From an uncultured Poribacteria bacterium (GTDB lineage: Bacteria; Poribacteria; WGA-4E; WGA-3G): 64,000 nt of DNA. Location: positions 183,178 through 247,177 of the forward strand of contig OY282383.1 of the NCBI GenBank assembly GCA_958295855.1. The letters are read 5' to 3'. This document shows, piece after piece, positions 1 to 64,000 of the stretch. Made by a program: the position numbers and the translations under genes. Within the stretch, counting starts at the first letter, position 1; each line of letters starts with the position of its first letter. Under the pieces are notes generated by a model. The model searched no databases. It saw only the letters and a program-made list of their open reading frames with translations, and was not told the origin of the DNA.

Positions 1-80
1 AAAAATGCCGACCCCGCGAGGCCCCAAAATCCGCGTAATCCGTGTAATCCGCGTAAATCCGCGATTCAGACGAGAAGTTG
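1..80. repeat. Direct repeat copy A (about 75 bp; AAAAATGCCGACCCCGCGAGG...CCGCGTAATCCGTGTAATCCGCGTAAATCCGCGATTCAGACGA), left flank of the Rpn gene
   Basis: Near-identical copy at 1372-1450; shorter CCGCGTAATCCGCGATTCAGAC units recur at 1451-1530 and 3564-3604. Confidence 0.8.
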
Positions 81-81
81 G

Positions 82-110
82 TTGACATGACCGGCCATTC
101 TTGTTATACT
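82..110 (+). promoter_or_regulatory. Sigma70-type promoter: TTGACA (82-87), 17-bp spacer, TATACT (105-110)
   Basis: Consensus -35 and near-consensus -10 with ideal spacing, about 45 nt upstream of the Rpn ATG at 158. Confidence 0.6.
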
Positions 111-157
111 ATTTGTCTATGACAAAAAATCTACCAAACAAAGGAGATAACAAACAG

Positions 158-1243
158 ATGACTATAGAAACCGATGCGCGCGACCTGCTGCATTTTCTGA
201 CTGTGTCGGTTGAACACTTCCCAGACAGGAGTGCGCGCAAGTTGCTAGAAAATAAGGAAAACGTGCGGGGGTTGCTACAAATCCTCGCCGGGGACCTCGC
301 CGGGCAGATAGATTTTAGCCGGCTTGTGTCCCTGAACCGGAGTTTTATCCCGGACATGCTGCGGGAACAGGAGTCGGATCTCGTTTTTCAGGTGCCGTTT
401 ACCAGTCGTGCAGGCACCGATGATGAAGTACTGATCTATATCCTGATTGAACACCAATCGACGGTAGACCCGCTGATGGATTTCCGTGTGTTGTTTTACA
501 TGGTGCTGATTTGGGATGCACAACGCAGAGAGTGGGATCGGGACGATGTGCCGCGCGGTAAGCGTAAGTTACGTCCGATTCTGCCGATAGTCTTTTACAC
601 CGGGGAGCGGCGTTGGGAGCTCCCGCTGTCTCTGGATACGATGATGGACATTCCGGAGGAGCTGTCGCGGTTTGTTCCCCGATTTGACACACTGTTTCTG
701 AACGTCAAGGGGACGGATGCATCGGTGCTCACCGAAAACGATCATCCGTTTGGGTGGTTGATGACGGTTCTTCAAAAGGAGGGTGCTTCGCCTGAGACGC
801 TCAAGCGCGCGTTAATAGAGGCGATGGTGCACTTAGATTCGCTGGATGCGGCGCAAGCAGGTCAAAGGCGCGAGGCCATCCTGTATCTGCTGTCGCTGAT
901 ATTGTATCGTCGTCCGACAGCCGAGCACCAAGAACTTGTGAGGGTTGTAGACCGGCATACGCCGGACATGGAGGTAGAAACTATGGCGCAGTCGATGGCA
1001 GAGGTGCTGATAGAGCGTGGCATGGCACGCGGCATTGCGCAAGGTAAAGCAGAAGGGGAGACAGCGGCCAAACAGATGGCCCTCCTCAAACTGCTGCGGT
1101 TCCGTTTTGATCCCATTCCGCAGGCACTGACCCACCAGATTCGTTCAATCCGAAGCCTCGCCTTGCTTGATGCGCTCTTTGAACAAGTACTCGCTGCACA
1201 GACGCTTGAGGACATTAACTGGCAAAATCACAACGAAGGGTAG
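158..1243 (+). CDS. Rpn-family recombination-promoting nuclease / putative transposase (Transposase_31, PDDEXK_7-like)
   Basis: ORF 101..1243. Start moved to the ATG at 158 (AAGGAG upstream) because the ORF start at 101 overlaps the promoter. The Rpn/YhgA-like assignment rests on overall similarity of the conserved N-terminal block (about the first 150 aa) as recalled from memory. Alternative start at ATG 119. Confidence 0.6.
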   Translation: MTIETDARDLLHFLTVSVEHFPDRSARKLLENKENVRGLLQILAGDLAGQIDFSRLVSLNRSFIPDMLREQESDLVFQVPFTSRAGTDDEVLIYILIEHQSTVDPLMDFRVLFYMVLIWDAQRREWDRDDVPRGKRKLRPILPIVFYTGERRWELPLSLDTMMDIPEELSRFVPRFDTLFLNVKGTDASVLTENDHPFGWLMTVLQKEGASPETLKRALIEAMVHLDSLDAAQAGQRREAILYLLSLILYRRPTAEHQELVRVVDRHTPDMEVETMAQSMAEVLIERGMARGIAQGKAEGETAAKQMALLKLLRFRFDPIPQALTHQIRSIRSLALLDALFEQVLAAQTLEDINWQNHNEG

Positions 1244-1372
1244 GCACAAGGCCTACCCCTACAAAACAACCTTAGTCCCGTAGGGGCGGGGTTTCCCCGC
1301 CCGATTGGGCGAGTAGAGACACATGTCGCCTCGCTGGGGCTAAAGGGTAGGCACAAGGCCTACCCCTACAAA
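1240..1372. repeat. Two copies of the hairpin GGGTAGGCACAAGGCCTACCCCTACAAAA (at 1240-1268 and 1344-1372)
   Basis: Stem GGTAGGC/GCCTACC. Related to the GGGCAGGCACAAGGCACTGCCCCTAC family seen throughout the window. Located just after the Rpn stop codon. Confidence 0.8.
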
Positions 1373-1530
1373 AAATGCTGACCCGCGAGGCACCCCAAAA
1401 TCCGCGTAATCTGTGTAATCCGCGTAAATCCGCGATTCAGACGAAAAAAATCCGCGTACTTCTGTGTAATCCGCGTAAATCCGCGATTCAGAAGAGAAAA
1501 ATCCGCGATAATCCGTGATTCAGATGGGCA
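1372..1530. repeat. Direct repeat copy B plus two additional CCGCGTAATCCGCGATTCAGA units, right flank of the Rpn gene
   Basis: Matches positions 1-80 with a few substitutions. Confidence 0.8.
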
Positions 1531-1671
1531 CCCGAACCCGTTCGGGAAACTTTCTCGCACAAATTGTTGGAAAACTAAATAATTCTATCGGTTTTCCCTT
1601 GATAACTTAAAAATTGTTGTTACTTTTTGTCGAAAAATTCGTTAAACCTTTTAAGAGAAAGGAGGCAAACA

Positions 1672-2463
1672 ATGCTCGAACTGACACGGAAAGATATGGA
1701 ATTTTTCAAAACCGAAGGCTACTTGGTGAAACGAAAAGTGCTGGATGCGGAACTGATGGAACGAGCCCGGGCAAGACTGTGGGACAGCGCACCAACAGGA
1801 AGGTGTCGCGAAAATCCCGACACATGGGTGGGGCCCTTCAGACCGGAAGAGGAGAACCATGAAAAGTCAAATCACCGACGAGGCTTTCGATGGAACTTCC
1901 GGGAGCCCGGCGGCGAAGAATGGATGATCCGACTTCTCGCCACCGATCCAAATGTGTGGCACATGGCAGAGCAGCTTTTAGGCACGGGAAATCTTGTGCA
2001 ACCCGACCGTGTGCGCGGCATCTATTGCACCCTACCATACGGGGATGTGCCCAAAAAATCTATCGGGTGCCACGTTGACGCACATCCGTTCCATCTGGGG
2101 GCTGTCGGTTATATCGATGATGTTCCACCGGAAGGAGGCGGCTTTACTGTGTGGCCGGGAAGCCACCAGACCTTCTATTATGACTACCGTTCGCAGTACA
2201 AGAATGAGCCGACACCACAATATGATGTCGACAGGGAACGCATCAGCAGAGGCCCGGGCATTGAATGCTACGGCAATGCAGGTGACGTTGTGTTCTGGCA
2301 TCATCGTATCGGGCACGCTGCCGGGCATAATCACTCATGGCAGATTCGGCAGGCGGTACTGTACGATTTCAGAAAAACGGAGTTGGTGAAAACACAGGAA
2401 GAACCGCCTAACGAAGATATGTGGCAAGATTGGCCGGGGATTAAGGCGTTGGATTACGAGTAA
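1672..2463 (+). CDS. Phytanoyl-CoA dioxygenase (PhyH) family Fe(II)/2-oxoglutarate oxygenase
   Basis: ORF 1627..2463. HxD...H iron-binding pattern (CHVDAHP ... WHHRIGHAAGHN). AAGGAGG precedes the ATG at 1672. Confidence 0.6.
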   Translation: MLELTRKDMEFFKTEGYLVKRKVLDAELMERARARLWDSAPTGRCRENPDTWVGPFRPEEENHEKSNHRRGFRWNFREPGGEEWMIRLLATDPNVWHMAEQLLGTGNLVQPDRVRGIYCTLPYGDVPKKSIGCHVDAHPFHLGAVGYIDDVPPEGGGFTVWPGSHQTFYYDYRSQYKNEPTPQYDVDRERISRGPGIECYGNAGDVVFWHHRIGHAAGHNHSWQIRQAVLYDFRKTELVKTQEEPPNEDMWQDWPGIKALDYE

Positions 2464-2499
2464 TGGTAGGATTTCTCTCTCAACCCAAAAACGGGTGGC

Positions 2500-2560
2500 A
2501 GAGTGGCAGGGTGGCAGCCGCACTCTTCCACCCTTGCCCCCTTCCATTTTTTGTCAAGGC
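2500..2560. terminator. Putative bidirectional terminator (GGGTGGCAG...CCACCC stem followed by a T-run) between convergent genes
   Basis: Inverted repeat followed by CCATTTTTTG; lies between the + strand PhyH gene and the - strand isomerase gene. Confidence 0.35.
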
Positions 2561-2566
2561 TATCTG

Positions 2567-3388
2567 TCATCTTAGCCCCAACTCCTTCAACGTCTCCGCC
2601 ATCATGTCATAAGCAATCTGTGCCTTCTCCATTCGCATGTGCGGAAAGGTTTCCACCGAAATATACTTATCGTAGCCGCTCTTCCCTAAACTCGCTGCAA
2701 AGGTTCGGAAATCCAATTCATCACCCTCCTCGCCGGGAATCAGAAACGTGCTATATGGATACATACCCCTCACGCCTTTCACGTGGCAGTGCGCGGTGAG
2801 CGGTCCCAGCTTTTCAGTGACTTCGGCGATGTCCTCACCGAGGTGATAGAAATTGGTGATGTCGTTGAGCGCTTTGAGGGCATGGGATGCCACGTGCGCA
2901 ATTAGCAGTGTGACCTTCGACGGCGCGTCAATCGTCGTTGCCTCGTGGTTGTGGATGTTCATCGTAATGCCAAGTGCCTCAGCACGGCGGCAGAGCGGCT
3001 TTAGCACGTCAACGAGGAGTCGCCAGGCGAACGCGTCGCCATTGTCGCCACCATAGCCGGTGAGGAAGTTAACTCCGTGTGCACCGAGCGCAACTGCGAC
3101 ATCCTGAAGGAGGGCGTAGTGGTCCATCGCGCCCTGTTTGTCCTCCAGTGCCAATTGATACAAGCCTTTTCCGGTAAACGGATTAATCACGGAGACCTTT
3201 AATCCGTGGTCGGCTGTCCTGGCTTTGACCTCTTTGAGCAGGCTGTCCGTAACTTCGCCGGAGGGGATGTGGGCTTCGGGACCGCACATCATCTCAATTG
3301 CGTCGTAGCCGGCTTCGGAGAGAAGGGTGATAACTTCGTGTAGGCGGAGATCTTTCATCCCGCCAGCGTGATAAGAGATGCCGATCAT
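2567..3388 (-). CDS. Sugar phosphate isomerase/epimerase (xylose-isomerase-like TIM barrel)
   Basis: 273-aa ORF with family-typical His/Glu/Asp metal-ligand pattern. Confidence 0.55.
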   Translation of the reverse strand: MIGISYHAGGMKDLRLHEVITLLSEAGYDAIEMMCGPEAHIPSGEVTDSLLKEVKARTADHGLKVSVINPFTGKGLYQLALEDKQGAMDHYALLQDVAVALGAHGVNFLTGYGGDNGDAFAWRLLVDVLKPLCRRAEALGITMNIHNHEATTIDAPSKVTLLIAHVASHALKALNDITNFYHLGEDIAEVTEKLGPLTAHCHVKGVRGMYPYSTFLIPGEEGDELDFRTFAASLGKSGYDKYISVETFPHMRMEKAQIAYDMMAETLKELGLR

Positions 3389-3563
3389 TGGGGGTGTCTC
3401 CTTTCATTGCGTTGCGTGGCTATAAACATTTCGCCCCTAACGGGGCTAAAGATGTGAACTTGCTAAACAAAGGCGTGCTTACAAGCAGAAGTCGGCGCGC
3501 TTGACTCAGCATAAATAATTGCTAAGGCTATCAGAACAGTTGCCAATGCCTAAGACGCTCTTC

Positions 3564-3604
3564 TCCGCGTAATCCGCGTAATCCGCGTAATCCGCGATTC
3601 AGAC
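3564..3604. repeat. CCGCGTAATCCGCG (x3) ATTCAGAC repeat, same family as the Rpn-flanking repeats
   Basis: Direct sequence match to positions 30-76 and 1396-1530. Confidence 0.8.
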
Positions 3605-3610
3605 AATAGA

Positions 3611-3642
3611 GGTCACGGCACACGGAGTGTGCCTACTACCTT
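3611..3642. repeat. Hairpin module (GGTCACGGCACACGGAGTGTGCCTACTAC) overlapping the 3' end of the RM gene
   Basis: Same family as 14592-14702 and 47276-47392. In the gene's frame it encodes VVGTLRVP plus the stop codon. Confidence 0.8.
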
Positions 3643-6600
3643 AGGTAACCCTTCAATAACCTTCACCGTCTCTAAACTGACTGTGATTACCTGGCCAAGC
3701 AAACGGAGGATATACTCCCCATCATCATCGCGATTTGGGTCGTTGAGGATGCCGCTCCGTTTGTCTATTTTGACGCGGTACCCATCCACTACCCACTCCA
3801 ACGCTGAGCGGTTTCCTAACCGATACGCAAACACCTCCGCAGGGATGCCCGCTAATGTGAGGAAGTCGTTGTATTTCAACTGCGTTTTGTCTTTGGAGAG
3901 TTTCATTCTCTCTACCCGCCAATCTACCTGCATACCCGGCGTTTCAATCGGCTCGAGTTTGTCATATTCGGGCTGTGTCTCATAGTTGACGTGCAAATCT
4001 GCGAGCTGCGCCCCTGCCACCGCAAACGCCCAGAAGTCTTCGGCGAAGGGGATATGCGGTAAATCGCGCTTGAGATTTTCCTGATACCGCTCGCGATAGT
4101 CAGGATGGTGCAGGAGTCCGTAAGTATAGTGGAAGATGTCCCACTTGCTGATAGTGTTGTCTTGGTAGTGCGTGCGGAACTGCGCCAATGCCCACTCGGT
4201 GATGTTTTCTTGTCGGTTTGTGCCATCCTCATTGTAGGTGTAGAAAGGGAAGCATTGAGCACCACAACCTGGGCCTACAACATGACTATCTGTTAATTGG
4301 TTGCTCATAAGAATCATGAAAGGTTTTTCAGATCCTTTATCCGTTAGACAAATCACTTGATTTTCCGTTTCTGTCTCAGGTGTAGGAAAGATGGAGGGAA
4401 ACACATATACGCATTCGTTCATCATTCTATGAAAGTATAGGTGCGATTTTGTAAACGGGCGATAGAGTGAAAATCGCACATTTTCAGTTGAGAATTTAGC
4501 CAGTTTGCCCTGTCTCAAGTTTGACTTCAGGCTTCGGGTCCACTTGAGCTTCGTATCATCAATTTCTATAAAATCATTGACGTTGATGTTTCTGTCACTT
4601 CGTCGCTCCCATTTAGACACTTGCCCATTGTAAGTTTCCATCATCGCTTGCATATTTTCGGTAAGCGCCTTGAAATTAAAATTGTAAGTCCACGTGTCGC
4701 GATTCGTTATCACACCGAGGCTATAGGTTTTAAAAAGCGTTCCCTCCACATCCCCTTTGCTCGCCTTCGCCGCTTTGCTTCCTATCGGGATAAAGGTGTC
4801 AAAGTCGGAGTGAAGCCCTTCGGTGAGCCACGTATACCTTTTATCGGGTATCAACTCTTGCCACGCTACATCGCCTAAGTGCTGCTTTTCTTCCAAAAAC
4901 GCAAACGTCCGTTCTTTACTCCACACCGTCGTTTCACCGTTATAGAGAATTCGCACAGGCTGCCCTCGGTGCGGGTTTGATTTGACGAGGAGATTGATGC
5001 TCACCCCAACCTGAATCCCAAACACGTTGGAGTCCCCAGGCTGCCCTTTGCGGATGTTCCCACCTAAATCCAGAATATAGAGCGTGTCAAACTCATCGGC
5101 GAGATGGCGCCGCATGCCATCAAACGATCTTCCATCAATAAAACTGTGATTAGTGATAAAAACGATAATCCCTTCCGCTCCTAACTTATCCGTTGCCCAG
5201 CGGATTGCCTTGACGTACGGGTCATAAAGCGAATTTTTCAGTTGCGCGCTGGATGCTGCAGCGTACGTCGCGCGGACCCGCGCATCAACCGCCTCGTGCT
5301 GCCGATTCTTGTTGTTATCGTTTTCGTTTTTCTGTCCAGCATTGTAGGGCGGATTGCCAATGATAACAGTCATCGGTGTCGCTTTCTGCTCCTCAACCCG
5401 CTGTGTGTTTTCGGGCGTGAAATAGGCAAACTCCCCGGTTTCGTGCGGTGCATCCATCAGACCGAAGGTATCAAAAGTATCCACGAAGCAGATATGCGGG
5501 AACGGCTCGTAGGTGCCGGTTCTCTCAAAATAGGCGTGTTCAATGTTGAGACTGGCGATGTAGTAAGGGAGCAGCATCACTTCATTGCAGTGCAGTTCCT
5601 CGCGATATTTCTGCGGCAACCTTCTGCCCTGAATGTCTTGCATCAGGCGCACGATGAAGTTGCCAGTGCCGACGAACGGATCGATGATGTGCACACCCGT
5701 ATCTGATAGCGAACGCCCGAATTCTGTTTTGAGGAGATGCTCAACACTGTTCACCATGAAGTCCACAATCGGTTGTGGCGTATAGACGATGCCGTGTGTA
5801 TCTGCAACATCAGCGGAAAATCCCTGAAAGAACTGCTCGTAGACGGTGTTAAGGAAATGCTGTTTCTGTGAGTAGTCAGTGAGGGTCGCGGCGGTTTTCT
5901 CAATCGCAACGTAGAACGGATTCAAGGGACGGAGGAACTCGGAACGACTCAGGGAGCGGTGCGTGAGGATACGGATAACCTTCTCAATTTCAACGGCGAT
6001 GATGTTCCTGTTCGTAAAATCGGGATTGTCAAAGATGGTGCGAAAAATCCGCTCGGTGAGTAGGTGTTGGATGAGCATCTCCTCTACCTCTGCCGCAGTG
6101 AGGTTTGGGTTAATGGCCGCTTGGCACTGCCGATGGAAATTCGCAAACGCCTCCCGAAACGGGGGGTTATCTCGCCGCTCGCTTTGGATGCGCTTCGCGA
6201 CACCACGCCCAAGCACCGGCACTTTTTCTTTAAATTCTTCCACCGCTGCGTACCAATCGGCGATGTTTTCTTCCTGATACCCAAAGAAGGTGTCCAGCAG
6301 ATGGATAAGATTTTCCGGTTCGCTCACGTCTACATCAAGGCGGAGGGTGCCGTTTTGATAGAGGAGGGCATGGGTGGGCGATTGAATGATGATATTTTTG
6401 AACGGGTACCCGGCTTCCGATTTCTTCTGTGCTTCGGTGGGGAGAGCGTCTTGTGTATCTTTCGCTTCCCAATGTCCGTGTGGCAAGCCGAACGCATCGA
6501 CGACTTCGCCATCTAACCGGATGCGTCTGTTCTGTTTTGTGTGGCGTGTCTTTTCGCACACGAGAATGAGGTCTACCTGTCTGCAATAGTGTTGGAGGAG

Positions 6601-6720
6601 GTTTTGGAATGCGGTTCGGACAGCGCCTTCATGTTCTGCCCCGATTTTTGTGTATGCATCGAGTTCTGCGTAGTAGTTTTTGATTGGCTTGTGTGTCGGT
6701 TTGATGTTGAGTGCTGGCAT
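3613..6720 (-). CDS. Single-polypeptide Type IIL/IIG restriction-modification enzyme (MmeI-like): N-terminal PD-(D/E)xK nuclease plus gamma-class N6-adenine DNA methyltransferase
   Basis: 1035-aa ORF. D...EAK motif near the N-terminus, FxGxG motif I (DPFVGTGNF) preceding NPPY (GNPPYN), long C-terminal region consistent with a target-recognition domain. Confidence 0.6.
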   Translation of the reverse strand: MPALNIKPTHKPIKNYYAELDAYTKIGAEHEGAVRTAFQNLLQHYCRQVDLILVCEKTRHTKQNRRIRLDGEVVDAFGLPHGHWEAKDTQDALPTEAQKKSEAGYPFKNIIIQSPTHALLYQNGTLRLDVDVSEPENLIHLLDTFFGYQEENIADWYAAVEEFKEKVPVLGRGVAKRIQSERRDNPPFREAFANFHRQCQAAINPNLTAAEVEEMLIQHLLTERIFRTIFDNPDFTNRNIIAVEIEKVIRILTHRSLSRSEFLRPLNPFYVAIEKTAATLTDYSQKQHFLNTVYEQFFQGFSADVADTHGIVYTPQPIVDFMVNSVEHLLKTEFGRSLSDTGVHIIDPFVGTGNFIVRLMQDIQGRRLPQKYREELHCNEVMLLPYYIASLNIEHAYFERTGTYEPFPHICFVDTFDTFGLMDAPHETGEFAYFTPENTQRVEEQKATPMTVIIGNPPYNAGQKNENDNNKNRQHEAVDARVRATYAAASSAQLKNSLYDPYVKAIRWATDKLGAEGIIVFITNHSFIDGRSFDGMRRHLADEFDTLYILDLGGNIRKGQPGDSNVFGIQVGVSINLLVKSNPHRGQPVRILYNGETTVWSKERTFAFLEEKQHLGDVAWQELIPDKRYTWLTEGLHSDFDTFIPIGSKAAKASKGDVEGTLFKTYSLGVITNRDTWTYNFNFKALTENMQAMMETYNGQVSKWERRSDRNINVNDFIEIDDTKLKWTRSLKSNLRQGKLAKFSTENVRFSLYRPFTKSHLYFHRMMNECVYVFPSIFPTPETETENQVICLTDKGSEKPFMILMSNQLTDSHVVGPGCGAQCFPFYTYNEDGTNRQENITEWALAQFRTHYQDNTISKWDIFHYTYGLLHHPDYRERYQENLKRDLPHIPFAEDFWAFAVAGAQLADLHVNYETQPEYDKLEPIETPGMQVDWRVERMKLSKDKTQLKYNDFLTLAGIPAEVFAYRLGNRSALEWVVDGYRVKIDKRSGILNDPNRDDDGEYILRLLGQVITVSLETVKVIEGLPKVVGTLRVP

Positions 6721-6923
6721 AGTGTTTTCTCCGTGTGTTGTCGGTGATTGAATTTAGATAACGCGAATTATACACGGATTAGGGAAGAATTGCAAGGGAA
6801 AAATTCGTAGTTGCAAACTAAATATTTCTGTGGATTTTAGATAGAAATTATGTTATAATTTTTACTGAGGTCAACCGATTACCGAAAATTAAACACCCGT
6901 ATACACGAGAGGGAACCATTTGA

Positions 6924-7865
6924 ATGAAACAGATAAAGATTCCCGGAGTCAGTCAAGGGATTTCACAACTGATTCTGGGGAGCATGATGTATTCACCTGT
7001 GCGATTTGACTACAGCACGGAAATGCTTGACGCATTTTTTGATGCGGGCGGGAATGCCTTCGACACCGCGCATGGCTACGGCGGCGGTGCTAGTGAAATG
7101 CTAATCGGGCTTTGGATGCGCCAACGCGGTAACCGAGACGAGGTGTTTCTGATAGATAAAGGAGGACACCCACAGGGACGCGTCCCGCGCCCGCGCATTT
7201 CGCCTGAAGAACTAAAACGCGACCTCGATGAGAGCCTCATCCGGCTCAACACCGATTACATTGACCTTTATATGCTCCATCGAGACGACCCGGGCATCCC
7301 GGTGGGCACGATTATAGATTACTTGAACCAAGAGATAGGGGCGGGACGCATCCGCGCTATTGCTGCCTCTAACTGGGAACCGCAACGCATCATTGATGCC
7401 AATGCTTACGCTGCGGCACGCGAATTAAACGGATTTGTTGCTTGTAGCAATAACATTAGTTTGGCTGTACCCATGGAACCGATGTGGGGCGGGTGTGTGT
7501 GCGTTGACGATGCGGCACGCCGCTGGCATAAAGAGAGCCAATTTCCGTTGATGCCCTGGTCGTCTCAAGCACGCGGTTTCTTCAGCGGCGCGTTTACACC
7601 GGAGAACCGGGAGAACCAGGATATGGTGCGCGTCTATTACAACGACGACAACTTTGAACGGCTTGCCCGCGCAACAGAATTGGGCTCCAAATACGGCTAT
7701 TCCGCAATTCAGGTCTCGCTTGCTTATGCGTTGAATCTTCCCTTTCCGATTTTTCCAATTGTTGGCCCGGCAACCTTAGCGGAGCTGGACTCTTCCCTGG
7801 GCGCGGTGGCACTTGCGCTCTCTGATGATGAAATGGAGTGGCTGAACCTCGAGACCGAATTGTAA
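6924..7865 (+). CDS. Aldo/keto reductase family oxidoreductase
   Basis: 313-aa ORF with AKR-typical DTAHGYGGGASE and later family motifs. Confidence 0.65.
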   Translation: MKQIKIPGVSQGISQLILGSMMYSPVRFDYSTEMLDAFFDAGGNAFDTAHGYGGGASEMLIGLWMRQRGNRDEVFLIDKGGHPQGRVPRPRISPEELKRDLDESLIRLNTDYIDLYMLHRDDPGIPVGTIIDYLNQEIGAGRIRAIAASNWEPQRIIDANAYAAARELNGFVACSNNISLAVPMEPMWGGCVCVDDAARRWHKESQFPLMPWSSQARGFFSGAFTPENRENQDMVRVYYNDDNFERLARATELGSKYGYSAIQVSLAYALNLPFPIFPIVGPATLAELDSSLGAVALALSDDEMEWLNLETEL

Positions 7866-7978
7866 GGGTGGAGCCCCGTCTCCGCTCGCTCAGCGTTGCG
7901 TCCGAAGTCTCCAACGAGATTTCCACTGTATTTTAGACTTGGCCTGCAACCAAACACACAGCAAGGAGTGCTAGAAGA

Positions 7979-9067
7979 ATGAAAAACCGAATCTTTTACG
8001 CAATACTTATCCTTCAATTGCTTTTTCTCCCCAGCGTATATAATGTCTTTGCGCAAGAGAGCTGAGGTGCCTGAAGCAATCCCGCTATCCCTAGTGGTGG
8101 GATGGGTGAAGTCAGGTTGGCTTCAGAGGAAAACAAGAAATTTCAGGCAGATTTCAGTATGATGCGCTCGTTCGATGCACAAGGCGGACACTTAGAGACA
8201 AAAGGGATTTCCCCGGAAGGAGCCGTGATAGACGTGCCACTGCATCGACACCATGTCACGCTCAATATTTTTCGCGTTGATGTCGGGTTAAAGTATCACC
8301 TCAGGCCTCGGTGGAGGCTGGAAGCGAATGTATCCTACGAGACCAAAACCCAAGAGGCAACGATTGAGGAGATTAAGCAGGTCTCGCCCGCGCAGCGGGA
8401 AGCAATTTTGCATAATCAGAATAATCATCACCGAAGCGAAACCTACACTGGGCCCACAGATATGAATGTTTTGCTGGGGCATCAGGTGCAAGGGCTATTC
8501 AGGGAAAACGACTTTTTATTAGGGCGCATCGGGACAACAATTCCGCTTGGCAAAACCGAAGAAGATCCGTGGAAGTTAGGAGATGCAGGACTTGAGCATC
8601 TTCATATCCAGTTCGGCACCGGCACCTTTAACCCCATCGCAGATGTGCGTTATAGCCTGCCCGTTTACGGTGGGGTGGCAGCAGATGTGAGCCTCCGCGG
8701 GAAGTTACCCTTCTATGAAAACAGCAAAACCTATCGCGGTTCTCGGGAGGTTACCTATACAGCGGGGCTGAATTATCGCTTGAATGCCTGGCTTTCGTTG
8801 CGAACAAGCTACCTTGGATTTTATCAATCTTATGCATATTGGGCAGGGGAACGCGACATCAATACCGGACTCCGTTTCAGCATGGCATCGGTGGGGGCAT
8901 CCGTTGTGACTCCATACAACATCCCGCTGTCTATTACGTTTGTGCTGCCGTTGCAACAGGAGACGCTCTACGATGACAGCAACGCTTTTGTAGATGACAG
9001 ATATGAGGAAAGCGATGCCTTTGAACTCGGTCCCTTGGTATCGCTAACGGTCTCGTATCCATTTTAA
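7979..9067 (+). pseudogene. Possible disrupted gene: a 28-codon signal-peptide ORF (MKNRIFYAILILQLLFLPSVYNVFAQES) is in the same frame as the downstream 321-aa ORF but separated from it by two in-frame TGA codons (8063-8065 and 8072-8074)
   Basis: Frame arithmetic on the sequence. TGA is used as a genuine stop elsewhere in the window, for example the permease stop at 12456-12458. Confidence 0.4.
8102..9067 (+). CDS. Hypothetical secreted or outer-membrane-like protein (C-terminal ...VSYPF); lacks its own signal peptide as called
   Basis: 321-aa ORF with beta-rich composition and a C-terminal aromatic residue. The signal peptide lies upstream beyond two stop codons. Confidence 0.4.
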   Translation: MGEVRLASEENKKFQADFSMMRSFDAQGGHLETKGISPEGAVIDVPLHRHHVTLNIFRVDVGLKYHLRPRWRLEANVSYETKTQEATIEEIKQVSPAQREAILHNQNNHHRSETYTGPTDMNVLLGHQVQGLFRENDFLLGRIGTTIPLGKTEEDPWKLGDAGLEHLHIQFGTGTFNPIADVRYSLPVYGGVAADVSLRGKLPFYENSKTYRGSREVTYTAGLNYRLNAWLSLRTSYLGFYQSYAYWAGERDINTGLRFSMASVGASVVTPYNIPLSITFVLPLQQETLYDDSNAFVDDRYEESDAFELGPLVSLTVSYPF

Positions 9068-9125
9068 GATGAAGGATGTGCGCCTGTCCCATGCGCGATG
9101 AATTGCGCTACAAGGAGGATGCCAA

Positions 9126-11342
9126 GTGCTTTATAGAAAATTGCTGAAGATGTCCGACAAATCTTACGACTACAGGGCTCCTGCTTTTGGCCACAGAAAA
9201 CGGGGAACTGAATGGCACTACAGGCACCCCCTATACGGCTCGGCTGTTTTCCTAACCCTGTTCGCATTTTTTATCGGATGTGGCGTGCCGAATAATCCCT
9301 ATCCGAAATCTGAACAGAACAAGCAAATCTACTACAGTACGTTTGATGAAGAGCCGAAGCACTTTGACCCGGCGGTGGCTTACAGTTCGGACGAATACAA
9401 TTTCATCCAGCAAATTTATGAGCCGCCTGTGCAATACCATTACCTGAAAAGGCCCTACGAACTGATTCCATTGACAGCGGAGGCGGTGCCGCAACCGCTT
9501 TATTTAGATGCCAGCGGGCTAAAATTGCCGCCAGATACCCCGGCTGAATCGGTGGCACGCGCTATTTATGACATCCGCATCCGCCCAGGAATTATGTATC
9601 AGCCACATCCCTGTTTCGCGAAGACAGAAGACGGTGAGTGGCGTTACCGCAATTTGATAAAAGCAGACGTGAAGGGTTTTACCGAGATTAAAGATTTCGA
9701 GATGACAGGCACTCGCGAGCTCATCGCCGCGGATTATGTCTACCAAATCAAGCGCATGGCAGACCCAAATGTCTCCTGCCCTATTTTCAGTACGCTAAAG
9801 AATTATATCCTTGGCATGGAGACGTATTCCGCTGCGCTTGCGAAGGGACAAGAGGATGCCCCTTTTCCCGGTGTTGAAGTCGTAGACCGGTACACCTATC
9901 GGGTTATCCTCAAGGAGAAGTATCCGCAGTTTGTCTATTGGTTAGCGATGCCGTTCTTTTCACCAATGCCTCAGGAGGCCATTGATTTTTACAAGCAACC
10001 CGTGCTGAAGGAGCGGAACATCGTAATTGATAGGTTTCCGGTGGGAACAGGGCCCTATCGGATAGAGACGCTCGCCCCTAACAAAGAGATAGTTCTCGTC
10101 AAGAATGAGAATTTTCGGATAGAACGTTATCCATCAAGTGGGGAATCGGGGGATAGAGAAGCCGGGCTTTTGGCGGATGCGTGGGAAATCATTCCGTTTG
10201 TTCCCAAAGCGGTTTACAAATTAGAAAAAGAGTACATTCCGCGCTGGAATAAGTTCTTGCAAGGCTACTACGATACCTCCGGTATCTCCTCAGATACATT
10301 TGACAGTGCTATCACCTTCAGCGATGCAGGGGATGCGTCAGCAAGCGAGGCGTTGAAAGCGAAAAGTATCGTGCTGCGCACCAGCGTCAGCCCAACAACG
10401 GTTTACCTCGCATTCAATATGCTGGACGATACCGTCGGTGGTTACACGGAAGCGAAACAGAAACTCCGACAAGCAATTTCCATCGTGTTAGATTACGAAG
10501 AGTACATTGAAATTTTTCTCAATGGACGTGGCGTTGCTTCACAGAGTCCTATTCCGCCAGGCATCTTCGGCTACGAGGAAGGCGAAGTCGGCATGAACCC
10601 TTATGTGTATCACTGGCATGCAGCCACCAGCCGTCCAATTCGCAAATCCGTTGACACCGCGCGGCGCCTCCTCGCTGAAGCCGGTTACCCCGGTGGGCAA
10701 GATAGCAAGGGCAACCCACTCATCCTCCATTTTGACAACGCATGGACGTCGGCAGGGGCCACTTCAATCTTAACATGGATACGCAATAGGTTAGATGAGC
10801 TCGGCATCACGATGCAAAGCCGGACTACCGATTACAATCGTTTTCGCGACAAAGTGAAGAACGCGAACTTCCAAATAATCTCGTGGGGGTGGCACGCCGA
10901 CTACCCCGATGCGGAAAATTTCTTGTTCCTTCTCTATGGCCCAAATAGCAGGGCAACACATGGTGGGGAAAACACTGCCAACTACGATAATCCGGCCTAC
11001 AACCGCCTGTTTGAAAAAATCAAAAATATGGAAAATTCGCCAGAGCGGTTGACACTCATTCGCGAGATGAAAGACATCTTACAACGAGATGCACCGTGGG
11101 TTTTTACCTATCACCCTGTCTCTTTTGGCCTGGCGCATGAGTGGGTGAAAAACAGCAAACCGCGCGGCTTGGGCGGGGGTACTTTGAAATATCTCCGTAT
11201 TGATGCCAGCGAACGGGTGCAAAGTCGTCAGGCGTGGAATCAGCCTGTCATCTGGCCCATTTGGGCATGCGTGGGGTTTCTGATTCTCGGCACGATTCCC
11301 GCGGTTATCACAATTTGGAAACGAGAACGAGGCACCGGCTAG
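9126..11342 (+). CDS. ABC transporter substrate-binding protein, family 5 (oligopeptide/dipeptide-type), lipoprotein with C-terminal membrane helix
   Basis: 738-aa ORF. Lipobox FFIGCG, SBP_bac_5-like core, followed by a permease gene. Confidence 0.6.
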   Translation: MLYRKLLKMSDKSYDYRAPAFGHRKRGTEWHYRHPLYGSAVFLTLFAFFIGCGVPNNPYPKSEQNKQIYYSTFDEEPKHFDPAVAYSSDEYNFIQQIYEPPVQYHYLKRPYELIPLTAEAVPQPLYLDASGLKLPPDTPAESVARAIYDIRIRPGIMYQPHPCFAKTEDGEWRYRNLIKADVKGFTEIKDFEMTGTRELIAADYVYQIKRMADPNVSCPIFSTLKNYILGMETYSAALAKGQEDAPFPGVEVVDRYTYRVILKEKYPQFVYWLAMPFFSPMPQEAIDFYKQPVLKERNIVIDRFPVGTGPYRIETLAPNKEIVLVKNENFRIERYPSSGESGDREAGLLADAWEIIPFVPKAVYKLEKEYIPRWNKFLQGYYDTSGISSDTFDSAITFSDAGDASASEALKAKSIVLRTSVSPTTVYLAFNMLDDTVGGYTEAKQKLRQAISIVLDYEEYIEIFLNGRGVASQSPIPPGIFGYEEGEVGMNPYVYHWHAATSRPIRKSVDTARRLLAEAGYPGGQDSKGNPLILHFDNAWTSAGATSILTWIRNRLDELGITMQSRTTDYNRFRDKVKNANFQIISWGWHADYPDAENFLFLLYGPNSRATHGGENTANYDNPAYNRLFEKIKNMENSPERLTLIREMKDILQRDAPWVFTYHPVSFGLAHEWVKNSKPRGLGGGTLKYLRIDASERVQSRQAWNQPVIWPIWACVGFLILGTIPAVITIWKRERGTG

Positions 11343-11477
11343 GGCGCGGTAGTACGATGTCCATCTCGAAGTAGCCACCACTTAAAAACAGCGGCAGGCG
11401 GCGGAGTGCCGCCCTGACAAGCAGCTGGAAGGTGTTTGCCACTATTTTCAATAGTGGTGAAAATCACTGGGAAAAAA

Positions 11478-12458
11478 ATGCTTACCTACATTATCCGACG
11501 AATCTTTTACGCTATCCCAATTTTAATCGGCGTGAACCTGATAGTCTTTTTTCTGTTCTTTGTTGTGAATTCGCCAGACCAGATGGCGCGCACTATCCTC
11601 GGAGAGAAGAATATCACACAAGAAGATGTAGACAATTGGAAGAGACAGAACGGCTATCACCTGCCGCTATTCCTCAATCAGGAAGAATCTGGCGGCGCGC
11701 GCTTTACACAGACCACTTTTTTCCAGAAATCTGTCAGGCTCTTTCTCTTTGATTTTGGTACATCAGATGCCAACAACATTGACATCACTTCCCAAATTTC
11801 GCAACGGATGTGGGCAAGTTTCGCAATTGCATTGCCGACGTTTCTCATCGGCCTCTTGGTAAATATTACCATCTCAATGATTGTCGCTTACTACCGTGCC
11901 ACCTACGTAGATTTTTGGGGGACAATCGTCGCTGTCATTATCATGTCCATCTCCCAGCTCTTCTATATTATCGGTGGGCAGTGGGTGTTCGGAAAAATGT
12001 TGCGTCTCTTCCCGATTTCCGGGTACGATTCCGGTGCCAACATGCTGAAATTCGTGATTCTGCCGGTAATCATCGGTATCCTGAGTGGCATCGGCGGCGG
12101 TATCCGCTTTTATCGGACGATATTTCTGGAAGAGGTCAATCGTGACTATGTGCGAACGGCGCGCGCGAAAGGATTAAGCGAAACGGTTGTTCTTTTTAAG
12201 CACGCACTGAAAAATGCGATGATTCCGATTCTGACAAACGTGGTGCTGGCCATTCCGTTCCTCTTTATGGGCAGTTTGGTTATGGAAGCCTTCTTCGCCA
12301 TTCCGGGGCTGGGTGGGTTCATGATTGACGCAATTCAGGCACAAGATTTCGCCATTGTGCGGAGCATGGTCTACCTCGGATCGGTGCTGTACATTATCGG
12401 CTTTCTGTTGACAGATATTAGCTACACCTTAGTCGACCCGCGCATCCGATTTGATTGA
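11478..12458 (+). CDS. ABC transporter permease (OppB/DppB-like)
   Basis: ORF 11436..12458. Start moved to the ATG at 11478 (MLTYIIRRIFYAIP, the typical OppB N-terminus). Multi-TM protein with an EAA-like loop (RTARAKGLSE). Confidence 0.65.
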   Translation: MLTYIIRRIFYAIPILIGVNLIVFFLFFVVNSPDQMARTILGEKNITQEDVDNWKRQNGYHLPLFLNQEESGGARFTQTTFFQKSVRLFLFDFGTSDANNIDITSQISQRMWASFAIALPTFLIGLLVNITISMIVAYYRATYVDFWGTIVAVIIMSISQLFYIIGGQWVFGKMLRLFPISGYDSGANMLKFVILPVIIGILSGIGGGIRFYRTIFLEEVNRDYVRTARAKGLSETVVLFKHALKNAMIPILTNVVLAIPFLFMGSLVMEAFFAIPGLGGFMIDAIQAQDFAIVRSMVYLGSVLYIIGFLLTDISYTLVDPRIRFD

Positions 12459-12548
12459 GTGATACCAGATTAACTGCATTTATAAGCGCGGAGCCCTGTC
12501 TTTGTCTGGAAACCTCCGCATAAAAAAAATAATACAAATTGGGTTAAA

Positions 12549-12986
12549 ATGATCTCAGAAAATAGGACTTTTCAAATTATTCAAGGGCTAATTAGCCTCG
12601 CTTTGGGGAGCATCAGTATTGTATTACTGGTGACACTTCGGCGTTTAGGGTATCCTACGGCTATCTTGTCAACTTTTCTTGTTGTAGGGCTAACCCTGAT
12701 TTTCACAGGCGACTACCTCATCAACCTATTTAAATTGCCAGTAACCCCTCGAAAGCAGGAGATTGCGAGCGATGTTGGCCTGATGGCTTACGGGGTGTTT
12801 TACCTGGGCATTGCGATGTCAAAACTTCTACAGCCACACTGGATAACCGGTGGATTTCCGCTGTTCTTTCAACCGATTTGGGTACGGCGAGGCTTAGCGG
12901 GGGTTGGAATTGTGCTGATTCTGGCGGGTGCTTACGGCATTTATCAATTACAAAACGGACAATTGCCAGAAAAACCGTCAGAATAA
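12549..12986 (+). CDS. Hypothetical small integral membrane protein (4 predicted TM segments)
   Basis: 145-aa hydrophobic ORF. Confidence 0.4.
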   Translation: MISENRTFQIIQGLISLALGSISIVLLVTLRRLGYPTAILSTFLVVGLTLIFTGDYLINLFKLPVTPRKQEIASDVGLMAYGVFYLGIAMSKLLQPHWITGGFPLFFQPIWVRRGLAGVGIVLILAGAYGIYQLQNGQLPEKPSE

Positions 12987-13028
12987 GCAGGCACGCTATC
13001 CTAAGCGCGCCTACATGAAGCGTGCTGT

Positions 13029-13334
13029 TCAACGTGCAATAATCACTGCATAGCGGAGGGGCGTGTCGCCTACATTCCGGATGCCGTGTAAAACCCGGCA
13101 ATCCACATGGATAGCTTGGTTGTCGGTGAGACGGTGCTTCTGCTCGCCAAAAACGACTTCGCCTTCGCCGGAGAAAACGTAGAAAATTTCCTGTCCATCG
13201 TGCTGATGCGGCGGATGCGCGCGAGTCCCGGGTGCCACCTCCGAGATATGGAGATGGAGCTGCTCGCTGTCTGCCCCCGCTTCAAAAATAAAGCGATCAA
13301 TTCCTTTGATGTCGCTTCTCACGTCTGTTCCCAT
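13029..13334 (-). CDS. Cupin domain protein
   Basis: 101 aa. HPPHQHDGQEIFYVFSGEG cupin motif 1 and HGIRNVG motif 2. Confidence 0.65.
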   Translation of the reverse strand: MGTDVRSDIKGIDRFIFEAGADSEQLHLHISEVAPGTRAHPPHQHDGQEIFYVFSGEGEVVFGEQKHRLTDNQAIHVDCRVLHGIRNVGDTPLRYAVIIAR

Positions 13335-13501
13335 GACAATTCCTCTCTTTTCGTGCTGTGCCCAATCCGAAGACTGGTTCTAAAAATTTTGAGATTGTAA
13401 AATCTAAGCATAAGTGGACACGCTCTTGTAGGCGCGGTTTTTAACATGCAGCGTTAATTCCTAATTATAATGTAGCGTGCCTGTCGAAAATTGTCAAGTT
13501 G

Positions 13502-13530
13502 TTGACTCAAAATCGAGATTTTGCTATACT
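13502..13530 (+). promoter_or_regulatory. Sigma70-type promoter: TTGACT, 17-bp spacer, TATACT
   Basis: Near-consensus hexamers with ideal spacing, about 165 nt upstream of the aquaporin ATG. The long leader contains repeat modules. Confidence 0.5.
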
Positions 13531-13694
13531 TTTGCCGATACGGGCTTAGGGCTATTTAGTTTTCAGTTTTTTGTTGCATCTACGGAATAAGTCGGGATTC
13601 GGACATCCCTCCTACGGGAGAACTAAATGCCCTATATGGACTTGCAAGTTATGTCCTTGATAGGCTAACATTTTCAAATTCAAGGGGGAGTTTC

Positions 13695-14363
13695 ATGAAT
13701 ACGAAGAACTTAGTTGCTGAATTTATCGGCACCTTCGCGCTCATTTTTATTGGTGCAGGCGCGTTGGCACTCACGCAGGCAAATTTAGTGGGTGTCGCAC
13801 TTGCCCACGGCTTAGTTATTGTGACGTTTGCGTATGCTTATGGCCACATTTCCGGCACGCATATCAACCCGGCTGTGACACTTGGACTCCTGATAGCGGG
13901 AGAGATCCAAATCGCCGCAGCTGTAGGGTATTGGATTGCTCAGTTTATTGGCGGAATTTTGGGGGCAGTGGTACTCAATGCAGTGCTACCGAATGCGGGC
14001 GACCTCGGTGTGACAATTTTAACAACGGAGGCTAATGGCGGGCCCTTCACGGTGACTGCCACGCAAGGGCTCATCGTCGAAATCGTGCTCACCTTTTTCC
14101 TCGTCAATACGATTTTCAATACGGCTGTAAGCGGAAAAGCGGGGAATTTTGCGGGGCTCGCCATTGGACTAACTTTGGTGCTTTGCATTCTCATGGGCGG
14201 TCCGTTGACACGTGCTTCCCTCAATCCTGCGCGGACGTTGGGCCCTGCGATTGTCAGCGGCAATTACGCGGATATCTGGCTATATTTCGTGGGTCCGTTT
14301 GTGGGAGGGGCGCTCGCCGCGCTGCTCTATATTGGCGTTTTGAAAGAGAAAGAAGCAGATTAG
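13695..14363 (+). CDS. Aquaporin / MIP-family channel (AqpZ/GlpF-like)
   Basis: Two NPA boxes (HINPAVTLG and SLNPARTLG). 222 aa. AAGGGGGAG SD. Confidence 0.85.
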   Translation: MNTKNLVAEFIGTFALIFIGAGALALTQANLVGVALAHGLVIVTFAYAYGHISGTHINPAVTLGLLIAGEIQIAAAVGYWIAQFIGGILGAVVLNAVLPNAGDLGVTILTTEANGGPFTVTATQGLIVEIVLTFFLVNTIFNTAVSGKAGNFAGLAIGLTLVLCILMGGPLTRASLNPARTLGPAIVSGNYADIWLYFVGPFVGGALAALLYIGVLKEKEAD

Positions 14364-14591
14364 TGCATGGGCGGGCATCCGTTCCTTGGGGGCATTTAGG
14401 GGGCGTTCCGGCCCTGCTGCGGGAAATCGTAGCGGGAGGTCGCCGTGCGTCGCCAGCGGATGTGGGCGGACATGAGGGCGCGCCGTTAGAATGCACGTCG
14501 CATTTGGGCGAATTACGCCGCAAAACCGCGTCTACAAGAAGAGATAAAGGCAGAAAAAAGAGAGGCTGGTGCGGTAAGGCACCAGCCCTTT

Positions 14592-14702
14592 CTCTGTCTG
14601 CTAACGGCACGCGGAGCGTGCCTGCTACTTTGTCTGCTAACGGCACGGCGGAGCGTGCCTGCTACTTTGTCTGCTAACGGCACGGCGGAGCGTGCCTGCT
14701 AC
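14592..14702. repeat. Three tandem copies of the hairpin module TGTCTGCTAACGGCACG(G)CGGAGCGTGCCTGCTACTT
   Basis: Stem GGCACGC/GCGTGCC with loop GGA. Lies between convergent genes and is terminator-like. Confidence 0.8.
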
Positions 14703-14722
14703 TTTGTCCGCCCCGAAGCCGA

Positions 14723-15175
14723 TTAAGCGTTGACGCGGATCGGAATTTCCGTAGGCTTGGCTTCTTCCGCTTTCGGAATGTCAAGCGTCAGAACACCATC
14801 TTTGAACTCGGCTTTGATATCATCCGCCTTGACTGTCGGCGGGAGCGTAAATGCCCGTTGGAACCTTCCATAGGGGCGTTCGACTCGGCGGTAGTTTTTG
14901 CTGTCGTCCACCTGTTCCTGACGCTTTTCGCCTTTGAGCGTCAAGCGGTTCTCTTTTACGGAGACCTGGATATCGTCCTGAGTGACACCCGGGAGTTCGG
15001 CGCGAACTTCAAAACTATCGTCCGTTTCAGCAATATCAACGGAGGGGGACCAGTTGTGTTCGCCTGCTACGGTTCGCATGCCCTGATAGACAAATGGGTG
15101 CTGGAAAATTCGCCAGGGTCTGTTGTGAAGTTTGAACAGATTTGCTGCCGGTCGACGTAAGGTTACATAAGTCAT
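14723..15175 (-). CDS. Hsp20/alpha-crystallin family small heat-shock protein
   Basis: 150 aa with an alpha-crystallin domain (SVDIAETDDSFEVRAELPGV...). Confidence 0.85.
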   Translation of the reverse strand: MTYVTLRRPAANLFKLHNRPWRIFQHPFVYQGMRTVAGEHNWSPSVDIAETDDSFEVRAELPGVTQDDIQVSVKENRLTLKGEKRQEQVDDSKNYRRVERPYGRFQRAFTLPPTVKADDIKAEFKDGVLTLDIPKAEEAKPTEIPIRVNA

Positions 15176-15336
15176 TTTGGATTCTCCTTTTTGTATTCTG
15201 TTTTCTGTCCGCTCGTCGCGGTGGTTTGATGACGAGTGGTGTAACTATCCTACCGTGATACTGGTGGGGCCAGCCCCGTGTGCTATCCTTTCGCTTGCAA
15301 CAGCCAGCAGACGGGGCTGATTCCGAGGTACCTTGG

Positions 15337-15789
15337 TTAAGATTTCACCGTAATCGGGATGTGCGTCTGTTTTGCCTCTTCTGCTTTGGGAATTGTCACC
15401 CTTAAGACACCATCGCCGAATTTTGCTGTGATAGCCGTGGATTCAACGTTCCGTGGCAAGGTGAATGTCCTTTGGAAGCTACCATACCGCCGTTCGACGC
15501 GGTGGTAGTTTTTGTCCTCAGTTTCTGCTTCCTGTCTTTTTTCGCCCTTGATTGTCAGCACGTTGTCGATTACTGAAACATGGACATCGCTTTCCGTAAC
15601 ACCGGGGAGTTCTGCGCGAACTTCAAAACTATTGTCCGTTTCAGAAATATCAACGGAAGGCCTCCAAGGGGTGTCACCGGCATCAGTTCTGCCTTCTCGA
15701 GACTCAAACAGGTCTTCAAAAGTACGTCCCATTTCGGAGTGAAGGTTGAACAGGTTACCGATGGGGCTGCGTGTGGTTAAGAATGCCAT
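15337..15789 (-). CDS. Hsp20/alpha-crystallin family small heat-shock protein (tandem paralog)
   Basis: 150 aa, highly similar to the adjacent gene at 14723..15175. Confidence 0.85.
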   Translation of the reverse strand: MAFLTTRSPIGNLFNLHSEMGRTFEDLFESREGRTDAGDTPWRPSVDISETDNSFEVRAELPGVTESDVHVSVIDNVLTIKGEKRQEAETEDKNYHRVERRYGSFQRTFTLPRNVESTAITAKFGDGVLRVTIPKAEEAKQTHIPITVKS

Positions 15790-15819
15790 TTTTATTCTCC
15801 TTTTGGATTTTGTTATGTT

Positions 15820-16100
15820 AATAACACTATGTGCAAGTTCTATGCCAACTTCTTAAGGTGCAAGCAAATAAGGCTATTAACCCCCGCTTTGCGGGGGCAA
15901 ATACCACAGATGCTCGCGATTTATTAACATATAAGCAAGTTCTGTGCCAAACCAGTACAGGTTGTGGGCAAACACTGCGGCCCTGCCTGTACTGGTTGTA
16001 CTGGTGATAGGCAGGCACTGCGGAAACCCTGCCTGTCCGTGTACAGGTGATGGGCAGGCACTACGGCACCCCTGCCGTTTTTGGCACAAGCGTGCCACTA
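15820..16100. repeat. Repeat-rich region upstream of the Hsp20 pair: two copies of a 25-bp motif (A[CT]A[CT][AT]A[GT]TGCAAGTTCT[AG]TGCCAA), a palindromic element, and tandem GGCAGGCACTGCGG...CCTGCC units
   Basis: Direct reading of the sequence; possible regulatory region. Confidence 0.5.
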
Positions 16101-16150
16101 TGGAGTGGTGGGGATGTCAAAAAGACACACCGAGAGGGAGGAAGGGAGAG

Positions 16151-16801
16151 CTACCGGGACAAGTTTTCATGGATGCGGGCGCGGATACCAGCGGCAAGCG
16201 TGTGCAATGCAACCGGATTTTCGTCCTGAAACGGGATAACCAGGTCAGCGTACTTTTTGCAAGGTTCCGTGTAAACGGGAAAGTTGGGTAGCACATCTCG
16301 CCGGTACCAGTTGATTGCCCATTCCAGGTCGCCGCCGCGTTGCGCGACATCGCGGAGCATCCGTCGCAGTACCCGTTCATGCGCATCTACATCAAGGAAC
16401 AGCTTAATATCCATCAAGTCTCGCAAGGGTTCGCTCCAGAAGATGAGGTGGCCTTCCACAATAACGATGTCGCTCGGTTGCACGCACGAATTTTCGTCAG
16501 CGCGCTGCGCTGCACGTGTACCGGGGGTAGGTATTTTAATAGCCTCGCGCGCCCGGAGTTTCTCAATGTCTGTGATGAGAGCATCCCATAGTACTACATC
16601 CGGGTGATTAGCGGTGATGACGCGCTCCCGCTCTGCTGGTGAATATTCTGCCCAGTCGCGAAAATAGGAGTCTTGGTTTAGCACGACCGGCGCGAACTCA
16701 GCGAGTTGTTCTGCCAAAGCACTTGCAAACGTCGTTTTCCCAGAGGCGGAACCGCCCATAATCCCAACAGTGATAGGGGTGAAACGCTCATTTTTATTCA
16801 T
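16151..16801 (-). CDS. udk: Uridine kinase (uridine/cytidine kinase family)
   Basis: ORF 16151..16882. Start moved to MNKNERF (AAAGGAGAAAAAATG). P-loop GGSASGKTT and Udk-like downstream motifs. Confidence 0.65.
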   Translation of the reverse strand: MNKNERFTPITVGIMGGSASGKTTFASALAEQLAEFAPVVLNQDSYFRDWAEYSPAERERVITANHPDVVLWDALITDIEKLRAREAIKIPTPGTRAAQRADENSCVQPSDIVIVEGHLIFWSEPLRDLMDIKLFLDVDAHERVLRRMLRDVAQRGGDLEWAINWYRRDVLPNFPVYTEPCKKYADLVIPFQDENPVALHTLAAGIRARIHENLSR

Positions 16802-17047
16802 TTTTTCTCCTTTCCTTCCCATTTGATGCAGGAACCTGAACCGATACGTCCCAAATGAAAACCAGAGTGTCCCTAGGGACATCTTTCCATGCTTTAGTCC
16901 CGTAGGGCCAATATCTGTCTAGAAACCGAATGCTTTAGTCCCATAGAACGGAGCAACGAATGAGCATTTTGATTAAGAATACGGGCGGGCACTTCGGCCT
17001 CGCCCGTATAGTTCAGTTGTATGACACTGCAATCCACTCCCGACAGT

Positions 17048-19504
17048 TCATCGGACGAAGAGGAAGGCACGCGATGAAATGAGTGCCCATAGCAAATCCT
17101 CGCATCCTGCGCGGCGCCTCGGGCTCTCCGCAAGATACGCTTCGGCAGTTTCAATCTCCTCGTCTGATGGGAACCGACTCAACGTAGTGAGGTACAGCAC
17201 CCTAATTAATTCCTGGTTGTCCAGTTTCGCCTCTATCAAACGGGTAAGCATCCCTTCGCCGCTTTTCAACTTTTTATGGACATAAGGGGCGTTAATCATG
17301 TGGAGTGCTTGGGCGAGCGTCGGTTCAAGTGTCGGTTCTAAATCGCCGAGGAATTCCCTATCGGAACGTCCGTACAAGGCCAAGAAGCGTGAGCTCACTG
17401 GCAGCGGCAGTTGAACAGACCGGGTGCCGAGCGGGTAACGCCCATATTTTTCTTGGGTACCTGTAACATCGTTTAGGACATCCAGCAACACCTGCGCGAC
17501 CATGGGACGCGGATAGAATCGCGAGAAAAACCGGTCATCCAACTGATTTGTCTCATTCGGTACTGCGGAGAGTTGGTAGGTACGCGAATTGAGAATCTGT
17601 TTAATCAGGTGTTTGGTATCAAACCCACTTTGGACAAAATCGTCTGCCAACGCCTCCAAGAGTCCTTCAACACTCGGTGGGGTTGTCGCCCGCATATCGT
17701 CAACCGGGTCAACGATGCCTCTGCCAAAATAGTGGCTCCATAGCCGGTTCACAGTTGCTTTCGCGAAGTAGGGGTTCGTCGAGGAGGTCATCCAGTCCGC
17801 CAGCAGTTGTAGTACATCTCCCTGATAATTCGCAGAAAGCGTTTCACCGCCGAGGAAGGTTGGTAAGGCCACCTCACCACGGTTTCCCTGTACGGATTGG
17901 TTGATAACGCGGCCAGTGGGATCGTAGTAGACAACCTGCTCGTTGTAGAGTTCGCCGGGTCGGGTACCTACTTTTCCTGTGAAGGCGGCAAAGTTCCAAT
18001 AATCATCAGTTGTCCATCTGTCAAAAGGATGTTTATGGCATCTGGCGCAACTGAGACGGATGCCCAGGAACACCTGTGCAGTTGTTTCAGCTCTGCCTGC
18101 GGGTTGTTGCTCAATTCGGTAGTAGTTTGCCGGTCCGTGCTGATAGGTGCTGCCTCTTGCGGCTATGAGTTCTCGGACAACCTCGTCGTAAGGTCTGTTT
18201 CGTGCGGCAGCGTCCCACACCCATTCGTGAAAGAGAGTTGCGCCGCGTTCTCCGAAAGCACCGTTCCCCAATGCACGGGGGTGGATGCGTAACATATCCG
18301 CTAATTTGAGCGTGCGCAAGTCTACCCATTCTGGTGTCTCAAGGAGCATATCGATGAGGTTTGCGCGTTTGTCGGGATGCGTATCGGCAAGGAATGCTTT
18401 CACCTCATCAACTGTCGGGAGCCTCCCGACAGTATCCAGATAGACTCTGCGAATAAACGTGGCATCGGTTGACAGGGCAGAGGGGCTCACATTCAACTTT
18501 TTCAGTTTCGCCAGGACGAATTCATCAATAAAGTTGTTGGTTACAAATTCTTGTAAGGGCGGATTTTCATATTCGTCTGCCCGCGGAATTGTCACGAAAG
18601 ATGCTGTAACAACGCCTAAGAATCGTGCAATAACCGCTGTGCCGCCCCATCGCACGCTTGTCACTTCACCTGTCTCAGAGACCTCCGCCACAGGTGTATC
18701 TTTGGATTCATAAACAGTCTGCGCGGTTACATCTTCAACGGCCCCGTCGGTAAAATAGGCGAGTACTTTGAGTTGTTGAGTTTCCCCCACATCAGACAGG
18801 ACAAACGTCTCTGGCTGGACTTCAAGTTTCATAAGCCGCGGTTCGTCTTCGGAGAAGGGGGCCCCTGCTTCAATCCAGCGAAGAATGGTTAATGCCTCCT
18901 CCGAATTGGGTTCAAACCGCAATCCGCCTTCATGCGGCACCTGCGCGGTGGGTTTGAGGAGAAAAAGGCTCTGATCCGGTTCAAGCAGGTTAATCCTTCT
19001 GCCGCGGTTATGATGGACAATCGGTTCATAATCTGATTCCGGATTTAATGTCAGCAAAGAGAGATTCAATCCGCCTTGGCCACCGAATTTTCCGTGGCAC
19101 ATGCCAGCGGAGCACCCCTGTTTATCAAGAATAGGTGCAATGTCTTTGAGGAAGCGCGGCGGCCCACCCGTTTCCGAGGAAGATGTAGGGCCGGTGCCTG
19201 CTTCGCCGATTCCCGCATCTGCTATCGGGGCCGGCCCGCCCTTTTCCTGCCTGTCCGCTGATGTGCCGGTTATGTTCGCCTGTGCGGCGAGCGTTATCGC
19301 AAACAAAAACAAAATCACGCTATGAATTAGTGGCCCGCCCACCCGTTTCCGAACTCGGTGCTGAGCTATGGGTTTGTTTGTAGCTGGTGCTTTTCGCGCA
19401 ACTGCCACAAACCGATGGCTGACGGTTGGCGTATGGGGGTTCCAAACCTGTCCCGTAATGCCACTCGATGTTCCGATTAAGTTCTTTGCAGTTAAGTTTT
19501 TCAT
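17048..19504 (-). CDS. DUF1549/DUF1553 (PSD1-type) domain protein, secreted or membrane-anchored
   Basis: 818 aa. Characteristic CARCHKHPFD motif and DUF1553-like C-terminus. Its ATG overlaps the lon stop (ATGA). Confidence 0.6.
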   Translation of the reverse strand: MKNLTAKNLIGTSSGITGQVWNPHTPTVSHRFVAVARKAPATNKPIAQHRVRKRVGGPLIHSVILFLFAITLAAQANITGTSADRQEKGGPAPIADAGIGEAGTGPTSSSETGGPPRFLKDIAPILDKQGCSAGMCHGKFGGQGGLNLSLLTLNPESDYEPIVHHNRGRRINLLEPDQSLFLLKPTAQVPHEGGLRFEPNSEEALTILRWIEAGAPFSEDEPRLMKLEVQPETFVLSDVGETQQLKVLAYFTDGAVEDVTAQTVYESKDTPVAEVSETGEVTSVRWGGTAVIARFLGVVTASFVTIPRADEYENPPLQEFVTNNFIDEFVLAKLKKLNVSPSALSTDATFIRRVYLDTVGRLPTVDEVKAFLADTHPDKRANLIDMLLETPEWVDLRTLKLADMLRIHPRALGNGAFGERGATLFHEWVWDAAARNRPYDEVVRELIAARGSTYQHGPANYYRIEQQPAGRAETTAQVFLGIRLSCARCHKHPFDRWTTDDYWNFAAFTGKVGTRPGELYNEQVVYYDPTGRVINQSVQGNRGEVALPTFLGGETLSANYQGDVLQLLADWMTSSTNPYFAKATVNRLWSHYFGRGIVDPVDDMRATTPPSVEGLLEALADDFVQSGFDTKHLIKQILNSRTYQLSAVPNETNQLDDRFFSRFYPRPMVAQVLLDVLNDVTGTQEKYGRYPLGTRSVQLPLPVSSRFLALYGRSDREFLGDLEPTLEPTLAQALHMINAPYVHKKLKSGEGMLTRLIEAKLDNQELIRVLYLTTLSRFPSDEEIETAEAYLAESPRRRAGCEDLLWALISSRAFLFVR

Positions 19505-21900
19505 GAGAATACCTCCGTAAACACTTCAGTGACGTGTTCAACAAACAGAAACTCAACCCCGGCTTGAATATCTTCGGGGACTTCCACAAAATGTTTTTTG
19601 TTGCCTTGCGGCACAATGACTTTCTTGATACCAGCCTGTTTGGCAGCAAGAATCTTTTCCTTCACACCGCCAATAGGTAACACCCGGCCTCTGAGGGTTA
19701 GCTCACCTGTCATAGCGATTTCCGGGCTAATCCGTTTATGTGTTGCGATAGAAGCGAGGGCAGTTGCAATGGTAATGCCTGCTGAGGGCCCGTCTTTCGG
19801 AATTGCACCCGCAGGGACATGGATATGAATGTCGCTCTCCAACACATCGGGATCGAATTTGAGCGCGCTTGCCTGGGATTTGACATAACTGAGCGCAGTC
19901 TGTGCGGATTCCTGCATGACATTGCCGATCTGCCCGGTGACTTGAAGCCGCGTCCGGATATCTGTTCTCTTCGTAGCGGTTGCCTCAACGAAAAGGATTT
20001 CACCCCCCGCCGGTGTGACAGATATCCCCGTTGCGACACCGATGTCGGCTTTGCGCCCTGCGATTTCGGAATGGAATTTGACAGGGCCCAAATAAGTCGG
20101 AATGTTTTTCGCCTCAATGGCTGTCGCGTCGGTGTGCCCTTCGGCAACGCGCCGCGCCACTTTTCGGCAAATCGTTCCCAACTCGCGTTCCAAATTCCGG
20201 ACACCTGCTTCACGGGTATACTCCGTAATCACCCGGTCAACCGCTGCATCTTCAATGGCAATCTGTTCTGTTGTAAGGCCGTTTGCTGACAACTGCCGCG
20301 GGATAAGATACTGTTTCGCGATAATCTGTTTCTCGTTGGCGGTGTAACCGGGGAGTTCTATCGTCTCCATACGGTCGCGCAATGGCGGCGGAATCGTGTC
20401 AAGCTGATTCGCTGTCGTGATAAACATCACCTTCGCGAGATCGAAAGGGACATCAATGTAGTTATCCGTGAACGAGTGGTTCTGCTCCGGATCAAGGACT
20501 TCTAACAATGCAGATGCCGGGTCTCCGCGAAAATCTGTGCCGAGTTTGTCAATCTCATCAAGCATAAAAACGGGATTGTTCGATTCGGCTTGTCGTAACC
20601 CTTTAATAATTTGCCCCGGCATGGAGCCGATGTACGTCCGTCGGTGCCCGCGGATTTCTGCTTCATCGTGCATGCCGCCTAATGAGATGCGGACAAATTT
20701 TCTATCTATGGCACGCGCAATGGATTTCCCAAGCGAGGTCTTCCCAACGCCGGGCGGCCCGACAAAGCAGAAGATTGGCCCTTTCATATCCGCTTTAAGC
20801 ATACGCACTGCTAAATGCTCCAAAATTCGCTCTTTTATCTTTATCAAGTCGTAATGGTCTGCATCAAGCACTTCTTGCGCCACGGTGAGGTCCAAAGCAT
20901 CCTCAGTACTCACACACCAAGGGAGGTTCATCAGCCAATCCAGGTAAGTTCGGGACACAGTGGATTCCGGGGAGAAAGACTGCATTCTAGAGAGGCGTTT
21001 GAGTTCTTTTTCCGCAGTCTGCTTCGCTTTATCAGGCATCTCCACCTTTTGTAGCTGTTCCCGCAGTTCCTCAATTTCCAGCGTGATGTCTTCTGCTTCG
21101 CCGAGTTCCGTTTGAATGGCTTTGAGTTGCTCGCGTAGAAAGTATTCGCGTTGCCCTTTGTTAATAACAGCTTGGGCATTGTTTTGGATGCGACTCTCCA
21201 ATTCGTGGAGGTCGAGTTCCTTTGCGAGGATAATGGCGAGTGTATTCAACCGTTTTTGGATAGACACAGTTTCTAAAATTAACTGTTTATCGCTCGGCTT
21301 TAGATGCAAAACGGCGGCGATGTAGTCGGCTTGTCGGCCCGGTTCATCAATGTTTCTCGTTAAGCCGGCGTATTCCTCTTGGTAGCGCGATGACATCTGA
21401 ACAATTCGCTGAAACATTTCATCGTTGCTACGCACAAGTGCTTCCAGTTCCAAATCCAATCCTACGTCCTGTCTGCCCTTTCCAAGGAGATGGAGTTCGC
21501 GCTCATCGCTATCGATGACCTTTACACGAGCCTTAATAAAAGGTTCGGTGTGCAAAATTTCCTCAATTTCTACCCGTTCCCTGCCATGCGCGAGGAATAA
21601 CACGTCTTCATCATCTTTTTTGCAGCGCAGGATATGAACCAAGCTCCCGACTGGGCTGAAATCATCCTGCGTAATGTCTTTGATACTCTCAGCCGCACTA
21701 TCCATTTTGGGTCGAAAGATACAGAGTCCTCTTTCACCATCCATCGCCTCATTGACGGCAGCAATCGCCATCTTTCCAGAGAGTGCAACATGGTGCGGTG
21801 GAAATGGTGGTACCGGCGGCATATATGGAAAAACGACGACATCATCCAACGGGAGGACCGGGAGTTCTTGTGTCAGTTCATCTTCTGTGTTTTCATTCAT
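19501..21900 (-). CDS. lon: ATP-dependent protease Lon (La)
   Basis: 799 aa. Lon N-domain, AAA+ Walker A (GPPGVGKTS), and C-terminal Ser-Lys protease domain (PKDGPSAG). Confidence 0.9.
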   Translation of the reverse strand: MNENTEDELTQELPVLPLDDVVVFPYMPPVPPFPPHHVALSGKMAIAAVNEAMDGERGLCIFRPKMDSAAESIKDITQDDFSPVGSLVHILRCKKDDEDVLFLAHGRERVEIEEILHTEPFIKARVKVIDSDERELHLLGKGRQDVGLDLELEALVRSNDEMFQRIVQMSSRYQEEYAGLTRNIDEPGRQADYIAAVLHLKPSDKQLILETVSIQKRLNTLAIILAKELDLHELESRIQNNAQAVINKGQREYFLREQLKAIQTELGEAEDITLEIEELREQLQKVEMPDKAKQTAEKELKRLSRMQSFSPESTVSRTYLDWLMNLPWCVSTEDALDLTVAQEVLDADHYDLIKIKERILEHLAVRMLKADMKGPIFCFVGPPGVGKTSLGKSIARAIDRKFVRISLGGMHDEAEIRGHRRTYIGSMPGQIIKGLRQAESNNPVFMLDEIDKLGTDFRGDPASALLEVLDPEQNHSFTDNYIDVPFDLAKVMFITTANQLDTIPPPLRDRMETIELPGYTANEKQIIAKQYLIPRQLSANGLTTEQIAIEDAAVDRVITEYTREAGVRNLERELGTICRKVARRVAEGHTDATAIEAKNIPTYLGPVKFHSEIAGRKADIGVATGISVTPAGGEILFVEATATKRTDIRTRLQVTGQIGNVMQESAQTALSYVKSQASALKFDPDVLESDIHIHVPAGAIPKDGPSAGITIATALASIATHKRISPEIAMTGELTLRGRVLPIGGVKEKILAAKQAGIKKVIVPQGNKKHFVEVPEDIQAGVEFLFVEHVTEVFTEVFS

Positions 21901-22049
21901 TTTACTTACTCCTTTGGGAGGAAACAGGGCTCCTCCCCTACGTGTTCAACGGGGTGATGAGGAGAACTAGAACACACATCAAAGATGCGTGTTGCATTCC
22001 GCTCGGGGTTACAAACTCCGCCTACCTCTTCCCGCCCGCCCTTTCCTTA

Positions 22050-23978
22050 TCAGGGCCAGAATTGATAGAGTGTCGTGTTCGCCAGGATGCTACTAATGCT
22101 CCACAGACTTCCGCATAAATAGTCACCCAGCGCGAGCCCTAAAAACAGCGGCACAGCCTGCCTGTAAGCTTTGAGGCCGCCTTGGTGCAACACAAGTGCC
22201 TTGGCTATCCACGCTACAAACAGACAACTCCAGAGATTGGACATCCCCCAGCTGTTCGCCATGGCATATCCAAGGGGGTGCAAGGGCCACCATAAAAACC
22301 GGGTTCGCAGAAACATCAGCCCCATTGCGACAGCACTTCCGCCGCCGATAAAGGCAAGCGCAGGGACATCGGTTTCTTGCGGATAATTCAACCAATTTTC
22401 GAGCTGCCGGTAAACGCCCCTGCCAAATCCTAATGCCCAAGGGCCATAATAGCCTGTTTCGGCACCATGCCGGTAATAACTATCTAACAGCAACCAGAAG
22501 ACGACGACCGCCCCCACTACCGTTGCGATTAAAATGGCGGCTGCTGTGTGGCGCGGGTTTATTTGCCGGCGCTCTGAAATTTTTAACGCTTCCAGTTCCT
22601 GCGGCATAGGATGCGCGCGATATGCCCGGTTAAAAAACATGTACAGTGAAAACACCGCTTTCGTACGAGTGTTCAGACGCTGAGAGCCAAACGCTGTCAC
22701 TATAAGCCCGTGCGGGTCGACTCGGTGTAAATCATGCACCAAAAATCCCAATTCTGCGCGAAACCGAGCAATCATCGTAGCCAGCAGGAAGTAAATGCCG
22801 AAAAAGAAGGGAATCACCCACAACGACATTCCTGCCTTATACGAGAACAATGTCAAAAACAGCAGGCCACCCACAATACCGAGAAAGGCAATGTGATAAG
22901 GCATCGGTTCGCGCTGCATCTCCGGTTGAGGTCTTCCGCGGAATCCATCTGAGATACCCGCAAAAATCTGTCGGACATGTGTTCTGCCGACCCAGGCAGC
23001 AGTGCCGAGGAGTACCATATACGCGCCGAAGCTTTGCGCGTCCGCATAAGGAAACCCCGGTAGATTCCGCATGCCGAAAACACTACCTGCCATGAGTTCC
23101 AGTTTGTACAGCCAATAGAATGCCCAACATGAGAAGAGCAGATCGAGCGGGATAAGAAAACTAATCCCAATCGCAAACGGATAAAACGAGAGGCGCACGC
23201 CACCCATCGCGTTCCAGGGCCGTCCCGTAAAATACTGATGAATATTTTGCCGTTTGACGGGTAGGTAAGGCACCGCCGGATAAATGGAGTTAAGCAAATT
23301 CAGGAGGCTAATCCCTGCGGCAATGCCGAAACCCAACCACATCAACTTGTTTCTGAAAAAGTCTGTACGTGCCCCAGTCATCGCGAGCGGCAGCTGAATA
23401 ATCGGATATGTAAGCCGTTCACGCTCGGTCCATTGGACCCTGAGCAATGTGTTGATGCACAACATAACAAACATCAACACGAGAATAAAAGCAGTCCACC
23501 AGATGACAGGCACTGCCCATGCCATTAAATGGGCTTTTCGGTAAAGGCTTGATTGCCCCTCATAGTAGCCCGACAAGACACCCGAATCTTGAACTGTCAG
23601 CCATGTCGGGAGTTCTTTCCAAAAAAGTTGTTGCCATTCGTTCTCCGAGGTTGCAAACCGAAACGGATGTCCAAGTATCGTGACTAAAATCTCCATCATA
23701 TCGTGCGAACACAATGAGGAGACAATGCACAACATCACATAGATTGTGAGCAACTCCGCGGGCGTAAGGCTCAGCTTCGTCGACATTTTGCGCAACACCG
23801 CACTCAGCACCATCAGCCAAAAGATGATGAAAATGACATTGGACAGCGGATGGATAAGCGTGGGATGTGTATAGCGGACTACCTCTAATTGGATAATCCA
23901 GAAAACGTTCACCGGAATCAGAATCAGCGCAATGACATAAGCTTTAGGCGTGAGGCCGGGTTCAAAATTGTTTGTCAT
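22050..23978 (-). CDS. Large polytopic integral membrane protein of unknown function (more than 12 predicted TM segments)
   Basis: 642-aa highly hydrophobic ORF. Confidence 0.4.
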   Translation of the reverse strand: MTNNFEPGLTPKAYVIALILIPVNVFWIIQLEVVRYTHPTLIHPLSNVIFIIFWLMVLSAVLRKMSTKLSLTPAELLTIYVMLCIVSSLCSHDMMEILVTILGHPFRFATSENEWQQLFWKELPTWLTVQDSGVLSGYYEGQSSLYRKAHLMAWAVPVIWWTAFILVLMFVMLCINTLLRVQWTERERLTYPIIQLPLAMTGARTDFFRNKLMWLGFGIAAGISLLNLLNSIYPAVPYLPVKRQNIHQYFTGRPWNAMGGVRLSFYPFAIGISFLIPLDLLFSCWAFYWLYKLELMAGSVFGMRNLPGFPYADAQSFGAYMVLLGTAAWVGRTHVRQIFAGISDGFRGRPQPEMQREPMPYHIAFLGIVGGLLFLTLFSYKAGMSLWVIPFFFGIYFLLATMIARFRAELGFLVHDLHRVDPHGLIVTAFGSQRLNTRTKAVFSLYMFFNRAYRAHPMPQELEALKISERRQINPRHTAAAILIATVVGAVVVFWLLLDSYYRHGAETGYYGPWALGFGRGVYRQLENWLNYPQETDVPALAFIGGGSAVAMGLMFLRTRFLWWPLHPLGYAMANSWGMSNLWSCLFVAWIAKALVLHQGGLKAYRQAVPLFLGLALGDYLCGSLWSISSILANTTLYQFWP

Positions 23979-24028
23979 ATTTCGTAACTTGGCTTCCCGC
24001 CCGCCTTTCCCGCAACTATACGAAAAGA

Positions 24029-25354
24029 TCAGATTGTCCCTTTAATCCACCCGCGTTCTGCTTCAATCAACACCTCCGTTTTGAGTTTTGCGCACCGTTT
24101 CTTATAGTCTAGCAAAGCCTCTGTCGCCGCCTCTCCTGTGAGAACGCTCGGCTGATGTACAGTGTAGCTTGCAGCTTTGCCATCTTGCGCCGAGGCGTTA
24201 GGGGCATCTGTCAAGATCGGAATCAACTCAATTGATGTCAGAATTCTGTCCTCAAACGTTACCTTGGGCATGACTATGCGCGAATGCTGTTTATGATATG
24301 TATCATAGATGAAATCGGCGAGGCTGTAAACTATCGGTTTGCCCTGATACAGTTCAATGCCGCCAAGGGTATGAAGTTGTTGACACAACACCAGATCTGC
24401 GCCTGCATCAATCAATGCGTGTGCAAAAATCCGTTGTCGCCCGATTGATTCCTCTAATTGCGTTGGCGCGTGGTTTCCAGGTGCATCCTTGCCCCAGTGT
24501 AGCCAGACAATCACCAATTCTGCCCTTTGCCGTGCCTGCGTTACTGCATCCACCATTTGGCTATAAACCGCGTAGGCGAGCGGATCTGCTGTGTAGCGCG
24601 CAAATTCATTCACGCGATAATACGCTAACAACGCCACCTCGACAGTGGAAGCAGAATCCGTTCCGACATGGACCGGCACCCACGCAGGAAGCTGTGCAGC
24701 TTCTGCAGTTATACCCGCGCCTATCGGTTTGACGTTATACCATTCCAATTCGGTGATTGTATCTTCTAACGCCTCAAGGCCAAAGTCCATTATGTGCGGG
24801 GTGGCTAAGGATACAGCATCAAACCCTGCATTTGCGAGGGCCCTTGCCAACCCCGGTGCCGCCCGAAAGGGGTGCTCAATGCCGTATCGCGGCTCCCCCC
24901 GCTCCGAGATACTCGTGTTTAGCGAAGCAGTGGCAACATCTGCCGACTGAATCAGGGCAGCAGTTCCCTCAAAAAACACACCGGCCCCCTCACTTTCAAT
25001 GAGCGGTGTCATGCGGCTCCCGATGGTAATATCACCGACAGCAATAACGGAGAGCTCACTTGCCGCAACCGTCAAAATGGTTATGCATAACAAACCGCAC
25101 GTCGCTATAAACACTTGCAAACTGCGCAAGAAACCAAAGATTGGATGACTGGCAGTAGGAGCGATCTCCGAATCGCGATGGAGCCATTTGCTGCGCTTTT
25201 TCCATCCTTTCCGCCTTCCATGCTTCCAGCCAAGTCCTCTGGCAACAGAAGCACACGAACTTGCTTCCCGCCCACCCGTTTCCGATCTTGTATGCGAAAC
25301 GTTTATAAACGAAGAGTTCTCATAGAAAAATGGTAGAATTTGGCTGATTTTCAT
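24029..25354 (-). CDS. CapA/PgsA-family metallophosphoesterase-like protein (poly-gamma-glutamate synthesis family)
   Basis: 441 aa with a CapA-like core (VAVGDITIG..., WLHWGKD..., LVLCQQLH). The N-terminal extension contains the CCCGCCCACCCGTTTCCG repeat. Its ATG overlaps the upstream gene's stop (ATGA). Confidence 0.5.
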   Translation of the reverse strand: MKISQILPFFYENSSFINVSHTRSETGGREASSCASVARGLGWKHGRRKGWKKRSKWLHRDSEIAPTASHPIFGFLRSLQVFIATCGLLCITILTVAASELSVIAVGDITIGSRMTPLIESEGAGVFFEGTAALIQSADVATASLNTSISERGEPRYGIEHPFRAAPGLARALANAGFDAVSLATPHIMDFGLEALEDTITELEWYNVKPIGAGITAEAAQLPAWVPVHVGTDSASTVEVALLAYYRVNEFARYTADPLAYAVYSQMVDAVTQARQRAELVIVWLHWGKDAPGNHAPTQLEESIGRQRIFAHALIDAGADLVLCQQLHTLGGIELYQGKPIVYSLADFIYDTYHKQHSRIVMPKVTFEDRILTSIELIPILTDAPNASAQDGKAASYTVHQPSVLTGEAATEALLDYKKRCAKLKTEVLIEAERGWIKGTI

Positions 25355-25983
25355 TCTTCTGGTGCCTCTAAGACCTCATCCAGGTCGATGTCCGCCTCGA
25401 ATTCATTAAATAGGCTTTCCTCTTTCAATTTCATCCCGAGCGTAATGAGTGCCTCAGATAAGGTTAGCCTATCGACCTTCGCGGTTTCAAGAGTTTCGGT
25501 TTCAGAAGTCAAGTCTGCTCGCAGCGACTCATGGTTCCGGCGTGTCTGTTCTTGAAGGAGCTTCGCCTCGCTACTGAGCCGGTCGATTTGTGCCTGAAAG
25601 TCGCGGGCGAAGTCATTTATTAGCGTTGACAGTTTCTGCAGATCTGCCTCGCCTCGCCCCACGAATCCATCAAGTTGGGTATCCACTCGGATATCGACCA
25701 GGCTTTCGATTTCGTCTGGTAGCTTGCGAATCTCGGCTTTAACGCCCTCGATTTCGTCGGTGAGCCGTCTCTCAATATTAGCAAGTCTTTCGTCAAACTG
25801 CTGTCGCGTGTCTTCCAACTCCTTGCTTAGCGTTCGCAACCGCTTGTTGTAGATACGGATGTACCTTCCGATTACACTTGCTTCCAACTCCTGTTGTCGG
25901 GGTTCTGGTTTATCTCTCTCTGCAATCTCACGCTCGTCGGTGTCGACCGGTGTTTGCATGTGTGTGTCAATCTTTAATGGCAT
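25351..25983 (-). CDS. Hypothetical coiled-coil protein
   Basis: 210 aa, acidic, with heptad-like composition. Confidence 0.4.
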   Translation of the reverse strand: MPLKIDTHMQTPVDTDEREIAERDKPEPRQQELEASVIGRYIRIYNKRLRTLSKELEDTRQQFDERLANIERRLTDEIEGVKAEIRKLPDEIESLVDIRVDTQLDGFVGRGEADLQKLSTLINDFARDFQAQIDRLSSEAKLLQEQTRRNHESLRADLTSETETLETAKVDRLTLSEALITLGMKLKEESLFNEFEADIDLDEVLEAPEE

Positions 25984-26030
25984 CAGTCTCTCCTAAATTT
26001 TTGCAAACGTTGCTATTATTTATCAACAAC

Positions 26031-27116
26031 CTAAGGATAATTGTAGACATTTTCAGACTCTGTGGTGAAGGTATTTACCCCGCTTTGCGGGGCAGATACC
26101 ACCTCATCAGGACTCTGGTTGGCATCCGGTTGTTCGCCCCTCTCACGGTTCGCATTAAATTCGCGCAAAATACAGTTGACAATCTCCTCAGTATACGCTT
26201 GCGCGTCTACATTGTGCTGATTTGCCTCCCAGGCCATCCTCGCTGCTGCCTCGAAGTACTCTGCATGCTTATAGGCATCTAAGATGTCTGTGCCTCGTGA
26301 AAATGTTCCGTGCCCGACCCAATAGAGAATATAGCGCTCTGGGCTGCCGCCATTCTGAAAAAGCCGTAGACTCTCATAAGATAATTCGGGAATACCCGGT
26401 GCCCGCTCTTGCACAAACCCGATGCCGCTAGACGCATCGTATATAATCGGGGTTTCGGGTTCATACCCTCTGAGAAAATTATAAAACAGGTCGGGATGTC
26501 CATGCTCTGTTCGAGAGATTAGGTTCAAGAACTTCGGCTGCAGATGGACAAGTGCATTAAACCCGTGTGGCTCTAGCTGTTCAAAAATGAGCAGGTAGTG
26601 GAACATCTCACTCGTTGGAACGGGTGGTGCAACGCCGTTTGCATGTCGATTCAAAACAGACTGCTCCGGTGTGCCGAAACGCATCCGATAATGCATACCG
26701 TCCGGTTCAACCTCAATGAGCGTTAAATTGAGCGCAGGATGCTCACTCCCAATCATGTCCAAACGCGAACCCGATTTTGTCAGCAGGACGTGTCTCCCGG
26801 CCAGCTCTTTAACGACAATCTGTGGTGGTAATTGGTAACGTGGCGACTCATCATAAGGGATGAGGCATGGGTTCTCAACTGTTTCCGTTAAAACGGCGCC
26901 CATATTGCCAGCAGTTGCCCACAAATATTCGTGAGCGTGTGCATGTGCACCGACCCAGCCCATCTGCCCTATCAAGGTACCACATTCACTGTCAGGTGAA
27001 ATAGGGCGCAGGTCGGGATGATAGCCCCTCTCACGCCAGCGTTCGTAACGATAACTCTGGGGCGGGGGTGCTGTTAACGCATTTATCAAATATGGATTGG
27101 CTAATGTTAAATGCAC
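26031..27116 (-). CDS. Class II aldolase/adducin-like protein (tentative)
   Basis: 361 aa. HAHAHE and GHGTF motifs reminiscent of class II aldolases. The C-terminal tail is encoded by a palindromic element. Confidence 0.35.
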   Translation of the reverse strand: MHLTLANPYLINALTAPPPQSYRYERWRERGYHPDLRPISPDSECGTLIGQMGWVGAHAHAHEYLWATAGNMGAVLTETVENPCLIPYDESPRYQLPPQIVVKELAGRHVLLTKSGSRLDMIGSEHPALNLTLIEVEPDGMHYRMRFGTPEQSVLNRHANGVAPPVPTSEMFHYLLIFEQLEPHGFNALVHLQPKFLNLISRTEHGHPDLFYNFLRGYEPETPIIYDASSGIGFVQERAPGIPELSYESLRLFQNGGSPERYILYWVGHGTFSRGTDILDAYKHAEYFEAAARMAWEANQHNVDAQAYTEEIVNCILREFNANRERGEQPDANQSPDEVVSAPQSGVNTFTTESENVYNYP

Positions 27117-27176
27117 TCGCTGTTCTATTCCTCGCTTAAGATACTCTATATCTTAACTATACCATGTTTACCAGAA

Positions 27177-27790
27177 GATAGCAAGCTTTTCGTCATTCCT
27201 TGCGGAGTAATCAGGTTGCAAGACGCATCGCGCAATGCACTGTAGATCTCGTCGGAGGTTTCTGATGCCTTAATTGTTTGTAGGGGCAGTGCCTTGTGCC
27301 TGCCCTTCCCCTCCGAATCGCAACACTTTTACAAAAAAGTTGAATATTCCGCTGACATGTGGTAAAATTCGTATTTTCGTCATTCCTTGCGGAGAATTCA
27401 GGTCGCAAGACGCATCTGGCAATGCACTGTAGATCTCGTCGGAGGTTTCTGATGCCTTAATTGTTTGTAGGGGCAGTGCCTTGTGCCTGCCCTTCCCCTC
27501 CGAATCGCAACACTCTTACAAAAAAGTCGAATATTCCGCTGACATGTGGTAAAATTCGCCTTTTCGTCATTCCTTGCGGAGTAATCAGGTTGCAAGACGC
27601 ATCTGGCGCTGCACTGTAGCTCTCGTCGGAGGTTTCTGATGCCTTAATTGTTTGTAGGGGCAGTGCCTTGTGCCTGCCCTTCCCCTCCGAATCGCAACAC
27701 TTTTACAAAAAAGTTGAATATTCCGCTGACATGTGGTAAAATTTGCGGCGTAATGGCATTAACCCCCTGCAAAGCAGGGGCAAATACCCT
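27177..27790 (+). repeat. Three tandem copies of a composite unit of about 184 bp, then a palindromic element
   Basis: Tandem periodicity starting at about 27177, 27361 and 27545. Module order: TTTTCGTCATTCCTTGCGGAGTAATCAG; CTGTAGATCTCGTCGGAGGTTTC; GGGCAGTGCCTTGTGCCTGCCC; promoter-like TTGAATATTCCGCTGACATGTGGTAAAAT. Confidence 0.9.
27714..27742 (+). promoter_or_regulatory. Promoter-like element TTGAAT, 17-bp spacer, TGgTAAAAT (extended -10); promoter-proximal copy of three
   Basis: Identical elements at about 27346-27374 and 27530-27558. Oriented toward fumC. Confidence 0.5.
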
Positions 27791-27831
27791 AAAAAAAATT
27801 CCGAAAAATGAAAGGAACAGACAGACATACA

Positions 27832-29217
27832 ATGCGAACTGAAACAGATAGCATGGGCAGCCTCCAGGTCCCAGCCGACCGGTACTGGGGCGCACAGACA
27901 CAACGCGCCCTCCAAAATTTTAGAATCGGCGATGAACGTCTGCCACGCGCGGCGATATGGGCACTCGGCACTGTGAAACAGGCAGTCGCGCACGTGAATG
28001 CGGACCTCGGTTTGCTTGAACCTCGGCTTGCGGATGCAATCAGCACTGCAGCACAGGAGGTTATTGATGGCACATTGGATGACCATTTTCCGCTCCGAAT
28101 TTGGCAGACAGGCAGCGGAACACAGACAAATATGAACGTGAATGAAGTCATTGCAAATCGGGCAATTGAGCAACTGGGTGGCGAAATGGGCAGCAAGCAT
28201 CCCATCCACCCCAACGACCACGTCAATAAGTCTCAATCAACAAACGACGTTTTTCCGACAGCTATCCATTTGGCGCTCTTAAAGCAGATTCGGGAGTTTA
28301 TGTTGCCGCGCCTTAGCGCACTACGAGATGCGTTTGCAGAGAAGGCATCCGCCTTCGAGGAAATTGTTAAGATCGGGCGAACGCATCTGATGGATGCAAC
28401 ACCGCTCACGCTTGGACAGGAGTTCAGCGCCTATACACAACAACTTACTCATGCAGAGACGCGCATAACCGATTCCCTCCCACACCTCTCTGAGCTTCCA
28501 ATTGGCGGCACGGCTGTCGGGACAGGATTAAATACGCATCCAGACTATACGGCGCGCGTGGTGGCGAGGCTGGCGGAGATGACCGGATATCCACTCCAGC
28601 GTGCCTCAAACGCGTTTGAAGCACTTGCATGCAGGGATGCCGTGGTGAGTGCGAGTGGCGCGTTGAAGACGCTGGCGGTTGGCCTGTTTAAGATAGCAAA
28701 CGACATCCGGTGGCTCGCCTCGGGGCCGCGGTGTGGACTGGGTGAGTTGCAGTTGCCTGAGATGGAACCAGGAAGCTCAATTATGCCGGGGAAGGTGAAT
28801 CCAACACAGTGTGAGGCTGTGACAATGGTGTGTGCACAGGTGCTCGGGAACGACACGACGCTGACGTTTGCAGGTGCCAACGGGGCGTTGCAACTGAATG
28901 TGTTTATGCCTGTGATTGCGTATAACGCTTTGCAATCCATACAACTTCTCGGTGACGCGTGCGAATCATTCCGCAAAAACTGTGTGGAAGGCATCGTGCC
29001 GAACAAGGAAGCGATTGGGCAGCACCTCTCGGAATCGCTGATGCTCGTTACGGCGTTAACACCGCATATTGGCTACGATAGGGCAGCAAAGGTAGCACAA
29101 TACGCGCATGAGCAGGGCTGCACGCTCCGCGAAGCTGCTATTGCCCTGGAGGTATTAACGGCAGAGGCGTTTGATGAATTTGTCGTGCCGGGGGACATGA
29201 CGAAGCCGAATCTATAA
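27832..29217 (+). CDS. fumC: Class II fumarate hydratase
   Basis: ORF 27808..29217. Start set at [27 protein letters not shown] by alignment to the canonical FumC N-terminus. [16 protein letters not shown] signature. Confidence 0.9.
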
Positions 29218-29396
29218 TTGGTTGCAGGCTGTCGACATACTGCCCATCAGCCCCCCGCACCCCGACACAGGCAACAATGAAAAATTTTTTGTCGTGCCGG
29301 GGGACATGACGAAGCCGAATCTATAATTGGTTGCAGGCTGTCGACATACTGCCCATCAGCCCCCCGCACCCCGACACAGGCAACAATGAAAAATTT
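29181..29396 (+). repeat. Tandem duplication of about 108 bp spanning the fumC stop codon
   Basis: The segment 29181-29289 is repeated almost exactly at 29290-29396. The first copy includes the last 12 codons of fumC. Confidence 0.85.
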
Positions 29397-29399
29397 ACT

Positions 29400-29752
29400 G
29401 ATTTTTCATTTAGGGTAATGCCCCGCAAAGCGGGGAATCACCCTGTCACCTGTGTTGCGACGTGCATTCAGATGTAACCTTAGCCCCAGCGGGGCGACAT
29501 GTGTATAGCCGCGCATGCCGACCCTCCTCCTTAGCCCCAGCGGGGCGACAGGTGCTAAGGGTGCATAAGAAACCTCCGACGACATCTACTGTAGCGGCAG
29601 TGCCTTGTGCCTGCCCATCTACATCGTCAGAACACTCCTGCCAATGGTATTTGCCCCTGCTTTGCAGGGGTTTCATACCAAGTTGTGAATGGCCAATGAA
29701 CAACTTTTTTATTTCTTACTTATGCTGATTACTCCGCAAGGAAAGACAAAAA
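29400..29752. repeat. Mosaic of intergenic repeat modules (palindromic element, GCCCCAGCGGGGC hairpin x2, GGCAGTGCCTTGTGCCTGCC, CTCCGCAAGGAAAGACAAAAA)
   Basis: Module families recur across the window. Confidence 0.8.
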
Positions 29753-32700
29753 TTAGTCATCATCGTCACTTGCGGTATCAAGCGGTTGTCCCTGATAGGC
29801 AACTTCTATGTTCTGGAAGTCGGAGAAGCCGCTTCCCGCTGGGATAAGCCTACCGAGGATGACGTTTTCTTTTAGCCCGAAGAGCCTGTCGGTTTGACCG
29901 CTCACTGCCGCGTCTGTGAGCACTTTGGTCGTCTGCTGGAAGGAGGCCGCTGAGATAAAACTATCTGTGCTCAAGGAGGCTTTGCTGATGCTCTGGAGTA
30001 TGGGTTCTCCTGTGGCGGGTGTGCCGCCTGCGGTGTCGATGGCACTGTTTTGACGCTGGAACTTGTCGCGGGCGACTTCTTCGTTCGGGTAGAAGGCTGT
30101 ATCGCCGGACTCGGTGACGCGTATCTTTGTCAGCATCTGCCGGACGATGGCTTCGATATGCTTGTCGTTGATGACTCTTGCACCGTAGACTTTCTGGACT
30201 TCATCGACAAGGTATGCCCACACGGCTTCTTCGCCTTCGACGGGTACGCCGTTTATGAGGGTACGCCCGATTCTTAAAATATCGTGCGGGTTGAGGAATC
30301 CATCTGTGAGCGGTTGGCCTGCATCTACCCAGTCGCCTTCGGTGACTCGCCGTTTTTCATCAGGGATGGCATAGACTCTGCTGGTATGCCCTTCATCTAT
30401 GATGCGGTATGTGGGTACGCCTGCCTTGGTGCCTACGGCTTGTACGTGTCCCTCAATTTCGGCGATTTCTGCGGCATTTTCTCGCTTGGGACGCCGGGCT
30501 TCAAACAGTTCTGTGACGCGGGGTATGCCTGCTACGATGTCTCGGTTCGCGGTTTTCTCATGCAGTTCTGCGAGGGTGTCTTCTGCATCAATGCTATCCC
30601 CTTCTTCGACGGAGAAGGAGTAACCGAGAGGTATGAGATGCGGCACGTAAGCACCCTGACTGTTCACGATTTCGATATGCATGCGCATGTCGAGCTCGGC
30701 TGTTTCAAAGCCGGCGTATTGTGCAAAAGTTGTCTTGTATGCTTCTTCAGTCAATACCTCGCCGACGGTATGCCCACAATTGGGATGGAAGACATCCGTG
30801 ACGGTGTAGGTTTTCCGCTGGTTCTCCTTCTGTAGCTTGCGGTATTCCTTTTCGCCTAGAATGTGCCCAGGGTCGAACTGAGGGACAGAGGAATCTGTCC
30901 TTTCGTCCCGGGTGACCTGATTGACGCGTTCGACATCAAACGCTTTGTACTGCCGCTGGTATGATCGGTATTCCTTTTCAGTTAACTCGGTTCCGACTTC
31001 CAACTGCAGGTCGGGGTGATGTACACTAACGACGACATATAGACTCGTGAATTTTCCCGAAATTTCGGGATCTTCTTTACGCAACGACTTATACTGGGCT
31101 TCGCTTAAGCGCTGTCGCGATTCGGAGATCGCTCCTACCTCCTCGTAGTAGCGTTGCACTTCAAACCCCTTGTACTGTCGGCGGTGTGCGCTTGACGCTT
31201 TTTGTGTCAACAATTCACCAGGCTGTAGCGGGCACTCGGGGTGATTGACAGCAGTCACGTGATAGAGTCGTTCCGCCTCAAAGGGTCCCATTGTATTAAC
31301 AGCGGAGGAGGCTGTGATACCTGGGAAAGTGGCTCTGAACTGTTTCTCCTCACCATCGCTGAGCAAGTCACCTGGTTTGAGGGTGCAGTCCGGATGATGC
31401 ACATGGATGACGCGGTGCTTCAACTTTTGAACATTGAACCCAGGAAACCGCTTGTGTTCCTTACGTGCCGCGTCTGTTGTTAGCACGTCGCCGACCTTGA
31501 GGGGGAACTCGGGGTGATAGACTGCGGTGACAACATGCTTCGGGGCATCCAATTCTTTAACCTGAAACGCCCGATACTTTAGACGGGCCTCCTCGTAGGC
31601 GCGTTCGGTTAATTCTCTTCCAATCTGATACTCGGCTGGATCCAGCCCCGAGTTTGCGTCTCCTGTTATCTCAGTATGCATAACGTAGACAGGCTTTGAC
31701 TCCAAGTCAAAGGGGGTAAGCCACGAGGCGATGTCTGAAGCCGACACTTCCTCTCCAACCTCATAAGGGAAGTCTGCCCGAGTGCGCTCGGTTATGCGGT
31801 AGACACGTTCGAAGTGAGAATCCCGGGCGGAGTGGGTATGTTCCCCGCTTTGCGGGGAGAAGGGTTTTGCCCTGCTTTGCAGGGAATTACCCTCTTCACC
31901 CTTTTCAGACTCGCCTCCCTGGGTCGCGCCGACTGAGGCAAGTTCTGTCTCTGTAAAGAGCTGCCCTGTCTCTGAATCTCGGGAAAGCCATTCACCATCA
32001 AACCCTGTGTGCATCTTGGCCTTCAACTCATCTGCTTTTTCGAGTGTGAGCAGCTCCCTCGGTGTAACAGCAATGTCGGGGTGAAGCACTTGCGTCACAC
32101 GGTATTTCTGCGTTACAAAGCGGCCGAAGCCGTATTGCTTCCGGGCCTTGTCATATTGTGCCTGTGACAGCCGGGCGCCTTCCTGAAGGTGGCAGGCATG
32201 CTCCGATACAGCTGCCTCACTTAACTTTTCAACATGTTGAAAAAACGTCTCTTCAATCTCAGGCTCAAGTGAATCAATCTCACTGACGAGGGTTTCACTT
32301 GGTTGACGTACATTGCCGTATTTTTCTGTAAATTGTCGATACTCATCAGAGCTGCTGAACTTTTGGTGGCCTTCTCCGGGTTGTTCCGCATGGCAACCAA
32401 TGCAGAGTGCCGCCAGGTCCCTGGGTTCGTTATGCTTCGTTCCCCGCCGATGGTGGACATGGAGAAACTGTTTATCATCCTTAAGGGCTACACCACACTG
32501 CTCGCACTGCCAACCGGCCCTATCACGATATTTCTCTGAGAGAAACTTCCAAGCGTCTGATGAATAATCAAAATGCTGTCCGAGAACGCTATAACCGTTA
32601 TTTACTTTAGCACGCTCCGATACAGCAGTTACCTCATACTGCCAGGTCTCGGTCTCAAAGCCTTTATAACGTTGTGCGTTTTCAGTGTACTGCTTCTCAC

Positions 32701-35700
32701 TCAACAACTCACCTGGGAGCAATGGGCACTCAGGGTGGTTAACCTGGGTGACCTTGTAAGCAGGTGCATCAAGCTTTGCGCTAGAGGGATGAACCCCCTG
32801 CTTTGCAGCGGCAGACTGACCGATTGTGTTCATCATATCTACTTTGTTGTCGGTTTCCCATGCAGAAGATGGACTGTCGGAGCCGATGGCTATCCAGAGA
32901 TTTCCTTCTTGGCGCACTGTGCTGCCGGGGCGGAAATCGCGGAACCGCACGGTTCCCTTAACTTTCGCAAGAACTTTGCGCTGGCGCGCTTCTGAAATGG
33001 CCTCAACAGCCCCACCGGTGTGGAACGTCCGCATCGTTAGCTGCGTGCCGGGTTCACCAATGGATTGTGCAGCGATGATACCGATGGCTTCGCCGACATT
33101 GACAAGATTGTTGGTCGTCAAATCAATGCCGTAGCACTTTGAACAGACACCTTCGTCGGCTTGACAGGTGAGTACGGAACGCACTTTTACGACTTTGATG
33201 CGCGCGGCCTCAATCTGTGTGGCTTCTTCCTCGGATATCAATTGCTCGCTGGCTTTAAGCACTTGGCCTGTATCTGGGTGGATGATGTCTTCGGCGGCGG
33301 TTCGCCCTCTGATTTTAAATGCAAGGCTGCCGCCTTCAGTTGTAAACTTCTGAATGCTGTTCAGTGTCTTGCAATCTTCAGTGGTAACGCGGACATCTTG
33401 GGCAACATCTACTAACTTCCGGGTTAGATACCCGGATGCGGCGGTTTTCATTGCGGTATCTACTAAGCCTTTGCGCGAGCCGTAGGTGGAGTTGAAATAG
33501 TCTAACACATCTAAGCCTTCGCGATAGGAGGCGGTTATCGGTGTAGAGAGAATGTTGTTGCTCTGATCGGATTTCAAGCCGACAATTGCACTAATTTGCA
33601 TAAATGGGTTCTTCCGCGCGCGCGCTCCACTATCCGCCATAATATGCACTGGACTGAAACCTTTGACGGTTTCAGCGCCTATCTCTACGCCATCAGCATC
33701 TACGTTTGGATGAATCTTACGCGAGTCGCCGCGTTCAACGAGTGATGTCTCTAATTCGGGTAAGGCGGAGAACATCCTTTTCTCAACCTGTTCAATCGCT
33801 TCGAGCCAGATGCGAATTCGCTCATTCTCTAACTCGCCTGTGTCTGTAGCAGAGGTTGTCGCAAGGAGGTTATCCACTTCGGACTGGGCTTTGCTCACTA
33901 AAGCATCCCGGTTGTCGGGCCTGAGGTAATCTGTTATGCAGGGCGATATGCCGCTCAGGGTTGCATAGTGGAAGGCAAGTTTTTGGATTTCCTCAAGCAT
34001 GTTGACTGTAACACGCGTTCCTAATTCGTTGAAACAGTCGTAGACTATCTTGGATAACTCGCGTCCGCTGGCTTCGGCGTTGAAAAAAGGCACCTGCTGC
34101 CGGGAATGCTCGTCTATCCACGCATCCTCGGACGAACTTCCTTTGATTTTCTTGAGTTTATCTGGCAGTACTTCGTTGAAAATAACTCTGCCTACTGTCG
34201 TGAGTATGGGGCTGGCTGTGGCACGCGGCCTGCTACTTTCGTGCTTGCTACTTTCCCCAAAAAAGAGTTGGAGGCTATCGTGTAGTTTGAGTTGGCCGGC
34301 TGCGTGCGCGGCGATAACTTCTTCTGTATTTGAATAGCGACGGTGGTACCAAGGTTTTTGGCGGAGCTCATCCAGTCGCGATTCGGAGATGGCTCCTACC
34401 GATTGCGCGATAAACTCATGCAACAACTTTGCATCCTCAGCATGTCCCGGCAGTTCCTTCGTCAGGAAACTCGGCCCTAGCACCATGTCAAGCTCCGGTA
34501 CTGCAATTGGACCGCCGTGGGATGGCTTGAGGATATTATGACTGCTGAGCATTAGCAGCTTTGCCTCTGCCTGTGCCTCTACTGTGAGTGGCACATGCAC
34601 TGCCATCTGGTCGCCGTCAAAATCGGCGTTGAATGCCTTACACACAAGGGGAGGTATCCGTATCGATTTGCCTTCTACTAACACTGGCAGAAATGCCTGA
34701 ATGCCAAGCCGATGCAACGTGGGTGGGCGATTCAGTAACACGGGATGGTCGGCTATGACTTCCTCTAAGACTTCCCAGACAGGTGAATTGGACTCCACAT
34801 GCTCGGCGATGTGCTTCGCACGTTTTATCGTCTGCGTATAGTTATACGCTTGCAGCCTCTCGATAATAAATGGCTTGAACAATTCTACGGCCATTCGCTT
34901 GGGCAAACCGCATTGGTGGAGTCCCAGTTCGGGGCCGACGACGATGACGCTTCGCCCAGAGTAATCGACGCGTTTTCCGAGCAGATTCTGACGGAAGCGC
35001 CCGACTTTGCCTTTGAGGATATCGGAGAGTGACTTGAGCGGTCGGTTGCCAGGGCCGGCAACACGCCTGCCGTGCCGCCCGTTGTCAAAGAAGGCATCAA
35101 CGGCTTCTTGTAACATCCGTTTTTCGTTGCGCAAAATGACTTCGGGGGAACGGAGCTGTATTAACTTACGCAGCCGGTTGTTACGATTGATGACGCGGCG
35201 ATACAGATCGTTCAAGTCGCTTGTGGCAAAACGCCCGCCTTCGAGGGAAACAAGGGGCCGTAAGTCCGGGGGAATGACGGGTATCACATCCATAATCATC
35301 CACTCGGGGCGCTGTTCAGATGCGGCAAAGTCAGACAACTGTTTGAGCTGTTTGGATATCTTGAGCTTTTTCTGATGGCTTGTTGTTTCCGAAAGCAGTT
35401 CGGTGAGTTTCTCTTTCTCTGCCTGCAGGTCGATGCTGTTCAGAATCTCAGAAATGACTTCGGCGCCAGTCCCTGCGCGAAATTGACCGGGGTACTGGTG
35501 TTTCGCTTGCTCGTATTCTAATTCTGTTAGGACCTGACGCGGCTGCAGCGGACAGTCCGGGTCGCTGACGGATACAACAACAAAGGCTTCAAAATAGATG
35601 ATGCGTTCTACTTGGCGTGAGGAGAGATTACAAAAGGTGCCGATTCGTGACGGTATGCCTTTGAAGAACCAGATGTGGGAAACTGGGGCGGCGAGCTGGA

Positions 35701-36058
35701 TATAACCGAGGCGCTGCCTGCGTACGCGCTGCTGCGTTACCTCAACTCCACACCGGTCGCATATCACTCCCTTGTGCTTTATCCGTTTATATTTCCCACA
35801 ACTACACTCAAAGTCTTTTTGCGGGCCGAAGATGGCTTCGCAGAATAGCCCTTCCGGTTCTGGCCGGAGGGAGCGATAATTAATGGTTTCTGCCTTCCTC
35901 ACTTCGCCGCAGTTACACCTTCCCATCTCCGGACAGATAAAGGGTTCTCTTGTGGATTGGGATGTGCTACGACGCTTACAACAGGTTTGCTTGGCTAATG
36001 CTTTTATCTCCTGGGGTGAGGCTATTTTTATCGAAATACTGTCAAACGCTGTTTTCAT
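29753..36058 (-). CDS. rpoC: DNA-directed RNA polymerase subunit beta' with a very large trigger-loop insertion (SI3-like, about 800 aa) containing SBHM-type repeats, an HNH motif and in-frame repeat elements
   Basis: 2101 aa. Canonical beta' blocks: NADFDGDQM and MRTFHTGGA, then an insertion, then GIPRVTELFEARRP. RBS AGGAA within the upstream repeat. Confidence 0.95.
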   Translation of the reverse strand: MKTAFDSISIKIASPQEIKALAKQTCCKRRSTSQSTREPFICPEMGRCNCGEVRKAETINYRSLRPEPEGLFCEAIFGPQKDFECSCGKYKRIKHKGVICDRCGVEVTQQRVRRQRLGYIQLAAPVSHIWFFKGIPSRIGTFCNLSSRQVERIIYFEAFVVVSVSDPDCPLQPRQVLTELEYEQAKHQYPGQFRAGTGAEVISEILNSIDLQAEKEKLTELLSETTSHQKKLKISKQLKQLSDFAASEQRPEWMIMDVIPVIPPDLRPLVSLEGGRFATSDLNDLYRRVINRNNRLRKLIQLRSPEVILRNEKRMLQEAVDAFFDNGRHGRRVAGPGNRPLKSLSDILKGKVGRFRQNLLGKRVDYSGRSVIVVGPELGLHQCGLPKRMAVELFKPFIIERLQAYNYTQTIKRAKHIAEHVESNSPVWEVLEEVIADHPVLLNRPPTLHRLGIQAFLPVLVEGKSIRIPPLVCKAFNADFDGDQMAVHVPLTVEAQAEAKLLMLSSHNILKPSHGGPIAVPELDMVLGPSFLTKELPGHAEDAKLLHEFIAQSVGAISESRLDELRQKPWYHRRYSNTEEVIAAHAAGQLKLHDSLQLFFGESSKHESSRPRATASPILTTVGRVIFNEVLPDKLKKIKGSSSEDAWIDEHSRQQVPFFNAEASGRELSKIVYDCFNELGTRVTVNMLEEIQKLAFHYATLSGISPCITDYLRPDNRDALVSKAQSEVDNLLATTSATDTGELENERIRIWLEAIEQVEKRMFSALPELETSLVERGDSRKIHPNVDADGVEIGAETVKGFSPVHIMADSGARARKNPFMQISAIVGLKSDQSNNILSTPITASYREGLDVLDYFNSTYGSRKGLVDTAMKTAASGYLTRKLVDVAQDVRVTTEDCKTLNSIQKFTTEGGSLAFKIRGRTAAEDIIHPDTGQVLKASEQLISEEEATQIEAARIKVVKVRSVLTCQADEGVCSKCYGIDLTTNNLVNVGEAIGIIAAQSIGEPGTQLTMRTFHTGGAVEAISEARQRKVLAKVKGTVRFRDFRPGSTVRQEGNLWIAIGSDSPSSAWETDNKVDMMNTIGQSAAAKQGVHPSSAKLDAPAYKVTQVNHPECPLLPGELLSEKQYTENAQRYKGFETETWQYEVTAVSERAKVNNGYSVLGQHFDYSSDAWKFLSEKYRDRAGWQCEQCGVALKDDKQFLHVHHRRGTKHNEPRDLAALCIGCHAEQPGEGHQKFSSSDEYRQFTEKYGNVRQPSETLVSEIDSLEPEIEETFFQHVEKLSEAAVSEHACHLQEGARLSQAQYDKARKQYGFGRFVTQKYRVTQVLHPDIAVTPRELLTLEKADELKAKMHTGFDGEWLSRDSETGQLFTETELASVGATQGGESEKGEEGNSLQSRAKPFSPQSGEHTHSARDSHFERVYRITERTRADFPYEVGEEVSASDIASWLTPFDLESKPVYVMHTEITGDANSGLDPAEYQIGRELTERAYEEARLKYRAFQVKELDAPKHVVTAVYHPEFPLKVGDVLTTDAARKEHKRFPGFNVQKLKHRVIHVHHPDCTLKPGDLLSDGEEKQFRATFPGITASSAVNTMGPFEAERLYHVTAVNHPECPLQPGELLTQKASSAHRRQYKGFEVQRYYEEVGAISESRQRLSEAQYKSLRKEDPEISGKFTSLYVVVSVHHPDLQLEVGTELTEKEYRSYQRQYKAFDVERVNQVTRDERTDSSVPQFDPGHILGEKEYRKLQKENQRKTYTVTDVFHPNCGHTVGEVLTEEAYKTTFAQYAGFETAELDMRMHIEIVNSQGAYVPHLIPLGYSFSVEEGDSIDAEDTLAELHEKTANRDIVAGIPRVTELFEARRPKRENAAEIAEIEGHVQAVGTKAGVPTYRIIDEGHTSRVYAIPDEKRRVTEGDWVDAGQPLTDGFLNPHDILRIGRTLINGVPVEGEEAVWAYLVDEVQKVYGARVINDKHIEAIVRQMLTKIRVTESGDTAFYPNEEVARDKFQRQNSAIDTAGGTPATGEPILQSISKASLSTDSFISAASFQQTTKVLTDAAVSGQTDRLFGLKENVILGRLIPAGSGFSDFQNIEVAYQGQPLDTASDDDD
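32380..32515 (-). other. HNH nuclease motif embedded in the rpoC trigger-loop insertion
   Basis: Motif: CEQCG, then LHVHHRRG, then N, then LCIGCH, spaced as in HNH domains. No intein splice-block signatures nearby. Confidence 0.6.
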
Positions 36059-36462
36059 ATTTTCGCTATTCCTTGCGGTGTAATCAGGTTGTAAGGTTCA
36101 TCGAGGGTTACACTGTAGATCTCGCTGGAGGTTTTCGCTATTCCTTGCGGAGTAATCAGGTTTTCGCTATTCCTTGCGGTGTAATCAGGTTGTAAGGTTC
36201 ATCGAGGGTTACACTGTAGATCTCGCTGGAGGTTTTCGCTAAAAGGGTTCGAAGGTGCCAAGAATTTTGACACCTTGTTCCTGTCTGTAATTTGCGGAGA
36301 ATTCAGCATGGGCAGGCACAAGGCACTGCCCCTACAGATACAAGCCTTGCATCAAAAACCTCCGACGAGATCTCTAATGCGATGACAACTACATAATGCC
36401 AATGGTATTTGCCCCTGCTTTGCAGGGGTTTTATACCAATTCGAGTTCTCCGCAAGGAATGA
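36059..36462. repeat. rpoB-rpoC intergenic mosaic: two copies of TTTTCGCTATTCCTTGCGGTGTAATCAGGTTGTAAGGTTCATCGAGGGTTACACTGTAGATCTCGCTGGAGG, plus GGGCAGGCACAAGGCACTGCCCCTACAG and a palindromic element
   Basis: Direct reading of the sequence. Provides the rpoC SD and the rpoB stop codon. Confidence 0.85.
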
Positions 36463-39400
36463 CTAAAGGTCTGAGTCGCGATTGAGTGTCACGTTCAGAC
36501 CAAGGCTCTGGAGTTCTCGCACGAGCACGTTAAACGATTCGGGCGTGCCGGGCGGGTTTGGGTTCAGCCCCTTAACTATGGATTCATAGATTTCCGATCT
36601 GCCTGCCACGTCGTCCGATTTGAGGGTGAGCATCTCCTGGAGCGTATGCGCAGCGCCATAGGCTTCAAGTGCCCACACTTCCATTTCACCGAGTCGCTGG
36701 CCGCCATGTTGCGCCTTACCGCCCAGAGGTTGCTGGGTGACAAGCGAGTAAGGGCCTGTGGAGCGCGCATGCATCTTGTCTGCTACAAGATGGTTCAGTT
36801 TAAGGAAATAGACGTAGCCGACTGTGACTTCTTGGGCAAAGGGTTCACCTGTCCTGCCATCATAAAGTACGCTTTTCCCTGTCTTTTTACTGCGTTCGGG
36901 GAGGTTCGTTTTTCCGAGCAGTTCAAAGATTTCAGTCTCTGTTGCTCCGTCAAATACGGGGGATTCTGCGCGTATGCCTAATGCGTGGCACGCCCATCCG
37001 AGGTGAATTTCTAAGATTTGCGCGACATTCATTCGTGATGGGACGCCTAAGGGGTTCAGCACGATTTCAACGGGTGTGCCATCTGGCATATAGGGCATAT
37101 CTTCAGCTGGCAGGATTTTTGCCACAACGCCTTTATTGCCATAACGGCCTGCCATTTTATCGCCAACGGAAATGGGACGTTTACTCGCGATATAAACTTT
37201 GACGCGTTTGATAACACCGGGTTTGAGTTCATCTCCCATCTCCAATTGCTTGAGGGCGCGTTCTTTCTCCTCTGTGTAGGCGGCTATCCTGCCTTGCGCC
37301 ATCTCCTCAACGCGGCGAATGTGTTCCATTGCGGCAGCATCCGTTACGCAAACGGATGATAACGCTATGCCAGGTGTGTCTAATAGCTCAGCTGTCACTG
37401 TGTCACCCGCAGCAAACGACGTTGGGGCAGCACTTTGTTCGGAATTCCCGCCCTGCCCCTTTGCCTCTTCACTGCTTTGCTTCCCGCCCGGTTTCCCATC
37501 ATGGGCAACCAGGAGGATAGCCTCCGCGTTGGTATGTTCCCCACTTTGCTTCCCGCCCTGCCCCTTTGCCTCTTCACCCTTTTCCCCATCGTGCCTAACC
37601 TGTGCCACTACAGGCAATGCAAGTTCACAACCAAGGAGCATGTTGCGTATTTCTTCGTCCTTCCGGTGGCGTATGGATGCGATGTGCGTCCTCCACGTCT
37701 CCTCGCTCTGCTTACGTTTGGATTCATAGCGCAATTCTTCAATTCTTGATGCGCCTGTTTCCGAACGTGTCCAGCCGCCGCGGCGTTGCAATCCATCTGG
37801 CTTTCGGGAAAACACTTTGACATCAATTACTATGCCTTCAACGCCGGGGCGGATGTAGGTGGAGGCATCGCGGACATCTCGTGCTTTTTCGCCGAAGATG
37901 GCGTGCAGCAGTTTTTCTTCGGGGCCATACTCACTTTCGCCTTTGGGCGTAATTTTTCCCACGAGGATACTGCCGGCACTGACAACACTGCCAACGCGGA
38001 TGATGCCTTCCTCATCAAGCTGCAAAAGGCGTTGCTCGCTCATGTTCGGAATGTCGCGCGTTATCTCCTCTGGGCCCACCTTCGTTTCGCGTGCCTCTAC
38101 TTCGACTTCTTCAATATGAATAGAGGTAAAGGTGTCCTTGCGGATGAGGGTTTCACTAATGAGGATAGAGTCCTCATAGTTGTGCCCGCCCCAGGGCATA
38201 TAGGCGCACAAGATATTTCTGCCGAGGGCGAGTTCACCTCCGTCGGTGGATGTGCCGTCGGCAATAACATCGCCTGCTTGCACTTTATCGCCTACAGAAA
38301 CGATTGGATGCTGGTGGATACAGGTGCCACTGTTACTGCGCTTGAAAGTCTGGAGTTTGTACTGGTCGTATCCCATTTCGCTAAATCCATGCTCGCCGGT
38401 GTCGGTATGCAGCACTTCGCCGGTGTGTATGAGGATTTCGTCAGCGGAGATACTTGCGACGGTGCCGCTGCGGATGGCGGTTCGGAGGGCTCCGGAGTCC
38501 AGTGCGGCGCGGGTTTCCATGCCTGTAGCTACAAGAGGGGCTTCCGGACGGATGAGGGGGACGGCTTGGCGTTGGTGGTTGGCTCCCATCAATGCGCGGT
38601 TCGCGTCTTCGTGCTCGAGGAACGGAACAAGGGAGGCAGAAACGCCAACTATCTGTTGCGGCGCGATGCCAACATAGTCAATTTCAGTGGATTTCGTTTC
38701 TTTGAATTCTATGACGTCGCCCTCTTTGGCATCGTTCCAGCGTCGCATGGCACGGACAGAATAGCCATGGCGGTTTTTCTTTCCTGCTTTATGGAAAGCA
38801 TCTGCGGATGCAATGGTACAGCCCAGCTCTGCATCTGCAGTCAAATACTCAATCCGGTCAGTGAGCTTACCCTCAACAATGACTTGATAGGGCGTTTCCA
38901 AGAACCCGTAGCGATTGACGCGTGCGAATGTAGCGAGCGATACAATCAGCCCGATTGAGGGCCCTTCTGGGGTTTCAAGCGGACATACACGCCCGAAATG
39001 CGTTTCGTGAACGTCGCGGACAGCTGCGGTTGCCCTGTCGCGATGTAGTCCGCCGGGCCCGATTGCGGAGATGCGGCGTTTGTGCGTCAACTCATCCAGG
39101 GGATTGATTTGTTGCATAAACTGCGAGAGTTGGTTAGAGCCAAAAAACTCACGGAGTGCCATCATGAGTGGTTTGGGGTTCACCAATGCGCCGGGTGTTG
39201 CTTTGGCGCGGTCCTTGAGGATATCGACAGCACTGAGGCGTTCGCGTGTCGTTCTACGGATTTGGAATAATCCCATTCTGAATTGGTTTTCTAGCAGTTC
39301 CCCGATAACTCTGACGCGCCGATTTTCGAGATTGTCCTGGTCGTCCTTGGGTACAAGTTTGTTCTGCACCTGTATGAGGTATGCCAGTGTTGCGGTGATA

Positions 39401-41013
39401 TCCTCTCCGGTGCGGCGGAGTGTGCGGACGCTTTCGTCTGGCATTGTCCATTTCCCCTGCGTGCGTGCTGCGGTATATCCATCAAGCGTGCGGGGTGTTC
39501 CGTCGGGTACCTCTCCATAAATAGGTAGTTCTCCCAATTTCTGATTGAGTTTGTATCTGCCGACAACGCCGAGGTCGTAGCGTTGTGGGTCGAAGAGTAG
39601 CCAATCGAGTTGTCGTTGTGCATTCTCTAGGGTAGCGGAATCCCCCGGTCTGAGGGTTCGGAAGATCTCCAGTCGTGCGGCGTCGCCTAGGGTATGCTGG
39701 GAGGCGTATTCAGATTCCCGGTCTTTTTCAAGGGTGTTGCGTAAAAATCGGATACGTTGGCAATCCTCTGGATGGAGGACGGTGAGTGCTTGGATGCCGG
39801 CTTCGGTGAGGCGGTCCAACTCAGTCTGGGTGAGTAGGGTATTGGCTGTGATGAGGCATTCACCAGTGTCGGGTGAAATGACTGGTTCAGCACAGACGCG
39901 CTCGACCTGGTTCTGAATATCCGTGGGTTGCAGGGGTGTAGCCGTAAACATTGCGTCTCCGTCATGGTAACCGTATCTGGCTCTCGCTTCTAGGTATTCG
40001 GCTTGGGTTAAGATTTGCCCGGGAGTCAACTCACATCCGGAGTTTTGAATAGCCAGGATGCGGTGGAGAGGTTCGGTCTGAAAGCCCTTGGATTTTCTGC
40101 GGGAGCTTGCGCGTTCTTTCTCGGTTATAATTTGTCCCTGCTCCAAGGGGCAGTCTGCGTCTGTGACTTCGGTAACGCGATGGCATTTTTCGGTGTCAAT
40201 CCCGTTATATTGCTTGCGTGCGTGCCTCAGTTCAGTGCTCGTTAGCAGTTGCCCGGGCGTGAGGGGACATTTGGCAAGGGAGACTTCTGTGACGCGCCAG
40301 CCTTGAAGTACGAGGCGTTCGGTTTTGGCATAAAGTTTCAAGATGTCGGCATCAGTTTCCCAGCCGAGGGCGCGGAGGAGTACGGTTGCTGGGAGTTTCT
40401 TGCGCTTGTCCATGCGGACATAGATTTGCTCCTTGGTATCCACCTCAAACTCTACCCATGCGCCGCGGTAAGGGATAATTTGTGCTGTGGGGCTTCGTTC
40501 GGTTGTCAAAGCTTTGTCTTTGGCACTCTCGAGGAAGATAACGCCCGGTGAGCGATGCAACTGACTGACTATGACTCTTTCGCTGCCATTAATAATAAAA
40601 CTTCCGCTCTCCGTCATCAATGGGACTTCTCCGAGATAGACGTCGGATTCTCGGATATCGACGACGTGGGGTTCGGTTGCATCCGGGTCTGCCTCGCGTA
40701 TGACGAGCATGACGCGTGCAGTAAGGGATACCTGATAACTCATCCCGCGTGCGACGCATTCTTGTAAGGTATATTTCGGCGTACCCAGGGAGTAGTGGAC
40801 AAATTCAAGGGTGTTGACTTCTGAGAAGTCCCGGATAGGGAACACCTCACGAAAAACGGCTTCAAGCCCATAATTTTCGCGTTTTTGGCCCTTGGTGGGT
40901 TCGACATGTCGCTGTAAGAAGTCTGCATAAGCTCGCTGTTGGGTTTCTATAAGATTCGGAAGCGGGGTTTGAACCTGTGTTTTGGCAAAAGAGATCCTGG
41001 GTTGTTTGTTCAC
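36463..41013 (-). CDS. rpoB: DNA-directed RNA polymerase subunit beta with lineage-specific insertions (BBM2/SBHM-like repeats in the N-terminal third; low-complexity tandem repeat in the SI2 region)
   Basis: ORF 36463..41166. Start moved to the GTG at 41011-41013 (AAGGAGA 7 nt upstream) because the ORF's upstream extension runs through a repeat element. Canonical beta blocks present, for example GDKMAGRYGNKGVVAKI. Confidence 0.9.
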   Translation of the reverse strand: MNKQPRISFAKTQVQTPLPNLIETQQRAYADFLQRHVEPTKGQKRENYGLEAVFREVFPIRDFSEVNTLEFVHYSLGTPKYTLQECVARGMSYQVSLTARVMLVIREADPDATEPHVVDIRESDVYLGEVPLMTESGSFIINGSERVIVSQLHRSPGVIFLESAKDKALTTERSPTAQIIPYRGAWVEFEVDTKEQIYVRMDKRKKLPATVLLRALGWETDADILKLYAKTERLVLQGWRVTEVSLAKCPLTPGQLLTSTELRHARKQYNGIDTEKCHRVTEVTDADCPLEQGQIITEKERASSRRKSKGFQTEPLHRILAIQNSGCELTPGQILTQAEYLEARARYGYHDGDAMFTATPLQPTDIQNQVERVCAEPVISPDTGECLITANTLLTQTELDRLTEAGIQALTVLHPEDCQRIRFLRNTLEKDRESEYASQHTLGDAARLEIFRTLRPGDSATLENAQRQLDWLLFDPQRYDLGVVGRYKLNQKLGELPIYGEVPDGTPRTLDGYTAARTQGKWTMPDESVRTLRRTGEDITATLAYLIQVQNKLVPKDDQDNLENRRVRVIGELLENQFRMGLFQIRRTTRERLSAVDILKDRAKATPGALVNPKPLMMALREFFGSNQLSQFMQQINPLDELTHKRRISAIGPGGLHRDRATAAVRDVHETHFGRVCPLETPEGPSIGLIVSLATFARVNRYGFLETPYQVIVEGKLTDRIEYLTADAELGCTIASADAFHKAGKKNRHGYSVRAMRRWNDAKEGDVIEFKETKSTEIDYVGIAPQQIVGVSASLVPFLEHEDANRALMGANHQRQAVPLIRPEAPLVATGMETRAALDSGALRTAIRSGTVASISADEILIHTGEVLHTDTGEHGFSEMGYDQYKLQTFKRSNSGTCIHQHPIVSVGDKVQAGDVIADGTSTDGGELALGRNILCAYMPWGGHNYEDSILISETLIRKDTFTSIHIEEVEVEARETKVGPEEITRDIPNMSEQRLLQLDEEGIIRVGSVVSAGSILVGKITPKGESEYGPEEKLLHAIFGEKARDVRDASTYIRPGVEGIVIDVKVFSRKPDGLQRRGGWTRSETGASRIEELRYESKRKQSEETWRTHIASIRHRKDEEIRNMLLGCELALPVVAQVRHDGEKGEEAKGQGGKQSGEHTNAEAILLVAHDGKPGGKQSSEEAKGQGGNSEQSAAPTSFAAGDTVTAELLDTPGIALSSVCVTDAAAMEHIRRVEEMAQGRIAAYTEEKERALKQLEMGDELKPGVIKRVKVYIASKRPISVGDKMAGRYGNKGVVAKILPAEDMPYMPDGTPVEIVLNPLGVPSRMNVAQILEIHLGWACHALGIRAESPVFDGATETEIFELLGKTNLPERSKKTGKSVLYDGRTGEPFAQEVTVGYVYFLKLNHLVADKMHARSTGPYSLVTQQPLGGKAQHGGQRLGEMEVWALEAYGAAHTLQEMLTLKSDDVAGRSEIYESIVKGLNPNPPGTPESFNVLVRELQSLGLNVTLNRDSDL

Positions 41014-41039
41014 TTGATGCGGTCTCCTTTTGGTACCGG

Positions 41040-41739
41040 ACTCTGGTGGTGGGCAGGCACAAGGCACTGCCCGTACGGCGCAATGAAATCCCGAGAATAA
41101 AAAAGTTGTTTGCTTTTCGCGCACAACTTGGCTTGCAAGCTTCGCCAAAAAGTGGTGGGCAGGCACAAGGCACTGCCCCTACGGACGCGCCGCCTTTTAA
41201 CCTATTGGCAATAGCATAACAGAATATTATACACTATAATTAGGGGAAAGTCAAGAAAAAATGCATTTTTGTTATTCCTTGCGGAGTAATCAGCATAAGT
41301 AAGAAATAAAAAAGTTGTTCATAAAAATTCACAACTTGGTATGAAACCCCTGCAAAGCAGGGGCAAATACCATTGGCAAGACACATCCAGCAATGCACTG
41401 TAGCTCTCGTTGGAGGTTTCTTATGCAACCTTTCGGGCCAATGGCTGCCCGCCCACCCGTTTCCGTATTGTGGCTAAAAAAGGGGGTGCTTGTTTTTGAC
41501 GTTAATCAAGCTAGGGCATTTAGTTTTCAGTAGTTTTGAGTAAGGGGCGTGGTTGGGTGAGGATTAAGAATTTTCGTCTATGCCTAGTATTTTGATTGGA
41601 TTATGTGGTGTTAATGGCATTGGAGCTCTCGTCGGAGGTTTTGGTCTATGTCTAGTATAATGTGGTATAAAGGTTGACACACCACGTTAACTTGGTATAC
41701 TGTATTAAGGTACGGAAACCCCGTGCTACGGGAGACAAA
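41040..41739. repeat. Repeat-dense intergenic region (GGGCAGGCACAAGGCACTGCCC x2, palindromic element, CCCGCCCACCCGTTTCCG, GGGCATTTAGTTTTCAG, and others)
   Basis: Module families shared with other intergenic regions. Confidence 0.8.
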
Positions 41740-42270
41740 ATGGGAACAATTACAGTACCAGCACCTGTCAAAGCTATCATCGGTGTGTTGACAGGGGACG
41801 CGCTTCTTCTGCCAACTGTCTATCAGGAATTGACAGCTCAGCTCGGGCACATTGACTTCACGAGTGAACTTTTGCCTTTCACCAGCACAACCTATTATGA
41901 AGCTGAGATGGGACGAGGGCTCCAACGGCAGTTTATTAGCTTTGAAAGGCTCATCGATGCAGGGACATTGGCAGAGATGAAACTGTTTACAAATCAGGTG
42001 GAGCAGGCGTTTGCAGAAGAGAAAACCTCGCGACGGCGCGTCAATTTAGATGCAGGTTATGTGTGCTCAGCGAAGTTGGTACTCGCCTCAACGAAAGATC
42101 ACGCGCACCGTATCTACCTCCGCGCCGGTATCTATGCGGAAATGACGCTCCGATTCTATCGCAAAACCTTCCAACCGTGGGAATGGAGTTATCCTGACTA
42201 CCGTTCCCCGGACTACATCGCTATTTTTAATCACATTCGCACAATCTATAGGGAGCAACTCAACGCATGA
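41740..42270 (+). CDS. Hypothetical protein (possibly DUF4416-like)
   Basis: ORF 41674..42270. Start moved to MGTITVPAP (AAAATG). The stop overlaps the next gene's ATG (ATGA). Confidence 0.35.
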   Translation: MGTITVPAPVKAIIGVLTGDALLLPTVYQELTAQLGHIDFTSELLPFTSTTYYEAEMGRGLQRQFISFERLIDAGTLAEMKLFTNQVEQAFAEEKTSRRRVNLDAGYVCSAKLVLASTKDHAHRIYLRAGIYAEMTLRFYRKTFQPWEWSYPDYRSPDYIAIFNHIRTIYREQLNA

Positions 42271-43574
42271 ACAGATATTATGAGAGAAACCTCACCGCTA
42301 GTCCCAGTGACTCGGCTGGAAGACAAGAAGGGTGGAAGAAGGGAAAAAACACCGCCCCCCAACCTTACTGTCTTCCATACTGTCTGCCATTTTTCCAATC
42401 TTCAAAAATACTAGTCTGTTGCATCATTTGTGCTTTTTGGTTAGTGGTATTTACCCCTGCTTTGCAGGGGCAGATACCCGGTCAAGGTTTTGCCGGGGCG
42501 CAATCGACTGAGTCACCCCGAGCGCGGGCGCGCGAGCTCGGCATCTATATCGGGAGCCTTCCTACCGGTGAGTACAACGCAATCACCGACGTGCCCGGGG
42601 TCAAAGTAGGACACGTCACCCTGAAGCAGGGGGAGTCAATTCGCACTGGTGTCACCGCTATCCTTCCGCGCGATGATATTTGGGAAGCGCGTCTGTTTGG
42701 CGCAGCACATACCATTCATGGCAACGGTGAAGCCACCGGCATCGCCCGAATTAATCAAGCCGGGTGGATTGAGTCCCCGATTTTGTTGACAAATACCCTG
42801 AGTGTCGGGGCTGTTCACGATGGTGTTGTCCGGTACATTGTCAAGCGGTATCCGGACAATAACATTGTGCTGCCGATTGTGGCAGAGTGTTACGATGGCG
42901 GCTTGAACGACATCAGCGGGCTCCATGTAACTGCACAGCATGCCATTGAATCCATTGAGAACGCCACCTCCGGTAAGGTAGCAGAGGGCAGTGTAGGCGG
43001 CGGTACAGGTATGCGATGCTACGGGTTCAAAGCCGGTATCGGTACTGCCTCGCGGGTACTCCCACCAAACAGGGGCGGATGGAAAGTCGGGGTACTCGTC
43101 AACGCAAACGGCGGACGACGACATCAGTTACGCATTGATGGCGTGCCGGTGGGTAAGGTACTTGATGATGCCCAGCAGAACCCAGGCAGGGACGGCTCGT
43201 TTATCATCGTTATCGCGACGAACGCGCCGTTAACGCATCGGCAGTTGAAACAGCTGGCGATGCGTGCAACGCACGGCCTCGCCCGCACAGGCACACCAAG
43301 CACAGATGGCAGTGGTGAGTTCGTTATCGCGTTTTCTACCGCCAATATTTTTCCACGCGGCACAGAAACAGGTACCTTTCACATCCAGATGGTAGTCAAC
43401 TCACGCTTGAATTCTCTCTTTCAAGCTGTCATTGAGGCAACAGAGGAGGCTATTGTGAATTCAATGACGATGGCAACCACAACCACTGGCCGCAACGGCA
43501 GAACAATGCACGCGATTCCATTGGATGGGTTGCAACAGGTGATGCAGCAGTTTTCGTCATTCCTTGCGGAGTAA
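42267..43574 (+). CDS. Peptidase family S58 / P1 (DmpA-like L-aminopeptidase / D-Ala esterase-amidase family)
   Basis: 435 aa with a DmpA/ArgJ-like fold signature. A palindromic element sits inside the N-terminal hydrophobic region. The C-terminal FSSFLAE* is encoded by a repeat module. Confidence 0.55.
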   Translation: MNRYYERNLTASPSDSAGRQEGWKKGKNTAPQPYCLPYCLPFFQSSKILVCCIICAFWLVVFTPALQGQIPGQGFAGAQSTESPRARARELGIYIGSLPTGEYNAITDVPGVKVGHVTLKQGESIRTGVTAILPRDDIWEARLFGAAHTIHGNGEATGIARINQAGWIESPILLTNTLSVGAVHDGVVRYIVKRYPDNNIVLPIVAECYDGGLNDISGLHVTAQHAIESIENATSGKVAEGSVGGGTGMRCYGFKAGIGTASRVLPPNRGGWKVGVLVNANGGRRHQLRIDGVPVGKVLDDAQQNPGRDGSFIIVIATNAPLTHRQLKQLAMRATHGLARTGTPSTDGSGEFVIAFSTANIFPRGTETGTFHIQMVVNSRLNSLFQAVIEATEEAIVNSMTMATTTTGRNGRTMHAIPLDGLQQVMQQFSSFLAE

Positions 43575-43826
43575 TCAGCATGGGTATGAAACCCCTGCTT
43601 TGCAGGGGCAAATACCATTGGCAGGATAGTTCTGACGGGCAGGCACAAGGCACTGCCCCTACAGTAGATCTCGTCGGAGGTTTCTGATGCAAGTTTTTTA
43701 ATGCTTAATTAGCAGGGAACACACTACAACTCATGTCGGAGGTTTCTGACGCAATGTTCGTAGGGGTGGTGCCTTGTGCCTACCCACATACTGGAGTATA
43801 TCGCGATTCGGACATCGCTCCTACGT
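43555..43826. repeat. Intergenic mosaic (TTTTCGTCATTCCTTGCGGAGTAATCAG, palindromic element, GGGCAGGCACAAGGCACTGCCCCTACAG x2, GATTCGGACATCGCTCCTACG)
   Basis: Module families shared across the window. Confidence 0.85.
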
Positions 43827-45953
43827 CTACCTCTGTCCGCCGGGGGCAAGTGCCGCCGGTACCACCTCATGATGTGAAAACTCAAGCGTGAACGCCCCGC
43901 GCCCCTGCGTCATTGAGCGGAGCTGGGTTGTATATTGGAACGTTTTTGCTAACGGGATAAAAGCACTGACAAAGTTGAACGCACCTTGCGTACCGCTTTC
44001 GTTAATCTGGGCGCGGCGTGCATTCAGGTCGCCGATAACCTTTCCGACGTGTTCATCTGGTGCCGTGATATGTATCCGCATAATCGGTTCAAGGAGCAGG
44101 GGTTTCGCCGTTCTGACCGCGTTTTCAAAGGCGAGCACAGCCGCCGCCTCAAAGGCGACTTCTGAGGAATCTGTTGAATGACAGGAACCACCGGTGAGCG
44201 TTACCTTGATGTCTTGCAGTGGGTATCCGATGAGCGCACCGCTTCCCATCGCACCTTTGAGCGCGTTCTGAATGGCAGGAATGTATTGCCGTGGAATCTG
44301 CGTCTCATCCGTCTCATCCGCAAACTGAAACCCGCCGTCTCGTTCCAATGGGGCAACAGTGAGTACCACATCGCCATAAATGCCTTCCTCATCTGTTTTA
44401 TGGATGTGTGTGCCTCGCGCTTCAGCAGGCGTGCTGATAGTCTCCCGATATGCCACCTGTAGTTTGCTCACGCGCGCGTTCACACCAAACTCGCGGCGCA
44501 TCCGGTCGGTGAGAATTTCTAGGTGGAGTTCGCCCATCCCAGAGATAATCCGTTGCCCCGTCTCTTTATCAATACCGACGGTGAACGTCGGGTCTTCGTC
44601 CATTAATTTTTGGAGTGTCTCCTCCAGTGTGTCTGCATCACTGGCGCGTTCAGGTTCAATTGCGATGGAGATAACGGGCTGTGGAAAAGTGATGGATTCT
44701 AACAGGATAGGATGCTTCGCATCTGCCAATGTATCGCCTGTTTTCGTATCCCGAAGCCCGACGAGGGCAACGATGTCTCCTGCGTAAGCGGCATCACAAA
44801 CCGCCTCTTTGTTGGCATGCATCTGTAGAATGCGGTTCACCCGCTCCCGTTTGCCGGAACCGACGTTATAGATGACTTCCCCACGTTTCAGGGTGCCTGA
44901 ATAGATACGGCAATAGACCAGTTTGTCCACAGTGGGGTGGCTTGCGACTTTAAAGGCTAACGCTGCAAACGGGGCAGTATCATCTGAGTAGCGGGTGGTA
45001 TTTGCCCCCGCTTTGCGGGGCAGATTCTTGGTGGCTTTATTGTGGCTGGAGGTTGTTCTCACAGAAGAGGTATTTGGCACTTCACCTTCAATTGGGGGTA
45101 GGTCGACAGGCGAAGGCAGAAAATCAATGATTGCATCAAGCAGGGGTTGAACGCCCCGATTTTTGAGGGAACTTCCGCATAATACAGGGACTAACGTTCC
45201 CTTCAAAGTAGCAGTACGAATGCCTGCCACTAACTCGGCGGAGGTTATCTCCTGGCCCTCCAAGTATTTTTCAAGCAACGCGTCCTCTTCAACAACGACG
45301 CTCTCAAAAAGGGTTTCTCGGGCGAGTGCCACTTCGGCGTGAAACTCATGTGGAATTTCGGATTCTTGATAGGTCTGCCCGAGGTTTGCCGCATCCCAAT
45401 GCATCGCCTTCTGTCTTACCAGGTCAACAACCCCTGCGAAATCGGTTCCCTCACCAATTGGCAATTGGAGGGGCACCGGATTGGTGCCGAGTCGCTCCTT
45501 CATCATCTCAAGCACGCGAACGAAATTGGCACCGACCCTATCCATCTTATTGACGAAGATGATGCGCGGTACATCGTAGCGTTCAGCTTGATGCCAGACA
45601 GTTTCTGACTGTGGCTCCACACCGCCAACAGCACAAAAAAGTGCAACAGCACCATCTAACACGCGCAAGGAACGTTCCACTTCTACTGTGAAATCGACAT
45701 GGCCGGGCGTATCAATCAGGTGAATCGCGTGTTCTCTCCAGAAACAGGTTGTTGCGGCGGCGGTAATCGTCACCCCGCGTTCTCGTTCTTGCGCCATCCA
45801 ATCCATTTCTGCAGTGCCGTCATCTACTGCACCAATCTTATGCTTTTTGCCAGTATAGAAGAGAATTCGTTCGGTTGTGGTTGTTTTGCCTGCATCGATG
45901 TGCGCTGTAATACCGATGTTGCGCACGTTTTCAATAGAATATTCGCGTGCCAT
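43827..45953 (-). CDS. fusA: Elongation factor G (fusA-type; could be a paralog, as no rpsL/rpsG precede it)
   Basis: 708 aa with canonical G-domain motifs: [21 protein letters not shown]. Carries an in-frame insertion from a palindromic element in the G' region. Confidence 0.9.
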
Positions 45954-46097
45954 TTTTTTGTCATTCCATTAATTGGGTTTCTGCTCCGATTTTTCCGTTG
46001 TCAAAATCGGGTTTCTTACTCATTGTAGTGTGTTCCCTGCTAATTAAGCATTAAAAAACTTGCAATTGAAAATAGTGGCAAACATCGGAGCGCGCGC
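45954..46097. repeat. Intergenic repeat modules (GGAATGACAAAAAAA SD-bearing module, CATGCGGAAAAATCGGAGCAGAAACC-like, GTTCCCTGCTAATTAAG, CCACTATTTTCAATAGTGG-like)
   Basis: Shared with 50200-50550 and 57360-57775. Confidence 0.75.
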
Positions 46098-47102
46098 CTA
46101 TGGGTCGTTATGCCATTGCAGCACAACACCCAGTAAGTTGGGATTCCACGCCATGAGCAGTTGATATGCCTTGGGTGCGTCGTGCCCGGCCACTCGATGG
46201 CTTATCAACGGGGTAACCGTAAAGCGTTTCTGTGCGATGAGCGATAACATCAATAGACTGTCCTCTTCAAGCGTCCAGAAATTCGGTGAGGACTCTTGGC
46301 GAGGCCGAATCGAATTGTGGGCACCATAGAGAATCAGTCCTTTTTTATGCACATCGCGATAGAAGTTAACGTTCGGTGTCTCACCACGCGTACTTGCCAA
46401 CAGCACCACCCGAGCTCCCCAACCTGCCACATCTAAGGCAGTGCTAATCGCCTCGGGGTGGCCTGTTGCCTCAATGACAACTGTGGGGCCTTTGCCTTTG
46501 GTAGCGTCACCTAACTGTTCGGCGAAATTAGCATCTTCAGGGTTTAGCGTGCAGTCTGCTCCAATGCTTTTAGAGATGTCGAGGCGACAATCGGTCAGAT
46601 CTGCCGCAATGACAGGCAGTGCCCCGCTCAGCTGCGAGAGTTGCAGCGCAAGCAAGCCGATAAGTCCCTGCCCTAAAACTAATGTTGCCTCTCCCAATTC
46701 AATTTGTGCCTTGCGTACACCTTGTAATGCAATCGCGCCGAGGTTAAAAAAGACAGCTTCTTCGGCTGGTACATCCGGCGAATCCACCTTTAGTAGCCGA
46801 TTGGGGGACGTTACAAAGTGACTGGTATGTCCTTGTGTTGAGGCGACACGCTCGCCTATCTCACATTCAGTCACATGCTTTCCGACTGCTATTACCTTGC
46901 CGATGTTGCTGTAACCTGGGCGCGATGGATACCTACCTCGCGCATTGGGAAGCCCTAATAAAAATGCGCGTTCTGTGCCCGGGCTGATGAGTGTGCATTC
47001 GGTCGCGACAAGCACCTCGTCATCCGAGATCGACGGTACTTCAAACGTTTCAACCTCAACTTTGGCACGACTCGGCCAAACAACCCGTTGTCCTTTCATC
47101 AC
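46098..47102 (-). CDS. Zinc-binding alcohol dehydrogenase family (MDR superfamily) oxidoreductase
   Basis: 334 aa. GLIGL Rossmann motif and an N-terminal GroES-like domain. Confidence 0.6.
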   Translation of the reverse strand: MMKGQRVVWPSRAKVEVETFEVPSISDDEVLVATECTLISPGTERAFLLGLPNARGRYPSRPGYSNIGKVIAVGKHVTECEIGERVASTQGHTSHFVTSPNRLLKVDSPDVPAEEAVFFNLGAIALQGVRKAQIELGEATLVLGQGLIGLLALQLSQLSGALPVIAADLTDCRLDISKSIGADCTLNPEDANFAEQLGDATKGKGPTVVIEATGHPEAISTALDVAGWGARVVLLASTRGETPNVNFYRDVHKKGLILYGAHNSIRPRQESSPNFWTLEEDSLLMLSLIAQKRFTVTPLISHRVAGHDAPKAYQLLMAWNPNLLGVVLQWHNDP

Positions 47103-47275
47103 TCTTCGGACTGGCGACTCCTGCCTTTAGGTAGAAGAGGAAAGTCCGCCTCCTGTTAAATTCCCTTTTCAGCATGTGGTATTTAACTCTGCAAAGCAGG
47201 AGCAGATACCCTGTGCCGTTTTTGGGGAGTATACTACAAAAACAACTATCCTTCAAGCCCTAAATTGTACAAACG

Positions 47276-47392
47276 GGTCACGGCACGCGGAGGGCTCCTA
47301 CGACTTTGGTCACGGCACGCGGAGCGTGCCTACTACTTTGTGCCTACTACTTTTGGTCACGGCACGCGGAGCGTGCCTACTACTGTTTCCAT
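47276..47392. repeat. Tandem hairpin modules (GGTCACGGCACGCGGAGCGTGCCTACTACT x3, one degenerate) overlapping the 3' end of the DUF1156 gene
   Basis: Same family as 3611-3642 and 14592-14702. Encodes VVGTLRVP plus the stop codon. Confidence 0.85.
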
Positions 47393-50164
47393 CTGCTGTG
47401 GGGCACCCATCGCGGCAGAGATATACGGCCACTCTGTCACGAGGTTGTTGTACGCCGCAGCACTCGACGCATCGCCACGCACCTCATAGTACGCATACAA
47501 GACGCGCGCCAAACGTTTCGCAGACTCCGAATCGCGCATCGCACGCGCAACACCAGCACAGCCCAAAATACCACCGCTGTGCTCTACGCCCGATAAATGC
47601 CACATCATCCGCAGACACCCCTCCCACGCTGTCATCTCTTTTCGATTTTCACGCTCAGCGTATTCTTCCGCTCGCAACAGCCGAACCTTGCCGCGTGACG
47701 CGATGAGCACTCTGTCGTGCAGCGCGGCGATGTCTACATCCTTCGCTTTTGAAAGCCCCTCTGCATCCCCGAAGTTGCCCGCCATGTAGCCGTGCTGCTG
47801 CAACCACGTCAAACAGAACTGACTCTCCGCATCCAGTTCGCCTGTCTCTTTTTCATGATAGGCGGTGATTTCGTTGTTGATGTGCATGAGTGCCTCGCGG
47901 ATTGGCACAATCTCACCGCTGATTCGCATCACTTTGCTATAGCGGGAGTAGACCTCCATGCCGGGGCCGATGGCGGCTTGTGCTAAATCGACCGGCCTGA
48001 TGTTTGTGATGCGGGTGAGTCTGTCAAGTGCGGGTGGCATCTCTTTTTTCAGTGCTTGTAGAAATTCGTTGCGGGTTATGGTGGGGGCATCCTCAGGGCG
48101 CGGCCGACACACTAACACAACAGAGGATGCCAGCGCGTTTTTAGTCGCCTTAAGAGCTGTTGGCCGCTCTGTCCGCATTGGCCAGGTGCCGGTTACCTGA
48201 AAACCAGCGTTGACGATTGCCGTGAGCATCGTCTCCCAGCCGGTGGAGGTTTTTCCATCCTGTTCCTCTTCCTGCTGTTTGTAGGCGTAGAAAATGGATG
48301 TGGGAAATACATCTGTGCAGTGTTGTCGCATTTGCAGCAATGCCTTGCCGAGCAATTCCTCAAAGTGTTGTGTAGGATCTTTAAATCGAGGACTCGCGGT
48401 TATCTCCTCATCCTTTGGAGTCATCATGCCGGCAAACAGTTCGGTATAGGTATCGCGCAGAAGGGGTCTCAGCCAGACATAGAAGAACTCGGACAAATCT
48501 GCATAGCCGATATTATCGTAGTAGGGCGGATCTGTAATAAAAACAGGCATATCCTGAGCATGCGGCGTAGTACATACATCCGCCTGATACGCTTCACCAG
48601 TGTTCGCTGAGGTAGGGAACCTCTCAACAACCCTTGCAATCCATGCTATCTGCGCCAGCCAGTTTTGCGTTGAAGTTGAGAACGGATTTGCTTCAGCAAA
48701 ATCCCACATCATTGAGATTTTTTGCATGCCGAAAACTGGCATAATACTATTCCCCCCGGTGTCCCATATAGCGAAACTGGAACCACTCTCAGCGGTCCGG
48801 TCAATGGCAAAGGCAAGGTAAGTACAAACAGTTGAGGCGTATTCGGATTCTCCTCCATCTTGCAGGATAAGATTACGGACTTCTCCCAGAAGGTCTTTGA
48901 AAGTAGTGAGAGCCGTTAACTGACGTTCTGTGAAAAGTTGATGCCACTCTGTAAACCCATAATTCTGTATAGCAAAACCTAACGCTCGATGCGGCAGTTT
49001 ACCCCTAGGTTTCCACGTAGGTTGAACAGACTGGGCAGTGTGGATATGCGTATTCGCGGGAGGCACGAATATTTTGGGTTTACCGTCTGCGACTATCGCT
49101 GTCATTACCGCTCCCATCTTTCCTGCTTTCGCTTGTTCTCGGACATAAGGCAACTTGACAGCACTCCCGCACGCAAAGCAGTAGGCACCTGTTCGGCTGA
49201 CTGTAGGCTTCGGCACGCCTTCATTATCGGTTTGCACGACCCATGAAATCGTGTTGGATTCCCGGTCAACAACCGGCTTTGTCCAATGCTCATTACCTTT
49301 CTTTCTTGAGAGTTGGAAGGTTTTCATCAGCGGCATCTGGAGTCCACACGCAGGATTGATACACGGCACTGTGCGCGCCCAGATCCATGCCACAACCGTG
49401 GCAGTTTGCCCTGTGGGCAATTCCACGGGTGGATAGAGATGTCCGATGCGTTTGTGTGCTGCCGCGCGCATCCACGCCCCGTAGTAACGGATGTCGGATG
49501 CCAAGCCTGCGGTGCCTTTCCATGGCACACGCGTTTTCCTTTTACCTGTGCCGGTGAACATTCCCATCGGATCGGCATCAGGATGGACCGGTTTCTGGTT
49601 GTGAAACGTCGGGGGTAATTCAATCATCGCCTTGTTGAGCAGGACAGGCAGCGGATTTAGATCGGAGGCGCGGGCACGTAATCCCAGGCGTTGTGCCTCA
49701 AGCGGGATGGAGCCGCCCCCACAAAACGGATCATAGATTGCGGGGCAGTGGTCGCGGAGGTATTGTAGCACTGCATCGGGATTGTTTTCAAACCGCTGGC
49801 GACAATCCGTTAGGTCTTCGGCGTTGTTGCGTGCGACAGAGATGGCGATTTCACGGCGTGCCTCTGCCAAGAGGTTTTCATCGGTGCTATTTTTCCAGAG
49901 CACGAGTCTCCGGAGGAGGTGATGGAGTCGGTTTCGTTCTGCGTTCTGCTCGGGTTCGGTTGGGAATTCGTCTATGCATTCGGAGGGGTCGTCCACCATG
50001 CTGGCGAAGATAACGGCGCGGCATGCAGCGAGGGGACGACGCGCCCACCACTTGTGCAGTGTTGAGGGGTGTCCATGCGTCAGCGAAGCGTCTTTTGCAG
50101 ACTCTTGGTTGATATCTTGGAGGGGTATATTGACCTCAATGAGTTTTTTGCGGTAAGTCGTCAT
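47357..50164 (-). CDS. DUF1156-domain DNA methyltransferase (putative N6-adenine / N4-cytosine, DPPY motif); orphan, with no DUF499/DUF3780 partners nearby
   Basis: 935 aa. N-terminal HKWWARRPLAA motif typical of DUF1156. FITDPPYYDNIGYADLSEFF catalytic motif. Confidence 0.6.
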   Translation of the reverse strand: MTTYRKKLIEVNIPLQDINQESAKDASLTHGHPSTLHKWWARRPLAACRAVIFASMVDDPSECIDEFPTEPEQNAERNRLHHLLRRLVLWKNSTDENLLAEARREIAISVARNNAEDLTDCRQRFENNPDAVLQYLRDHCPAIYDPFCGGGSIPLEAQRLGLRARASDLNPLPVLLNKAMIELPPTFHNQKPVHPDADPMGMFTGTGKRKTRVPWKGTAGLASDIRYYGAWMRAAAHKRIGHLYPPVELPTGQTATVVAWIWARTVPCINPACGLQMPLMKTFQLSRKKGNEHWTKPVVDRESNTISWVVQTDNEGVPKPTVSRTGAYCFACGSAVKLPYVREQAKAGKMGAVMTAIVADGKPKIFVPPANTHIHTAQSVQPTWKPRGKLPHRALGFAIQNYGFTEWHQLFTERQLTALTTFKDLLGEVRNLILQDGGESEYASTVCTYLAFAIDRTAESGSSFAIWDTGGNSIMPVFGMQKISMMWDFAEANPFSTSTQNWLAQIAWIARVVERFPTSANTGEAYQADVCTTPHAQDMPVFITDPPYYDNIGYADLSEFFYVWLRPLLRDTYTELFAGMMTPKDEEITASPRFKDPTQHFEELLGKALLQMRQHCTDVFPTSIFYAYKQQEEEQDGKTSTGWETMLTAIVNAGFQVTGTWPMRTERPTALKATKNALASSVVLVCRPRPEDAPTITRNEFLQALKKEMPPALDRLTRITNIRPVDLAQAAIGPGMEVYSRYSKVMRISGEIVPIREALMHINNEITAYHEKETGELDAESQFCLTWLQQHGYMAGNFGDAEGLSKAKDVDIAALHDRVLIASRGKVRLLRAEEYAERENRKEMTAWEGCLRMMWHLSGVEHSGGILGCAGVARAMRDSESAKRLARVLYAYYEVRGDASSAAAYNNLVTEWPYISAAMGAPQQMETVVGTLRVP

Positions 50165-50551
50165 AGTGCTTTCTGCGCGCCCCTGAAGCCGGGCGGAGAC
50201 AGGGCTCCGCCCTTACAATTCAAAGCCATTTGATATGCGCCTGCGCGGGCAGGGCGGACCGCATCAGATGCGCCTGGTTTGTGCTCCGCGCAGAGTAATC
50301 AGGAAGTTTAACCACTATTGAAAATAGTGGCAAACGTCAGGATAGTTCTGACGGGCAGGCACAAGGCACTGTTTCCCCTACAGAGTAGATGTCGTTAGAA
50401 GTTTCTTATGCAACCTTAATTAGCAGGGAGTACTCTAGAACTAATAAGAAACCCGATTTTGAACCGGGTATCCGCCCCTGCTTTGCAGGGGTAAATACCT
50501 CATGCGGAAAAATCGGAGCAGAAACCGAATTGATGAAAGACTGCTTGTTAA
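50165..50551. repeat. Intergenic mosaic (CCACTATTGAAAATAGTGG hairpin, GGGCAGGCACAAGGCACTG, CCTTAATTAGCAGGGAG, palindromic element, CATGCGGAAAAATCGGAGCAGAAACCG)
   Basis: Module families shared with 46000-46090 and 57360-57480. Confidence 0.8.
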
Positions 50552-52159
50552 CTACCGGTCTGATGGGTTCAGATTTAAGGTAATGTAACCAGCGCCTTGT
50601 CGGTTTGGCGATTTGACATAAAGGAGCACCCGCTTTTCGTTGTTCGCTTGAACTTGGCGAGCAATCTTCAAATACGTATCAAGATCTTTAATGGTTTCGT
50701 ATTCCATCTCTTGAATGAGCACCCCGGGTTTGATGCCTTTTTCCTCAGCATCGCTACCGCTTGCAACCCATGTGACGATAACCCCTTTTTCATCTGGCGA
50801 GTACCCGTAACGCTCAGCAGACGCGGGAGTCAGGTTTTGGACGCGAAGCCCGGCAAATGCTTGTAGTTCATCAAGTTCTTTCTCCCCTTCTTTAAGCCGC
50901 TTATGAGCATCTCCGGCTCCTTGTACCTGTGCATTGAGTTTTGCAATAACCTCTTCAGTCCGTTTGCCCAACTTCACAGTCAACCGTTTTTCTTCATTAG
51001 CCTCCCGTAGCACTTTCACCTCAACAGATTTACCCACTTCTGTTGCGCCCACAGCATGTATCAGATGATCGGCGTCCCGAATGACTTCGCCAGCAAATTC
51101 AACAATAACATCCGAACGTTGAATACCGGCTTTGTCTGCAGGACTATCTTTGCTAACGCCACTAACAAGGGCACCGCGAGGCGTGTCAAAGTTCAATTTT
51201 TCTGCCAAATCAGCATCAACTGTTTTCATGGTGATGCCGAGCCAACCGCGTTCAACTTTGCCATGTTTAATAAGTTGTGGCAAAACCTGTTGTGCCATTT
51301 TACTTGGAACAGCAAAACCGATGCCGATATTCCCGGTAGTGAATCCACCGGTGGCAATTAAGGTATTAATACCAACCAATTCGCCACGAATGTTAATCAG
51401 CGCGCCGCCGCTGTTTCCTCGATTGATGGGTGCATCTGTTTGTATGAAATTACCGTACTGAATACTGCTAAATCCTGAGCGCCCTTTCGCACTCACAATG
51501 CCGCGCGTTACGGTTTGAGAAAAGTTAAGTGGGGTTCCGATTGCAATCACCCATTCTCCCACTTTAAGGGCATCCGAATCGCCGAACGGAAGTGCCTGAA
51601 GCCCTTCGGCTTCAATTTTGAGAAGTGCCAGATCTGCGCCACTGACACCAGTCCCGGCAGCATCGCGCCCGACTAACTCAGCGTTATATTCTCGACCATT
51701 GGCTAGGATGACTTTAACTTCATCGGTCCCCTCAATGACATGGTTATTCGTCAAAATATAACCGTCGTCACTCACAATCACCCCGGAACCTATTCCTTCG
51801 GCATCCTCTTCATAGTCGCGTGGTGGGTTCCTTTCAAAAAAGTGTCTGAAAAAATCTTCTTCCTCGGGCGACATCCGTCTTCTCTGTGAGCTCCAAACGT
51901 TATTTCGTTTTGTTTTCGTCTTAATTTGCACGACCGAGGGGCGCGTTTGCGCTACCAGATTAATAAACGCCTGATTCGCGCGTGCCAAATACTGAAAATC
52001 GTCTGACTTTTGGAATGTCTCGTTAGTTTGACCGATTGCAGTTTGAAGCGTGAATTCCTCTGCATCGCGGTTCATGAGGAGTCCCGCTACAACAATGAGC
52101 CCTGCGCAAAGCAAAAGTATGCCCACAGGTTTCCGAAGTGTCGCTCTAAATCTGAACAT
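50552..52159 (-). CDS. HtrA/DegP-family periplasmic serine protease with two PDZ domains
   Basis: 535 aa. Trypsin-like catalytic motifs: TNNHV, D, GNSGGAL. Confidence 0.85.
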   Translation of the reverse strand: MFRFRATLRKPVGILLLCAGLIVVAGLLMNRDAEEFTLQTAIGQTNETFQKSDDFQYLARANQAFINLVAQTRPSVVQIKTKTKRNNVWSSQRRRMSPEEEDFFRHFFERNPPRDYEEDAEGIGSGVIVSDDGYILTNNHVIEGTDEVKVILANGREYNAELVGRDAAGTGVSGADLALLKIEAEGLQALPFGDSDALKVGEWVIAIGTPLNFSQTVTRGIVSAKGRSGFSSIQYGNFIQTDAPINRGNSGGALINIRGELVGINTLIATGGFTTGNIGIGFAVPSKMAQQVLPQLIKHGKVERGWLGITMKTVDADLAEKLNFDTPRGALVSGVSKDSPADKAGIQRSDVIVEFAGEVIRDADHLIHAVGATEVGKSVEVKVLREANEEKRLTVKLGKRTEEVIAKLNAQVQGAGDAHKRLKEGEKELDELQAFAGLRVQNLTPASAERYGYSPDEKGVIVTWVASGSDAEEKGIKPGVLIQEMEYETIKDLDTYLKIARQVQANNEKRVLLYVKSPNRQGAGYITLNLNPSDR

Positions 52160-52360
52160 GAGTTAAAACCTCCAATTTGATTTGGCATCCCGAATGGATG
52201 CTTTTTAAGTTTTGGGTGTTCGCGCCTAAAAACACCCCGGTTTCGGGCTGTGAATAGACCGAAACCCTCTTCATTTTTTTAGTTTGGTGCTTACGCTCTA
52301 AAAACACACCTGTTAGCAAATAAAGTTGCAAAAAAATGCATTGGGTTTGAAAATAGCATT

Positions 52361-52708
52361 TCACTGGCCACGCGAAATCCGGTCTACGTGCTCACGAACA
52401 ACAGGTTCTGGACACGACCGAATGAAGAACCATGCTCCCGGGACAAGAATCACAACGCATCCCACGACAATATCGTCAATGCGCCCGAAAATAGGGAGAA
52501 AGTCAAAATCAAGTGGATTCACGAAGTAGGCGATAGCAAAGGCAACAGCGACGAGTTCTGCAAGGACAAGAATCGCCTTCCGGTAGATAGGCACGCGTTC
52601 GTCCCCGAACAGCCGCCACGTCAGCCTAACGAAGTTTGGAAAATGGAGAAAGATGCGTAAAAAGCGGAAGGCACCCCGCCCTTTGCCACCGAATAAAAAA
52701 GAATTCAT
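52361..52708 (-). CDS. DUF1232 (YkvA-like) membrane protein
   Basis: 115 aa; LDFDFLPIFGRIDDIVVG matches the family's conserved DxIPD...DD segment. Confidence 0.5.
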   Translation of the reverse strand: MNSFLFGGKGRGAFRFLRIFLHFPNFVRLTWRLFGDERVPIYRKAILVLAELVAVAFAIAYFVNPLDFDFLPIFGRIDDIVVGCVVILVPGAWFFIRSCPEPVVREHVDRISRGQ

Positions 52709-52892
52709 AGTAGTTTTATTTTACCAAAAATTCGATTTATGTGCAAATCAATTTTCAGATTTTGTGAAGCCTATTCAGTGTTCGGGGAGAACCGAATGCC
52801 TCTGGTAGAATTTTCGCTTGACATTTCCTGTTTTTCTGCATATACTATACTGCAAAGAATACCAAACGAAGGAAAAGTAATCAGGAGAAATT

Positions 52893-53657
52893 ATGGCTAC
52901 ACAACTTGCAGCACAACTGTACACCGTTAGGGAATTCACCAAAACGGAGGCGGGCATTGCCGAAAGTCTAAAAAAGGTTAGACAGCTCGGTTACGAGGCT
53001 GTCCAATGTTCTGCCCTCGGCCCCATTTCGCCAGCGGCACTGAAAAACCTCGTTGATAGTGAAGGCATCACTATATGTGCTACGCATACCGACTACGCAC
53101 GGATGCGCGATGAACCACAAGCCGTTATTGACGAACATCAATTGTGGGGATGCCAGCACGCCGCAATCGGCGGCATCCCCGGCGAATACCGCAGCGCTGA
53201 AGGGTTCGCGACGTTTGCGAAGGAAGCCTCTGAAGTCGCAGCACGCCTTGCTGAAGGGGGCGTAACTTTTTCCTATCACAACCATAGCTTTGAATTGGAA
53301 CGCTTTAACGGACGCACCGGGTTGGAGATTTTATATGCGGAAAGCGATGCGAACTATTTTAAGAGCGAACTAGACACTTATTGGATCCAGCACGGTGGCG
53401 GAGATGCGGCGGATTGGATTCGCAGACTAAAGGGGCGCGCGCAGATCATCCATTTCAAAGATATGGCGATGCGGGGCTCCACCCAGCGCTTTGCTGAAGT
53501 CGGTGAAGGCAACCTCAATTGGCCAGCGATCTTGGATGCTTGTCTATATGCCGGGGTTGAATGGTATATCGTTGAGCAGGATAGCTGCTATGAACGCGAC
53601 CCGTTTGAGAGTTTAGGCATCAGCCTCAGGAATCTTCAAGCGATGGGACTTTCATAG
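52893..53657 (+). CDS. Sugar phosphate isomerase/epimerase (xylose-isomerase-like TIM barrel)
   Basis: 254 aa. AAGGAAAAG SD. Family-typical metal-ligand pattern. Confidence 0.55.
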   Translation: MATQLAAQLYTVREFTKTEAGIAESLKKVRQLGYEAVQCSALGPISPAALKNLVDSEGITICATHTDYARMRDEPQAVIDEHQLWGCQHAAIGGIPGEYRSAEGFATFAKEASEVAARLAEGGVTFSYHNHSFELERFNGRTGLEILYAESDANYFKSELDTYWIQHGGGDAADWIRRLKGRAQIIHFKDMAMRGSTQRFAEVGEGNLNWPAILDACLYAGVEWYIVEQDSCYERDPFESLGISLRNLQAMGLS

Positions 53658-53826
53658 CGCAGCACCTGAAAGGGCAAGATAATCTGGCAGCAACTACCAT
53701 GTCGTCATTCTGCCAGATTTTTTCACGACGTGTTGCGTCCTGAATTCAACAGCGGCAGCCATCAGCGATTTTTATTTGACATTCACCTAAATTTGTGATA
53801 CAATTAACAAAAATTGATGTTGTTAA

Positions 53827-53900
53827 CGGGGCGTGGCGCAGCCCGGAAGCGCGCTTGAATGGGGTTCAAGAGGTCGCTGGTTCGAATCCAGTCGCCCCGA
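53827..53900 (+). tRNA. tRNA-Pro (anticodon GGG)
   Basis: 74-nt cloverleaf. Acceptor stem CGGGGCG/CGCCCCG with C1:G72 (typical of tRNA-Pro). D-stem GCGC/GCGC. Anticodon stem CTTGA/TCAAG with loop ATGGGGT. T-arm GCTGG-TTCGAAT-CCAGT. Discriminator A. Confidence 0.85.
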
Positions 53901-54070
53901 TTTCTGAAATGTAAGAGCAGATTTTCATATCTGCCGTTGCCGGCATGCCGGCTAAAAAATGTGAGAAATAAAAAAATTGCAAAGGTATTTACCCCTGTTT
54001 ATAGGGGCAGATACCCCATTTGGCCATTCACAACTTAGTGAAAATAGACAGAAAAAAGGCAGTTGCGGTA

Positions 54071-55393
54071 GTGGATAAATCTTGTATCAATGTGGGCATC
54101 TTAGGGTGGGGTACGGTTGGCACCGGTGTTTCCAAAATCCTGGTGAATCAGAATGCGCTCATCGCTAGAAACAGCGGCACCCAGTTATGCCTAAAAAAAA
54201 TAGTGAAGCGGACGCTTCCCGCGTCGCGCCCAGGGATTGAACTCCCCACGGACTGTTTGACTACCAGCCCCGCTGACGTGGTTGACAATCCGGACATCGA
54301 TATTGTCGTTGAGCTCATCGGCGGCATCTCGGATGCGCGAGCGTTCATCAGACGTGCTATCCAAAATGGCAAGCATGTTGTGACAGCAAATAAGGCACTG
54401 CTGGCTGAACACGGTGTCGAACTTTTTCAATTGGCTGCACAGCACCAAGTCAGTCTGAATTTTGAAGCCAGCACAGCAGGCGGCATCCCGATTATCAAAA
54501 CGCTACAAGAGAGTTTTGCCGCAAACCAGATTCATTCCCTCTACGGTATTGTCAACGGCACCTGTAACTACATCTTGAGCGAAATGCATGAACACGCTGT
54601 GGATTTTTCAGCAGTGCTTAAAGCCGCGCAAGACAAAGGTTACGCTGAAGCAGATCCAACGCTTGATGTTGAAGGAATTGATGCTGCCCAAAAACTGATT
54701 CTTCTTATCGCCCTTGCCTATCAGAGTAATATCTCACTCGATCAGTTCCATGTCGAAGGCATCACAAACATTACCCAAAAAGAGATACAATATGCACGCG
54801 AACTCGGATATGTCATCAAACTGCTCGCTATCGCGAAGCTAACTGATGAACACCGTGTGGAAGCCCGCGTGCATCCGACGCTTTTGCCGGAGCGAAGCCT
54901 CCTTGCGAACGTCGGTGGTGCGTTTAATGCTGTCTGCGTCATCGGCGATGCCGTCGGGCCAACGCTCTTTTATGGGCAGGGTGCAGGTGAAATGCCTACC
55001 GCCAGCGCAGTTGTCGCGGATATCATTGATGCAGCAAAATCTGTACAACAGGGCGTGAGCACACCGATTTCCCAAGCCTGGCTTGCAGATTCACAGACTG
55101 AAGTTGCTGTCTGTCCTATTGACGACATCGACACGCGTTACTATCTCCGTTTTGTAGTTGTTGACCGGCCGGGTGTCCTGGCAAAAATCGGCGGTATCTT
55201 GGGAAACTGCGAAATTAGTATTGCCTCGGTTATCCAAAAGGAACCGCACGGCACCGATACGGTTTCACTCGTTATGCTTACGCACAAGGCGCGTGAGAAG
55301 AATATGAAAACCGCACTCGCGCAAATTTACACCCTTGAAGACGTTAAAGGCGACGCGCAGCTCATCAGGATTGAAGAAGAAGTCGCTTTTTGA
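54071..55393 (+). CDS. hom: Homoserine dehydrogenase with C-terminal ACT domain
   Basis: ORF 54020..55393 (TTG start) runs through a palindromic repeat. A GTG at 54071 is more plausible as the start but uncertain. NAD-binding GILGWGTVGTGV, and the ACT domain at the C-terminus. Confidence 0.8.
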   Translation: MDKSCINVGILGWGTVGTGVSKILVNQNALIARNSGTQLCLKKIVKRTLPASRPGIELPTDCLTTSPADVVDNPDIDIVVELIGGISDARAFIRRAIQNGKHVVTANKALLAEHGVELFQLAAQHQVSLNFEASTAGGIPIIKTLQESFAANQIHSLYGIVNGTCNYILSEMHEHAVDFSAVLKAAQDKGYAEADPTLDVEGIDAAQKLILLIALAYQSNISLDQFHVEGITNITQKEIQYARELGYVIKLLAIAKLTDEHRVEARVHPTLLPERSLLANVGGAFNAVCVIGDAVGPTLFYGQGAGEMPTASAVVADIIDAAKSVQQGVSTPISQAWLADSQTEVAVCPIDDIDTRYYLRFVVVDRPGVLAKIGGILGNCEISIASVIQKEPHGTDTVSLVMLTHKAREKNMKTALAQIYTLEDVKGDAQLIRIEEEVAF

Positions 55394-55432
55394 AGTGGTT
55401 AATGCCACACCTCTCCATAAAGGTGAATAGAA

Positions 55433-55999
55433 ATGAGGGAAGGCATAAAAGATACGTTGGTGTTCAACGTGAAAGACCTTCAATACGAGGACTCCAAGGT
55501 TTACAAAGCACTCGTGCCACCCAGCGGGCTAGATGTTACTTTTGATGAGGTGGAGTTTATTCATCCCCTCTCATGCACCGTTCACTTACTTCGCCAAGGG
55601 TGCGACAATGTTTATGTCACAGCGGAGATAGTTTCGGCTATTTCCGTGGCGTGTCGCCGATGCCTTAACCCGTTTGAGTCTGGGATTACTACCACGCTTG
55701 AAGTGTTATTTTGCCACAGTAATGAATCGCAAGAACCTGCATCGGAGCTGGTTGAAGGAGAAGAGCGATACTACGATGGGGACACCTTCGATCTTTCAGA
55801 AGATGTACAGCAGGCTCTTGTGCTTGAAATACCGACGTGGCCGCTATGTTCCGAAGCGTGCCAAGGTTTATGTCCTCAGTGCGGAACCGAACTTAATGAG
55901 GGGGCATGTCTCTGTGAGCTAACCGATGAATCGCAGCAGCGCGTCTCCAACCCATTCTCTGTGCTTTCAGAGATGCTACCTGAAGAGAACAAGACTTAG
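55433..55999 (+). CDS. yceD: YceD/DUF177-family protein (large-subunit rRNA accumulation protein)
   Basis: 188 aa with a C-terminal CxxC...CxC cluster. Conserved position upstream of rpmF. Confidence 0.7.
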   Translation: MREGIKDTLVFNVKDLQYEDSKVYKALVPPSGLDVTFDEVEFIHPLSCTVHLLRQGCDNVYVTAEIVSAISVACRRCLNPFESGITTTLEVLFCHSNESQEPASELVEGEERYYDGDTFDLSEDVQQALVLEIPTWPLCSEACQGLCPQCGTELNEGACLCELTDESQQRVSNPFSVLSEMLPEENKT

Positions 56000-56092
56000 T
56001 TGTCAGTGCGGGAGGAGTTTGTAACTCCGATGCGAAGTAGCAGCACCACAAACTGAAAAGATAACCAATAACCATTTCCCAAGGAGGCCTCC

Positions 56093-56272
56093 ATGGCACA
56101 TCCGAAACGGAGAACATCAAAATCGAAAAAAAGAATGCGGAGAAGCCATCATGCGCTCCACGACAAAGCTGTTAACGTTTGTTCACATTGCGGGGAAAAT
56201 CGGATTTCCCACCGTGTTTGTCCGCAATGTGGGTATTACAACGGAACACCTGTGCTAAAAACCGCGGAATAG
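56093..56272 (+). CDS. rpmF: 50S ribosomal protein L32
   Basis: 59 aa: MAHPKRRTSKSKKRMRRSHHALH...CSHCG...CPQCGYY (CxxC...CxxC zinc ribbon). AAGGAGG SD 5 nt upstream. Not in the ORF track because it is under 60 aa. Confidence 0.85.
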   Translation: MAHPKRRTSKSKKRMRRSHHALHDKAVNVCSHCGENRISHRVCPQCGYYNGTPVLKTAE

Positions 56273-56330
56273 GTATCTGCCCCTGTAAGCAGGGATATTC
56301 CTCACGAGCAAAACACTTTGAGAGAAACAC

Positions 56331-57359
56331 ATGAAATCAAGAACCGATAGCCGCGCGCAAGCCGCACAAAAACCTCGATATGCAGCCATTATAGGGACAG
56401 GAGCTTACCTCCCTGAAAGGGTTGTCACCAATTTCGATCTCGAGAAAATGGTGGATACCAGCGACGAATGGATTCGTCAACGCACAGGCATTGCTGAACG
56501 GCGCATCGCGGATGACGATGTCGCCACCTCAGACCTCAGTGTCCATGCTGCCCGATGGGCTATTAAAAACGCGCAAATCGATCCGATTGACATTGACATG
56601 ATTCTCGTCGCGACTGTTACACCCGATACCTTTTTCCCATCAACGGCTTGCTATGTCCAGAAAGGCATCGGTGCAAAGAACGCATCTGCAATGGATATAT
56701 CAGCCGCATGCGCCGGCTTCCTTTATGGCCTTGATTTAGCGGATGGCTTGATTAAATCCGGACGGTACGATACTATCTTGGTTGTCGGGGGCGAAGTTTT
56801 TAACAATATTGTTGACTGGAAAGATAGGAATACATGTGTTCTCTTCGGAGATGGCGCAGGTGCTGCTGTTGTACAAGCCACCGAAGAACCAAAAGGGATT
56901 CTCGCTTCTTACATCGGTTCTGATGGGGATTATGCTGACATTAACCTACTCGGCATCCCTGCTGGCGGTTCCAGAATGCCACTGACAGCAGAAGGAATCG
57001 ACCAGAAACTGGACAAAATTCAGATGAATGGGCGGGAAGTCTTCAAGCTCGGTGTCCGGCTAATGCCTGAAGCCGCACAGCGGGTACTGCGCCAAGCAAA
57101 CGTCCATATTGACGACATTGATTTGTTAATACCCCATCAAGCGAATTTGCGCATCATCGAAGCCGTAGGCGACAGGCTTGGGGTGCCGCGTGAGAAGGTG
57201 TACGTTAACGTTGACAAATACGGCAATACCTCCGCAGCAACAGTGATCATCGCACTAGACGAAGCAATTCGCGAGGGACGCGCCACACCGGGAGACCTCA
57301 TTCTGCTCGTAACTTTCGGCGCAGGCCTGACATGGGGAAGCACACTCTTGCGTCTTTAA
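56331..57359 (+). CDS. fabH: 3-oxoacyl-ACP synthase III
   Basis: 342 aa. Active-site Cys context AACAGF. His/Asn region GNTSAAT. Confidence 0.9.
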   Translation: MKSRTDSRAQAAQKPRYAAIIGTGAYLPERVVTNFDLEKMVDTSDEWIRQRTGIAERRIADDDVATSDLSVHAARWAIKNAQIDPIDIDMILVATVTPDTFFPSTACYVQKGIGAKNASAMDISAACAGFLYGLDLADGLIKSGRYDTILVVGGEVFNNIVDWKDRNTCVLFGDGAGAAVVQATEEPKGILASYIGSDGDYADINLLGIPAGGSRMPLTAEGIDQKLDKIQMNGREVFKLGVRLMPEAAQRVLRQANVHIDDIDLLIPHQANLRIIEAVGDRLGVPREKVYVNVDKYGNTSAATVIIALDEAIREGRATPGDLILLVTFGAGLTWGSTLLRL

Positions 57360-57775
57360 CAATTCGGTTTCCGCTCCGATTTTTCCGCATGAGGTATTAA
57401 CCCCTGCAAAGCAGGGGCGGATACCCGGTTCAAAATCGGGTTTCCGGCAAGTTTGTAGCGTGTTCCCTGCTAATTAAGGTTGCATAAGAAACCTCGGACG
57501 AGAGCTACTGTAGCGGCAGTGCCTTGTGCCTGCCCATCTACATCGTCAGAACACTCCTGCAACCTGATTACTCCGCAAGGAATAACAAAAAGACGAGATC
57601 TGCCACAACGTCACAACAACGAATAATTAAGCGTTAAAATACTTGCATAAGAAACCTCCGACGAGAGCTACTGTAGCGGCAGTGCCTTGTGCCTGCCCAT
57701 CTACATCGTCAGAACACTCCTGCAACCTGATTACTCTGCAAGGAATGACAAAAAACTCTGCAAGGAATGACAAAA
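57360..57775. repeat. Intergenic mosaic between fabH and fabD, including two copies of GAAACCTC(C/G)GACGAGAGCTACTGTAGCGGCAGTGCCTTGTGCCTGCCCATCTACATCGTCAGAACACTCCTGCAACCTGATTACTC(C/T)GCAAGGAAT(A/G)ACAAAAA
   Basis: Duplicate unit of about 110 bp at 57478-57590 and 57645-57758. The last copy supplies the fabD SD (AAGGAATGACAAAAATG). Confidence 0.85.
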
Positions 57776-58756
57776 ATGCAACACGCCTTTATTTTTCCAG
57801 GACAAGGTTCGCAAAAAGTTGGCATGGGCGCTGAATTGGCACGAACCTATCCAATTGCCGAGGACGTTTTTGATGAGGCAGAGACAGTTTTAGGCAGACC
57901 ACTACGGCAGCTCTGTTTCCACGGCCCTGAGGCAGAACTAAAGCGGACAGAAAACACGCAACTTGCCATTTTGGCCTGTAGTGTTGCAACGTTGCGGGTG
58001 TTAGCACAATTAGGGGTTGTGCCGAAAGTAGTTGCAGGGCACAGTTTGGGAGAGTACTCCGCGCTCGTGGCGGCCGGTGTCCTTGAATTTGCCGATGCAT
58101 TGCAGTTAGTGTGCGCACGCGCACACTTCATGGCAGAAGCCGGTGCCAATGGTATAAACCCCTGTTTACAGGGGCAAATACCACCGCAGAACGGCACCAT
58201 GGCAGCAATCCTCGGCATGGAAACGGAACAACTCCAAAATCTTTGTGAGAAAGCTAATGGTGTTGTTAACATCGCCAATTACAACTGCCCCGGGCAATTG
58301 GTAATTTCCGGAGAAGTTGATGCTGTCAACCATGTTATTGCGCTCGCCAAGGGTGAAATCGGCGCAAGACGCTGTCGCACTTTGCCCGTAAGTGGCGCGT
58401 TTCACTCACCGTTGATGGCACCTGCACAACAAAAGTTCGGCGAGGCACTGAATGCAGTGACGTTGCATCCGCCTCAAGTCGCTATCGCGATGAACGTAAC
58501 AGGCGAGTTTGCCACAGATGCAGATAATATCCGAAGCCTCTTGTTTCAACAGATAACGCAACCCGTTCAGTGGGAGAAATCTCTGCACACTATGGCGAAG
58601 GCCGGCATCTCACATTTTGTGGAGGTTGGCCCGGGGAAAGTCTTGTGTGGCTTAGTGAACCGGACGCTCCGTGGCAGCAGTACCGCACATATTGAAGATA
58701 TCGACAGTCTTGAGGTTTTTCGTCATTCCTTGCGGAGTAATCAGGACGCAAGATAG
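57776..58756 (+). CDS. fabD: Malonyl-CoA:ACP transacylase
   Basis: ORF 57767..58756. Start set at MQHAFIFPGQGSQ. GHSLGEYSA active site. In-frame palindromic element at 58151-58182. The last 12 codons come from a repeat module. Confidence 0.9.
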   Translation: MQHAFIFPGQGSQKVGMGAELARTYPIAEDVFDEAETVLGRPLRQLCFHGPEAELKRTENTQLAILACSVATLRVLAQLGVVPKVVAGHSLGEYSALVAAGVLEFADALQLVCARAHFMAEAGANGINPCLQGQIPPQNGTMAAILGMETEQLQNLCEKANGVVNIANYNCPGQLVISGEVDAVNHVIALAKGEIGARRCRTLPVSGAFHSPLMAPAQQKFGEALNAVTLHPPQVAIAMNVTGEFATDADNIRSLLFQQITQPVQWEKSLHTMAKAGISHFVEVGPGKVLCGLVNRTLRGSSTAHIEDIDSLEVFRHSLRSNQDAR

Positions 58757-59075
58757 CTCCCACAATACACTGTAGATCTCGTCGGAGGTTTTCGTCATTC
58801 CTTGCGGAGTAATCAGCATGGGTATGAAACCCCTGCTTTGCAGGGGCAAATACCATTGGCAAGATAGTTCTCACAATACACTGTAGATCTCGTCGGAGGT
58901 TTTCGTCATTCCTTGCGGAGTAATCAGCATGGGTATGAAACCCCTGCTTTGCAGGGGCAAATACCATTGGCAAGATAGTTCTCACAATACACGGTAAATC
59001 TCGTCGGAGGTTTTCGTCATTCCTTGCATGAGAAATCTCCGACGAGATCTGCCACAACGTCACAACTACAACCTT
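58717..59075. repeat. Tandem composite repeats of about 113 bp (TTTTCGTCATTCCTTGCGGAGTAATCAGCATGGGTATGAAACCCCTGCTTTGCAGGGGCAAATACCATTGGCAAGATAGTTCTCACAATACACTGTAGATCTCGTCGGAGG), two full copies plus partials
   Basis: Unit starts at 58717, 58789, 58902 and 59015. Confidence 0.9.
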
Positions 59076-59108
59076 AGAACTAGGCAATGACAAAAGATTA
59101 GGAACGAC

Positions 59109-59846
59109 ATGCTAATAGGAAAAACAGCAATTGTTACAGGTGCGTCGCGCGGCATCGGTGCCGAGATCGCTCGCAAACTTTGTGAGGCCGGTGCAAACGT
59201 TGCTCTCTGTTCGCGTTCCGCCGAGGCGGTTGCACAAATCGCCGATATGTTGCAGAGTGAAGGCCACACCGCTATCCATCAGGCTGCCGATATCTCTCAA
59301 AAAGCAGATGTTGAAGCCTTTATCAAGATGGTGCTTGACCGGTTTTCACAGCTCGACATCCTTGTAAATAACGCTGGTATTACCCGCGATACCTTGCTCA
59401 TGCGCCTCAAAGATGCGGACTGGGATACTGTACTACAGACAAATCTCACAGGCACTATGTATTGCACCCGTGCAGTACTTCGCCCGATGATACGTCAGAA
59501 AAGCGGACGAATTATCAATATTTCGTCAGTGGTTGGCATCGTGGGAAACGCAGGACAAGCGAATTACGCCGCCGCGAAAGCGGGTATCATCGGATTGACA
59601 AAAGCCACCGCGAAAGAGGTTGGCGCGCGCGGCATTACCGTGAACGCTATTGCTCCCGGCTTTATTACCACCGATATGACAGCACAAATACCGGAACAGA
59701 ATCAGAAACAACTGCTTGAACTGATTCCATTACGCGAATTTGGCCGCCCAGAAGATGTGGCAGACGCTGTCTGCTTTTTGGCATCTGATGCCGCACGTTA
59801 CATCACCGGCCAAACCCTCCAGGTTGATGGGGGCATGGTGATGTAG
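59109..59846 (+). CDS. fabG: 3-oxoacyl-ACP reductase
   Basis: 245 aa. TGASRGIG NAD(P)-binding motif. YxxxK catalytic motif. Confidence 0.9.
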   Translation: MLIGKTAIVTGASRGIGAEIARKLCEAGANVALCSRSAEAVAQIADMLQSEGHTAIHQAADISQKADVEAFIKMVLDRFSQLDILVNNAGITRDTLLMRLKDADWDTVLQTNLTGTMYCTRAVLRPMIRQKSGRIINISSVVGIVGNAGQANYAAAKAGIIGLTKATAKEVGARGITVNAIAPGFITTDMTAQIPEQNQKQLLELIPLREFGRPEDVADAVCFLASDAARYITGQTLQVDGGMVM

Positions 59847-59944
59847 TGGTATCTGCCCCTATAAACAGGGGTAAATACCTTTACTGATATAGCCCTAAAT
59901 CCTGCCTGTAAAAGGCAGACAAAGAGGAGATCAAATAACCGATT

Positions 59945-60181
59945 ATGGAAACCACAAACCAAGAACGCCTTACTGAAATTATTGCACAACAACTCGGTGT
60001 TGATGCAGATAACGTAACCCCAGATGCCTCCTTTATGGAAGACCTGGGAGCAGATTCACTTGATACCGTTGAACTGGTTATGGCACTTGAAGAGGAATTC
60101 GATCTCGAAATCCCCGACAGCGATGCTGAGAAAATTCAGACTGTTCAAGATGCCCTCAACTACCTAGACGAACACGTGTAG
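59945..60181 (+). CDS. acpP: Acyl carrier protein
   Basis: 78 aa. [20 protein letters not shown] phosphopantetheine-attachment motif. Confidence 0.95.
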
Positions 60182-60322
60182 CGTCACATTTGACGTATGG
60201 GCAGTGCCACAGTTGCCAATAACCCAACGAAGTTGGGCTATTGCCTTGTGCCTGCCCGCAACTGAACTGGCAATTGCCCCTGCTTTGCAGGGGTTAATAC
60301 CACTAAAAAAAGGATCCGTCTC

Positions 60323-61564
60323 GTGGAGCGTGTAGTTATTACAGGAATCGGCGTTCTCAACGCCATTGGCAACTCGAAAGACGAATTTTGGGAGGCACTT
60401 GCCATCGGTAAAAACGGAATCGGACCTTTAACCCATTTTGATGCCACCGATCATCGCACCCAAATCGCAGGTGAGGTTAAGAATTTTCAACCGGAAAAGT
60501 ACCTGGATAGGAAAGCTACGTCCCGGTACCCGCTTTTCATTCAGTATGCCCTTGTCGCAGCAATCATGGCGTTTGAAGACGCAGAGCTGGAGCTGTCCAA
60601 GGTGAACCCTTACCGTGCGGGAGTCCAAATCGGTTCAGGGATCGGCGGCATCGGTGTCCTTGAAGACAACGCAAAAATCCTCGCTGAAAAGGGGGCCAAA
60701 CGCGTTAGCCCATTTCTTGTGCCGTACATGATCATTAATATGGCAGCGGGCCTGGTCTCCATCCATTTTAATCTCAAAGGACCCAATTCTGCGTCCGTCA
60801 CCGCATGTGCAAGCGCGAACCATTCTATGGGTGATTCGTTTCGCATGATTCAACGCGGTGAAGTAGATGTCATGTTTACTGGCGGTACAGAATCGGCGAT
60901 TACGCCTTTAGCTTTCGCGGGATTCGGTTCCATGCGGGCGATGTCCGCGCGAAACCATGAACCTGAACGCGCCTCGCGCCCCTTCAACAAGGACAGAGAC
61001 GGATTTGTCATGGGCGAAGGGGCGGGAATATTAATCCTGGAATCGCTATCGCATGCTAAAAAGCGGGGTGCCCATATCTATGCCGAAATAATCGGTTATG
61101 GTATGACTTCAGATGCTCACGATATGGTGAGCCCGCCTGAAAACGGTGAAGGCGCCGCGAAAGCGATGGAATTCGCACTCCGAGATGCTGGATTGCCCTT
61201 AGATGCCGTCGATTATATCAATGCTCACGGTACCTCTACCCCAATTGGCGATGTCGCGGAAACCAACGCCATTAAAACCCTTTTCGGCGAGCACGCTTAC
61301 AACATTCCGGTAAGTTCTACTAAATCTATGGTTGGACATCTGCTCGGCGCAGCGGGCTCCGTTGAACTCATTGCCTGCTTAGGCGGAATGGCGAAGGGCT
61401 ATCTGCCACCTACTATCAACTATGACATGCCAGATGAAGCCTGCGACCTGGATTATGTCCCGAACGAAAGCCGCGAGGCAAAGATTGACATCGCGCTCTC
61501 CAATGCGTTCGGATTCGGAGGACACAACACCTCTATCGCCATCCGCAAATTTTCAGGCCTGTAG
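60323..61564 (+). CDS. fabF: 3-oxoacyl-ACP synthase II
   Basis: 413 aa KAS-II. Active-site Cys (ACASANHS), HGTST and GHLLGAAG motifs. Confidence 0.9.
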
Positions 61565-61704
61565 GAGCCATCTCCGAGTGGCATTTAGCCCCTGCAAAGC
61601 AGGAGTATTATCCTTATCGCGACTTAGGATGACATCCATAATCAAGGCCCACTAATTGTTATCTCTGGAAACCTCGGTGGTGATGCCAAACCATTGGAGA
61701 CTCT

Positions 61705-62244
61705 ATGCCTTTAGCATACATCGGCTTCGGAAGCAACATCGGCGACAAACAGAAGTACATTCATAACGCCATCAGGGCCTTATCAAAAGTGGAGGGAATC
61801 GACCTGCAAAAGATTTCCTCCCTCTACAAAACCGACCCCGTAGGATATGAGGCGCAAGCACAATTTCTGAACGGTGTTGCTGCAATTCAAACCTGCCTTC
61901 CTCCACTCCCATTGTTACACACCCTGAAAAACATAGAAACCGAAGTGGGCAGACAACACCGCACCCGTTGGGGCCCAAGAGAGATCGACCTGGATGTGCT
62001 GATGTATGGGGATGTGTGTCTCCGTACGCCTCAGCTCGTTATTCCTCACCCACAGATGCACCTTCGCGGTTTTGTGCTGGTCCCGCTCGCCGACATCGCA
62101 CCGGATGTTGTGCATCCTGTTTTTCAAGAAACCATTTCGTCATTGCTTAGCTCCAGCAGTTTCCGCAGTAGTTGTAACGCAGTGGAAAAAGAGCAGAAAC
62201 CATTGGAACTAGGCATGGACAAAAAAACGAGATCTTCAACGTAG
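61705..62244 (+). CDS. folK: 2-amino-4-hydroxy-6-hydroxymethyldihydropteridine pyrophosphokinase (HPPK), with a C-terminal extension of about 30 aa partly encoded by a repeat copy
   Basis: HPPK motifs: [37 protein letters not shown]. The tail ...[11 protein letters not shown] is read from a CTAGGCATGGACAAAAA repeat copy. Confidence 0.8.
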
Positions 62245-62280
62245 TGTAGGGGTAGGGTTTCCTTGTGCCTACCCTTAACA

Positions 62281-62318
62281 CTACAGAACGCAGTCAACGC
62301 GCTAGGCATGGACAAAAA
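62281..62318. repeat. 38-bp element CTACAGAACGCAGTCAACGCGCTAGGCATGGACAAAAA (left, direct orientation)
   Basis: Partial copies at 62208-62244 and 62598-62637. An inverted copy at 63189-63226. Confidence 0.85.
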
Positions 62319-62342
62319 TGGAGGGCAATACGCTGAAAAAAC

Positions 62343-62371
62343 TTGCAATCTCCACTTCTATGTGGTATAAT
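62343..62371 (+). promoter_or_regulatory. Near-consensus sigma70 promoter: TTGCAA, 17-bp spacer, TGgTATAAT (extended -10)
   Basis: Reads into a 270-nt leader upstream of the Uma2 gene that contains only tiny ORFs. Confidence 0.5.
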
Positions 62372-62643
62372 TTACAACAAAGAGCAATGTTTTTTCCACG
62401 GGTCCCAACTATATGAAGCCGGTAAATATGGTTTTTCTAATCTCCATGAAGAGCACCGGAGTTACAAATAAAGGAGCCGCGTGAGTCCTGAATCAACAAG
62501 ACTTCGTAAGAGTTTTGTAGTACACGCTCAAAAATACGCTTGATACATAGACAAAAAATCAGGAATCTCCGACGAGATTAAAAATGCCATTACCACTACA
62601 TAACGCAGTCAACGCACTAGGCATAGACAAAAAACTCGCTAAG

Positions 62644-63153
62644 ATGACGGTAGAAGAATTCCTTGAAAGCGGCTTAGAGGGATATGAATACGTGAAAGGA
62701 GAATTAGTGCCGATGCCGCCTACCTCATTAGAACACGGGGATATTAGTCTAAACCTCCTTTTGCCTTTAGGTTCATATTGTCGTGAAAATCAACTCGGGC
62801 GTGTCTATAGCTCAGATACAGGCTTCCGAGTCGGCGAACGGGTACTGATGCCAGACATAGCTTTCATCTCAACAGACCGGCTTCCGACTGACCGGAGCAA
62901 AGCTTCCCCGGTTCCCCCAGACCTCGCCGTTGAGGTAGTTTCTCGGACAGATGCATTGCACAGTGTTGAGGAAAAAGCATTTGCCTACCTAGAGGCAGGC
63001 ACACAACTCGTATGGGTGCTTAAGCCACGGTCAAAAACAGTGACGGTGTATCGTTCGGAAACAGACATCACGCTGCTCACACGAAATGACACTCTCACCG
63101 GTGAGAATGTCATCAAAGGGTTTTCTTGTCGGGTAGCCGAAATTTTCCAATAA
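62644..63153 (+). CDS. Uma2-family (DUF820) PD-(D/E)xK endonuclease
   Basis: ORF 62584..63153. Its first 20 codons lie in a repeat copy, so the start is set at MTVEEFLESG. Family hallmarks: PDIAFIS...PDLAVEVVS...K. Confidence 0.6.
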   Translation: MTVEEFLESGLEGYEYVKGELVPMPPTSLEHGDISLNLLLPLGSYCRENQLGRVYSSDTGFRVGERVLMPDIAFISTDRLPTDRSKASPVPPDLAVEVVSRTDALHSVEEKAFAYLEAGTQLVWVLKPRSKTVTVYRSETDITLLTRNDTLTGENVIKGFSCRVAEIFQ

Positions 63154-63188
63154 TAGCAACCTTGCAAGCGTGCCAAAAAAATAGCGTG

Positions 63189-63226
63189 TTTTTGTCCATG
63201 CCTAGTGCGTTGCCTGCGTTCTGTAG
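63189..63226. repeat. Inverted copy of the 38-bp element (TTTTTGTCCATGCCTAGTGCGTTGCCTGCGTTCTGTAG)
   Basis: Reverse complement of 62281-62318 with 3 mismatches; together the two copies bracket the Uma2 gene. Confidence 0.85.
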
Positions 63227-63347
63227 TCTTAACCGCGTTGAAGATCTCGTCGGAGTGTTTTTACGCATTCGCTAATTATTTAACAACAACTTACTCATTT
63301 TCAAGTTTTCAATGCGTGCTGACTTTCTCCTAATTAATGGAAAAAAC

Positions 63348-64000
63348 ATGAACATCCACGAATACCAAGCCAAAGCAATTCTAAAATCTTACGGGGTGAA
63401 CACGGGCCCAGGCAACGTCGCTGAAACGCCTGAGCAAGCGGAAGCGGTTGCAAAGCAGCTTCATTGTGCCCAATACGTCGTCAAGGCACAGATTCACGCT
63501 GGCGGGCGCGGAAAGGGCGGCGGCATCAAACTCGCCAAGAACATCGCCGAAGTTAGACAACACGCGGAAGCTATCCTCGGCATGCAGTTGGTAACACCCC
63601 AAACCGGCCCCGAAGGAAAACGTGTCCGGAAAGTATTCATCACCGAAGCCGCTGAACTTGAGAAAGAGTTCTACCTCGCCATTCTGCTGGATCGGGAGAC
63701 CTCAAAACTCACTTTAATAGGAAGTGCCGAGGGGGGTGTCAACATTGAGGAGGTTGCAGCCCGAACCCCCGAAAAGATTATTAGGTTGCAGATTGATTCC
63801 GACTTCGGTTTGGTGCCATTTCAAGCAAGACAATTCGCGTATAGATTGATAACCTCTGCGCTATATCACGAAGTCATCCCCAAAGCCACCGAGCTCATTC
63901 TATCACTTTACGCTGCCTTTACCGCATGCGATTGCTCGTTAGTAGAGATTAACCCATTGGCAATTGTCAAGACAGATGATGGACTGGACATCGCCGCAAT
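63348..64000 (+). CDS. sucC: Succinate--CoA ligase (ADP-forming) subunit beta, 5' partial (continues past the window end)
   Basis: MNIHEYQAKAILKSYGV...AQIHAGGRGKGGG, the ATP-grasp N-terminus typical of SucC. Confidence 0.85.
   Translation, partial: MNIHEYQAKAILKSYGVNTGPGNVAETPEQAEAVAKQLHCAQYVVKAQIHAGGRGKGGGIKLAKNIAEVRQHAEAILGMQLVTPQTGPEGKRVRKVFITEAAELEKEFYLAILLDRETSKLTLIGSAEGGVNIEEVAARTPEKIIRLQIDSDFGLVPFQARQFAYRLITSALYHEVIPKATELILSLYAAFTACDCSLVEINPLAIVKTDDGLDIAA

Follow-up and report, generated by a model that had tools for sequence, protein, structure and literature searches.

We propose that the rpoC gene of an uncultured Poribacteria bacterium carries a homing-type selfish nuclease cassette, recently inserted in frame into one repeat unit of the RNA polymerase (RNAP) β′ subunit, which would need neither an intein nor an intron; we hold this reading, built on comparisons of sequences and predicted structures, with moderate confidence. 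The cassette lies in a window of 64,000 nucleotides, the whole stretch of DNA that was analysed. According to our model the cassette would be translated as part of β′. On arrival of an empty rpoC allele in the cell, the conserved WQYEVTAV-coding target would be nicked or cut by the ZorE-type HNH domain, and recombinational repair would copy the cassette, together with some of its flank, into the empty allele. Following such spread the nuclease would decay and be lost, after which the site could be re-invaded, including by an unrelated PD-(D/E)xK cassette. The nuclease is thus the presumed driver of the spread. We further propose that β′ tolerates the cassette because the insertion point is a hairpin on the surface of a repeat module, away from the conserved catalytic core.

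The rpoC gene and its trigger-loop insertion

The host gene was identified from its open reading frame and translation and from its match to the TIGR02386 rpoC profile (1434 bits), and the nearest named homologues in a protein search were Candidatus Poribacteria β′ subunits. A scan of GTDB genomes with the same β′ returned no Poribacteria, just distant β′ proteins of ~1340 aa at ≤50% identity.

29753-36058, minus strand: rpoC (RNA polymerase β′), 2101 aa, Candidatus Poribacteria type
30530-33007, minus strand: trigger-loop insertion at the SI3 position, aa 1018-1843, between MRTFHTGGA and GIPRVTELFEARRP

The borders of the insertion, MRTFHTGGA at aa 1009-1017 and GIPRVTELFEARRP at aa 1844-1857, correspond to the position of SI3 in E. 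coli, and the insertion is made of units of ~40 aa of the type YxVTxVxHPxCPLxxGxLLTxxxYxxxxxxYKGF. In the 120 relatives compared, the Poribacteria baseline is ~650 aa and the region is plastic, ranging from 636 to 925 aa, with additional repeat units in one relative (P0155). AlphaFold predicts the units as repeated strand-strand-helix-strand modules (pLDDT ~90). A Foldseek search with an 872-aa model of the insertion gave weak local matches to the small domain of cytochrome f (39 aa, probability 1.0), to the SI3-tail of Synechococcus (probability 0.63) and to E. coli β′, and told us little, the model being an elongated chain of several domains. The predicted structure is consistent with the SBHM-like label that an earlier note on this DNA had given to the flanking repeats. 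SI3 (β′In6) of E. coli and cyanobacteria shares the insertion point in the trigger loop and is likewise built of small β-rich modules that are repeated, and the cyanobacterial Si3, with eight SBHMs, is of similar size (PMC10895346); for the Poribacteria units, by contrast, an SBHM fold is a tentative assignment.

A ZorE-type HNH domain within the insertion

The earlier note had read an HNH motif at about residues 1181-1226, placed between repeat units of the trigger-loop insertion. Both the motif and its location, inside the MRTFHTGGA and GIPRVTELFEARRP borders, are confirmed, and aa 1185-1226 (window 32381-32506) translate as CEQCGVALKDDKQFLHVHHRRGTKHNEPRDLAALCIGCHAEQ, with the residues as first written; homology reaches beyond the motif, to a domain of ~aa 1158-1256. 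Conservation in the list below refers to a family alignment of 56 sequences.

32291-32587, minus strand: ZorE-type HNH (ββα-metal, zinc-finger) nuclease domain, aa 1158-1256, ~95 aa
32495-32506, minus strand: C1185-E-Q-C1188, first zinc CxxC (C31 and C34 invariant)
32450-32455, minus strand: H1202-H1203, His-His pair of the HNH active site (H48 invariant, H49 at least 90%)
32390-32404, minus strand: C1219-I-G-C1222-H1223, second zinc CxxC followed by the helix His, a presumed metal ligand (C65 and C68 invariant, H69 at least 90%)

The outcome of profile searches depended on the profile. PF01844, which the earlier note had named for this purpose, scored the segment at E 0.064 (13.9 bits, below the cut-off of 21.4), and HNH stayed under threshold whether the whole β′ or the segment was compared with Pfam. 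We attribute this to the insensitivity of PF01844 to this HNH subfamily and not to a lack of homology; the same profile is present in some relatives of the cassette HNH. ZorE-type HNH profiles did match significantly: four PADLOC ZorE HNH models covered aa 1158-1247 at E 9e-25 to 8e-18, and the NCBIfam ZorE model (NF041791) matched at E 6.8e-14 over profile positions 189-262 of 358, its 51.5 bits standing against a full-length cut-off of 600. An exhaustive phmmer search with the segment gathered 1507 relatives (top E 4e-37), a word-indexed protein search with the segment gave no match, and a PDB sequence search gave no relative. Searching with a profile of the family alignment returned 41 matches, all of them small free-standing proteins, and no additional host genes. 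The predicted structure of the domain (pLDDT 88) has the ββα-metal fold.

The window copy keeps every invariant and near-invariant residue of the family, including the H1202-H1203 pair, the four zinc cysteines and H1223, for which the earlier note had asked whether conservation holds. The catalytic roles of H1202-H1203, metal ligand and presumed general base, are assumed from known HNH enzymes. The mid-motif N position is occupied by Asp (D1214), as in the nearest relatives, Asn being the consensus of the wider family. Elsewhere the helix His (H69) is Arg in P0156 and Tyr in the first copy in P0001, which is degenerate (HH to HR, CH to CY). Judged from profiles and alignment, the window cassette is a genuine HNH-type domain with its conserved residues intact, and we infer that it may act as a nuclease with some site specificity.

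Borders and composition of the cassette

Protein and DNA alignment with the closest relative, whose rpoC (P0152 / L082) lacks the cassette and has a single copy of a 13-bp repeat, defines the insertion precisely.

32200-32626, minus strand: nuclease cassette, the 13-bp direct repeats at both ends included
32614-32626, minus strand: left (5′) direct repeat copy GCTGTATCGGAGC, encoding AVSE
32200-32212, minus strand: right (3′) direct repeat copy GCTGTATCGGAGC
32213-32290, minus strand: acidic C-terminal cassette linker PSETLVSEIDSLEPEIEETFFQHVEKLSEA, covered by no family match

Measured against the empty allele the insertion is 414 bp, or 138 codons, in frame, and corresponds to aa 1149-1286. 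The empty site reads TGGCAGTATGAGGTAACTGCTGTATCGGAGCAGGCCTGCC, and in L082 TGGCAGTATGAGGTAACTGCTGTATCGGAGCAGGCCTGCCGC. The predicted unspliced junctions of the cassette in β′ are VTAVSER-AK and AAVSEHACHLQEGAR; without the cassette, YEVTAVSE would be joined to the downstream sequence. The 13-bp direct repeat is perfect and occurs just twice across the whole window. We also asked whether the 13-mer is the remnant of a longer target duplication that has decayed, and rejected this: similarity ends with the 13-mer, and the alignments score no better than shuffles. The linker is predicted by AlphaFold, at low confidence, to form a helix. At 0.42, GC3 in the cassette lies below the average over rpoC (0.56, sd 0.044) and close to the minimum of any 420-nt window in the gene, 0.414; this composition points to a recent acquisition. 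The degenerate homing-endonuclease relic suggested in the earlier note is therefore not supported, as all residues conserved in the family are kept and the composition suggests that the cassette arrived recently.

Occupied and empty sites among Poribacteria

Six of 120 cluster representatives of Poribacteria β′ carry a cassette at this rpoC site, three with an HNH and three with a PD-(D/E)xK domain. This count, and the missing cassette in the closest relative, speak against the alternative that the Cys/His pattern belongs to the β′ SI3 of the whole lineage; on these alignments the window cassette is a discrete insertion and not a lineage feature of β′. The PD-(D/E)xK cassettes, found in P0173, P0212 and P0251, belong to REase_MTES_1575 (PF18741, E 2e-24) and insert 190 codons, in frame, at a site identical to that of the HNH cassettes. 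REase_MTES_1575 is unrelated to the window HNH in fold and sequence and is absent from the window, yet its cassettes resemble the HNH cassettes in polymorphism and flank pattern. The reading frame is kept by all cassettes. The HNH cassettes are of two types, 45-46% identical to each other, and the window type is nearer to free-standing proteins (up to 57% identity) than to the second type. When metagenomes were scanned with the single cassette, nine loci were recovered, none above 53% identity and most of them ZorE-like genes; the window cassette type did not turn up a second time.

It is in these relatives, with cassettes of the second HNH type or of the PD-(D/E)xK kind, that the evidence for mobility was obtained; the window's own type is represented by one sequence, which contributes a clean insertion, the 13-bp repeat and a deviant composition, its nearest empty allele being ~5% divergent. 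In the relatives, occupied and empty alleles are >99% identical outside the cassette. The HNH-bearing P0156 and the empty P0180 are separated by a core distance of 0.001, on contigs from one sample (68x and 24x) and thus within a single metagenome; the occupied/empty pair P0157 and P0206 is at 0.002, and P0173, with the REase, and the empty P0189 are at 0.000. On the 3′ side of the cassette the three pairs contain divergent tracts (~800, 150 and 600 nt; 5-53% divergence), whereas the remainder of the gene differs by 0-3%. The tract of the empty P0180 matches its clade (0.966), and the occupied P0156 is therefore taken as the recombinant allele.

Between P0156 and P0157, dS is 0.088 in the cassette but 0.72-0.98 in the host gene, and nucleotide divergence is 7-8% and 18-24%, respectively, a comparison that shows horizontal transfer of the second HNH type relative to its host gene. 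The dN/dS of this type is 0.73, and the unit that follows its HNH has accumulated 14 nonsynonymous and 0 synonymous changes; the dN/dS value and the His to Arg change of P0156 suggest that selection on this type is relaxed and that the nuclease is decaying, as it would in the course of homing. The relatives' cassettes combine three features of homing elements, namely sporadic presence at one site, horizontal transfer and co-conversion of flanks. The earlier note had preferred a domain fusion over an intein, and had also offered a functional DNA/RNA-binding module. That the domain is not a conventional intein stands, while presence or absence at the strain level, transfer, co-converted flanks and a second nuclease are better accommodated by a mobile element than by a fusion, and the comparative data likewise favour a mobile, homing-like element over a dedicated binding module.

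Alternative explanations

The cassettes might instead be passive passengers, the nuclease being inactive or irrelevant to spread, and neutral or slightly deleterious insertions moving through a permissive loop by ordinary recombination and repeat-mediated deletion. The second HNH type evolves under relaxed constraint, the copies in P0156 and P0001 are degenerate, the insertion region is generally plastic and the 13-bp direct repeat makes a precise deletion possible, all of which suits such an account, and ordinary recombination without nuclease drive would also give divergent flanks and a patchy distribution. It leaves unexplained, however, why three independent cassettes at one site are all nucleases, of two unrelated folds, how a cassette crossed between lineages whose host-gene dS is ~0.8, and why the window copy keeps all its conserved residues. 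We regard it as rather unlikely.

An RNAP-tethered nuclease could also benefit the host, as an accessory module for anti-phage or anti-plasmid defence or for transcription-coupled DNA/RNA processing that is exchanged in the manner of defence genes and cuts nucleic acid encountered by RNAP. The HNH belongs to the ZorE family, ZorE itself is an active nickase (PMC11890865), and free-standing relatives lie in defence loci, P0015 in a zorA-zorB-zorE-like operon and P0005 next to a CBASS system, which also agrees with a beneficial role. Recruitment of two unrelated nucleases to the same place, the frame kept in all cassettes and the intact catalytic residues of the window copy speak for such a role, and defence genes too are patchily distributed and evolve fast. 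Set against this are the low occupancy, which differs even between near-identical strains of one sample, the dN/dS of 0.73 and the metal-ligand His lost from P0156. Nor would a beneficial nuclease need to sit at one exact codon of an essential gene, where an unregulated, RNAP-borne nickase would be hazardous, and we consider this explanation unlikely.

Removal of the cassette before β′ matures, through a new kind of intein, an intron or translational bypass between the 13-nt repeats, would protect the essential host gene, and the identical 13-nt borders recall the take-off and landing sites of bypass. We judge any such self-removing element very improbable. No Hint or intein family was found at E <= 10 in the 826-aa insertion (Pfam), and the junctions, RAKV at the N-terminus and SEH followed by A at the C-terminus, lack the Cys/Ser/Thr and His-Asn residues of inteins, which upholds the earlier note in its view that this is no conventional intein. 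Subtracting the 95-aa HNH from the 138-aa cassette leaves just ~40 aa, too small for a splicing domain. An Rfam scan of 31900-32900 found no intron RNA family and a single, chance-level lncRNA match, and an intron was rejected on this result and on the frame, which is open throughout. Known bypass gaps are ~50 nt, and bypass across the 414 nt present here was judged implausible; the open frame of all three cassette types indicates read-through. The cassette contains no internal start codon from which a free HNH could be made, and its other reading frames reach ≤88 aa without similarity; an out-of-frame ORF like that of ShiLan (see below) is unneeded, the HNH being already in the host frame. 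As far as can be read from the sequence, the cassette is unspliced and we infer that the domain would stay in mature β′.

An assembly chimera or sequencing artefact, which the metagenomic source might suggest, is hardly credible given that the same 2101-aa protein is present on two separate contigs (5.5 Mb and 17.9 kb), that the insertion is in frame and that independent samples have homologous cassettes at the same site.

The splicing-free homing cassette that we favour faces difficulties of its own. ZorE, the nearest relative to have been characterised, nicks DNA with rather little specificity and is no site-specific enzyme, and an endonuclease fixed within a 2101-aa RNAP subunit would be an unusual homing agent. 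Double-strand-break repair fails to account for the 13-bp repeat, which resembles a target-site duplication, and Asp replaces the Asn of the HNH motif, as it does in the nearest relatives.

Comparison with known systems

Homing endonucleases borne by inteins and introns pass through a cycle of invasion, decay, loss and re-invasion. Like the cassettes described here, they are found sporadically at a single conserved position within an essential, conserved gene, are transferred horizontally with co-conversion of divergent flanks, undergo decay of the nuclease, and may use one site for different nuclease families. The rpoC cassette differs in having no self-splicing surround, so that the nuclease apparently stays in the host protein, and in its flanking 13-bp direct repeats; its cleavage of the empty site is a prediction. 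It is neither a free-standing gene nor housed inside a splicing element, as a classic homing endonuclease would be.

To our knowledge, homing endonucleases have been thought to persist in essential genes only within self-splicing introns or inteins, and we know of no nuclease domain in any SI3, our literature search having found no paper on one. The sole precedent that we found for the strategy proposed here is a phage element, ShiLan, described in 2025. The ShiLan domain lies in frame within a mycobacteriophage DNA methylase, moves in the manner of a homing element, has no splicing domain that could be detected and contains an HNH; it is presumed to be accommodated as a loop that protrudes from the host protein. 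Its HNH is translated from an internal GTG in a different frame, and the host is a non-essential phage gene (PMC11855218). In the rpoC cassette, by contrast, the HNH is in the host frame without a start codon of its own, and the host is the essential cellular RNAP β′.

ZorE, the effector of Zorya type II anti-phage systems, is a Mg/Mn-dependent DNA nickase (PMC11890865), and its C-terminal HNH region is the best profile match of the cassette (E 9e-25). Both contain the motif W..S..yR....W.CE.C...LH.HH...nL.aLCigCHaeqp...H. The likeness is confined to the HNH region of ~90 aa, the N-terminal domain of ZorE being missing from the cassette, which lies inside rpoC without zorA or zorB neighbours, whereas the relative P0015 follows a MotA-like gene.

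If correct, our reading extends the known strategies of selfish DNA, with two unrelated nuclease folds, apparently unspliced, in the catalytic RNAP subunit of a cell that has no other RNA polymerase, and with population signatures of active mobility for the PD-(D/E)xK type and the second HNH type at the least. A broader claim, which we put forward tentatively and think possible without leaning towards it, is that these cassettes represent an undescribed class of splicing-free homing elements, HNH or PD-(D/E)xK, that colonise surface repeats of β′ and possibly of β, with the rpoB of L088 as a candidate, so that RNAP would carry a homing nuclease that is perhaps delivered by transcription; such cassettes would then offer a way for RNAP to gain new domains. 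A nuclease tethered to a mobile trigger-loop insertion is unexpected, and one may ask how the cell copes with it. For the evolution of RNAP the locus offers a concrete, ongoing case of lineage-specific domain addition, and, as the same metagenomes hold both occupied and empty alleles, it is an accessible experimental system.

An HNH domain of the ZorE type within the trigger-loop insertion of beta'

The insertion described here lies in the gene for the largest RNA polymerase (RNAP) subunit, defined from its ORF and translation:

Window 29753..36058, minus strand: rpoC ORF, RNA polymerase beta', 6306 nt, 2101 aa

The product scores 1434 bits against TIGR02386 (rpoC) in a profile search and matches Pfam Rpb1 domains 1-5. 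Its two trigger-loop helices, MRTFHTGGA (aa 1009-1017) and GIPRVTELFEARRP (aa 1844-1857), are separated by 826 residues at the position of E. coli SI3, and these residues consist largely of units of about 40 aa of the type YxVTxVxHPxCPLxxGxLLTxxxYxxxxxxYKGF. The closest whole-protein homologues are Candidatus Poribacteria beta' subunits, each 1890-2400 aa, so a large trigger-loop insertion, of some 650 aa, is the usual state in this phylum. AlphaFold, given aa 996-1867 and an alignment of 44 Poribacteria sequences, returned a model of mean pLDDT 72 in which the host units appear with confidence as repeated strand-strand-helix-strand modules (pLDDT about 90); the HNH-coding cassette (aa 1149-1286) is poorly modelled (pLDDT 36-58) because the alignment is shallow there. 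Foldseek returned weak, local matches of this elongated model to the cytochrome f small domain, the Synechococcus SI3-tail and E. coli beta', so the term 'SBHM-like', which an earlier note had applied to the flanking repeats, is compatible with the units rather than established.

The motif on which that note was based, C1185-E-Q-C1188...H1200-V-H1202-H1203...D1214-L...C1219-I-G-C1222-H1223 (window 32381-32506), is present exactly as described. A significant HNH profile match was obtained with ZorE-type models and not with the Pfam HNH model, PF01844 (E 0.064; 13.9 bits, cut-off 21.4). NCBIfam NF041791 (ZorE) matches the segment at E 6.8e-14 over profile positions 189-262, four PADLOC ZorE models match aa 1158-1247 at E 9e-25 to 8e-18, and weaker NCBIfam matches are to the IscB and YajD HNH domains. 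Exhaustive phmmer against 1.84 billion representatives found 1507 relatives of the domain at E <= 1e-3, the best 150 of which are all small (82-538 aa) and mostly 40-55% identical across about 90 residues; some relatives are named 'HNH endonuclease' or 'McrA' at source, and some carry PF01844. The shared region exceeds the classical motif, with the consensus y...W...S..yR....W.CE.C...L......Lh.HH..G...n.p.nL.aLCi.CHaeqp...H...k....y..f...y. In a 56-sequence family alignment C31, C34, H48, C65 and C68 are invariant and conservation reaches at least 90% at S20, L45, H49, L61, L64, H69 and H77; the window copy keeps every one of these residues, and its middle Asn is replaced by Asp, as in its nearest relatives. 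AlphaFold modelled the domain from this alignment with a mean pLDDT of 88 and a pTM of 0.79. Judged by the ZorE-model matches, the conserved residues and the model, the domain truly belongs to the zinc-finger HNHs of ZorE type, its predicted active-site pattern intact. ZorE is a Mg/Mn-dependent DNA nickase (PMC11890865).

The cassette was also considered as a ZorE protein proper and rejected as such, as the HNH region alone matches (51.5 bits, cut-off 600) and lies outside any zorAB operon. The free-standing relative P0015, unlike the window's HNH, does lie in a zorAB-like operon, where a MotA-like gene, a small gene and P0015 resemble a Zorya II operon and are followed by AAA and HNH/WYL genes. 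Another, P0005, is part of a defence island, where its neighbours are a CBASS cyclase, a SAVED protein and a patatin.

L100 4144-7855 and L101 5001-9059: loci of the defence-associated free-standing HNH relatives

A third relative, P0014 (323 aa), is a DnaB_C-like ATPase fragment fused C-terminally to the same HNH family, at 52% identity with the window's domain.

The cassette as a recent insertion without a splicing element

Among 120 Poribacteria cluster representatives, HNH occurs besides the window in P0156 and P0157 only. The closest relatives are without it: P0152, which shares the metagenome ERZ19489113 and lies at core distance 0.055, P0153 and P0154. The earlier note's reading, a domain fusion rather than a conventional intein, is partly supported overall. 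The alignment gap is clean: 138 extra window codons stand between YEVTAVSE and ACHLQEGARLS, within a single repeat unit that is split at a hairpin position between its first strand (YEVTAVSE) and its CxLxxG loop. In the DNA the insertion measures exactly 414 bp, with one copy of a repeat at each border:

Window 32614-32626 and 32200-32212: perfect 13-bp direct repeat, GCTGTATCGGAGC

The empty P0152 allele (locus L082) has one copy of this 13-mer; no further copies occur elsewhere in the window, and past the 13-mer no similarity was found between the borders. With a GC3 of 0.42, where the gene averages 0.56 (sd 0.044), the cassette comes close to the minimum of 0.414 for any 420-nt window of rpoC. 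By its borders and composition the cassette is a discrete and recent insertion, not a lineage feature.

No Hint or intein family was found in the 826-aa insertion, even at E <= 10, and 138 aa leave no room for a splicing domain, which bears out the view that this is not a conventional intein; the cassette ends, Arg-Ala-Lys and Ser-Glu-His followed by Ala, likewise led us to reject one. An intron was rejected after an Rfam E-value scan of window 31900-32900 found none. There is no in-frame ATG, GTG or TTG across aa 1120-1191, and nothing notable in the other frames, so the HNH could be made solely as part of beta'.

One site, different nucleases

The same site is occupied in 6 of the 120 representatives and has the empty spacing in at least 100, the empty sites having TGGCAGTAYGARGTWACTGCTGT in common. 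The HNH of P0156 and P0157 is of a second type, just 45-46% identical to that of the window. P0156 differs from the empty P0180 by a beta' core distance of 0.001, their contigs coming from one sample (ERZ25071132; coverage 68x and 24x), and P0157 from the empty P0206 by 0.002; adjacent rpoB diverges by just 0.5-0.6% in these pairs. A PD-(D/E)xK domain, REase_MTES_1575 (PF18741; E 1.8e-24, over the curated cut-off), follows the same YEVT codons in P0173 (aa 1130-1236; L098 1001-7267), P0212 and P0251. In P0173 the cassette is 570 bp and in frame, and the empty P0189 (L099) is at core distance 0.000; about 25 nt are changed upstream and about 600 nt downstream diverge by 5-53%, the gene elsewhere by 0-3%. 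The same domain (E 1e-18) was seen at aa 1899-1991 of P0266, C-terminal to the trigger-loop insertion, which suggests a second insertion site in beta'.

Occupied and empty HNH alleles likewise differ by 0-3% at the DNA level across rpoC outside the insertion and its direct 3' tract, which comprises about 800 nt at 8-42% divergence in P0156/P0180 and about 150 nt at 28% in P0157/P0206. In the former P0180 fits its clade (0.966 to P0169) and P0156 deviates (0.743), so the occupied allele is the recombinant. The host genes of P0156 and P0157 are separated by dS 0.72-0.98 (dN/dS 0.07-0.17) and their HNH domains by dS 0.088 (dN/dS 0.73), and the unit of about 50 codons after the HNH has 0 synonymous and 14 nonsynonymous differences; in a sliding window the cassette diverges by 7-8% and the host gene by 18-24%. 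The helix His is replaced by Arg in P0156. At the 5' end of its cassette P0157 (L083) has a partial tandem duplication, EGDPNFSYEPEAWTEILLPVLEGDPNFSYKSEAWTEISQKC, at aa ~1112-1150, and an extra diverged host half-unit (CxLxxGxxLSxxEYxxAxxxYGF) stands at the 3' end of both second-type HNH cassettes and of the REase cassettes of P0173 and P0212.

A model for the cassette

We propose, with a modest preference over the alternatives, that the cassette is a splicing-independent, homing-like nuclease element, a reading favoured by a pattern like that of the homing cycle without a splicing element. As with intron and intein endonucleases, occupancy is sporadic and confined to one conserved site of an essential gene, near-identical occupied and empty alleles exist within one population, the cassette, far younger than the host genes, was imported along with divergent flanks, constraint is relaxed with a catalytic residue lost in some copies, and two unrelated nuclease folds are found at a single place; unlike those endonucleases, the rpoC cassettes are without a splicing element. 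The nuclease would apparently stay within mature beta', tolerated in a surface repeat; this retention, nuclease activity, target specificity and drive are what we infer. The evidence for mobility is that of the second HNH type and of the REase cassettes; only one sequence of the window's type is known.

That the cassette is a passive passenger, carried by ordinary recombination, seems rather improbable, and we give slightly less credence still to a nuclease tethered to RNAP for the benefit of the host. The 13-bp repeat is beyond what break-repair homing explains, and may be a trace of the original illegitimate integration, for example through staggered nicks, or provide for precise loss. An atypical self-removing element is very improbable. 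An artefact can practically be dismissed, as the identical 2101-aa protein occurs on both a 5.5 Mb and a 17.9 kb contig and is therefore no assembly accident.

A literature search for HNH or other nucleases in trigger-loop or SI3 insertions, or for insertions in Poribacteria RNAP, found nothing. The closest analogue met in print is ShiLan, an element in a phage methylase (PMC11855218). Its HNH is out of frame and has a start codon to itself, and the gene that carries it is non-essential, whereas the window's HNH is in the beta' frame of an essential gene. Homing-type nuclease elements are thus already known; what is new here is one that would be unspliced and built into RNA polymerase.

Related observations in rpoB

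P0001, which ranks first among the free matches to the window's HNH, is a tandem pair of HNH copies, one degenerate, within an rpoB gene:

L088 7015-11924 (metagenome contig ERZ25067264 ctg802328_10x): P0001-bearing rpoB region

This rpoB is 57% identical to that of the window and the HNH is in frame at its 5' junction, after IRFLRNTLQRD. The contig is a 10x one and its HNH region shows duplications, stops and frameshifts, for which a real disruption and an assembly error could equally account.

In the window's own rpoB (36463-41166, minus strand), three copies of the ~40-aa unit of the beta' insertion, for example WRVTEVSLAKCPLTPGQLLTSTELRHARKQYNGI, occur at about aa 290-400, so in this lineage both large RNAP subunits have been enlarged by a single repeat family. 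Relative to L082, rpoB has a 37-aa indel (window 37414-37599) formed by the short low-complexity peptide GEKGEEAKGQGGKQSGEHT, and its motif recurs in the beta' insertion (rpoC, window 31835-31906), nearly identically in P0152 beta'. The two genes, rpoB and rpoC, are joined by DNA matches of 16 and 19 nt, and the motif may represent either a small in-frame repeat element or a product of gene conversion. Finally, the mechanically called rpoB ORF has 51 codons (window 41014-41166, minus strand) ahead of the start that was called in the relative (VNKQPRISFAK), and translation probably begins at the GTG at ~41013.

Follow-up and report, generated by a model that had tools for sequence, protein, structure and literature searches.

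An sLC-type repeat array in the trigger loop of Poribacteria RNA polymerase β′ carries a predicted in-frame ZorE-type HNH cassette

The closest described counterparts of the insertion reported here are SI3 of Escherichia coli (188 aa, two sandwich-barrel hybrid motifs [SBHM]) and the cyanobacterial Si3 (645 aa, 8–9 SBHM), which was called the 'largest known' in a 2024 paper. A 2024 survey of RNA polymerase (RNAP) insertions reported combinations of sLC, BEAN and HABAS in bD2, bD4, bD5 and bD7, with HABAS only in the trigger loop (Alvarez-Carreno 2024), and mentions neither nucleases nor Poribacteria. The bD2 'sLC' domain has been defined (PMC11515920), and predicted BBM2 repeats were placed at the β-i4 site by Opalka 2010, citing Iyer 2004 (PMC2939025). 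In-frame insertion of a nuclease into a conserved essential gene is known from RNAP inteins with homing endonucleases (PMC1635734) and from WHO/HO (PMC7282813). ZorE, the HNH nickase effector of type II Zorya, has been characterised as a weak, non-specific nickase that favours supercoiled substrates and needs to be present at high local concentration (PMC11890865).

Here, we analysed a 64,000-nucleotide stretch (the window) of a Poribacteria assembly (GCA_958295855.1, contig OY282383.1). An unbroken open reading frame of 2101 codons plus stop spans 29753..36058 on the minus strand, on which all features below lie; it was identified as rpoC by TIGR02386 (1434 bits vs. a cutoff of 963), and Pfam Rpb1 domains 1–5 were all matched. 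An earlier note had described a large β′ with a repeat-bearing trigger-loop insertion and an N-terminal Cys segment, all of which was found again; the strand, left unstated there, is minus. The host is a Candidatus Poribacteria bacterium, a sponge symbiont. All related loci from GTDB species genomes (57/57) belong to Poribacteria with a core identity of ~80%, and the window forms a deep branch without a close relative in the core RpoC tree. Three lineage-specific additions were shown in this β′: a trigger-loop array, an N-terminal Cys insert and a nuclease cassette.

The trigger-loop insertion comprises 827 aa (aa 1017-1843; 30530..33010) at the SI3/β′In6 position, starting after TFHTGG (aa 1011-1016) and ending before GIPRVTELFEARRP (aa 1844). 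Alignments of RNAPs without SI3 stop at the first of these bounds and resume at the second, and SI3-bearing RNAPs extend into a shell of SI3-like SBHM strands, N-terminal (aa 1026-1057; 32888..32983) and C-terminal (aa 1790-1843; 30530..30691), the latter with a GD-box-like 'EEGDSIDAEDTLAEL' and also aligning to the end of cyanobacterial Si3. Window aa 1017-1057 correspond to E. coli β′ 941-974, and aa 1817-1843 to 1099-1127. The bounds and shell alignments agree with the SI3 position proposed earlier, and the measured length bears out both the estimate of about 800 aa and the claim that the insertion exceeds E. coli and cyanobacterial SI3. The insertion was present in 55/55 measurable Poribacteria species loci, ranging from 622 to 1052 aa (longest in L048). 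Both this insertion and the N-terminal Cys insert are phylum-wide, as the earlier note had considered possible, although a literature search in a limited library found no description of them. The insertion thus shares with SI3/β′In6 the homology of its outermost strands to the ends of SI3, and with cyanobacterial Si3 the nesting of one domain inside another (PMC10895346); unlike the cyanobacterial case, the Poribacteria β′ is unsplit.

By alignment, the SI3/SBHM likeness is limited to these outer strands. A unit HMM built from seven seed units of the insert recovered these seeds, gave three further matches inside it and, outside it, matched RpoC 159-192 (E=9e-12). Unit 1 (aa 1101-1137; 32648..32758) scored 69 bits and folds as strand-strand-helix in the AF2 model. 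Unit 2 is divided into an N-terminal strand 'YEVTAVSE' (aa 1141-1148; 32615..32638), cut off by the cassette, and a C-terminal part 'HACHLQEGARLSQAQYDKARKQYGFGRF' (aa 1287-1314; 32117..32200), recognised by a partial HMM match and by alignment to the intact unit 2 of relatives ('YEVTAVLDNNCGLKIGERLSQAEY..'). Units 3 to 12 and a degenerate unit 3b occupy aa 1319-1787 (30698..32104), defined by the HMM and the AF2 pattern, with strong matches at aa 1319, 1508, 1548, 1599, 1674 and 1751, and weaker ones at 1476 and 1727; aa 1381-1417 form a low-complexity linker. In the AF2 model, 13 β-β-α units of ~37 aa each are seen, every unit running from a long hairpin strand through a short one to a helix (pLDDT mostly 70-88); this model is unreliable over the HNH block and the shell, and a model of the N-terminus was uninformative. 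Thus, the repeats noted earlier are real, but 'at least 8' was an underestimate.

An expanded SI3 of SBHM repeats, cyanobacterial-like with more copies, would share the insertion point with SI3 and would fit the outer strands. However, the short β-β-α units match the universal β′-bD2 'sLC' module of ~40 aa (hhalign probability 95.9%, E=5.6e-9) and RpoC 159-192, and domain scans gave no Pfam or SBHM-type signal in the array interior, which makes such an expansion very improbable. Profile comparison indicates instead that the interior is an array of ~13 units descended from the bD2 module, whose window copy (aa 159-195; 35474..35584; unit HMM E=8.9e-12) is the repeat-unit prototype and whose PDB profile matches lie at β′ residues ~134-174. 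With its homology to bD2, the unit has its closest described counterparts in the bD2/bD7 'sLC' modules (CATH 3.30.60.280) and the BBM2/BEAN insertions of RNAP (Iyer 2004; Opalka 2010; Alvarez-Carreno 2024); unlike the sLC modules of the 2024 survey, it fills the trigger loop, and unlike SI3, the interior is neither SBHM nor HABAS.

The same repeat type, overlooked by the earlier note, occurs in the neighbouring rpoB (36463..41166; TIGR02013 1561 bits, match from aa 54), whose true start probably lies downstream of the listed GTG. Three sLC-type units at aa 290-400 (unit HMM E=1e-9 to 3e-5) were placed at the β-i4 site by PDB alignments. Since this is the site of the predicted BBM2 repeats, the earlier label 'BBM2-like' is tolerable, whereas its SBHM half is wrong. 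Elsewhere in Poribacteria, the unit is multiplied at the bD2 site (L027, L040, L042) and the bD7 site (L041).

Repeat unit 2 is split by an in-frame foreign cassette, found in this lineage only, of 414 nt, or 138 codons (aa 1149-1286; 32201..32614), missed in the earlier note, which had the insertion site, its length and the Cys insert right. The cassette corresponds to a clean 138-aa gap in six aligned relatives, is flanked on both sides by a perfect 13-nt direct repeat, GCTGTATCGGAGC, and has a GC3 of 0.42 vs. 0.57, lower than in any host window of equal size. It matched ZorE in PADLOC (E=1.5e-24) and NCBIfam (E=4.4e-12), with an HNH core at aa 1165-1250 (C1185, C1188, H1202/H1203, N1210, C1219, C1222, H1223). 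The cassette is therefore predicted to encode the HNH domain from the C-terminus of a ZorE-like protein, and its catalytic residues and zinc ligands are all intact. It belongs to the same HNH family as ZorE, with CxxC..HH..N..CxxCH conserved; unlike ZorE, it consists of the C-terminal ~100-aa HNH module only, lacking the N-terminal ZorE region, and is embedded in RNAP. Neither SI3 nor Si3 carries an enzyme domain of this kind. Among the best 150 search matches and 13 metagenome loci, the HNH relatives were all short free-standing ZorE-like proteins except P0132, an rpoB fragment carrying HNH; the nearest free-standing relative adjoins ZorA- and ZorB-like genes. The window contains no zorAB, and for its own species no allele lacking the cassette was found in JGI metagenomes.

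The deviating composition could also reflect an assembly artefact, in which the HNH block is a chimeric join. This is extremely improbable: the host frame and unit resume exactly after the 414 nt, and public assemblies hold exact copies of the window β′ protein in two blocks. For one of these, the contig shown is 17.9 kb long and has a hifiasm-style name, taken as long-read; the other block includes a contig of >1 Mb. Moreover, analogous cassettes sit in the same loop in MAG records titled chromosomes or multi-megabase contigs.

At the unit-2 loop, L013 carries a diverged HNH, and L006, L048 and L055 carry a PD-(D/E)xK MTES_1575 domain (Pfam E ~1e-25) that matches PADLOC Hhe and PDC-S37. All five cassettes are read through in frame; no Hint domain was detected in them by domain scans, at the window cassette or elsewhere, and intron RNA was likewise not found. 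The window and L013 HNH domains are 48% identical and their flanks 58%, so that recent copying of a single element does not account for this pair. Only the window cassette has long direct repeats at its flanks, and the L013, L055 and L048 cassettes are not distinct in composition. Altered flanks and an additional half-unit are common to L006 and L055. L006, L013, L048 and L055 each have a cassette-free sister in the core RpoC tree, with host dS to these sisters of only 0.1-0.5. The L006 and L048 cassettes differ at a pS of 0.41, while host-gene windows have a minimum of 0.56 and a median of 0.67 (0/151 so low), which is evidence of lateral transfer for this one cassette pair. Degenerate copies also occur, in the first HNH of P0132 (HH to HR, CH to CY) and in L041 (H to R). 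Nuclease domains were the only domains found among the inserts of the 56 scanned arrays. L041 has a further nuclease insert elsewhere in β′, and L073, from another lineage, has one in RpoB. Overall, nucleases from the defence-domain pool occupy three β′ sites as well as RpoB.

The best reading, which we consider somewhat probable, is that the nuclease cassettes are mobile elements, inserted in frame and without an intein into a permissive loop of a phylum-wide sLC-type array. The array would ride on the trigger loop as SI3 does, outside the active-site channel, where large changes may be tolerated, and the unit-2 loop may be a hot spot invaded repeatedly by nuclease-encoding cassettes. A cassette would be tolerated because the loop holding it is on the surface and belongs to a repeat that looks dispensable. 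It would be translated within β′ and retained in the mature protein, acting like a homing element without intein or intron. Spread between Poribacteria rpoC alleles would proceed by recombination, possibly promoted when alleles without a cassette are nicked or cleaved. Cassettes would be under purifying selection while active, in keeping with the dN/dS of the MTES cassettes (0.15-0.22), and lost afterwards. Like RNAP inteins and WHO/HO, the cassettes are sporadic, reuse one site and show signs of lateral transfer and degeneration; unlike inteins, they have no Hint splicing domain or splice-junction residues and must stay in the mature protein. The weak, non-specific nicking of ZorE counts against homing, as ZorE is not an obvious homing enzyme.

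Recurrent acquisition from the defence-domain pool could just as well result from selection for some benefit to the host. In this main rival, which is possible but doubtful, a predicted RNAP-tethered nickase has been kept because it is useful, for instance against phages or plasmids as an effector coupled to transcription, or in relieving supercoiling or conflicts in front of the polymerase; the array would then be a long arm placing the nuclease near downstream or upstream DNA. Two unrelated defence-type nuclease folds (ZorE and MTES_1575) were gained independently at one loop, catalytic motifs are intact, dN/dS of the MTES cassettes is 0.15-0.22, and the L041 and L073 inserts add further cases. 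RNAP tethering could also supply the high local concentration that ZorE needs and the supercoiled DNA that it prefers. However, among species representatives each carrier stands alone and has a cassette-free sister, whereas a beneficial trait would be expected to last in clades; some copies are degenerate, and a constitutive nickase on each RNAP molecule would be a hazard.

Under neutral domain accretion, the nucleases would be inactive passengers: small zinc-stabilised domains would have been captured in frame by chance, and what looks like a hot spot would be the sole loop of a permissive array where insertions do no harm. SI3-type inserts are known to tolerate change, array length and unit number vary greatly between species, and low-complexity linkers as well as part of a dispersed REP-like element have entered the array. 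The exclusive presence of nuclease domains, their conserved catalytic residues under purifying selection and the L006–L048 transfer nevertheless render this account improbable, and mobile cassettes remain our preferred reading.

The N-terminal Cys micro-insertion (27 aa, aa 21-47; 35918..35998) precedes the canonical zinc-binding region (C85, C87, C100, C103; 35750..35842), which was read directly from the sequence and whose columns are invariant in a 73-sequence alignment. The IKALAKQTCCKRRSTSQSTREPFICPEMGRCNCGEV given in the earlier note does occur there, its five Cys lying at 26, 27, 42, 48 and 50, and the IASP..GEV spacing is 42 aa in the window and 15 aa in 95/119 other recovered RpoC N-termini; this count upholds the earlier claim of about 27 extra residues. 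A local artefact, which absence from close relatives would have suggested, does not apply, as the segment is found in them. Together with C48 and C50, the insert forms the motif C27-x14-C42-x5-C48-x-C50, whose four Cys are invariant in 55/55 Poribacteria N-termini, suggesting that the phylum-wide insert is most likely an additional zinc knuckle next to the canonical zinc-binding domain. Shorter four-Cys variants occur in other lineages (P0016, P0018-20), keeping the four Cys despite length differences, and C26 is found only in the window and L052.

The ORF at 29753–36058 on the minus strand comprises 2101 codons, scores 1434 bits against TIGR02386 (cutoff, 963 bits), and carries Pfam Rpb1 domains 1–5, placing it above the equivalog cutoff and identifying it as bacterial RNA polymerase (RNAP) β′ (RpoC). 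The hallmarks of β′ are present in its translation, namely the catalytic NADFDGD motif (NADFDGDQMAVH), the zinc cysteines C85, C87, C100, and C103, and the trigger-loop helices (GEPGTQLTMRTFHTGG and GIPRVTELFEARRP), and rpoB lies directly upstream on the same strand (36463–41166). The earlier note had described a giant β′ at this position; the observation stood, with the gene on the minus strand, and its interpretation held only in part. An identical RpoC protein is recorded in two blocks of public assemblies, one with a 17.9-kb contig shown, taken as long-read and bearing a hifiasm-style name, and the other including a contig longer than 1 Mb. Among GTDB species, each represented by a single genome, 57 related loci were detected, every one annotated as Candidatus or uncultured Poribacteria. 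With each of these, the window RpoC shares ~80% identity in its conserved core, and it occupies a deep branch.

In every cellular RNA polymerase, the trigger loop is the moving catalytic element. In the window β′, 827 aa separate TFHTGG (aa 1011–1016) from GIPRVTELFEARRP (aa 1844), in agreement with the ~800-aa trigger-loop insertion reported previously from the sequence. Alignment to PDB sequences showed that RNAPs lacking SI3 (Bacillus, Mycobacterium, and Thermus) align only up to or from the insertion boundaries, whereas those bearing SI3 continue into the insertion: window aa 1017–1057 align to E. coli β′ 941–974, and aa 1817–1843 align to E. coli β′ 1099–1127 and to the end of cyanobacterial Si3. 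Therefore, the site is that of SI3/β′In6, and the outermost strands form an SI3-type SBHM shell. The window β′ shares with SI3/β′In6 the placement of the insertion between both trigger-loop helices, but SI3/β′In6 consists of SBHM/HABAS repeats, while SI3 strands in the window β′ are confined to aa 1017–1057 and 1817–1843.

The interior of the insertion is of a different kind. In the AlphaFold2 (AF2) model of the whole insert (pLDDT mostly 70–88 over model residues 290–770), one element recurs 13 times, each unit of ~37 aa having a beta-beta-alpha arrangement in which a long hairpin strand precedes a short strand and a ~10-residue helix. An HMM built from seven clear units recovered further units inside the insert and also matched RpoC 159–192 (E = 9e-12). 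Moreover, the trigger-loop unit profile aligned to a canonical β′-bD2 profile drawn from 22 non-poribacterial bacteria with an hhalign probability of 95.9% (E = 5.6e-9, 26 columns), and a profile search of PDB sequences, although yielding weak E-values, returned β′ chains at ~residues 134–174 in 14 of 20 matches. The bD2 and bD7 modules have been named the 'sLC' domain (CATH 3.30.60.280; Alvarez-Carreno et al. 2024, PMC11515920). On profile evidence the interior units are of the sLC type, because of the bD2 homology and the unit HMM match at RpoC 159–192. An SBHM identity for the interior repeats was rejected, as these are ~37-aa beta-beta-alpha units homologous to sLC. Thus, of the SBHM/BBM2-like repeats proposed in the earlier note, the repetition was borne out, the SBHM label failed for the interior, and 'BBM2-like' applied loosely, by way of the copies at the β-i4 site of RpoB.

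At that RpoB site the unit HMM matched three units (aa 290–400, window ~39967–40297; E = 1e-9 to 3e-5), which appear to be of the sLC type. BBM2 repeats have been predicted at the β-i4 site (Opalka 2010, PMC2939025), so that the RpoB units occupy the BBM2/BEAN position and match the trigger-loop unit as well. The TG[DE]-like motif that marks BBM2/BEAN was found only in RpoB 'PDTGECL' and in unit 3b, 'SETGQLF'; structurally, no match to 3LTI emerged. The RpoB 'PDTGECL' unit follows the three sLC-type units and aligns to the second half of E. coli β-i4.

All 55 Poribacteria loci with both boundaries identifiable contain the array, at lengths of 622–1052 aa, the longest being that of L048. Poribacterial inserts are comparable to or longer than cyanobacterial Si3 (Qayyum et al.), most being at least its length, and are made of a different building block. 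Units were also multiplied at the bD2 site in L027, L040, and L042 and at the bD7 site in L041. The longer arrays of L048 (L048:9998-13153), L049–L051, L052, and L055 contained extra unit copies and other unexplained inserts, up to 1052 aa, one example being a conserved 'SNPNRDHELERA[RH]FV' block in the arrays of L044, L053, and L055. Alvarez-Carreno et al. 2024 (PMC11515920) describe only HABAS/SBHM domains in the trigger loop, and neither nucleases nor Poribacteria occur in their text. A lineage-specific RNAP insertion at the SI3 site is of a known type; this one stands out by a building block not reported before, by being unusually large, and by a nuclease cargo without precedent.

This cargo lies in repeat unit 2. 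The unit is intact in six relatives (YEVTAVLDNNCGLKIGERLSQAEY..) and is split in the window by a clean 138-residue block, encoded by an in-frame 414-nt cassette (32201–32614, minus strand) with a perfect 13-nt direct repeat, GCTGTATCGGAGC, at both sides. The cassette junctions read VSE|RAK and VSE|HAC, within the β′ peptides VTAVSER and AAVSEHACHLQEGAR, and the cassette-free target reconstructed in silico reads ..GAGGTAACTGCTGTATCGGAGCATGCCTGCCACCTT... The GC3 of the cassette is 0.42, compared with 0.57 in the rest of the insert, and no host window of the same size was equally low. Within the block, aa 1165–1250 matched the ZorE HNH domain (NCBIfam, E = 4.4e-12; PADLOC, E = 1.5e-24, over positions 193–274 of its 283-position profile), the NCBIfam score of 45 bits falling far under the cutoff of 600. 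All zinc ligands (C1185, C1188, C1219, and C1222) and catalytic residues (H1202/H1203, N1210, and H1223) are present, and these positions are invariant in the window, in the related locus L013, and in protein P0011. The cassette is thus predicted to be an HNH (beta-beta-alpha-Me) nuclease domain of the ZorE family. The full-length ZorE architecture is absent from it, no ZorA- or ZorB-like protein was found among the 10 neighbouring ORFs scanned, and the 64-kb window contains no further HNH copy. AF2 modelling of the HNH block gave pLDDT below 50, with an alignment holding no homologues there (P0011, misaligned by MAFFT, was excluded).

Several origins of the block were considered. An intein was rejected, as no Hint/intein Pfam match was found in the window block at E ≤ 10 or in the blocks of L006, L048, L055, and L013 at E ≤ 1, and splice-junction residues were lacking. 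A group I or II intron was likewise rejected: no Rfam intron family matched the whole window at the gathering threshold or positions 32000–32850 at E ≤ 1, and the frame is open into both flanks. Therefore, with neither a Hint/intein domain nor an intron-like RNA, the predicted HNH domain should stay in mature β′. An assembly chimera was also rejected, given a clean in-frame 414-nt block, the intact unit 2 of the relatives, and the identical protein in two assembly blocks.

Searching 1.84 billion representative proteins exhaustively with HMMER returned 1391 homologues of the cassette HNH, the best 150 of which were all 82–538 aa long; a word-index protein search with the block gave a single match. 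In this match and in 13 metagenome loci, the HNH forms the C-terminal part of a free-standing ZorE-like protein, and one of these relatives adjoins ZorA- and ZorB-like genes. The cassette is therefore equivalent to the C-terminal module of such a protein. The effector of type II Zorya, ZorE is a weak, largely non-specific nickase that favours supercoiled DNA (PMC11890865). The window HNH is ~48–51% identical to RNAP-embedded copies and 43–51% to the nearest free-standing proteins, and with these overlapping ranges a distinct RNAP-embedded subfamily is not obvious. The best match of the exhaustive search, P0132, is a frame-disrupted rpoB fragment of another, uncultured lineage (locus L073), 52–56% identical to window RpoB. 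In this locus (L073:7015-11924), rpoB is spread over three gene calls, the middle one of which (P0132) contains a tandem pair of ZorE-type HNH domains after 'FLRNTLQRD', one having lost catalytic residues; given the low coverage of the assembly, the breaks in frame may be errors.

The unit-2 loop is occupied in other Poribacteria as well. L013 carries a diverged ZorE-type HNH in the identical four-residue loop (PADLOC, E = 4.7e-18), and L006, L048, and L055 carry there an unrelated PD-(D/E)xK nuclease, REase_MTES_1575, whose Pfam matches (E = 3.6e-27 to 1.6e-23) exceed the gathering score. Scanning all 56 arrays with Pfam turned up no further domain type with confidence. The carriers were scattered in a neighbour-joining tree built on 1220 core RpoC columns, and four had a cassette-free sister (L013/L008, L006/L014, L055/(L009, L054), and L048/L051) at a host dS of only ~0.1–0.5. 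The MTES_1575 cassettes showed dN/dS of 0.15–0.22, denoting purifying selection. Furthermore, the pS between the L006 and L048 cassettes was 0.41, lower than in any of 151 host rpoC windows (minimum 0.56, median 0.67), which indicates lateral transfer of the cassette between these distant lineages. In L006 and L055, the residues just upstream are altered in common (DIMD) and an additional half-unit follows downstream, a pattern resembling co-converted flanks. Two nuclease families in five carriers thus share one loop, combining the sporadic site use and lateral transfer characteristic of homing elements. Separately, L041 (L041:195-7251) has an rpoC with an extra 394-aa insertion at β′-bD7, in which repeat units surround an MTES_1575 domain.

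We favour the view that the nuclease is a mobile, homing-like, intein-less in-frame cassette, because carriers are sporadic singletons, one site is reused by two nuclease families, the window cassette has foreign composition and a direct repeat, one pair shows lateral transfer, and purifying selection coexists with some degenerate copies. However, identity between the HNH domains of the window and L013 is only 48%, lower than in their flanks, and characterised ZorE shows no sequence specificity. In addition, the long flanking repeats occur in the window only, none being seen in other carriers by a noisy DNA-level junction mapping. Nor did an empty allele from the species of the window turn up; a degenerate 41-nt junction pattern had no match in JGI metagenomes, an uninformative outcome. 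The main rival is exaptation, in which the cassette would be kept as a putative RNAP-tethered nickase: defence-type nucleases have repeatedly been recruited to RNAP specifically, and ZorE needs a high local concentration. The homing-like and exaptation readings are not mutually exclusive.

The anatomy of the insertion, its units, and the cassette is well supported. More tentatively, and with a likelihood we place somewhat short of even, Poribacteria may harbour an unrecognised class of mobile elements: intein-less and intron-less cassettes, of ZorE-type HNH or MTES_1575 PD-(D/E)xK nucleases, that home in-frame into a permissive loop of the trigger-loop array, as well as other RNAP insertion sites, and persist as functional nuclease domains of the polymerase while it transcribes. 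With such a class, selfish homing elements and defence nucleases tethered to RNAP would no longer be sharply separable. If selfish, the cassettes would represent a new mode of residence for homing nucleases in essential genes, one that needs neither intein nor intron; if exapted, they would give a polymerase able to nick DNA. In either case Poribacteria offer a natural example of a trigger loop tolerating very large cargo. In the literature searched, no bacterial RNA polymerase subunit was described as containing a nuclease domain.

The N-terminus of β′ carries a second insertion. Of 119 recovered RpoC N-termini, 95 have the canonical IASP–GEV spacing of 15 residues, compared with 42 in Poribacteria, matching the ~27 extra Cys-rich residues noticed earlier before the zinc-binding region. 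A local artefact, which absence of the segment from close relatives would have suggested, is contradicted by its presence in all 55 Poribacteria N-termini. Four cysteines are invariant among these (C27-x14-C42-x5-C48-x-C50, window numbering), and C26 occurs only in the window and L052. Other uncultured lineages (proteins P0016 and P0018–P0020) have inserts of 31–39 aa, varying in length and keeping the four cysteines. The conservation of exactly four cysteines while insert length changes argues for a putative metal site adjoining the canonical zinc-binding domain; AF2 modelling of residues 1–134 from 73 sequences (mean pLDDT 53) gave no usable geometry of the cluster. L074, a locus of another lineage, has the four-Cys insert and yet a normal-sized rpoC (~1430 aa), so the insert is older than or independent of the giant array. 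The insert of L074 (L074:5213-14287) has the spacing C-x6-C-x5-C-x-C; L074 and L073 share the gene order SMC-QueG-rpoB, and in L074 rpoB and rpoC are each split into several gene calls.

Several other features accompany rpoBC in the window. A 935-aa protein with an N-terminal DUF1156 domain, which we take to be a domain of DNA methylases in defence islands, is encoded at 47360–50164 (minus strand), 6 kb upstream of rpoB, and a DUF6785/DUF6784 protein at 22053–23978 (minus strand). A 21-nt palindrome, CCCCTGCAAAGCAGGGGCAAA, has 13 dispersed copies with up to three mismatches (0.01 expected), at 27764, 29650, 31865, 36408, 41347, 42450, 43592, 45001, 50471, 57401, 58830, 58941, and 60273. Several are intergenic, for example just past rpoB and just past rpoC, and the palindrome looks like a REP or terminator hairpin. 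The degenerate copy at 31865 is inside the rpoC coding sequence, in a low-complexity linker (aa 1381–1417).

The ~400-nt rpoB-rpoC spacer has the palindromic hairpin directly past the rpoB stop and, at 36055–36241, a tandemly duplicated 86-nt segment (98% identical, 101-nt period) ending at the rpoC start codon. Two copies of a 27-nt repeat, TGGGCAGGCACAAGGCACTGCCCCTAC, are present, one in this spacer (36309–36335) and one within the 5′ end of the listed rpoB ORF (41050–41076). Because the TIGR02013 match begins only at aa 54, translation of rpoB probably starts considerably downstream of the GTG at 41166. Finally, RpoB ~aa 1175–1235 (window 37440–37600) form a low-complexity insert rich in Gly, Lys, Glu, and Gln, whose DNA contains internal direct repeats and shares with the rpoC linker (31832–31853) a 22-nt stretch, 91% identical, encoding 'QSGEHT'.

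Follow-up and report, generated by a model that had tools for sequence, protein, structure and literature searches.

The precedent for the in-frame insertion of repeats comes from the Rickettsia palindromic elements (RPEs; Ogata et al. 2000/2002), which, in the accounts given in PMC10969869 and PMC3733652, form a dispersed palindromic family found between genes and also in frame within intact, often essential genes, where they add short peptides at fold-compatible positions and are absent from the orthologs of relatives. RPEs are around 100-150 bp long, encode a conserved peptide and have reduced intracellular alphaproteobacteria as hosts. A second system is that of the intragenic GTAG/CGTC-tagged REPs, stem-loops of 20-40 bp located in coding regions, more than half of which are dimers encoding 20-30 amino acids and which are regarded as neutral when situated in loops and linkers (Di Nocera et al. 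2013, PMC3733652). As far as the supplementary files of that work go, neither RNA polymerase subunits nor EF-G are among the decorated proteins. A third system is that of REPINs, mobilised by the RAYT tyrosine transposases, with two short inverted palindromes (REPs) per extragenic unit (Bertels & Rainey 2011, PMC3116915; Nunvar et al. 2010, PMC2817692).

Here we analyse inserts in rpoB and rpoC, the genes for the β and β′ subunits of RNA polymerase, within a 64-kb stretch of DNA (the window, 64,000 nucleotides in all) from a Poribacteria-type bacterium with a large genome. By analogy, they may be considered RPE-like or intragenic-REP-like insertions. As with RPEs, the hairpin family concerned is dispersed and also intergenic, the frame and integrity of the host gene are kept, the insert is absent from orthologs, and it adds a short peptide at a predicted loop. 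The differences are that the unit measures 31-35 nt here (66 nt as a dimer) and is read in all three frames, that the host is of another kind, and that the rpoB copy has lost its palindrome, unlike RPEs. The size of the unit argues against RPE membership, and kinship in sequence is not expected. The rpoC insert, two hairpins encoding 22 amino acids, has exactly the dimer format of the intragenic REPs, whereas the window family has no GTAG or CGTC tag; a REP present in rpoB of other Poribacteria does have GTAG. With REPINs the window family shares two short palindromes per unit, a high copy number confined to one lineage and mosaic arrays between genes (PMC3116915, PMC2817692), but it is found in genes too and no RAYT gene was seen in the window. 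Regarding the protein, the rpoB insert occupies the same position of β as SI2 (β-i9, E. coli β residues 938-1040), in which two long helices are paired and the tip varies; whereas this domain is old and structured, the insert appears as a recent, unstructured addition at the tip of it.

Results

A family of small hairpins in the window and its in-frame copies

The family has the consensus of a small imperfect palindrome, GGTAT-nnn-CCCC(T)GC-WWW-GC(A)GGGG-nnn-ATACC, with more than 20 copies in the 64 kb (16 by strict match), mostly intergenic. Canonical copies start with GGTAT or GGCAT and end with ATACC; other repeat modules of the window do carry GTAG. No strict copies were found in around 800 kb from 34 related Poribacteria loci, and exact-match scans of JGI metagenome contigs gave no matches either for the hairpin consensus or for the 28-mer of rpoB described below. 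An Rfam scan of the window detected only a tRNA. The sole transposase found by a Pfam scan of 30 further window ORFs was a putative YhgA-like one at positions 101-1243, and no transposase able to move the hairpin family was seen in the 64 kb.

Apart from the RNA polymerase genes, the family is found in frame in the EF-G gene, where it accounts for a 21-amino-acid insert relative to the T. thermophilus protein (nhmmer E = 4e-5), and at the C-terminus of the ORF at 26031-27116 (nhmmer E = 1.2e-4).

The rpoC ORF (29753-36058, minus strand) encodes a β′ subunit of 2101 amino acids whose trigger-loop region carries a very large insertion; the ORF is open throughout and shows all the Pfam domains, Rpb1_1-5. 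Our reference copy of the in-frame element is the insert GNSLQSRAKPFSPQSGEHTHSA at 31826-31891 (minus strand, 66 nt), with two intact hairpins, CCCCGCTTTGCGGGG and CCCTGCTTTGCAGGG, in such an arrangement that the inner stem-loop CCCC(T)GC-WWW-GC(A)GGGG is present twice with both arms, as against not once in the rpoB segment. The two hairpins match the family profile (nhmmer E = 4e-4 and 0.013), and the DNA folds with -19.2 kcal/mol (z = -4.6). The excision of exactly 66 nt produces a gapless match to the orthologs from two related loci (L040 and L009); the left boundary was set by codon-level comparison, the MAFFT alignment of the rpoC DNA having misplaced it. The insert is absent from 33-35 other Poribacteria rpoC genes, and a protein search with its peptide gave zero candidates. 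It truly belongs to the hairpin family. A second site of rpoC also holds the family in frame (nhmmer E = 7.5e-4).

A lineage-specific low-complexity insert in rpoB

The rpoB ORF (36463-41166, minus strand, 1567 codons) was identified by its matches to orthologs and by six RNA polymerase β Pfam domains (Rpb2_1/2/3/45/6/7), and it is open throughout with all of them kept in order. Since the alignment to orthologs begins only at residue ~47-57, the GTG at 41013 is probably the true start of the gene. The segment under study, 37441-37580 (140 bases), is read on the minus strand within this ORF, 5.7 kb from the rpoC insert. The original prediction of an in-frame low-complexity peptide was correct, as the translation includes GEEAKGQGGKQSGEHTNAEAILLVAHDGKPGGKQSSEEAKGQGGNS, and the DNA quoted in it was also found, with the plus strand from 37531 reading GGTATGTTCCCCACTTTGCTTCCCGCCCTGCCCC.

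Alignment with 36 rpoB orthologs delimits a window-specific insert, EKGEEAKGQGGKQSGEHTNAEAILLVAHDGKPGGKQSSEEAKGQGGNSEQSA, at 37429-37584 (minus strand, codons ~1195-1246; boundaries approximate), placed in a variable loop directly ahead of the conserved F-A-x-A-G-D-x-L-T-A-E. Its product is rich in Gly, Lys, Gln and Glu; the peptide GQGGKQSGEHTNAEAILLVAHDGKPGGK is an example. The insert is absent from all 36 orthologs, so that the comparison proposed at the outset does reveal an indel at this site, although it cannot be dated because no ortholog is closer than ~70% amino-acid identity. In a protein search with the C-terminal 473 amino acids of rpoB, the relatives returned were all at or below 89% identity and all lacked the insert. 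Exact-protein look-up found no entry for rpoB, queried from the ORF start and thus probably too long, or for EF-G, queried from an ordinary start.

The segment was also predicted to correspond to the dispensable SI2 region of β, and this location was confirmed. It lies between E. coli β residues ~937 and 993, inside SI2 (938-1040): a phmmer search of PDB chains placed query residues 171-298 on E. coli β 993-1120, and the N-terminal conserved block was aligned just ahead of the SI2 start in the β chains 7ye1 and 6j9e, not in that of E. coli. In terms of motifs, the insert is between the conserved VxDVxVFxR and GD(E/D)LxPGVxK(x)VKVY. In the AlphaFold model the segment has a pLDDT of about 30 and no secondary structure, with flanking helices at 86-96, and the rpoB alignment shows that the loop varies in length in all Poribacteria relatives. 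The insert is thus probably a disordered surface loop compatible with the fold. Taking the data together, we consider it likely that the segment arose by an in-frame insertion, specific to this lineage, of ~46 codons into the loop at the tip of the SI2 (β-i9) helical hairpin.

In the closest clade, ~330 extra residues are present a few codons downstream of the insert site. The possibility that the rpoB stretch is a scar of this ~330-aa insertion was considered and dropped, since the insertion is located ~15 codons further downstream, after AE(V/L)LD.

As the genome is dense in repeats and probably metagenome-assembled, and a second assembly of the organism was not found, a repeat-induced misassembly or a binning error could in principle have put element-like sequence in rpoB. 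We regard such an artefact as very improbable: the ORF is open over 1567 codons with its domains in order, the length of the insert is divisible by three and the loop that harbours it differs in size in every relative, and what is found there is a decayed derivative, unlike the clean repeat copy expected of a collapse or a chimera.

The rpoB segment is homologous to the rpoC insert

The 5′ half of the quoted DNA had been said to match the rpoC element, and it does so: the first 19 nt of GGTATGTTCCCCACTTTGCTTCCCGCCCTGCCCC match rpoC 31835-31853 with a single mismatch (18/19; expected matches, 0 in 100 shuffles), and SGEHT is read in frame in both genes. In addition, a block missed by the earlier reader, CCTCTTCACCCTTTTC, is common to 37569-37584 and 31891-31906 (16/16) and colinear with the 19-mer. 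The common blocks, EKGEE and (Q)SGEHT, are in the same frame in rpoB and rpoC, and over EKGEE even the synonymous positions are identical.

A common origin has to be weighed against a chance likeness of two G/A-rich low-complexity coding stretches. The coding strand is indeed purine-rich and internally repetitive, and one part of the segment, its second unit, when taken alone gives only a marginal similarity to rpoC (reached by 76 of 2000 shuffles; p about 0.04). For the whole, the gapped local score between rpoB 37520-37605 and rpoC 31825-31915 was 55, a value that none of 2000 dinucleotide shuffles reached (mean 16.6, maximum 34.5); among 2946 further 86-nt stretches, taken from the two strands of the window, the best scored 36. 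Moreover, when the rpoB segment was compared with the window by blastn, the two best matches both fell in the rpoC insert (16/16, E = 0.002; 18/19, E = 0.008), where they are colinear and share strand and frame within one 72-nt target. Chance is thus rejected at p < 0.0005 and we give it hardly any weight; the original prediction, which had accepted similarity no better than chance as its refutation, withstood the comparison. Nowhere in the 64 kb does the rpoC insert have a closer relative than the rpoB segment.

The relation to the rest of the family is less direct. A profile built from 14 canonical intergenic copies has no significant match to the segment (nhmmer E = 29 and 49), which speaks for chance as far as it goes and rules out the segment as an independent, recognisable family member. 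The segment also forms no hairpin in DNA folding (MFE 0, z = +1.5), and no inverted repeat and no arm complementary to the C-rich arm are present at 37380-37640. The description of the segment as a degenerate copy of the palindromic element therefore stands as homology to the rpoC insert (score 55) and does not stand as a match to the family (E = 29, MFE 0): judged from the sequence comparison, the tie to the hairpins is solely through the rpoC insert, a single pairwise relation. Likewise, the proposal that both subunits acquired the same element family applies to rpoC as a member and to rpoB as its kin, but the rpoB sequence may have been copied from rpoC. A 14-mer sharing screen of rpoB and rpoC against the rest of all the Poribacteria loci gave only noise.

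Remnants and repeats inside the rpoB segment

What is left of hairpin 1 at 37531-37549 (minus strand; 18/19 against rpoC 31835-31853) is an outer arm, a C-rich stem arm and the loop, GGTATGTTCCCCACTTTGC on the plus strand. The outer arm corresponds to GGTATGTT (37531-37538), with its partner of the GGTAT/ATACC pair absent, and the C-rich arm plus loop to CCCCACTTTGC (37539-37549), with the G-rich partner arm absent as well. The 16-mer GAAAAGGGTGAAGAGG (EKGEE; 37569-37584, minus strand), identical to rpoC 31891-31906 at the left flank of the rpoC insert, is outside the canonical hairpin. At 37415-37452 (minus strand), GGGAATTCCGAACAAAG may be a degenerate left half of the rpoC-type element, with 13/17 matches to GGTAATTCCCTGCAAAG of rpoC in the same frame (GNSxQS); this resemblance is weak (p about 0.04).

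The segment also contains direct repeats. A block noted earlier as occurring twice within 100 nt was found as an exact direct repeat, TTCCCGCCCTGCCCCTTTGCCTCTTCAC, slightly longer than stated (28 nt) and with a start-to-start spacing of 105 nt: copy 1 (37550-37577, minus strand) reads GTGAAGAGGCAAAGGGGCAGGGCGGGAA in the coding sense and encodes EEAKGQGG, and copy 2 (37445-37472, minus strand) is 35 codons downstream in that sense. As 77 nt separate the two copies, they are not head to tail, and the DNA similarity of their flanks is not significant (p = 0.13-0.21). The local tandem duplication put forward originally is consequently demonstrable for the 28-nt exact block only, or for ~42 nt if a gap is allowed. 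A clean tandem duplication of 90-105 nt including V(R/A)HDG was also considered; it is suggested by the peptides and remains unproven with such flanks.

A 14-nt exact repeat, GGCGGGAAGCAAAG in the coding sense, at 37475-37488 and 37544-37557 (minus strand), indicates nested small duplications. All four copies in the 4.7-kb rpoB of the hexamer GCAAAG, which comprises the loop and the first stem bases, fall within 37459-37569. The centre of the rpoB-rpoC alignment is ambiguous, with two different gapped alignments possible, and therefore the exact series of deletions and duplications is not reconstructable.

Discussion

The homology of the rpoB segment to the rpoC insert, its conserved frame, the loss of the palindrome, the internal repeats, the absence from orthologs and the location are direct observations. 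On this basis we propose, as the probable explanation, that the segment is what remains, in frame, of the hairpin repeat of the window after decay and local duplication, derived through a unit of the rpoC type. The rpoB DNA would descend from the same double-hairpin unit that is found intact in rpoC; the G-rich arm of each hairpin (plus strand) would have been lost, so that neither the DNA nor the mRNA of rpoB would fold any longer, and the remainder would then have grown by small in-frame duplications, namely the 28-nt repeat 105 nt apart and the 14-nt repeat. Replication slippage is the most likely origin of these repeats. As SI2 is a part of β that is permissive and differs between lineages, the insert would be tolerated there, and we would predict it to be selectively near-neutral debris of selfish DNA.

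A different proposal is that selection keeps the insert as an adaptive addition to RNA polymerase, either a new contact surface or a regulatory element of the mRNA. Insertions in the SI2 region are recurrent and large in Poribacteria, as exemplified by the ~330 residues of the closest clade, and the reading frame was kept through several rearrangements. Against this, neither 5.8 billion proteins nor 34 related genomes contain a homolog of the insert, it is predicted to be disordered, it shows no nucleic-acid structure and no Rfam match, and its composition is typical of slippage products. We find an adaptive role improbable.

Two routes can be conceived for the arrival of the sequence in rpoB, given that the common 16-mer is outside the canonical hairpin. 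In orthologs without the element, the codons at the rpoB site are AAA GGT GAT (TKGD) and those at the rpoC site GGT GAA GAA (SGEE), so that part of the 16-mer looks native in both genes. Our preference, a tentative one, is that rpoC sequence was copied into rpoB rather than transposed separately; the native microhomology (A)AGGGTGA(A/T)G could have primed the copying, either as template switching or as gene conversion.

The other route is independent transposition, in which a composite mobile unit, formed by the 16-mer, hairpin 2 and hairpin 1, would have entered rpoB and rpoC separately, the 16-mer being part of the element and not of the host. The limits of the similarity would agree with such a unit, being in both genes exactly the 16-mer at one end and the canonical ...ATACC terminus at the other; in the predicted fold, GAAGAGGGT pairs 7/9 with ACCCTTCTC beyond hairpin 2 and lengthens its stem. 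The repeats in this genome are, besides, mosaics of several modules, and the in-frame copies in several unrelated genes imply that the family enters coding DNA on its own. Nevertheless, the 16-mer is found nowhere else in the 64 kb despite the more than 20 hairpin copies, and the host-like SGEE and TKGD of the element-free orthologs are unfavourable to it. Separate entry is therefore a possibility to be taken seriously, though a doubtful one.

Other lineages offer a wider perspective on the SI2 loop of rpoB. Other Poribacteria have a different, GTAG-tagged REP in frame at this place of rpoB, which is a tandem duplicate in one of the loci (L006). At one shared site of the β′ insertion, an HNH-like module is found here and in L040, and a PD-(D/E)XK REase domain in L036. 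Because a GGTAT-type relic occupies the SI2 loop in this genome and a GTAG-tagged REP, in one case duplicated in tandem, occupies it in other lineages, and because the neighbouring β′ insertion has nuclease-like modules at one shared site, we may speculate that the lineage-specific insertions of Poribacteria RNA polymerase, and those of other core proteins such as EF-G, are being seeded and enlarged as small palindromic repeats are captured in frame again and again, followed by hairpin loss and slippage expansion. As a general account this is, at present, rather unlikely. If it did hold generally, the birth of "dispensable" RNA polymerase domains from selfish DNA would be directly observable.

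In-frame repeat capture of this kind is known from Rickettsia and has not been reported for this lineage or for rpoB and rpoC. In practical terms, inserts of this type can interfere with alignments and primer sites in rpoB, rpoC and fusA, which serve as phylogenetic markers. The common 16-mer suggests that two neighbouring essential genes have exchanged sequence. For the biology of the organism, the data depict selfish hairpin repeats that enter, and then decay in, the two largest RNA polymerase subunits and EF-G, with three stages preserved in one 64-kb window: the intact double hairpin of rpoC, the weakened hairpins of EF-G and of the second rpoC site, and the hairpin-less, duplicated relic of rpoB. 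This offers a concrete model for the origin of short disordered insertions in conserved proteins, and possibly also for the first steps of lineage-specific insertions in RNA polymerase.

Genomic context of rpoB and rpoC

The rpoB ORF (36463-41166, - strand; 1567 codons) contains all six RNA polymerase beta Pfam domains, and rpoC (29753-36058, 2101 aa) lies downstream on the same strand. Among species-representative genomes, the window's rpoB is nearest to that of Candidatus Poribacteria metagenome-assembled genomes (63-70% amino-acid identity), and no closer relatives were found there or in a collection of 5.8 billion proteins. An exact-protein look-up returned no record for the window's rpoB or EF-G, and the search of JGI metagenome contigs gave 0 matches.

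Codons 1-51 of the rpoB ORF (41014-41166) have no ortholog match, and two copies of a GGGCAGGCACAAGGCACTG repeat are found there (41036-41069 and 41142-41175); translation probably begins at the GTG at 41013, which would place these repeats in the 5' leader. A further window-specific insertion of 22 aa (GEVPDGTPRTLDGYTAARTQGK) was detected in rpoB at 39451-39516, without obvious likeness to the repeats. The usual upstream genes rplJ-rplL are absent before rpoB (41167-42270), where the neighbour is a divergent DUF4416 gene separated by around 500 nt of repeats.

Palindromic repeats in the window

Short repeats occupy nearly all intergenic spaces, the commonest being an imperfect palindrome of around 34 nt, GGTAT-nnn-CCCC(T)GC-WWW-GC(A)GGGG-nnn-ATACC, of which 16 strict copies were found in the window against none in around 800 kb of related Poribacteria loci. 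Rfam has no counterpart for this hairpin family, and one of its copies (29645-29685) folds well (z = -4.1). Relative to the asymmetric flanks (TTG / TTTC), copies of the hairpin have either a TTT or an AAA loop (29645-29680 against 43584-43617, among others), as if the loop flipped independently of the arms. Intergenic mosaic tandem arrays (27186-27743, 58748-59080, 29179-29396 and 36055-36241), with units of 187 nt (three copies), 111 nt (three), 109 nt (two, exact) and 101 nt (two), consist of the hairpin together with further modules (TTTTCGTCATTCCTTGCGGAGTAATCAG, ACTGTAGATCTCGTCGGAGGTTTCTGATGC and a GTAG-tagged one, GTAGGGGCAGTGCCTTGTGCCTGCCC) and are present on all sides of rpoB and rpoC. 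Arrays of a 9-nt unit (TCCGCGTAA / TCCGTGTAA) at 21-56, 1392-1427 and 3555-3599 flank a YhgA-like putative transposase gene (101-1243) and are also found ahead of a Type ISP restriction-modification gene (3613-6720).

In rpoC, codon-level comparison with the closest orthologs showed that the extra DNA is exactly 66 nt long (31826-31891). At this site the window encodes ...K G E E [ GNSLQSRAKPFSPQSGEHTHSA ] R D S H F E R V Y R I T E, against ...S G E E R D A N F K R V Y R I T E in an ortholog (L040). The insert contains two intact hairpins (-19.2 kcal/mol, z = -4.6), is recognised by a profile built from 14 intergenic copies only (E = 4e-4 and 0.013), and is absent from all 33 other Poribacteria rpoC genes.

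Kinship of the rpoB segment with the rpoC insert

The low-complexity segment of rpoB encodes GEEAKGQGGKQSGEHTNAEAILLVAHDGKPGGKQSSEEAKGQGGNS from the - strand and contains GGTATGTTCCCCACTTTGCTTCCCGCCCTGCCCC on the + strand from 37531, and all the features described in the original prediction are present. The first 19 nt of GGTATGTTCCCCACTTTGCTTCCCGCCCTGCCCC differ from the rpoC copy (31835-31853) by one mismatch, and an additional 16/16 match overlooked in that prediction, CCTCTTCACCCTTTTC, links 37569-37584 in rpoB to 31891-31906 in rpoC, colinear with the 19-mer. When a 171-nt rpoB stretch was compared with both strands of the remaining window, these 16-mer and 19-mer blocks, both in the rpoC insert, were the best two matches (E = 0.002 and 0.008), and the two genes share one reading frame across them. 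When rpoB 37520-37605 was aligned locally, with gaps, to rpoC 31825-31915, the score was 55, whereas 2000 dinucleotide-preserving shuffles reached a mean of 16.6 and a maximum of 34.5, and no other 86-nt stretch in the window (2946 compared) scored above 36, the top ranks being almost entirely canonical hairpin copies. These scores, the common frame and the clustering of the GCAAAG hexamers (hairpin loop plus first stem bases), with all four of those in rpoB inside 37459-37569, show the resemblance to be better than chance. The rpoB segment is the nearest relative of the rpoC insert, in a decayed form.

The decay is such that, on the + strand, the C-rich arms and loops alone survive; the segment has a minimum free energy of 0 and no inverted repeat, and the family profile from the 14 intergenic copies did not detect it (E = 29). 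The predicted copy of the palindromic element in rpoB is therefore supported as kin of the rpoC insert, with the palindrome itself gone and its membership in the family being transitive, through rpoC.

The duplication proposed inside rpoB was confirmed for an exact 28-nt block at 37445-37472 and 37550-37577, whose spacing of 105 nt equals 35 codons and so keeps the repeat in frame. Interleaved with this block is another exact repeat, 14 nt long. Over around 42 nt the two units show a clear relationship (score 58.5 against a shuffle maximum of 40.5), but outside this block the similarity of the flanks is not significant, so that the V(R/A)HDG peptide likeness between units is suggestive only. 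The interpretation offered in the original prediction is supported with caveats, among them that the family link runs through rpoC and that significant likeness between the units is limited to these 42 nt or so. Units 1 and 2 seem to keep complementary parts of an rpoC-type dimer, each preceded by GTGAAGAGG plus CAAAGGGGCAGGGCG: unit 1 retains the right end, GCAAAGTGGGGAACATACC (18/19), and unit 2 the left end, though a weak one, GGGAATTCCGAACAAAG (13/17, p about 0.04). The interior allows several alignments, and the precise series of deletions and duplications can therefore not be reconstructed.

Route of arrival into rpoB

The 16-mer common to both genes (GAAAAGGGTGAAGAGG) is not part of the canonical hairpin and has no further occurrence in the window. 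Orthologs free of the element read AGT GGT GAA GAA CGC at the rpoC site and GAT GGC ACT AAA GGT GAT GCT at the rpoB site, so that part of the 16-mer resembles host DNA at both. On this ground we prefer templated copying or gene conversion between rpoC and rpoB, primed on short native microhomology, and give it nearly an even chance; the two sites are 5.7 kb apart in the same orientation. Independent insertion of a composite that already included the 16-mer is a possible but more doubtful route, in favour of which GAAGAGGGT pairs at 7 of 9 positions with ACCCTTCTC beyond hairpin 2.

Location in the beta subunit

Alignment to solved beta subunits placed the segment between the blocks flanking E. 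coli SI2, the lineage-variable insertion region of beta (residues 938-1040), as had been anticipated. An AlphaFold model based on 55 homologs showed two confident long helices (ORF residues about 1134-1177 and 1277-1310, pLDDT 86-96) and, between them, a segment (about 1194-1245) with pLDDT of about 30 and no secondary structure. This loop, which immediately precedes the conserved F-A-x-A-G-D-x-L-T-A-E, is variable in both length and sequence in all Poribacteria. Some 15 codons past the loop, the closest clade carries another, distinct insertion of around 330 residues, which is missing in the window's rpoB and in the 63%-identity clade.

Other in-frame repeats and insertions

The hairpin family is found in frame at three further places, all on the - strand. 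In EF-G (gene 43827-45953) it lies at 44996-45021 (nhmmer E = 4e-5), inside 21 residues that are extra when compared with T. thermophilus EF-G (at residues 300/301). A second rpoC site (QSAAAKQGVHPS; 32786-32813 and 32855-32887) lies within insertions of 21 and 11 aa that are specific to the window and that none of the 33 Poribacteria orthologs has. The third (VVSAPQSGVNTF, 26070-26101) is near the C-terminus of a class II aldolase-like ORF (26031-27116), 12 codons short of the stop. Between them, the in-frame copies use all three reading frames. In coding sense, CAAAG is read in all five in-frame hairpins that lie in hydrophilic protein loops, a trend not significant in so small a sample; the sole CTTTG copy (VVFTPALQGQIP, 42445-42478), in a peptidase S58 ORF (42267-43574, + strand), falls in a hydrophobic stretch at the N-terminus, which could be a signal peptide or could precede the true start.

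Four related loci carry a different, GTAG-tagged stem-loop (GTAGGAGGGGTTTnnAACCCCGAT, encoding ESGL[KQ]T[PS]PT) as an in-frame part of the rpoB SI2 region (L006 13427-13498; L028 13337 and 13645; L001 13622; L022 13627 and 13717), and intergenic copies of that family were detected in L008, L015, L019, L020 and L021. Its position in L006 and L028 is the very loop that carries the window's rpoB insert, and in L006 it is tandemly duplicated at 36 nt. Palindromic repeats have thus repeatedly found a host at this site.

A module of 138 aa (rpoC 32204-32617, - strand, aa about 1148-1285) with a C-x2-C ... HVHH ... C-x2-C-H pattern was found in the beta' trigger-loop-region insertion. Pfam HNH matches it weakly (E = 0.045 in the window, 0.006 in L040), L036 has a PD-(D/E)XK REase_MTES_1575 domain at the same alignment site instead (E = 2.9e-20), and the other 31 Poribacteria rpoC genes have no module there. 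Beta' here has nuclease-like domains fused in frame, which may be relics of homing-type elements.

Relation to known repeats

Palindromic repeats that lie in frame within intact genes are well established in the RPEs of Rickettsia (PMC10969869) and likewise in the GTAG/CGTC REPs of Opitutus, Thauera and others, which typically form dimers that encode 20-30 residues and for which neutral placement in loops was proposed (PMC3733652). The rpoC insert fits this dimer description, with the rpoB segment as its decayed form. However, the window's hairpin family lacks the GTAG/CGTC tag and is much shorter than the RPEs, and no RAYT gene was seen in the window, so it works like both families and is a member of neither. 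No paper on such repeats in Poribacteria was found, and RNA polymerase subunits and EF-G do not appear in the accessible portion of the supplementary files of PMC3733652. More ambitiously, palindromic repeats might in this phylum be a recurrent raw material for lineage-specific RNA polymerase insertions, a generalisation to which we give clearly less than an even chance.
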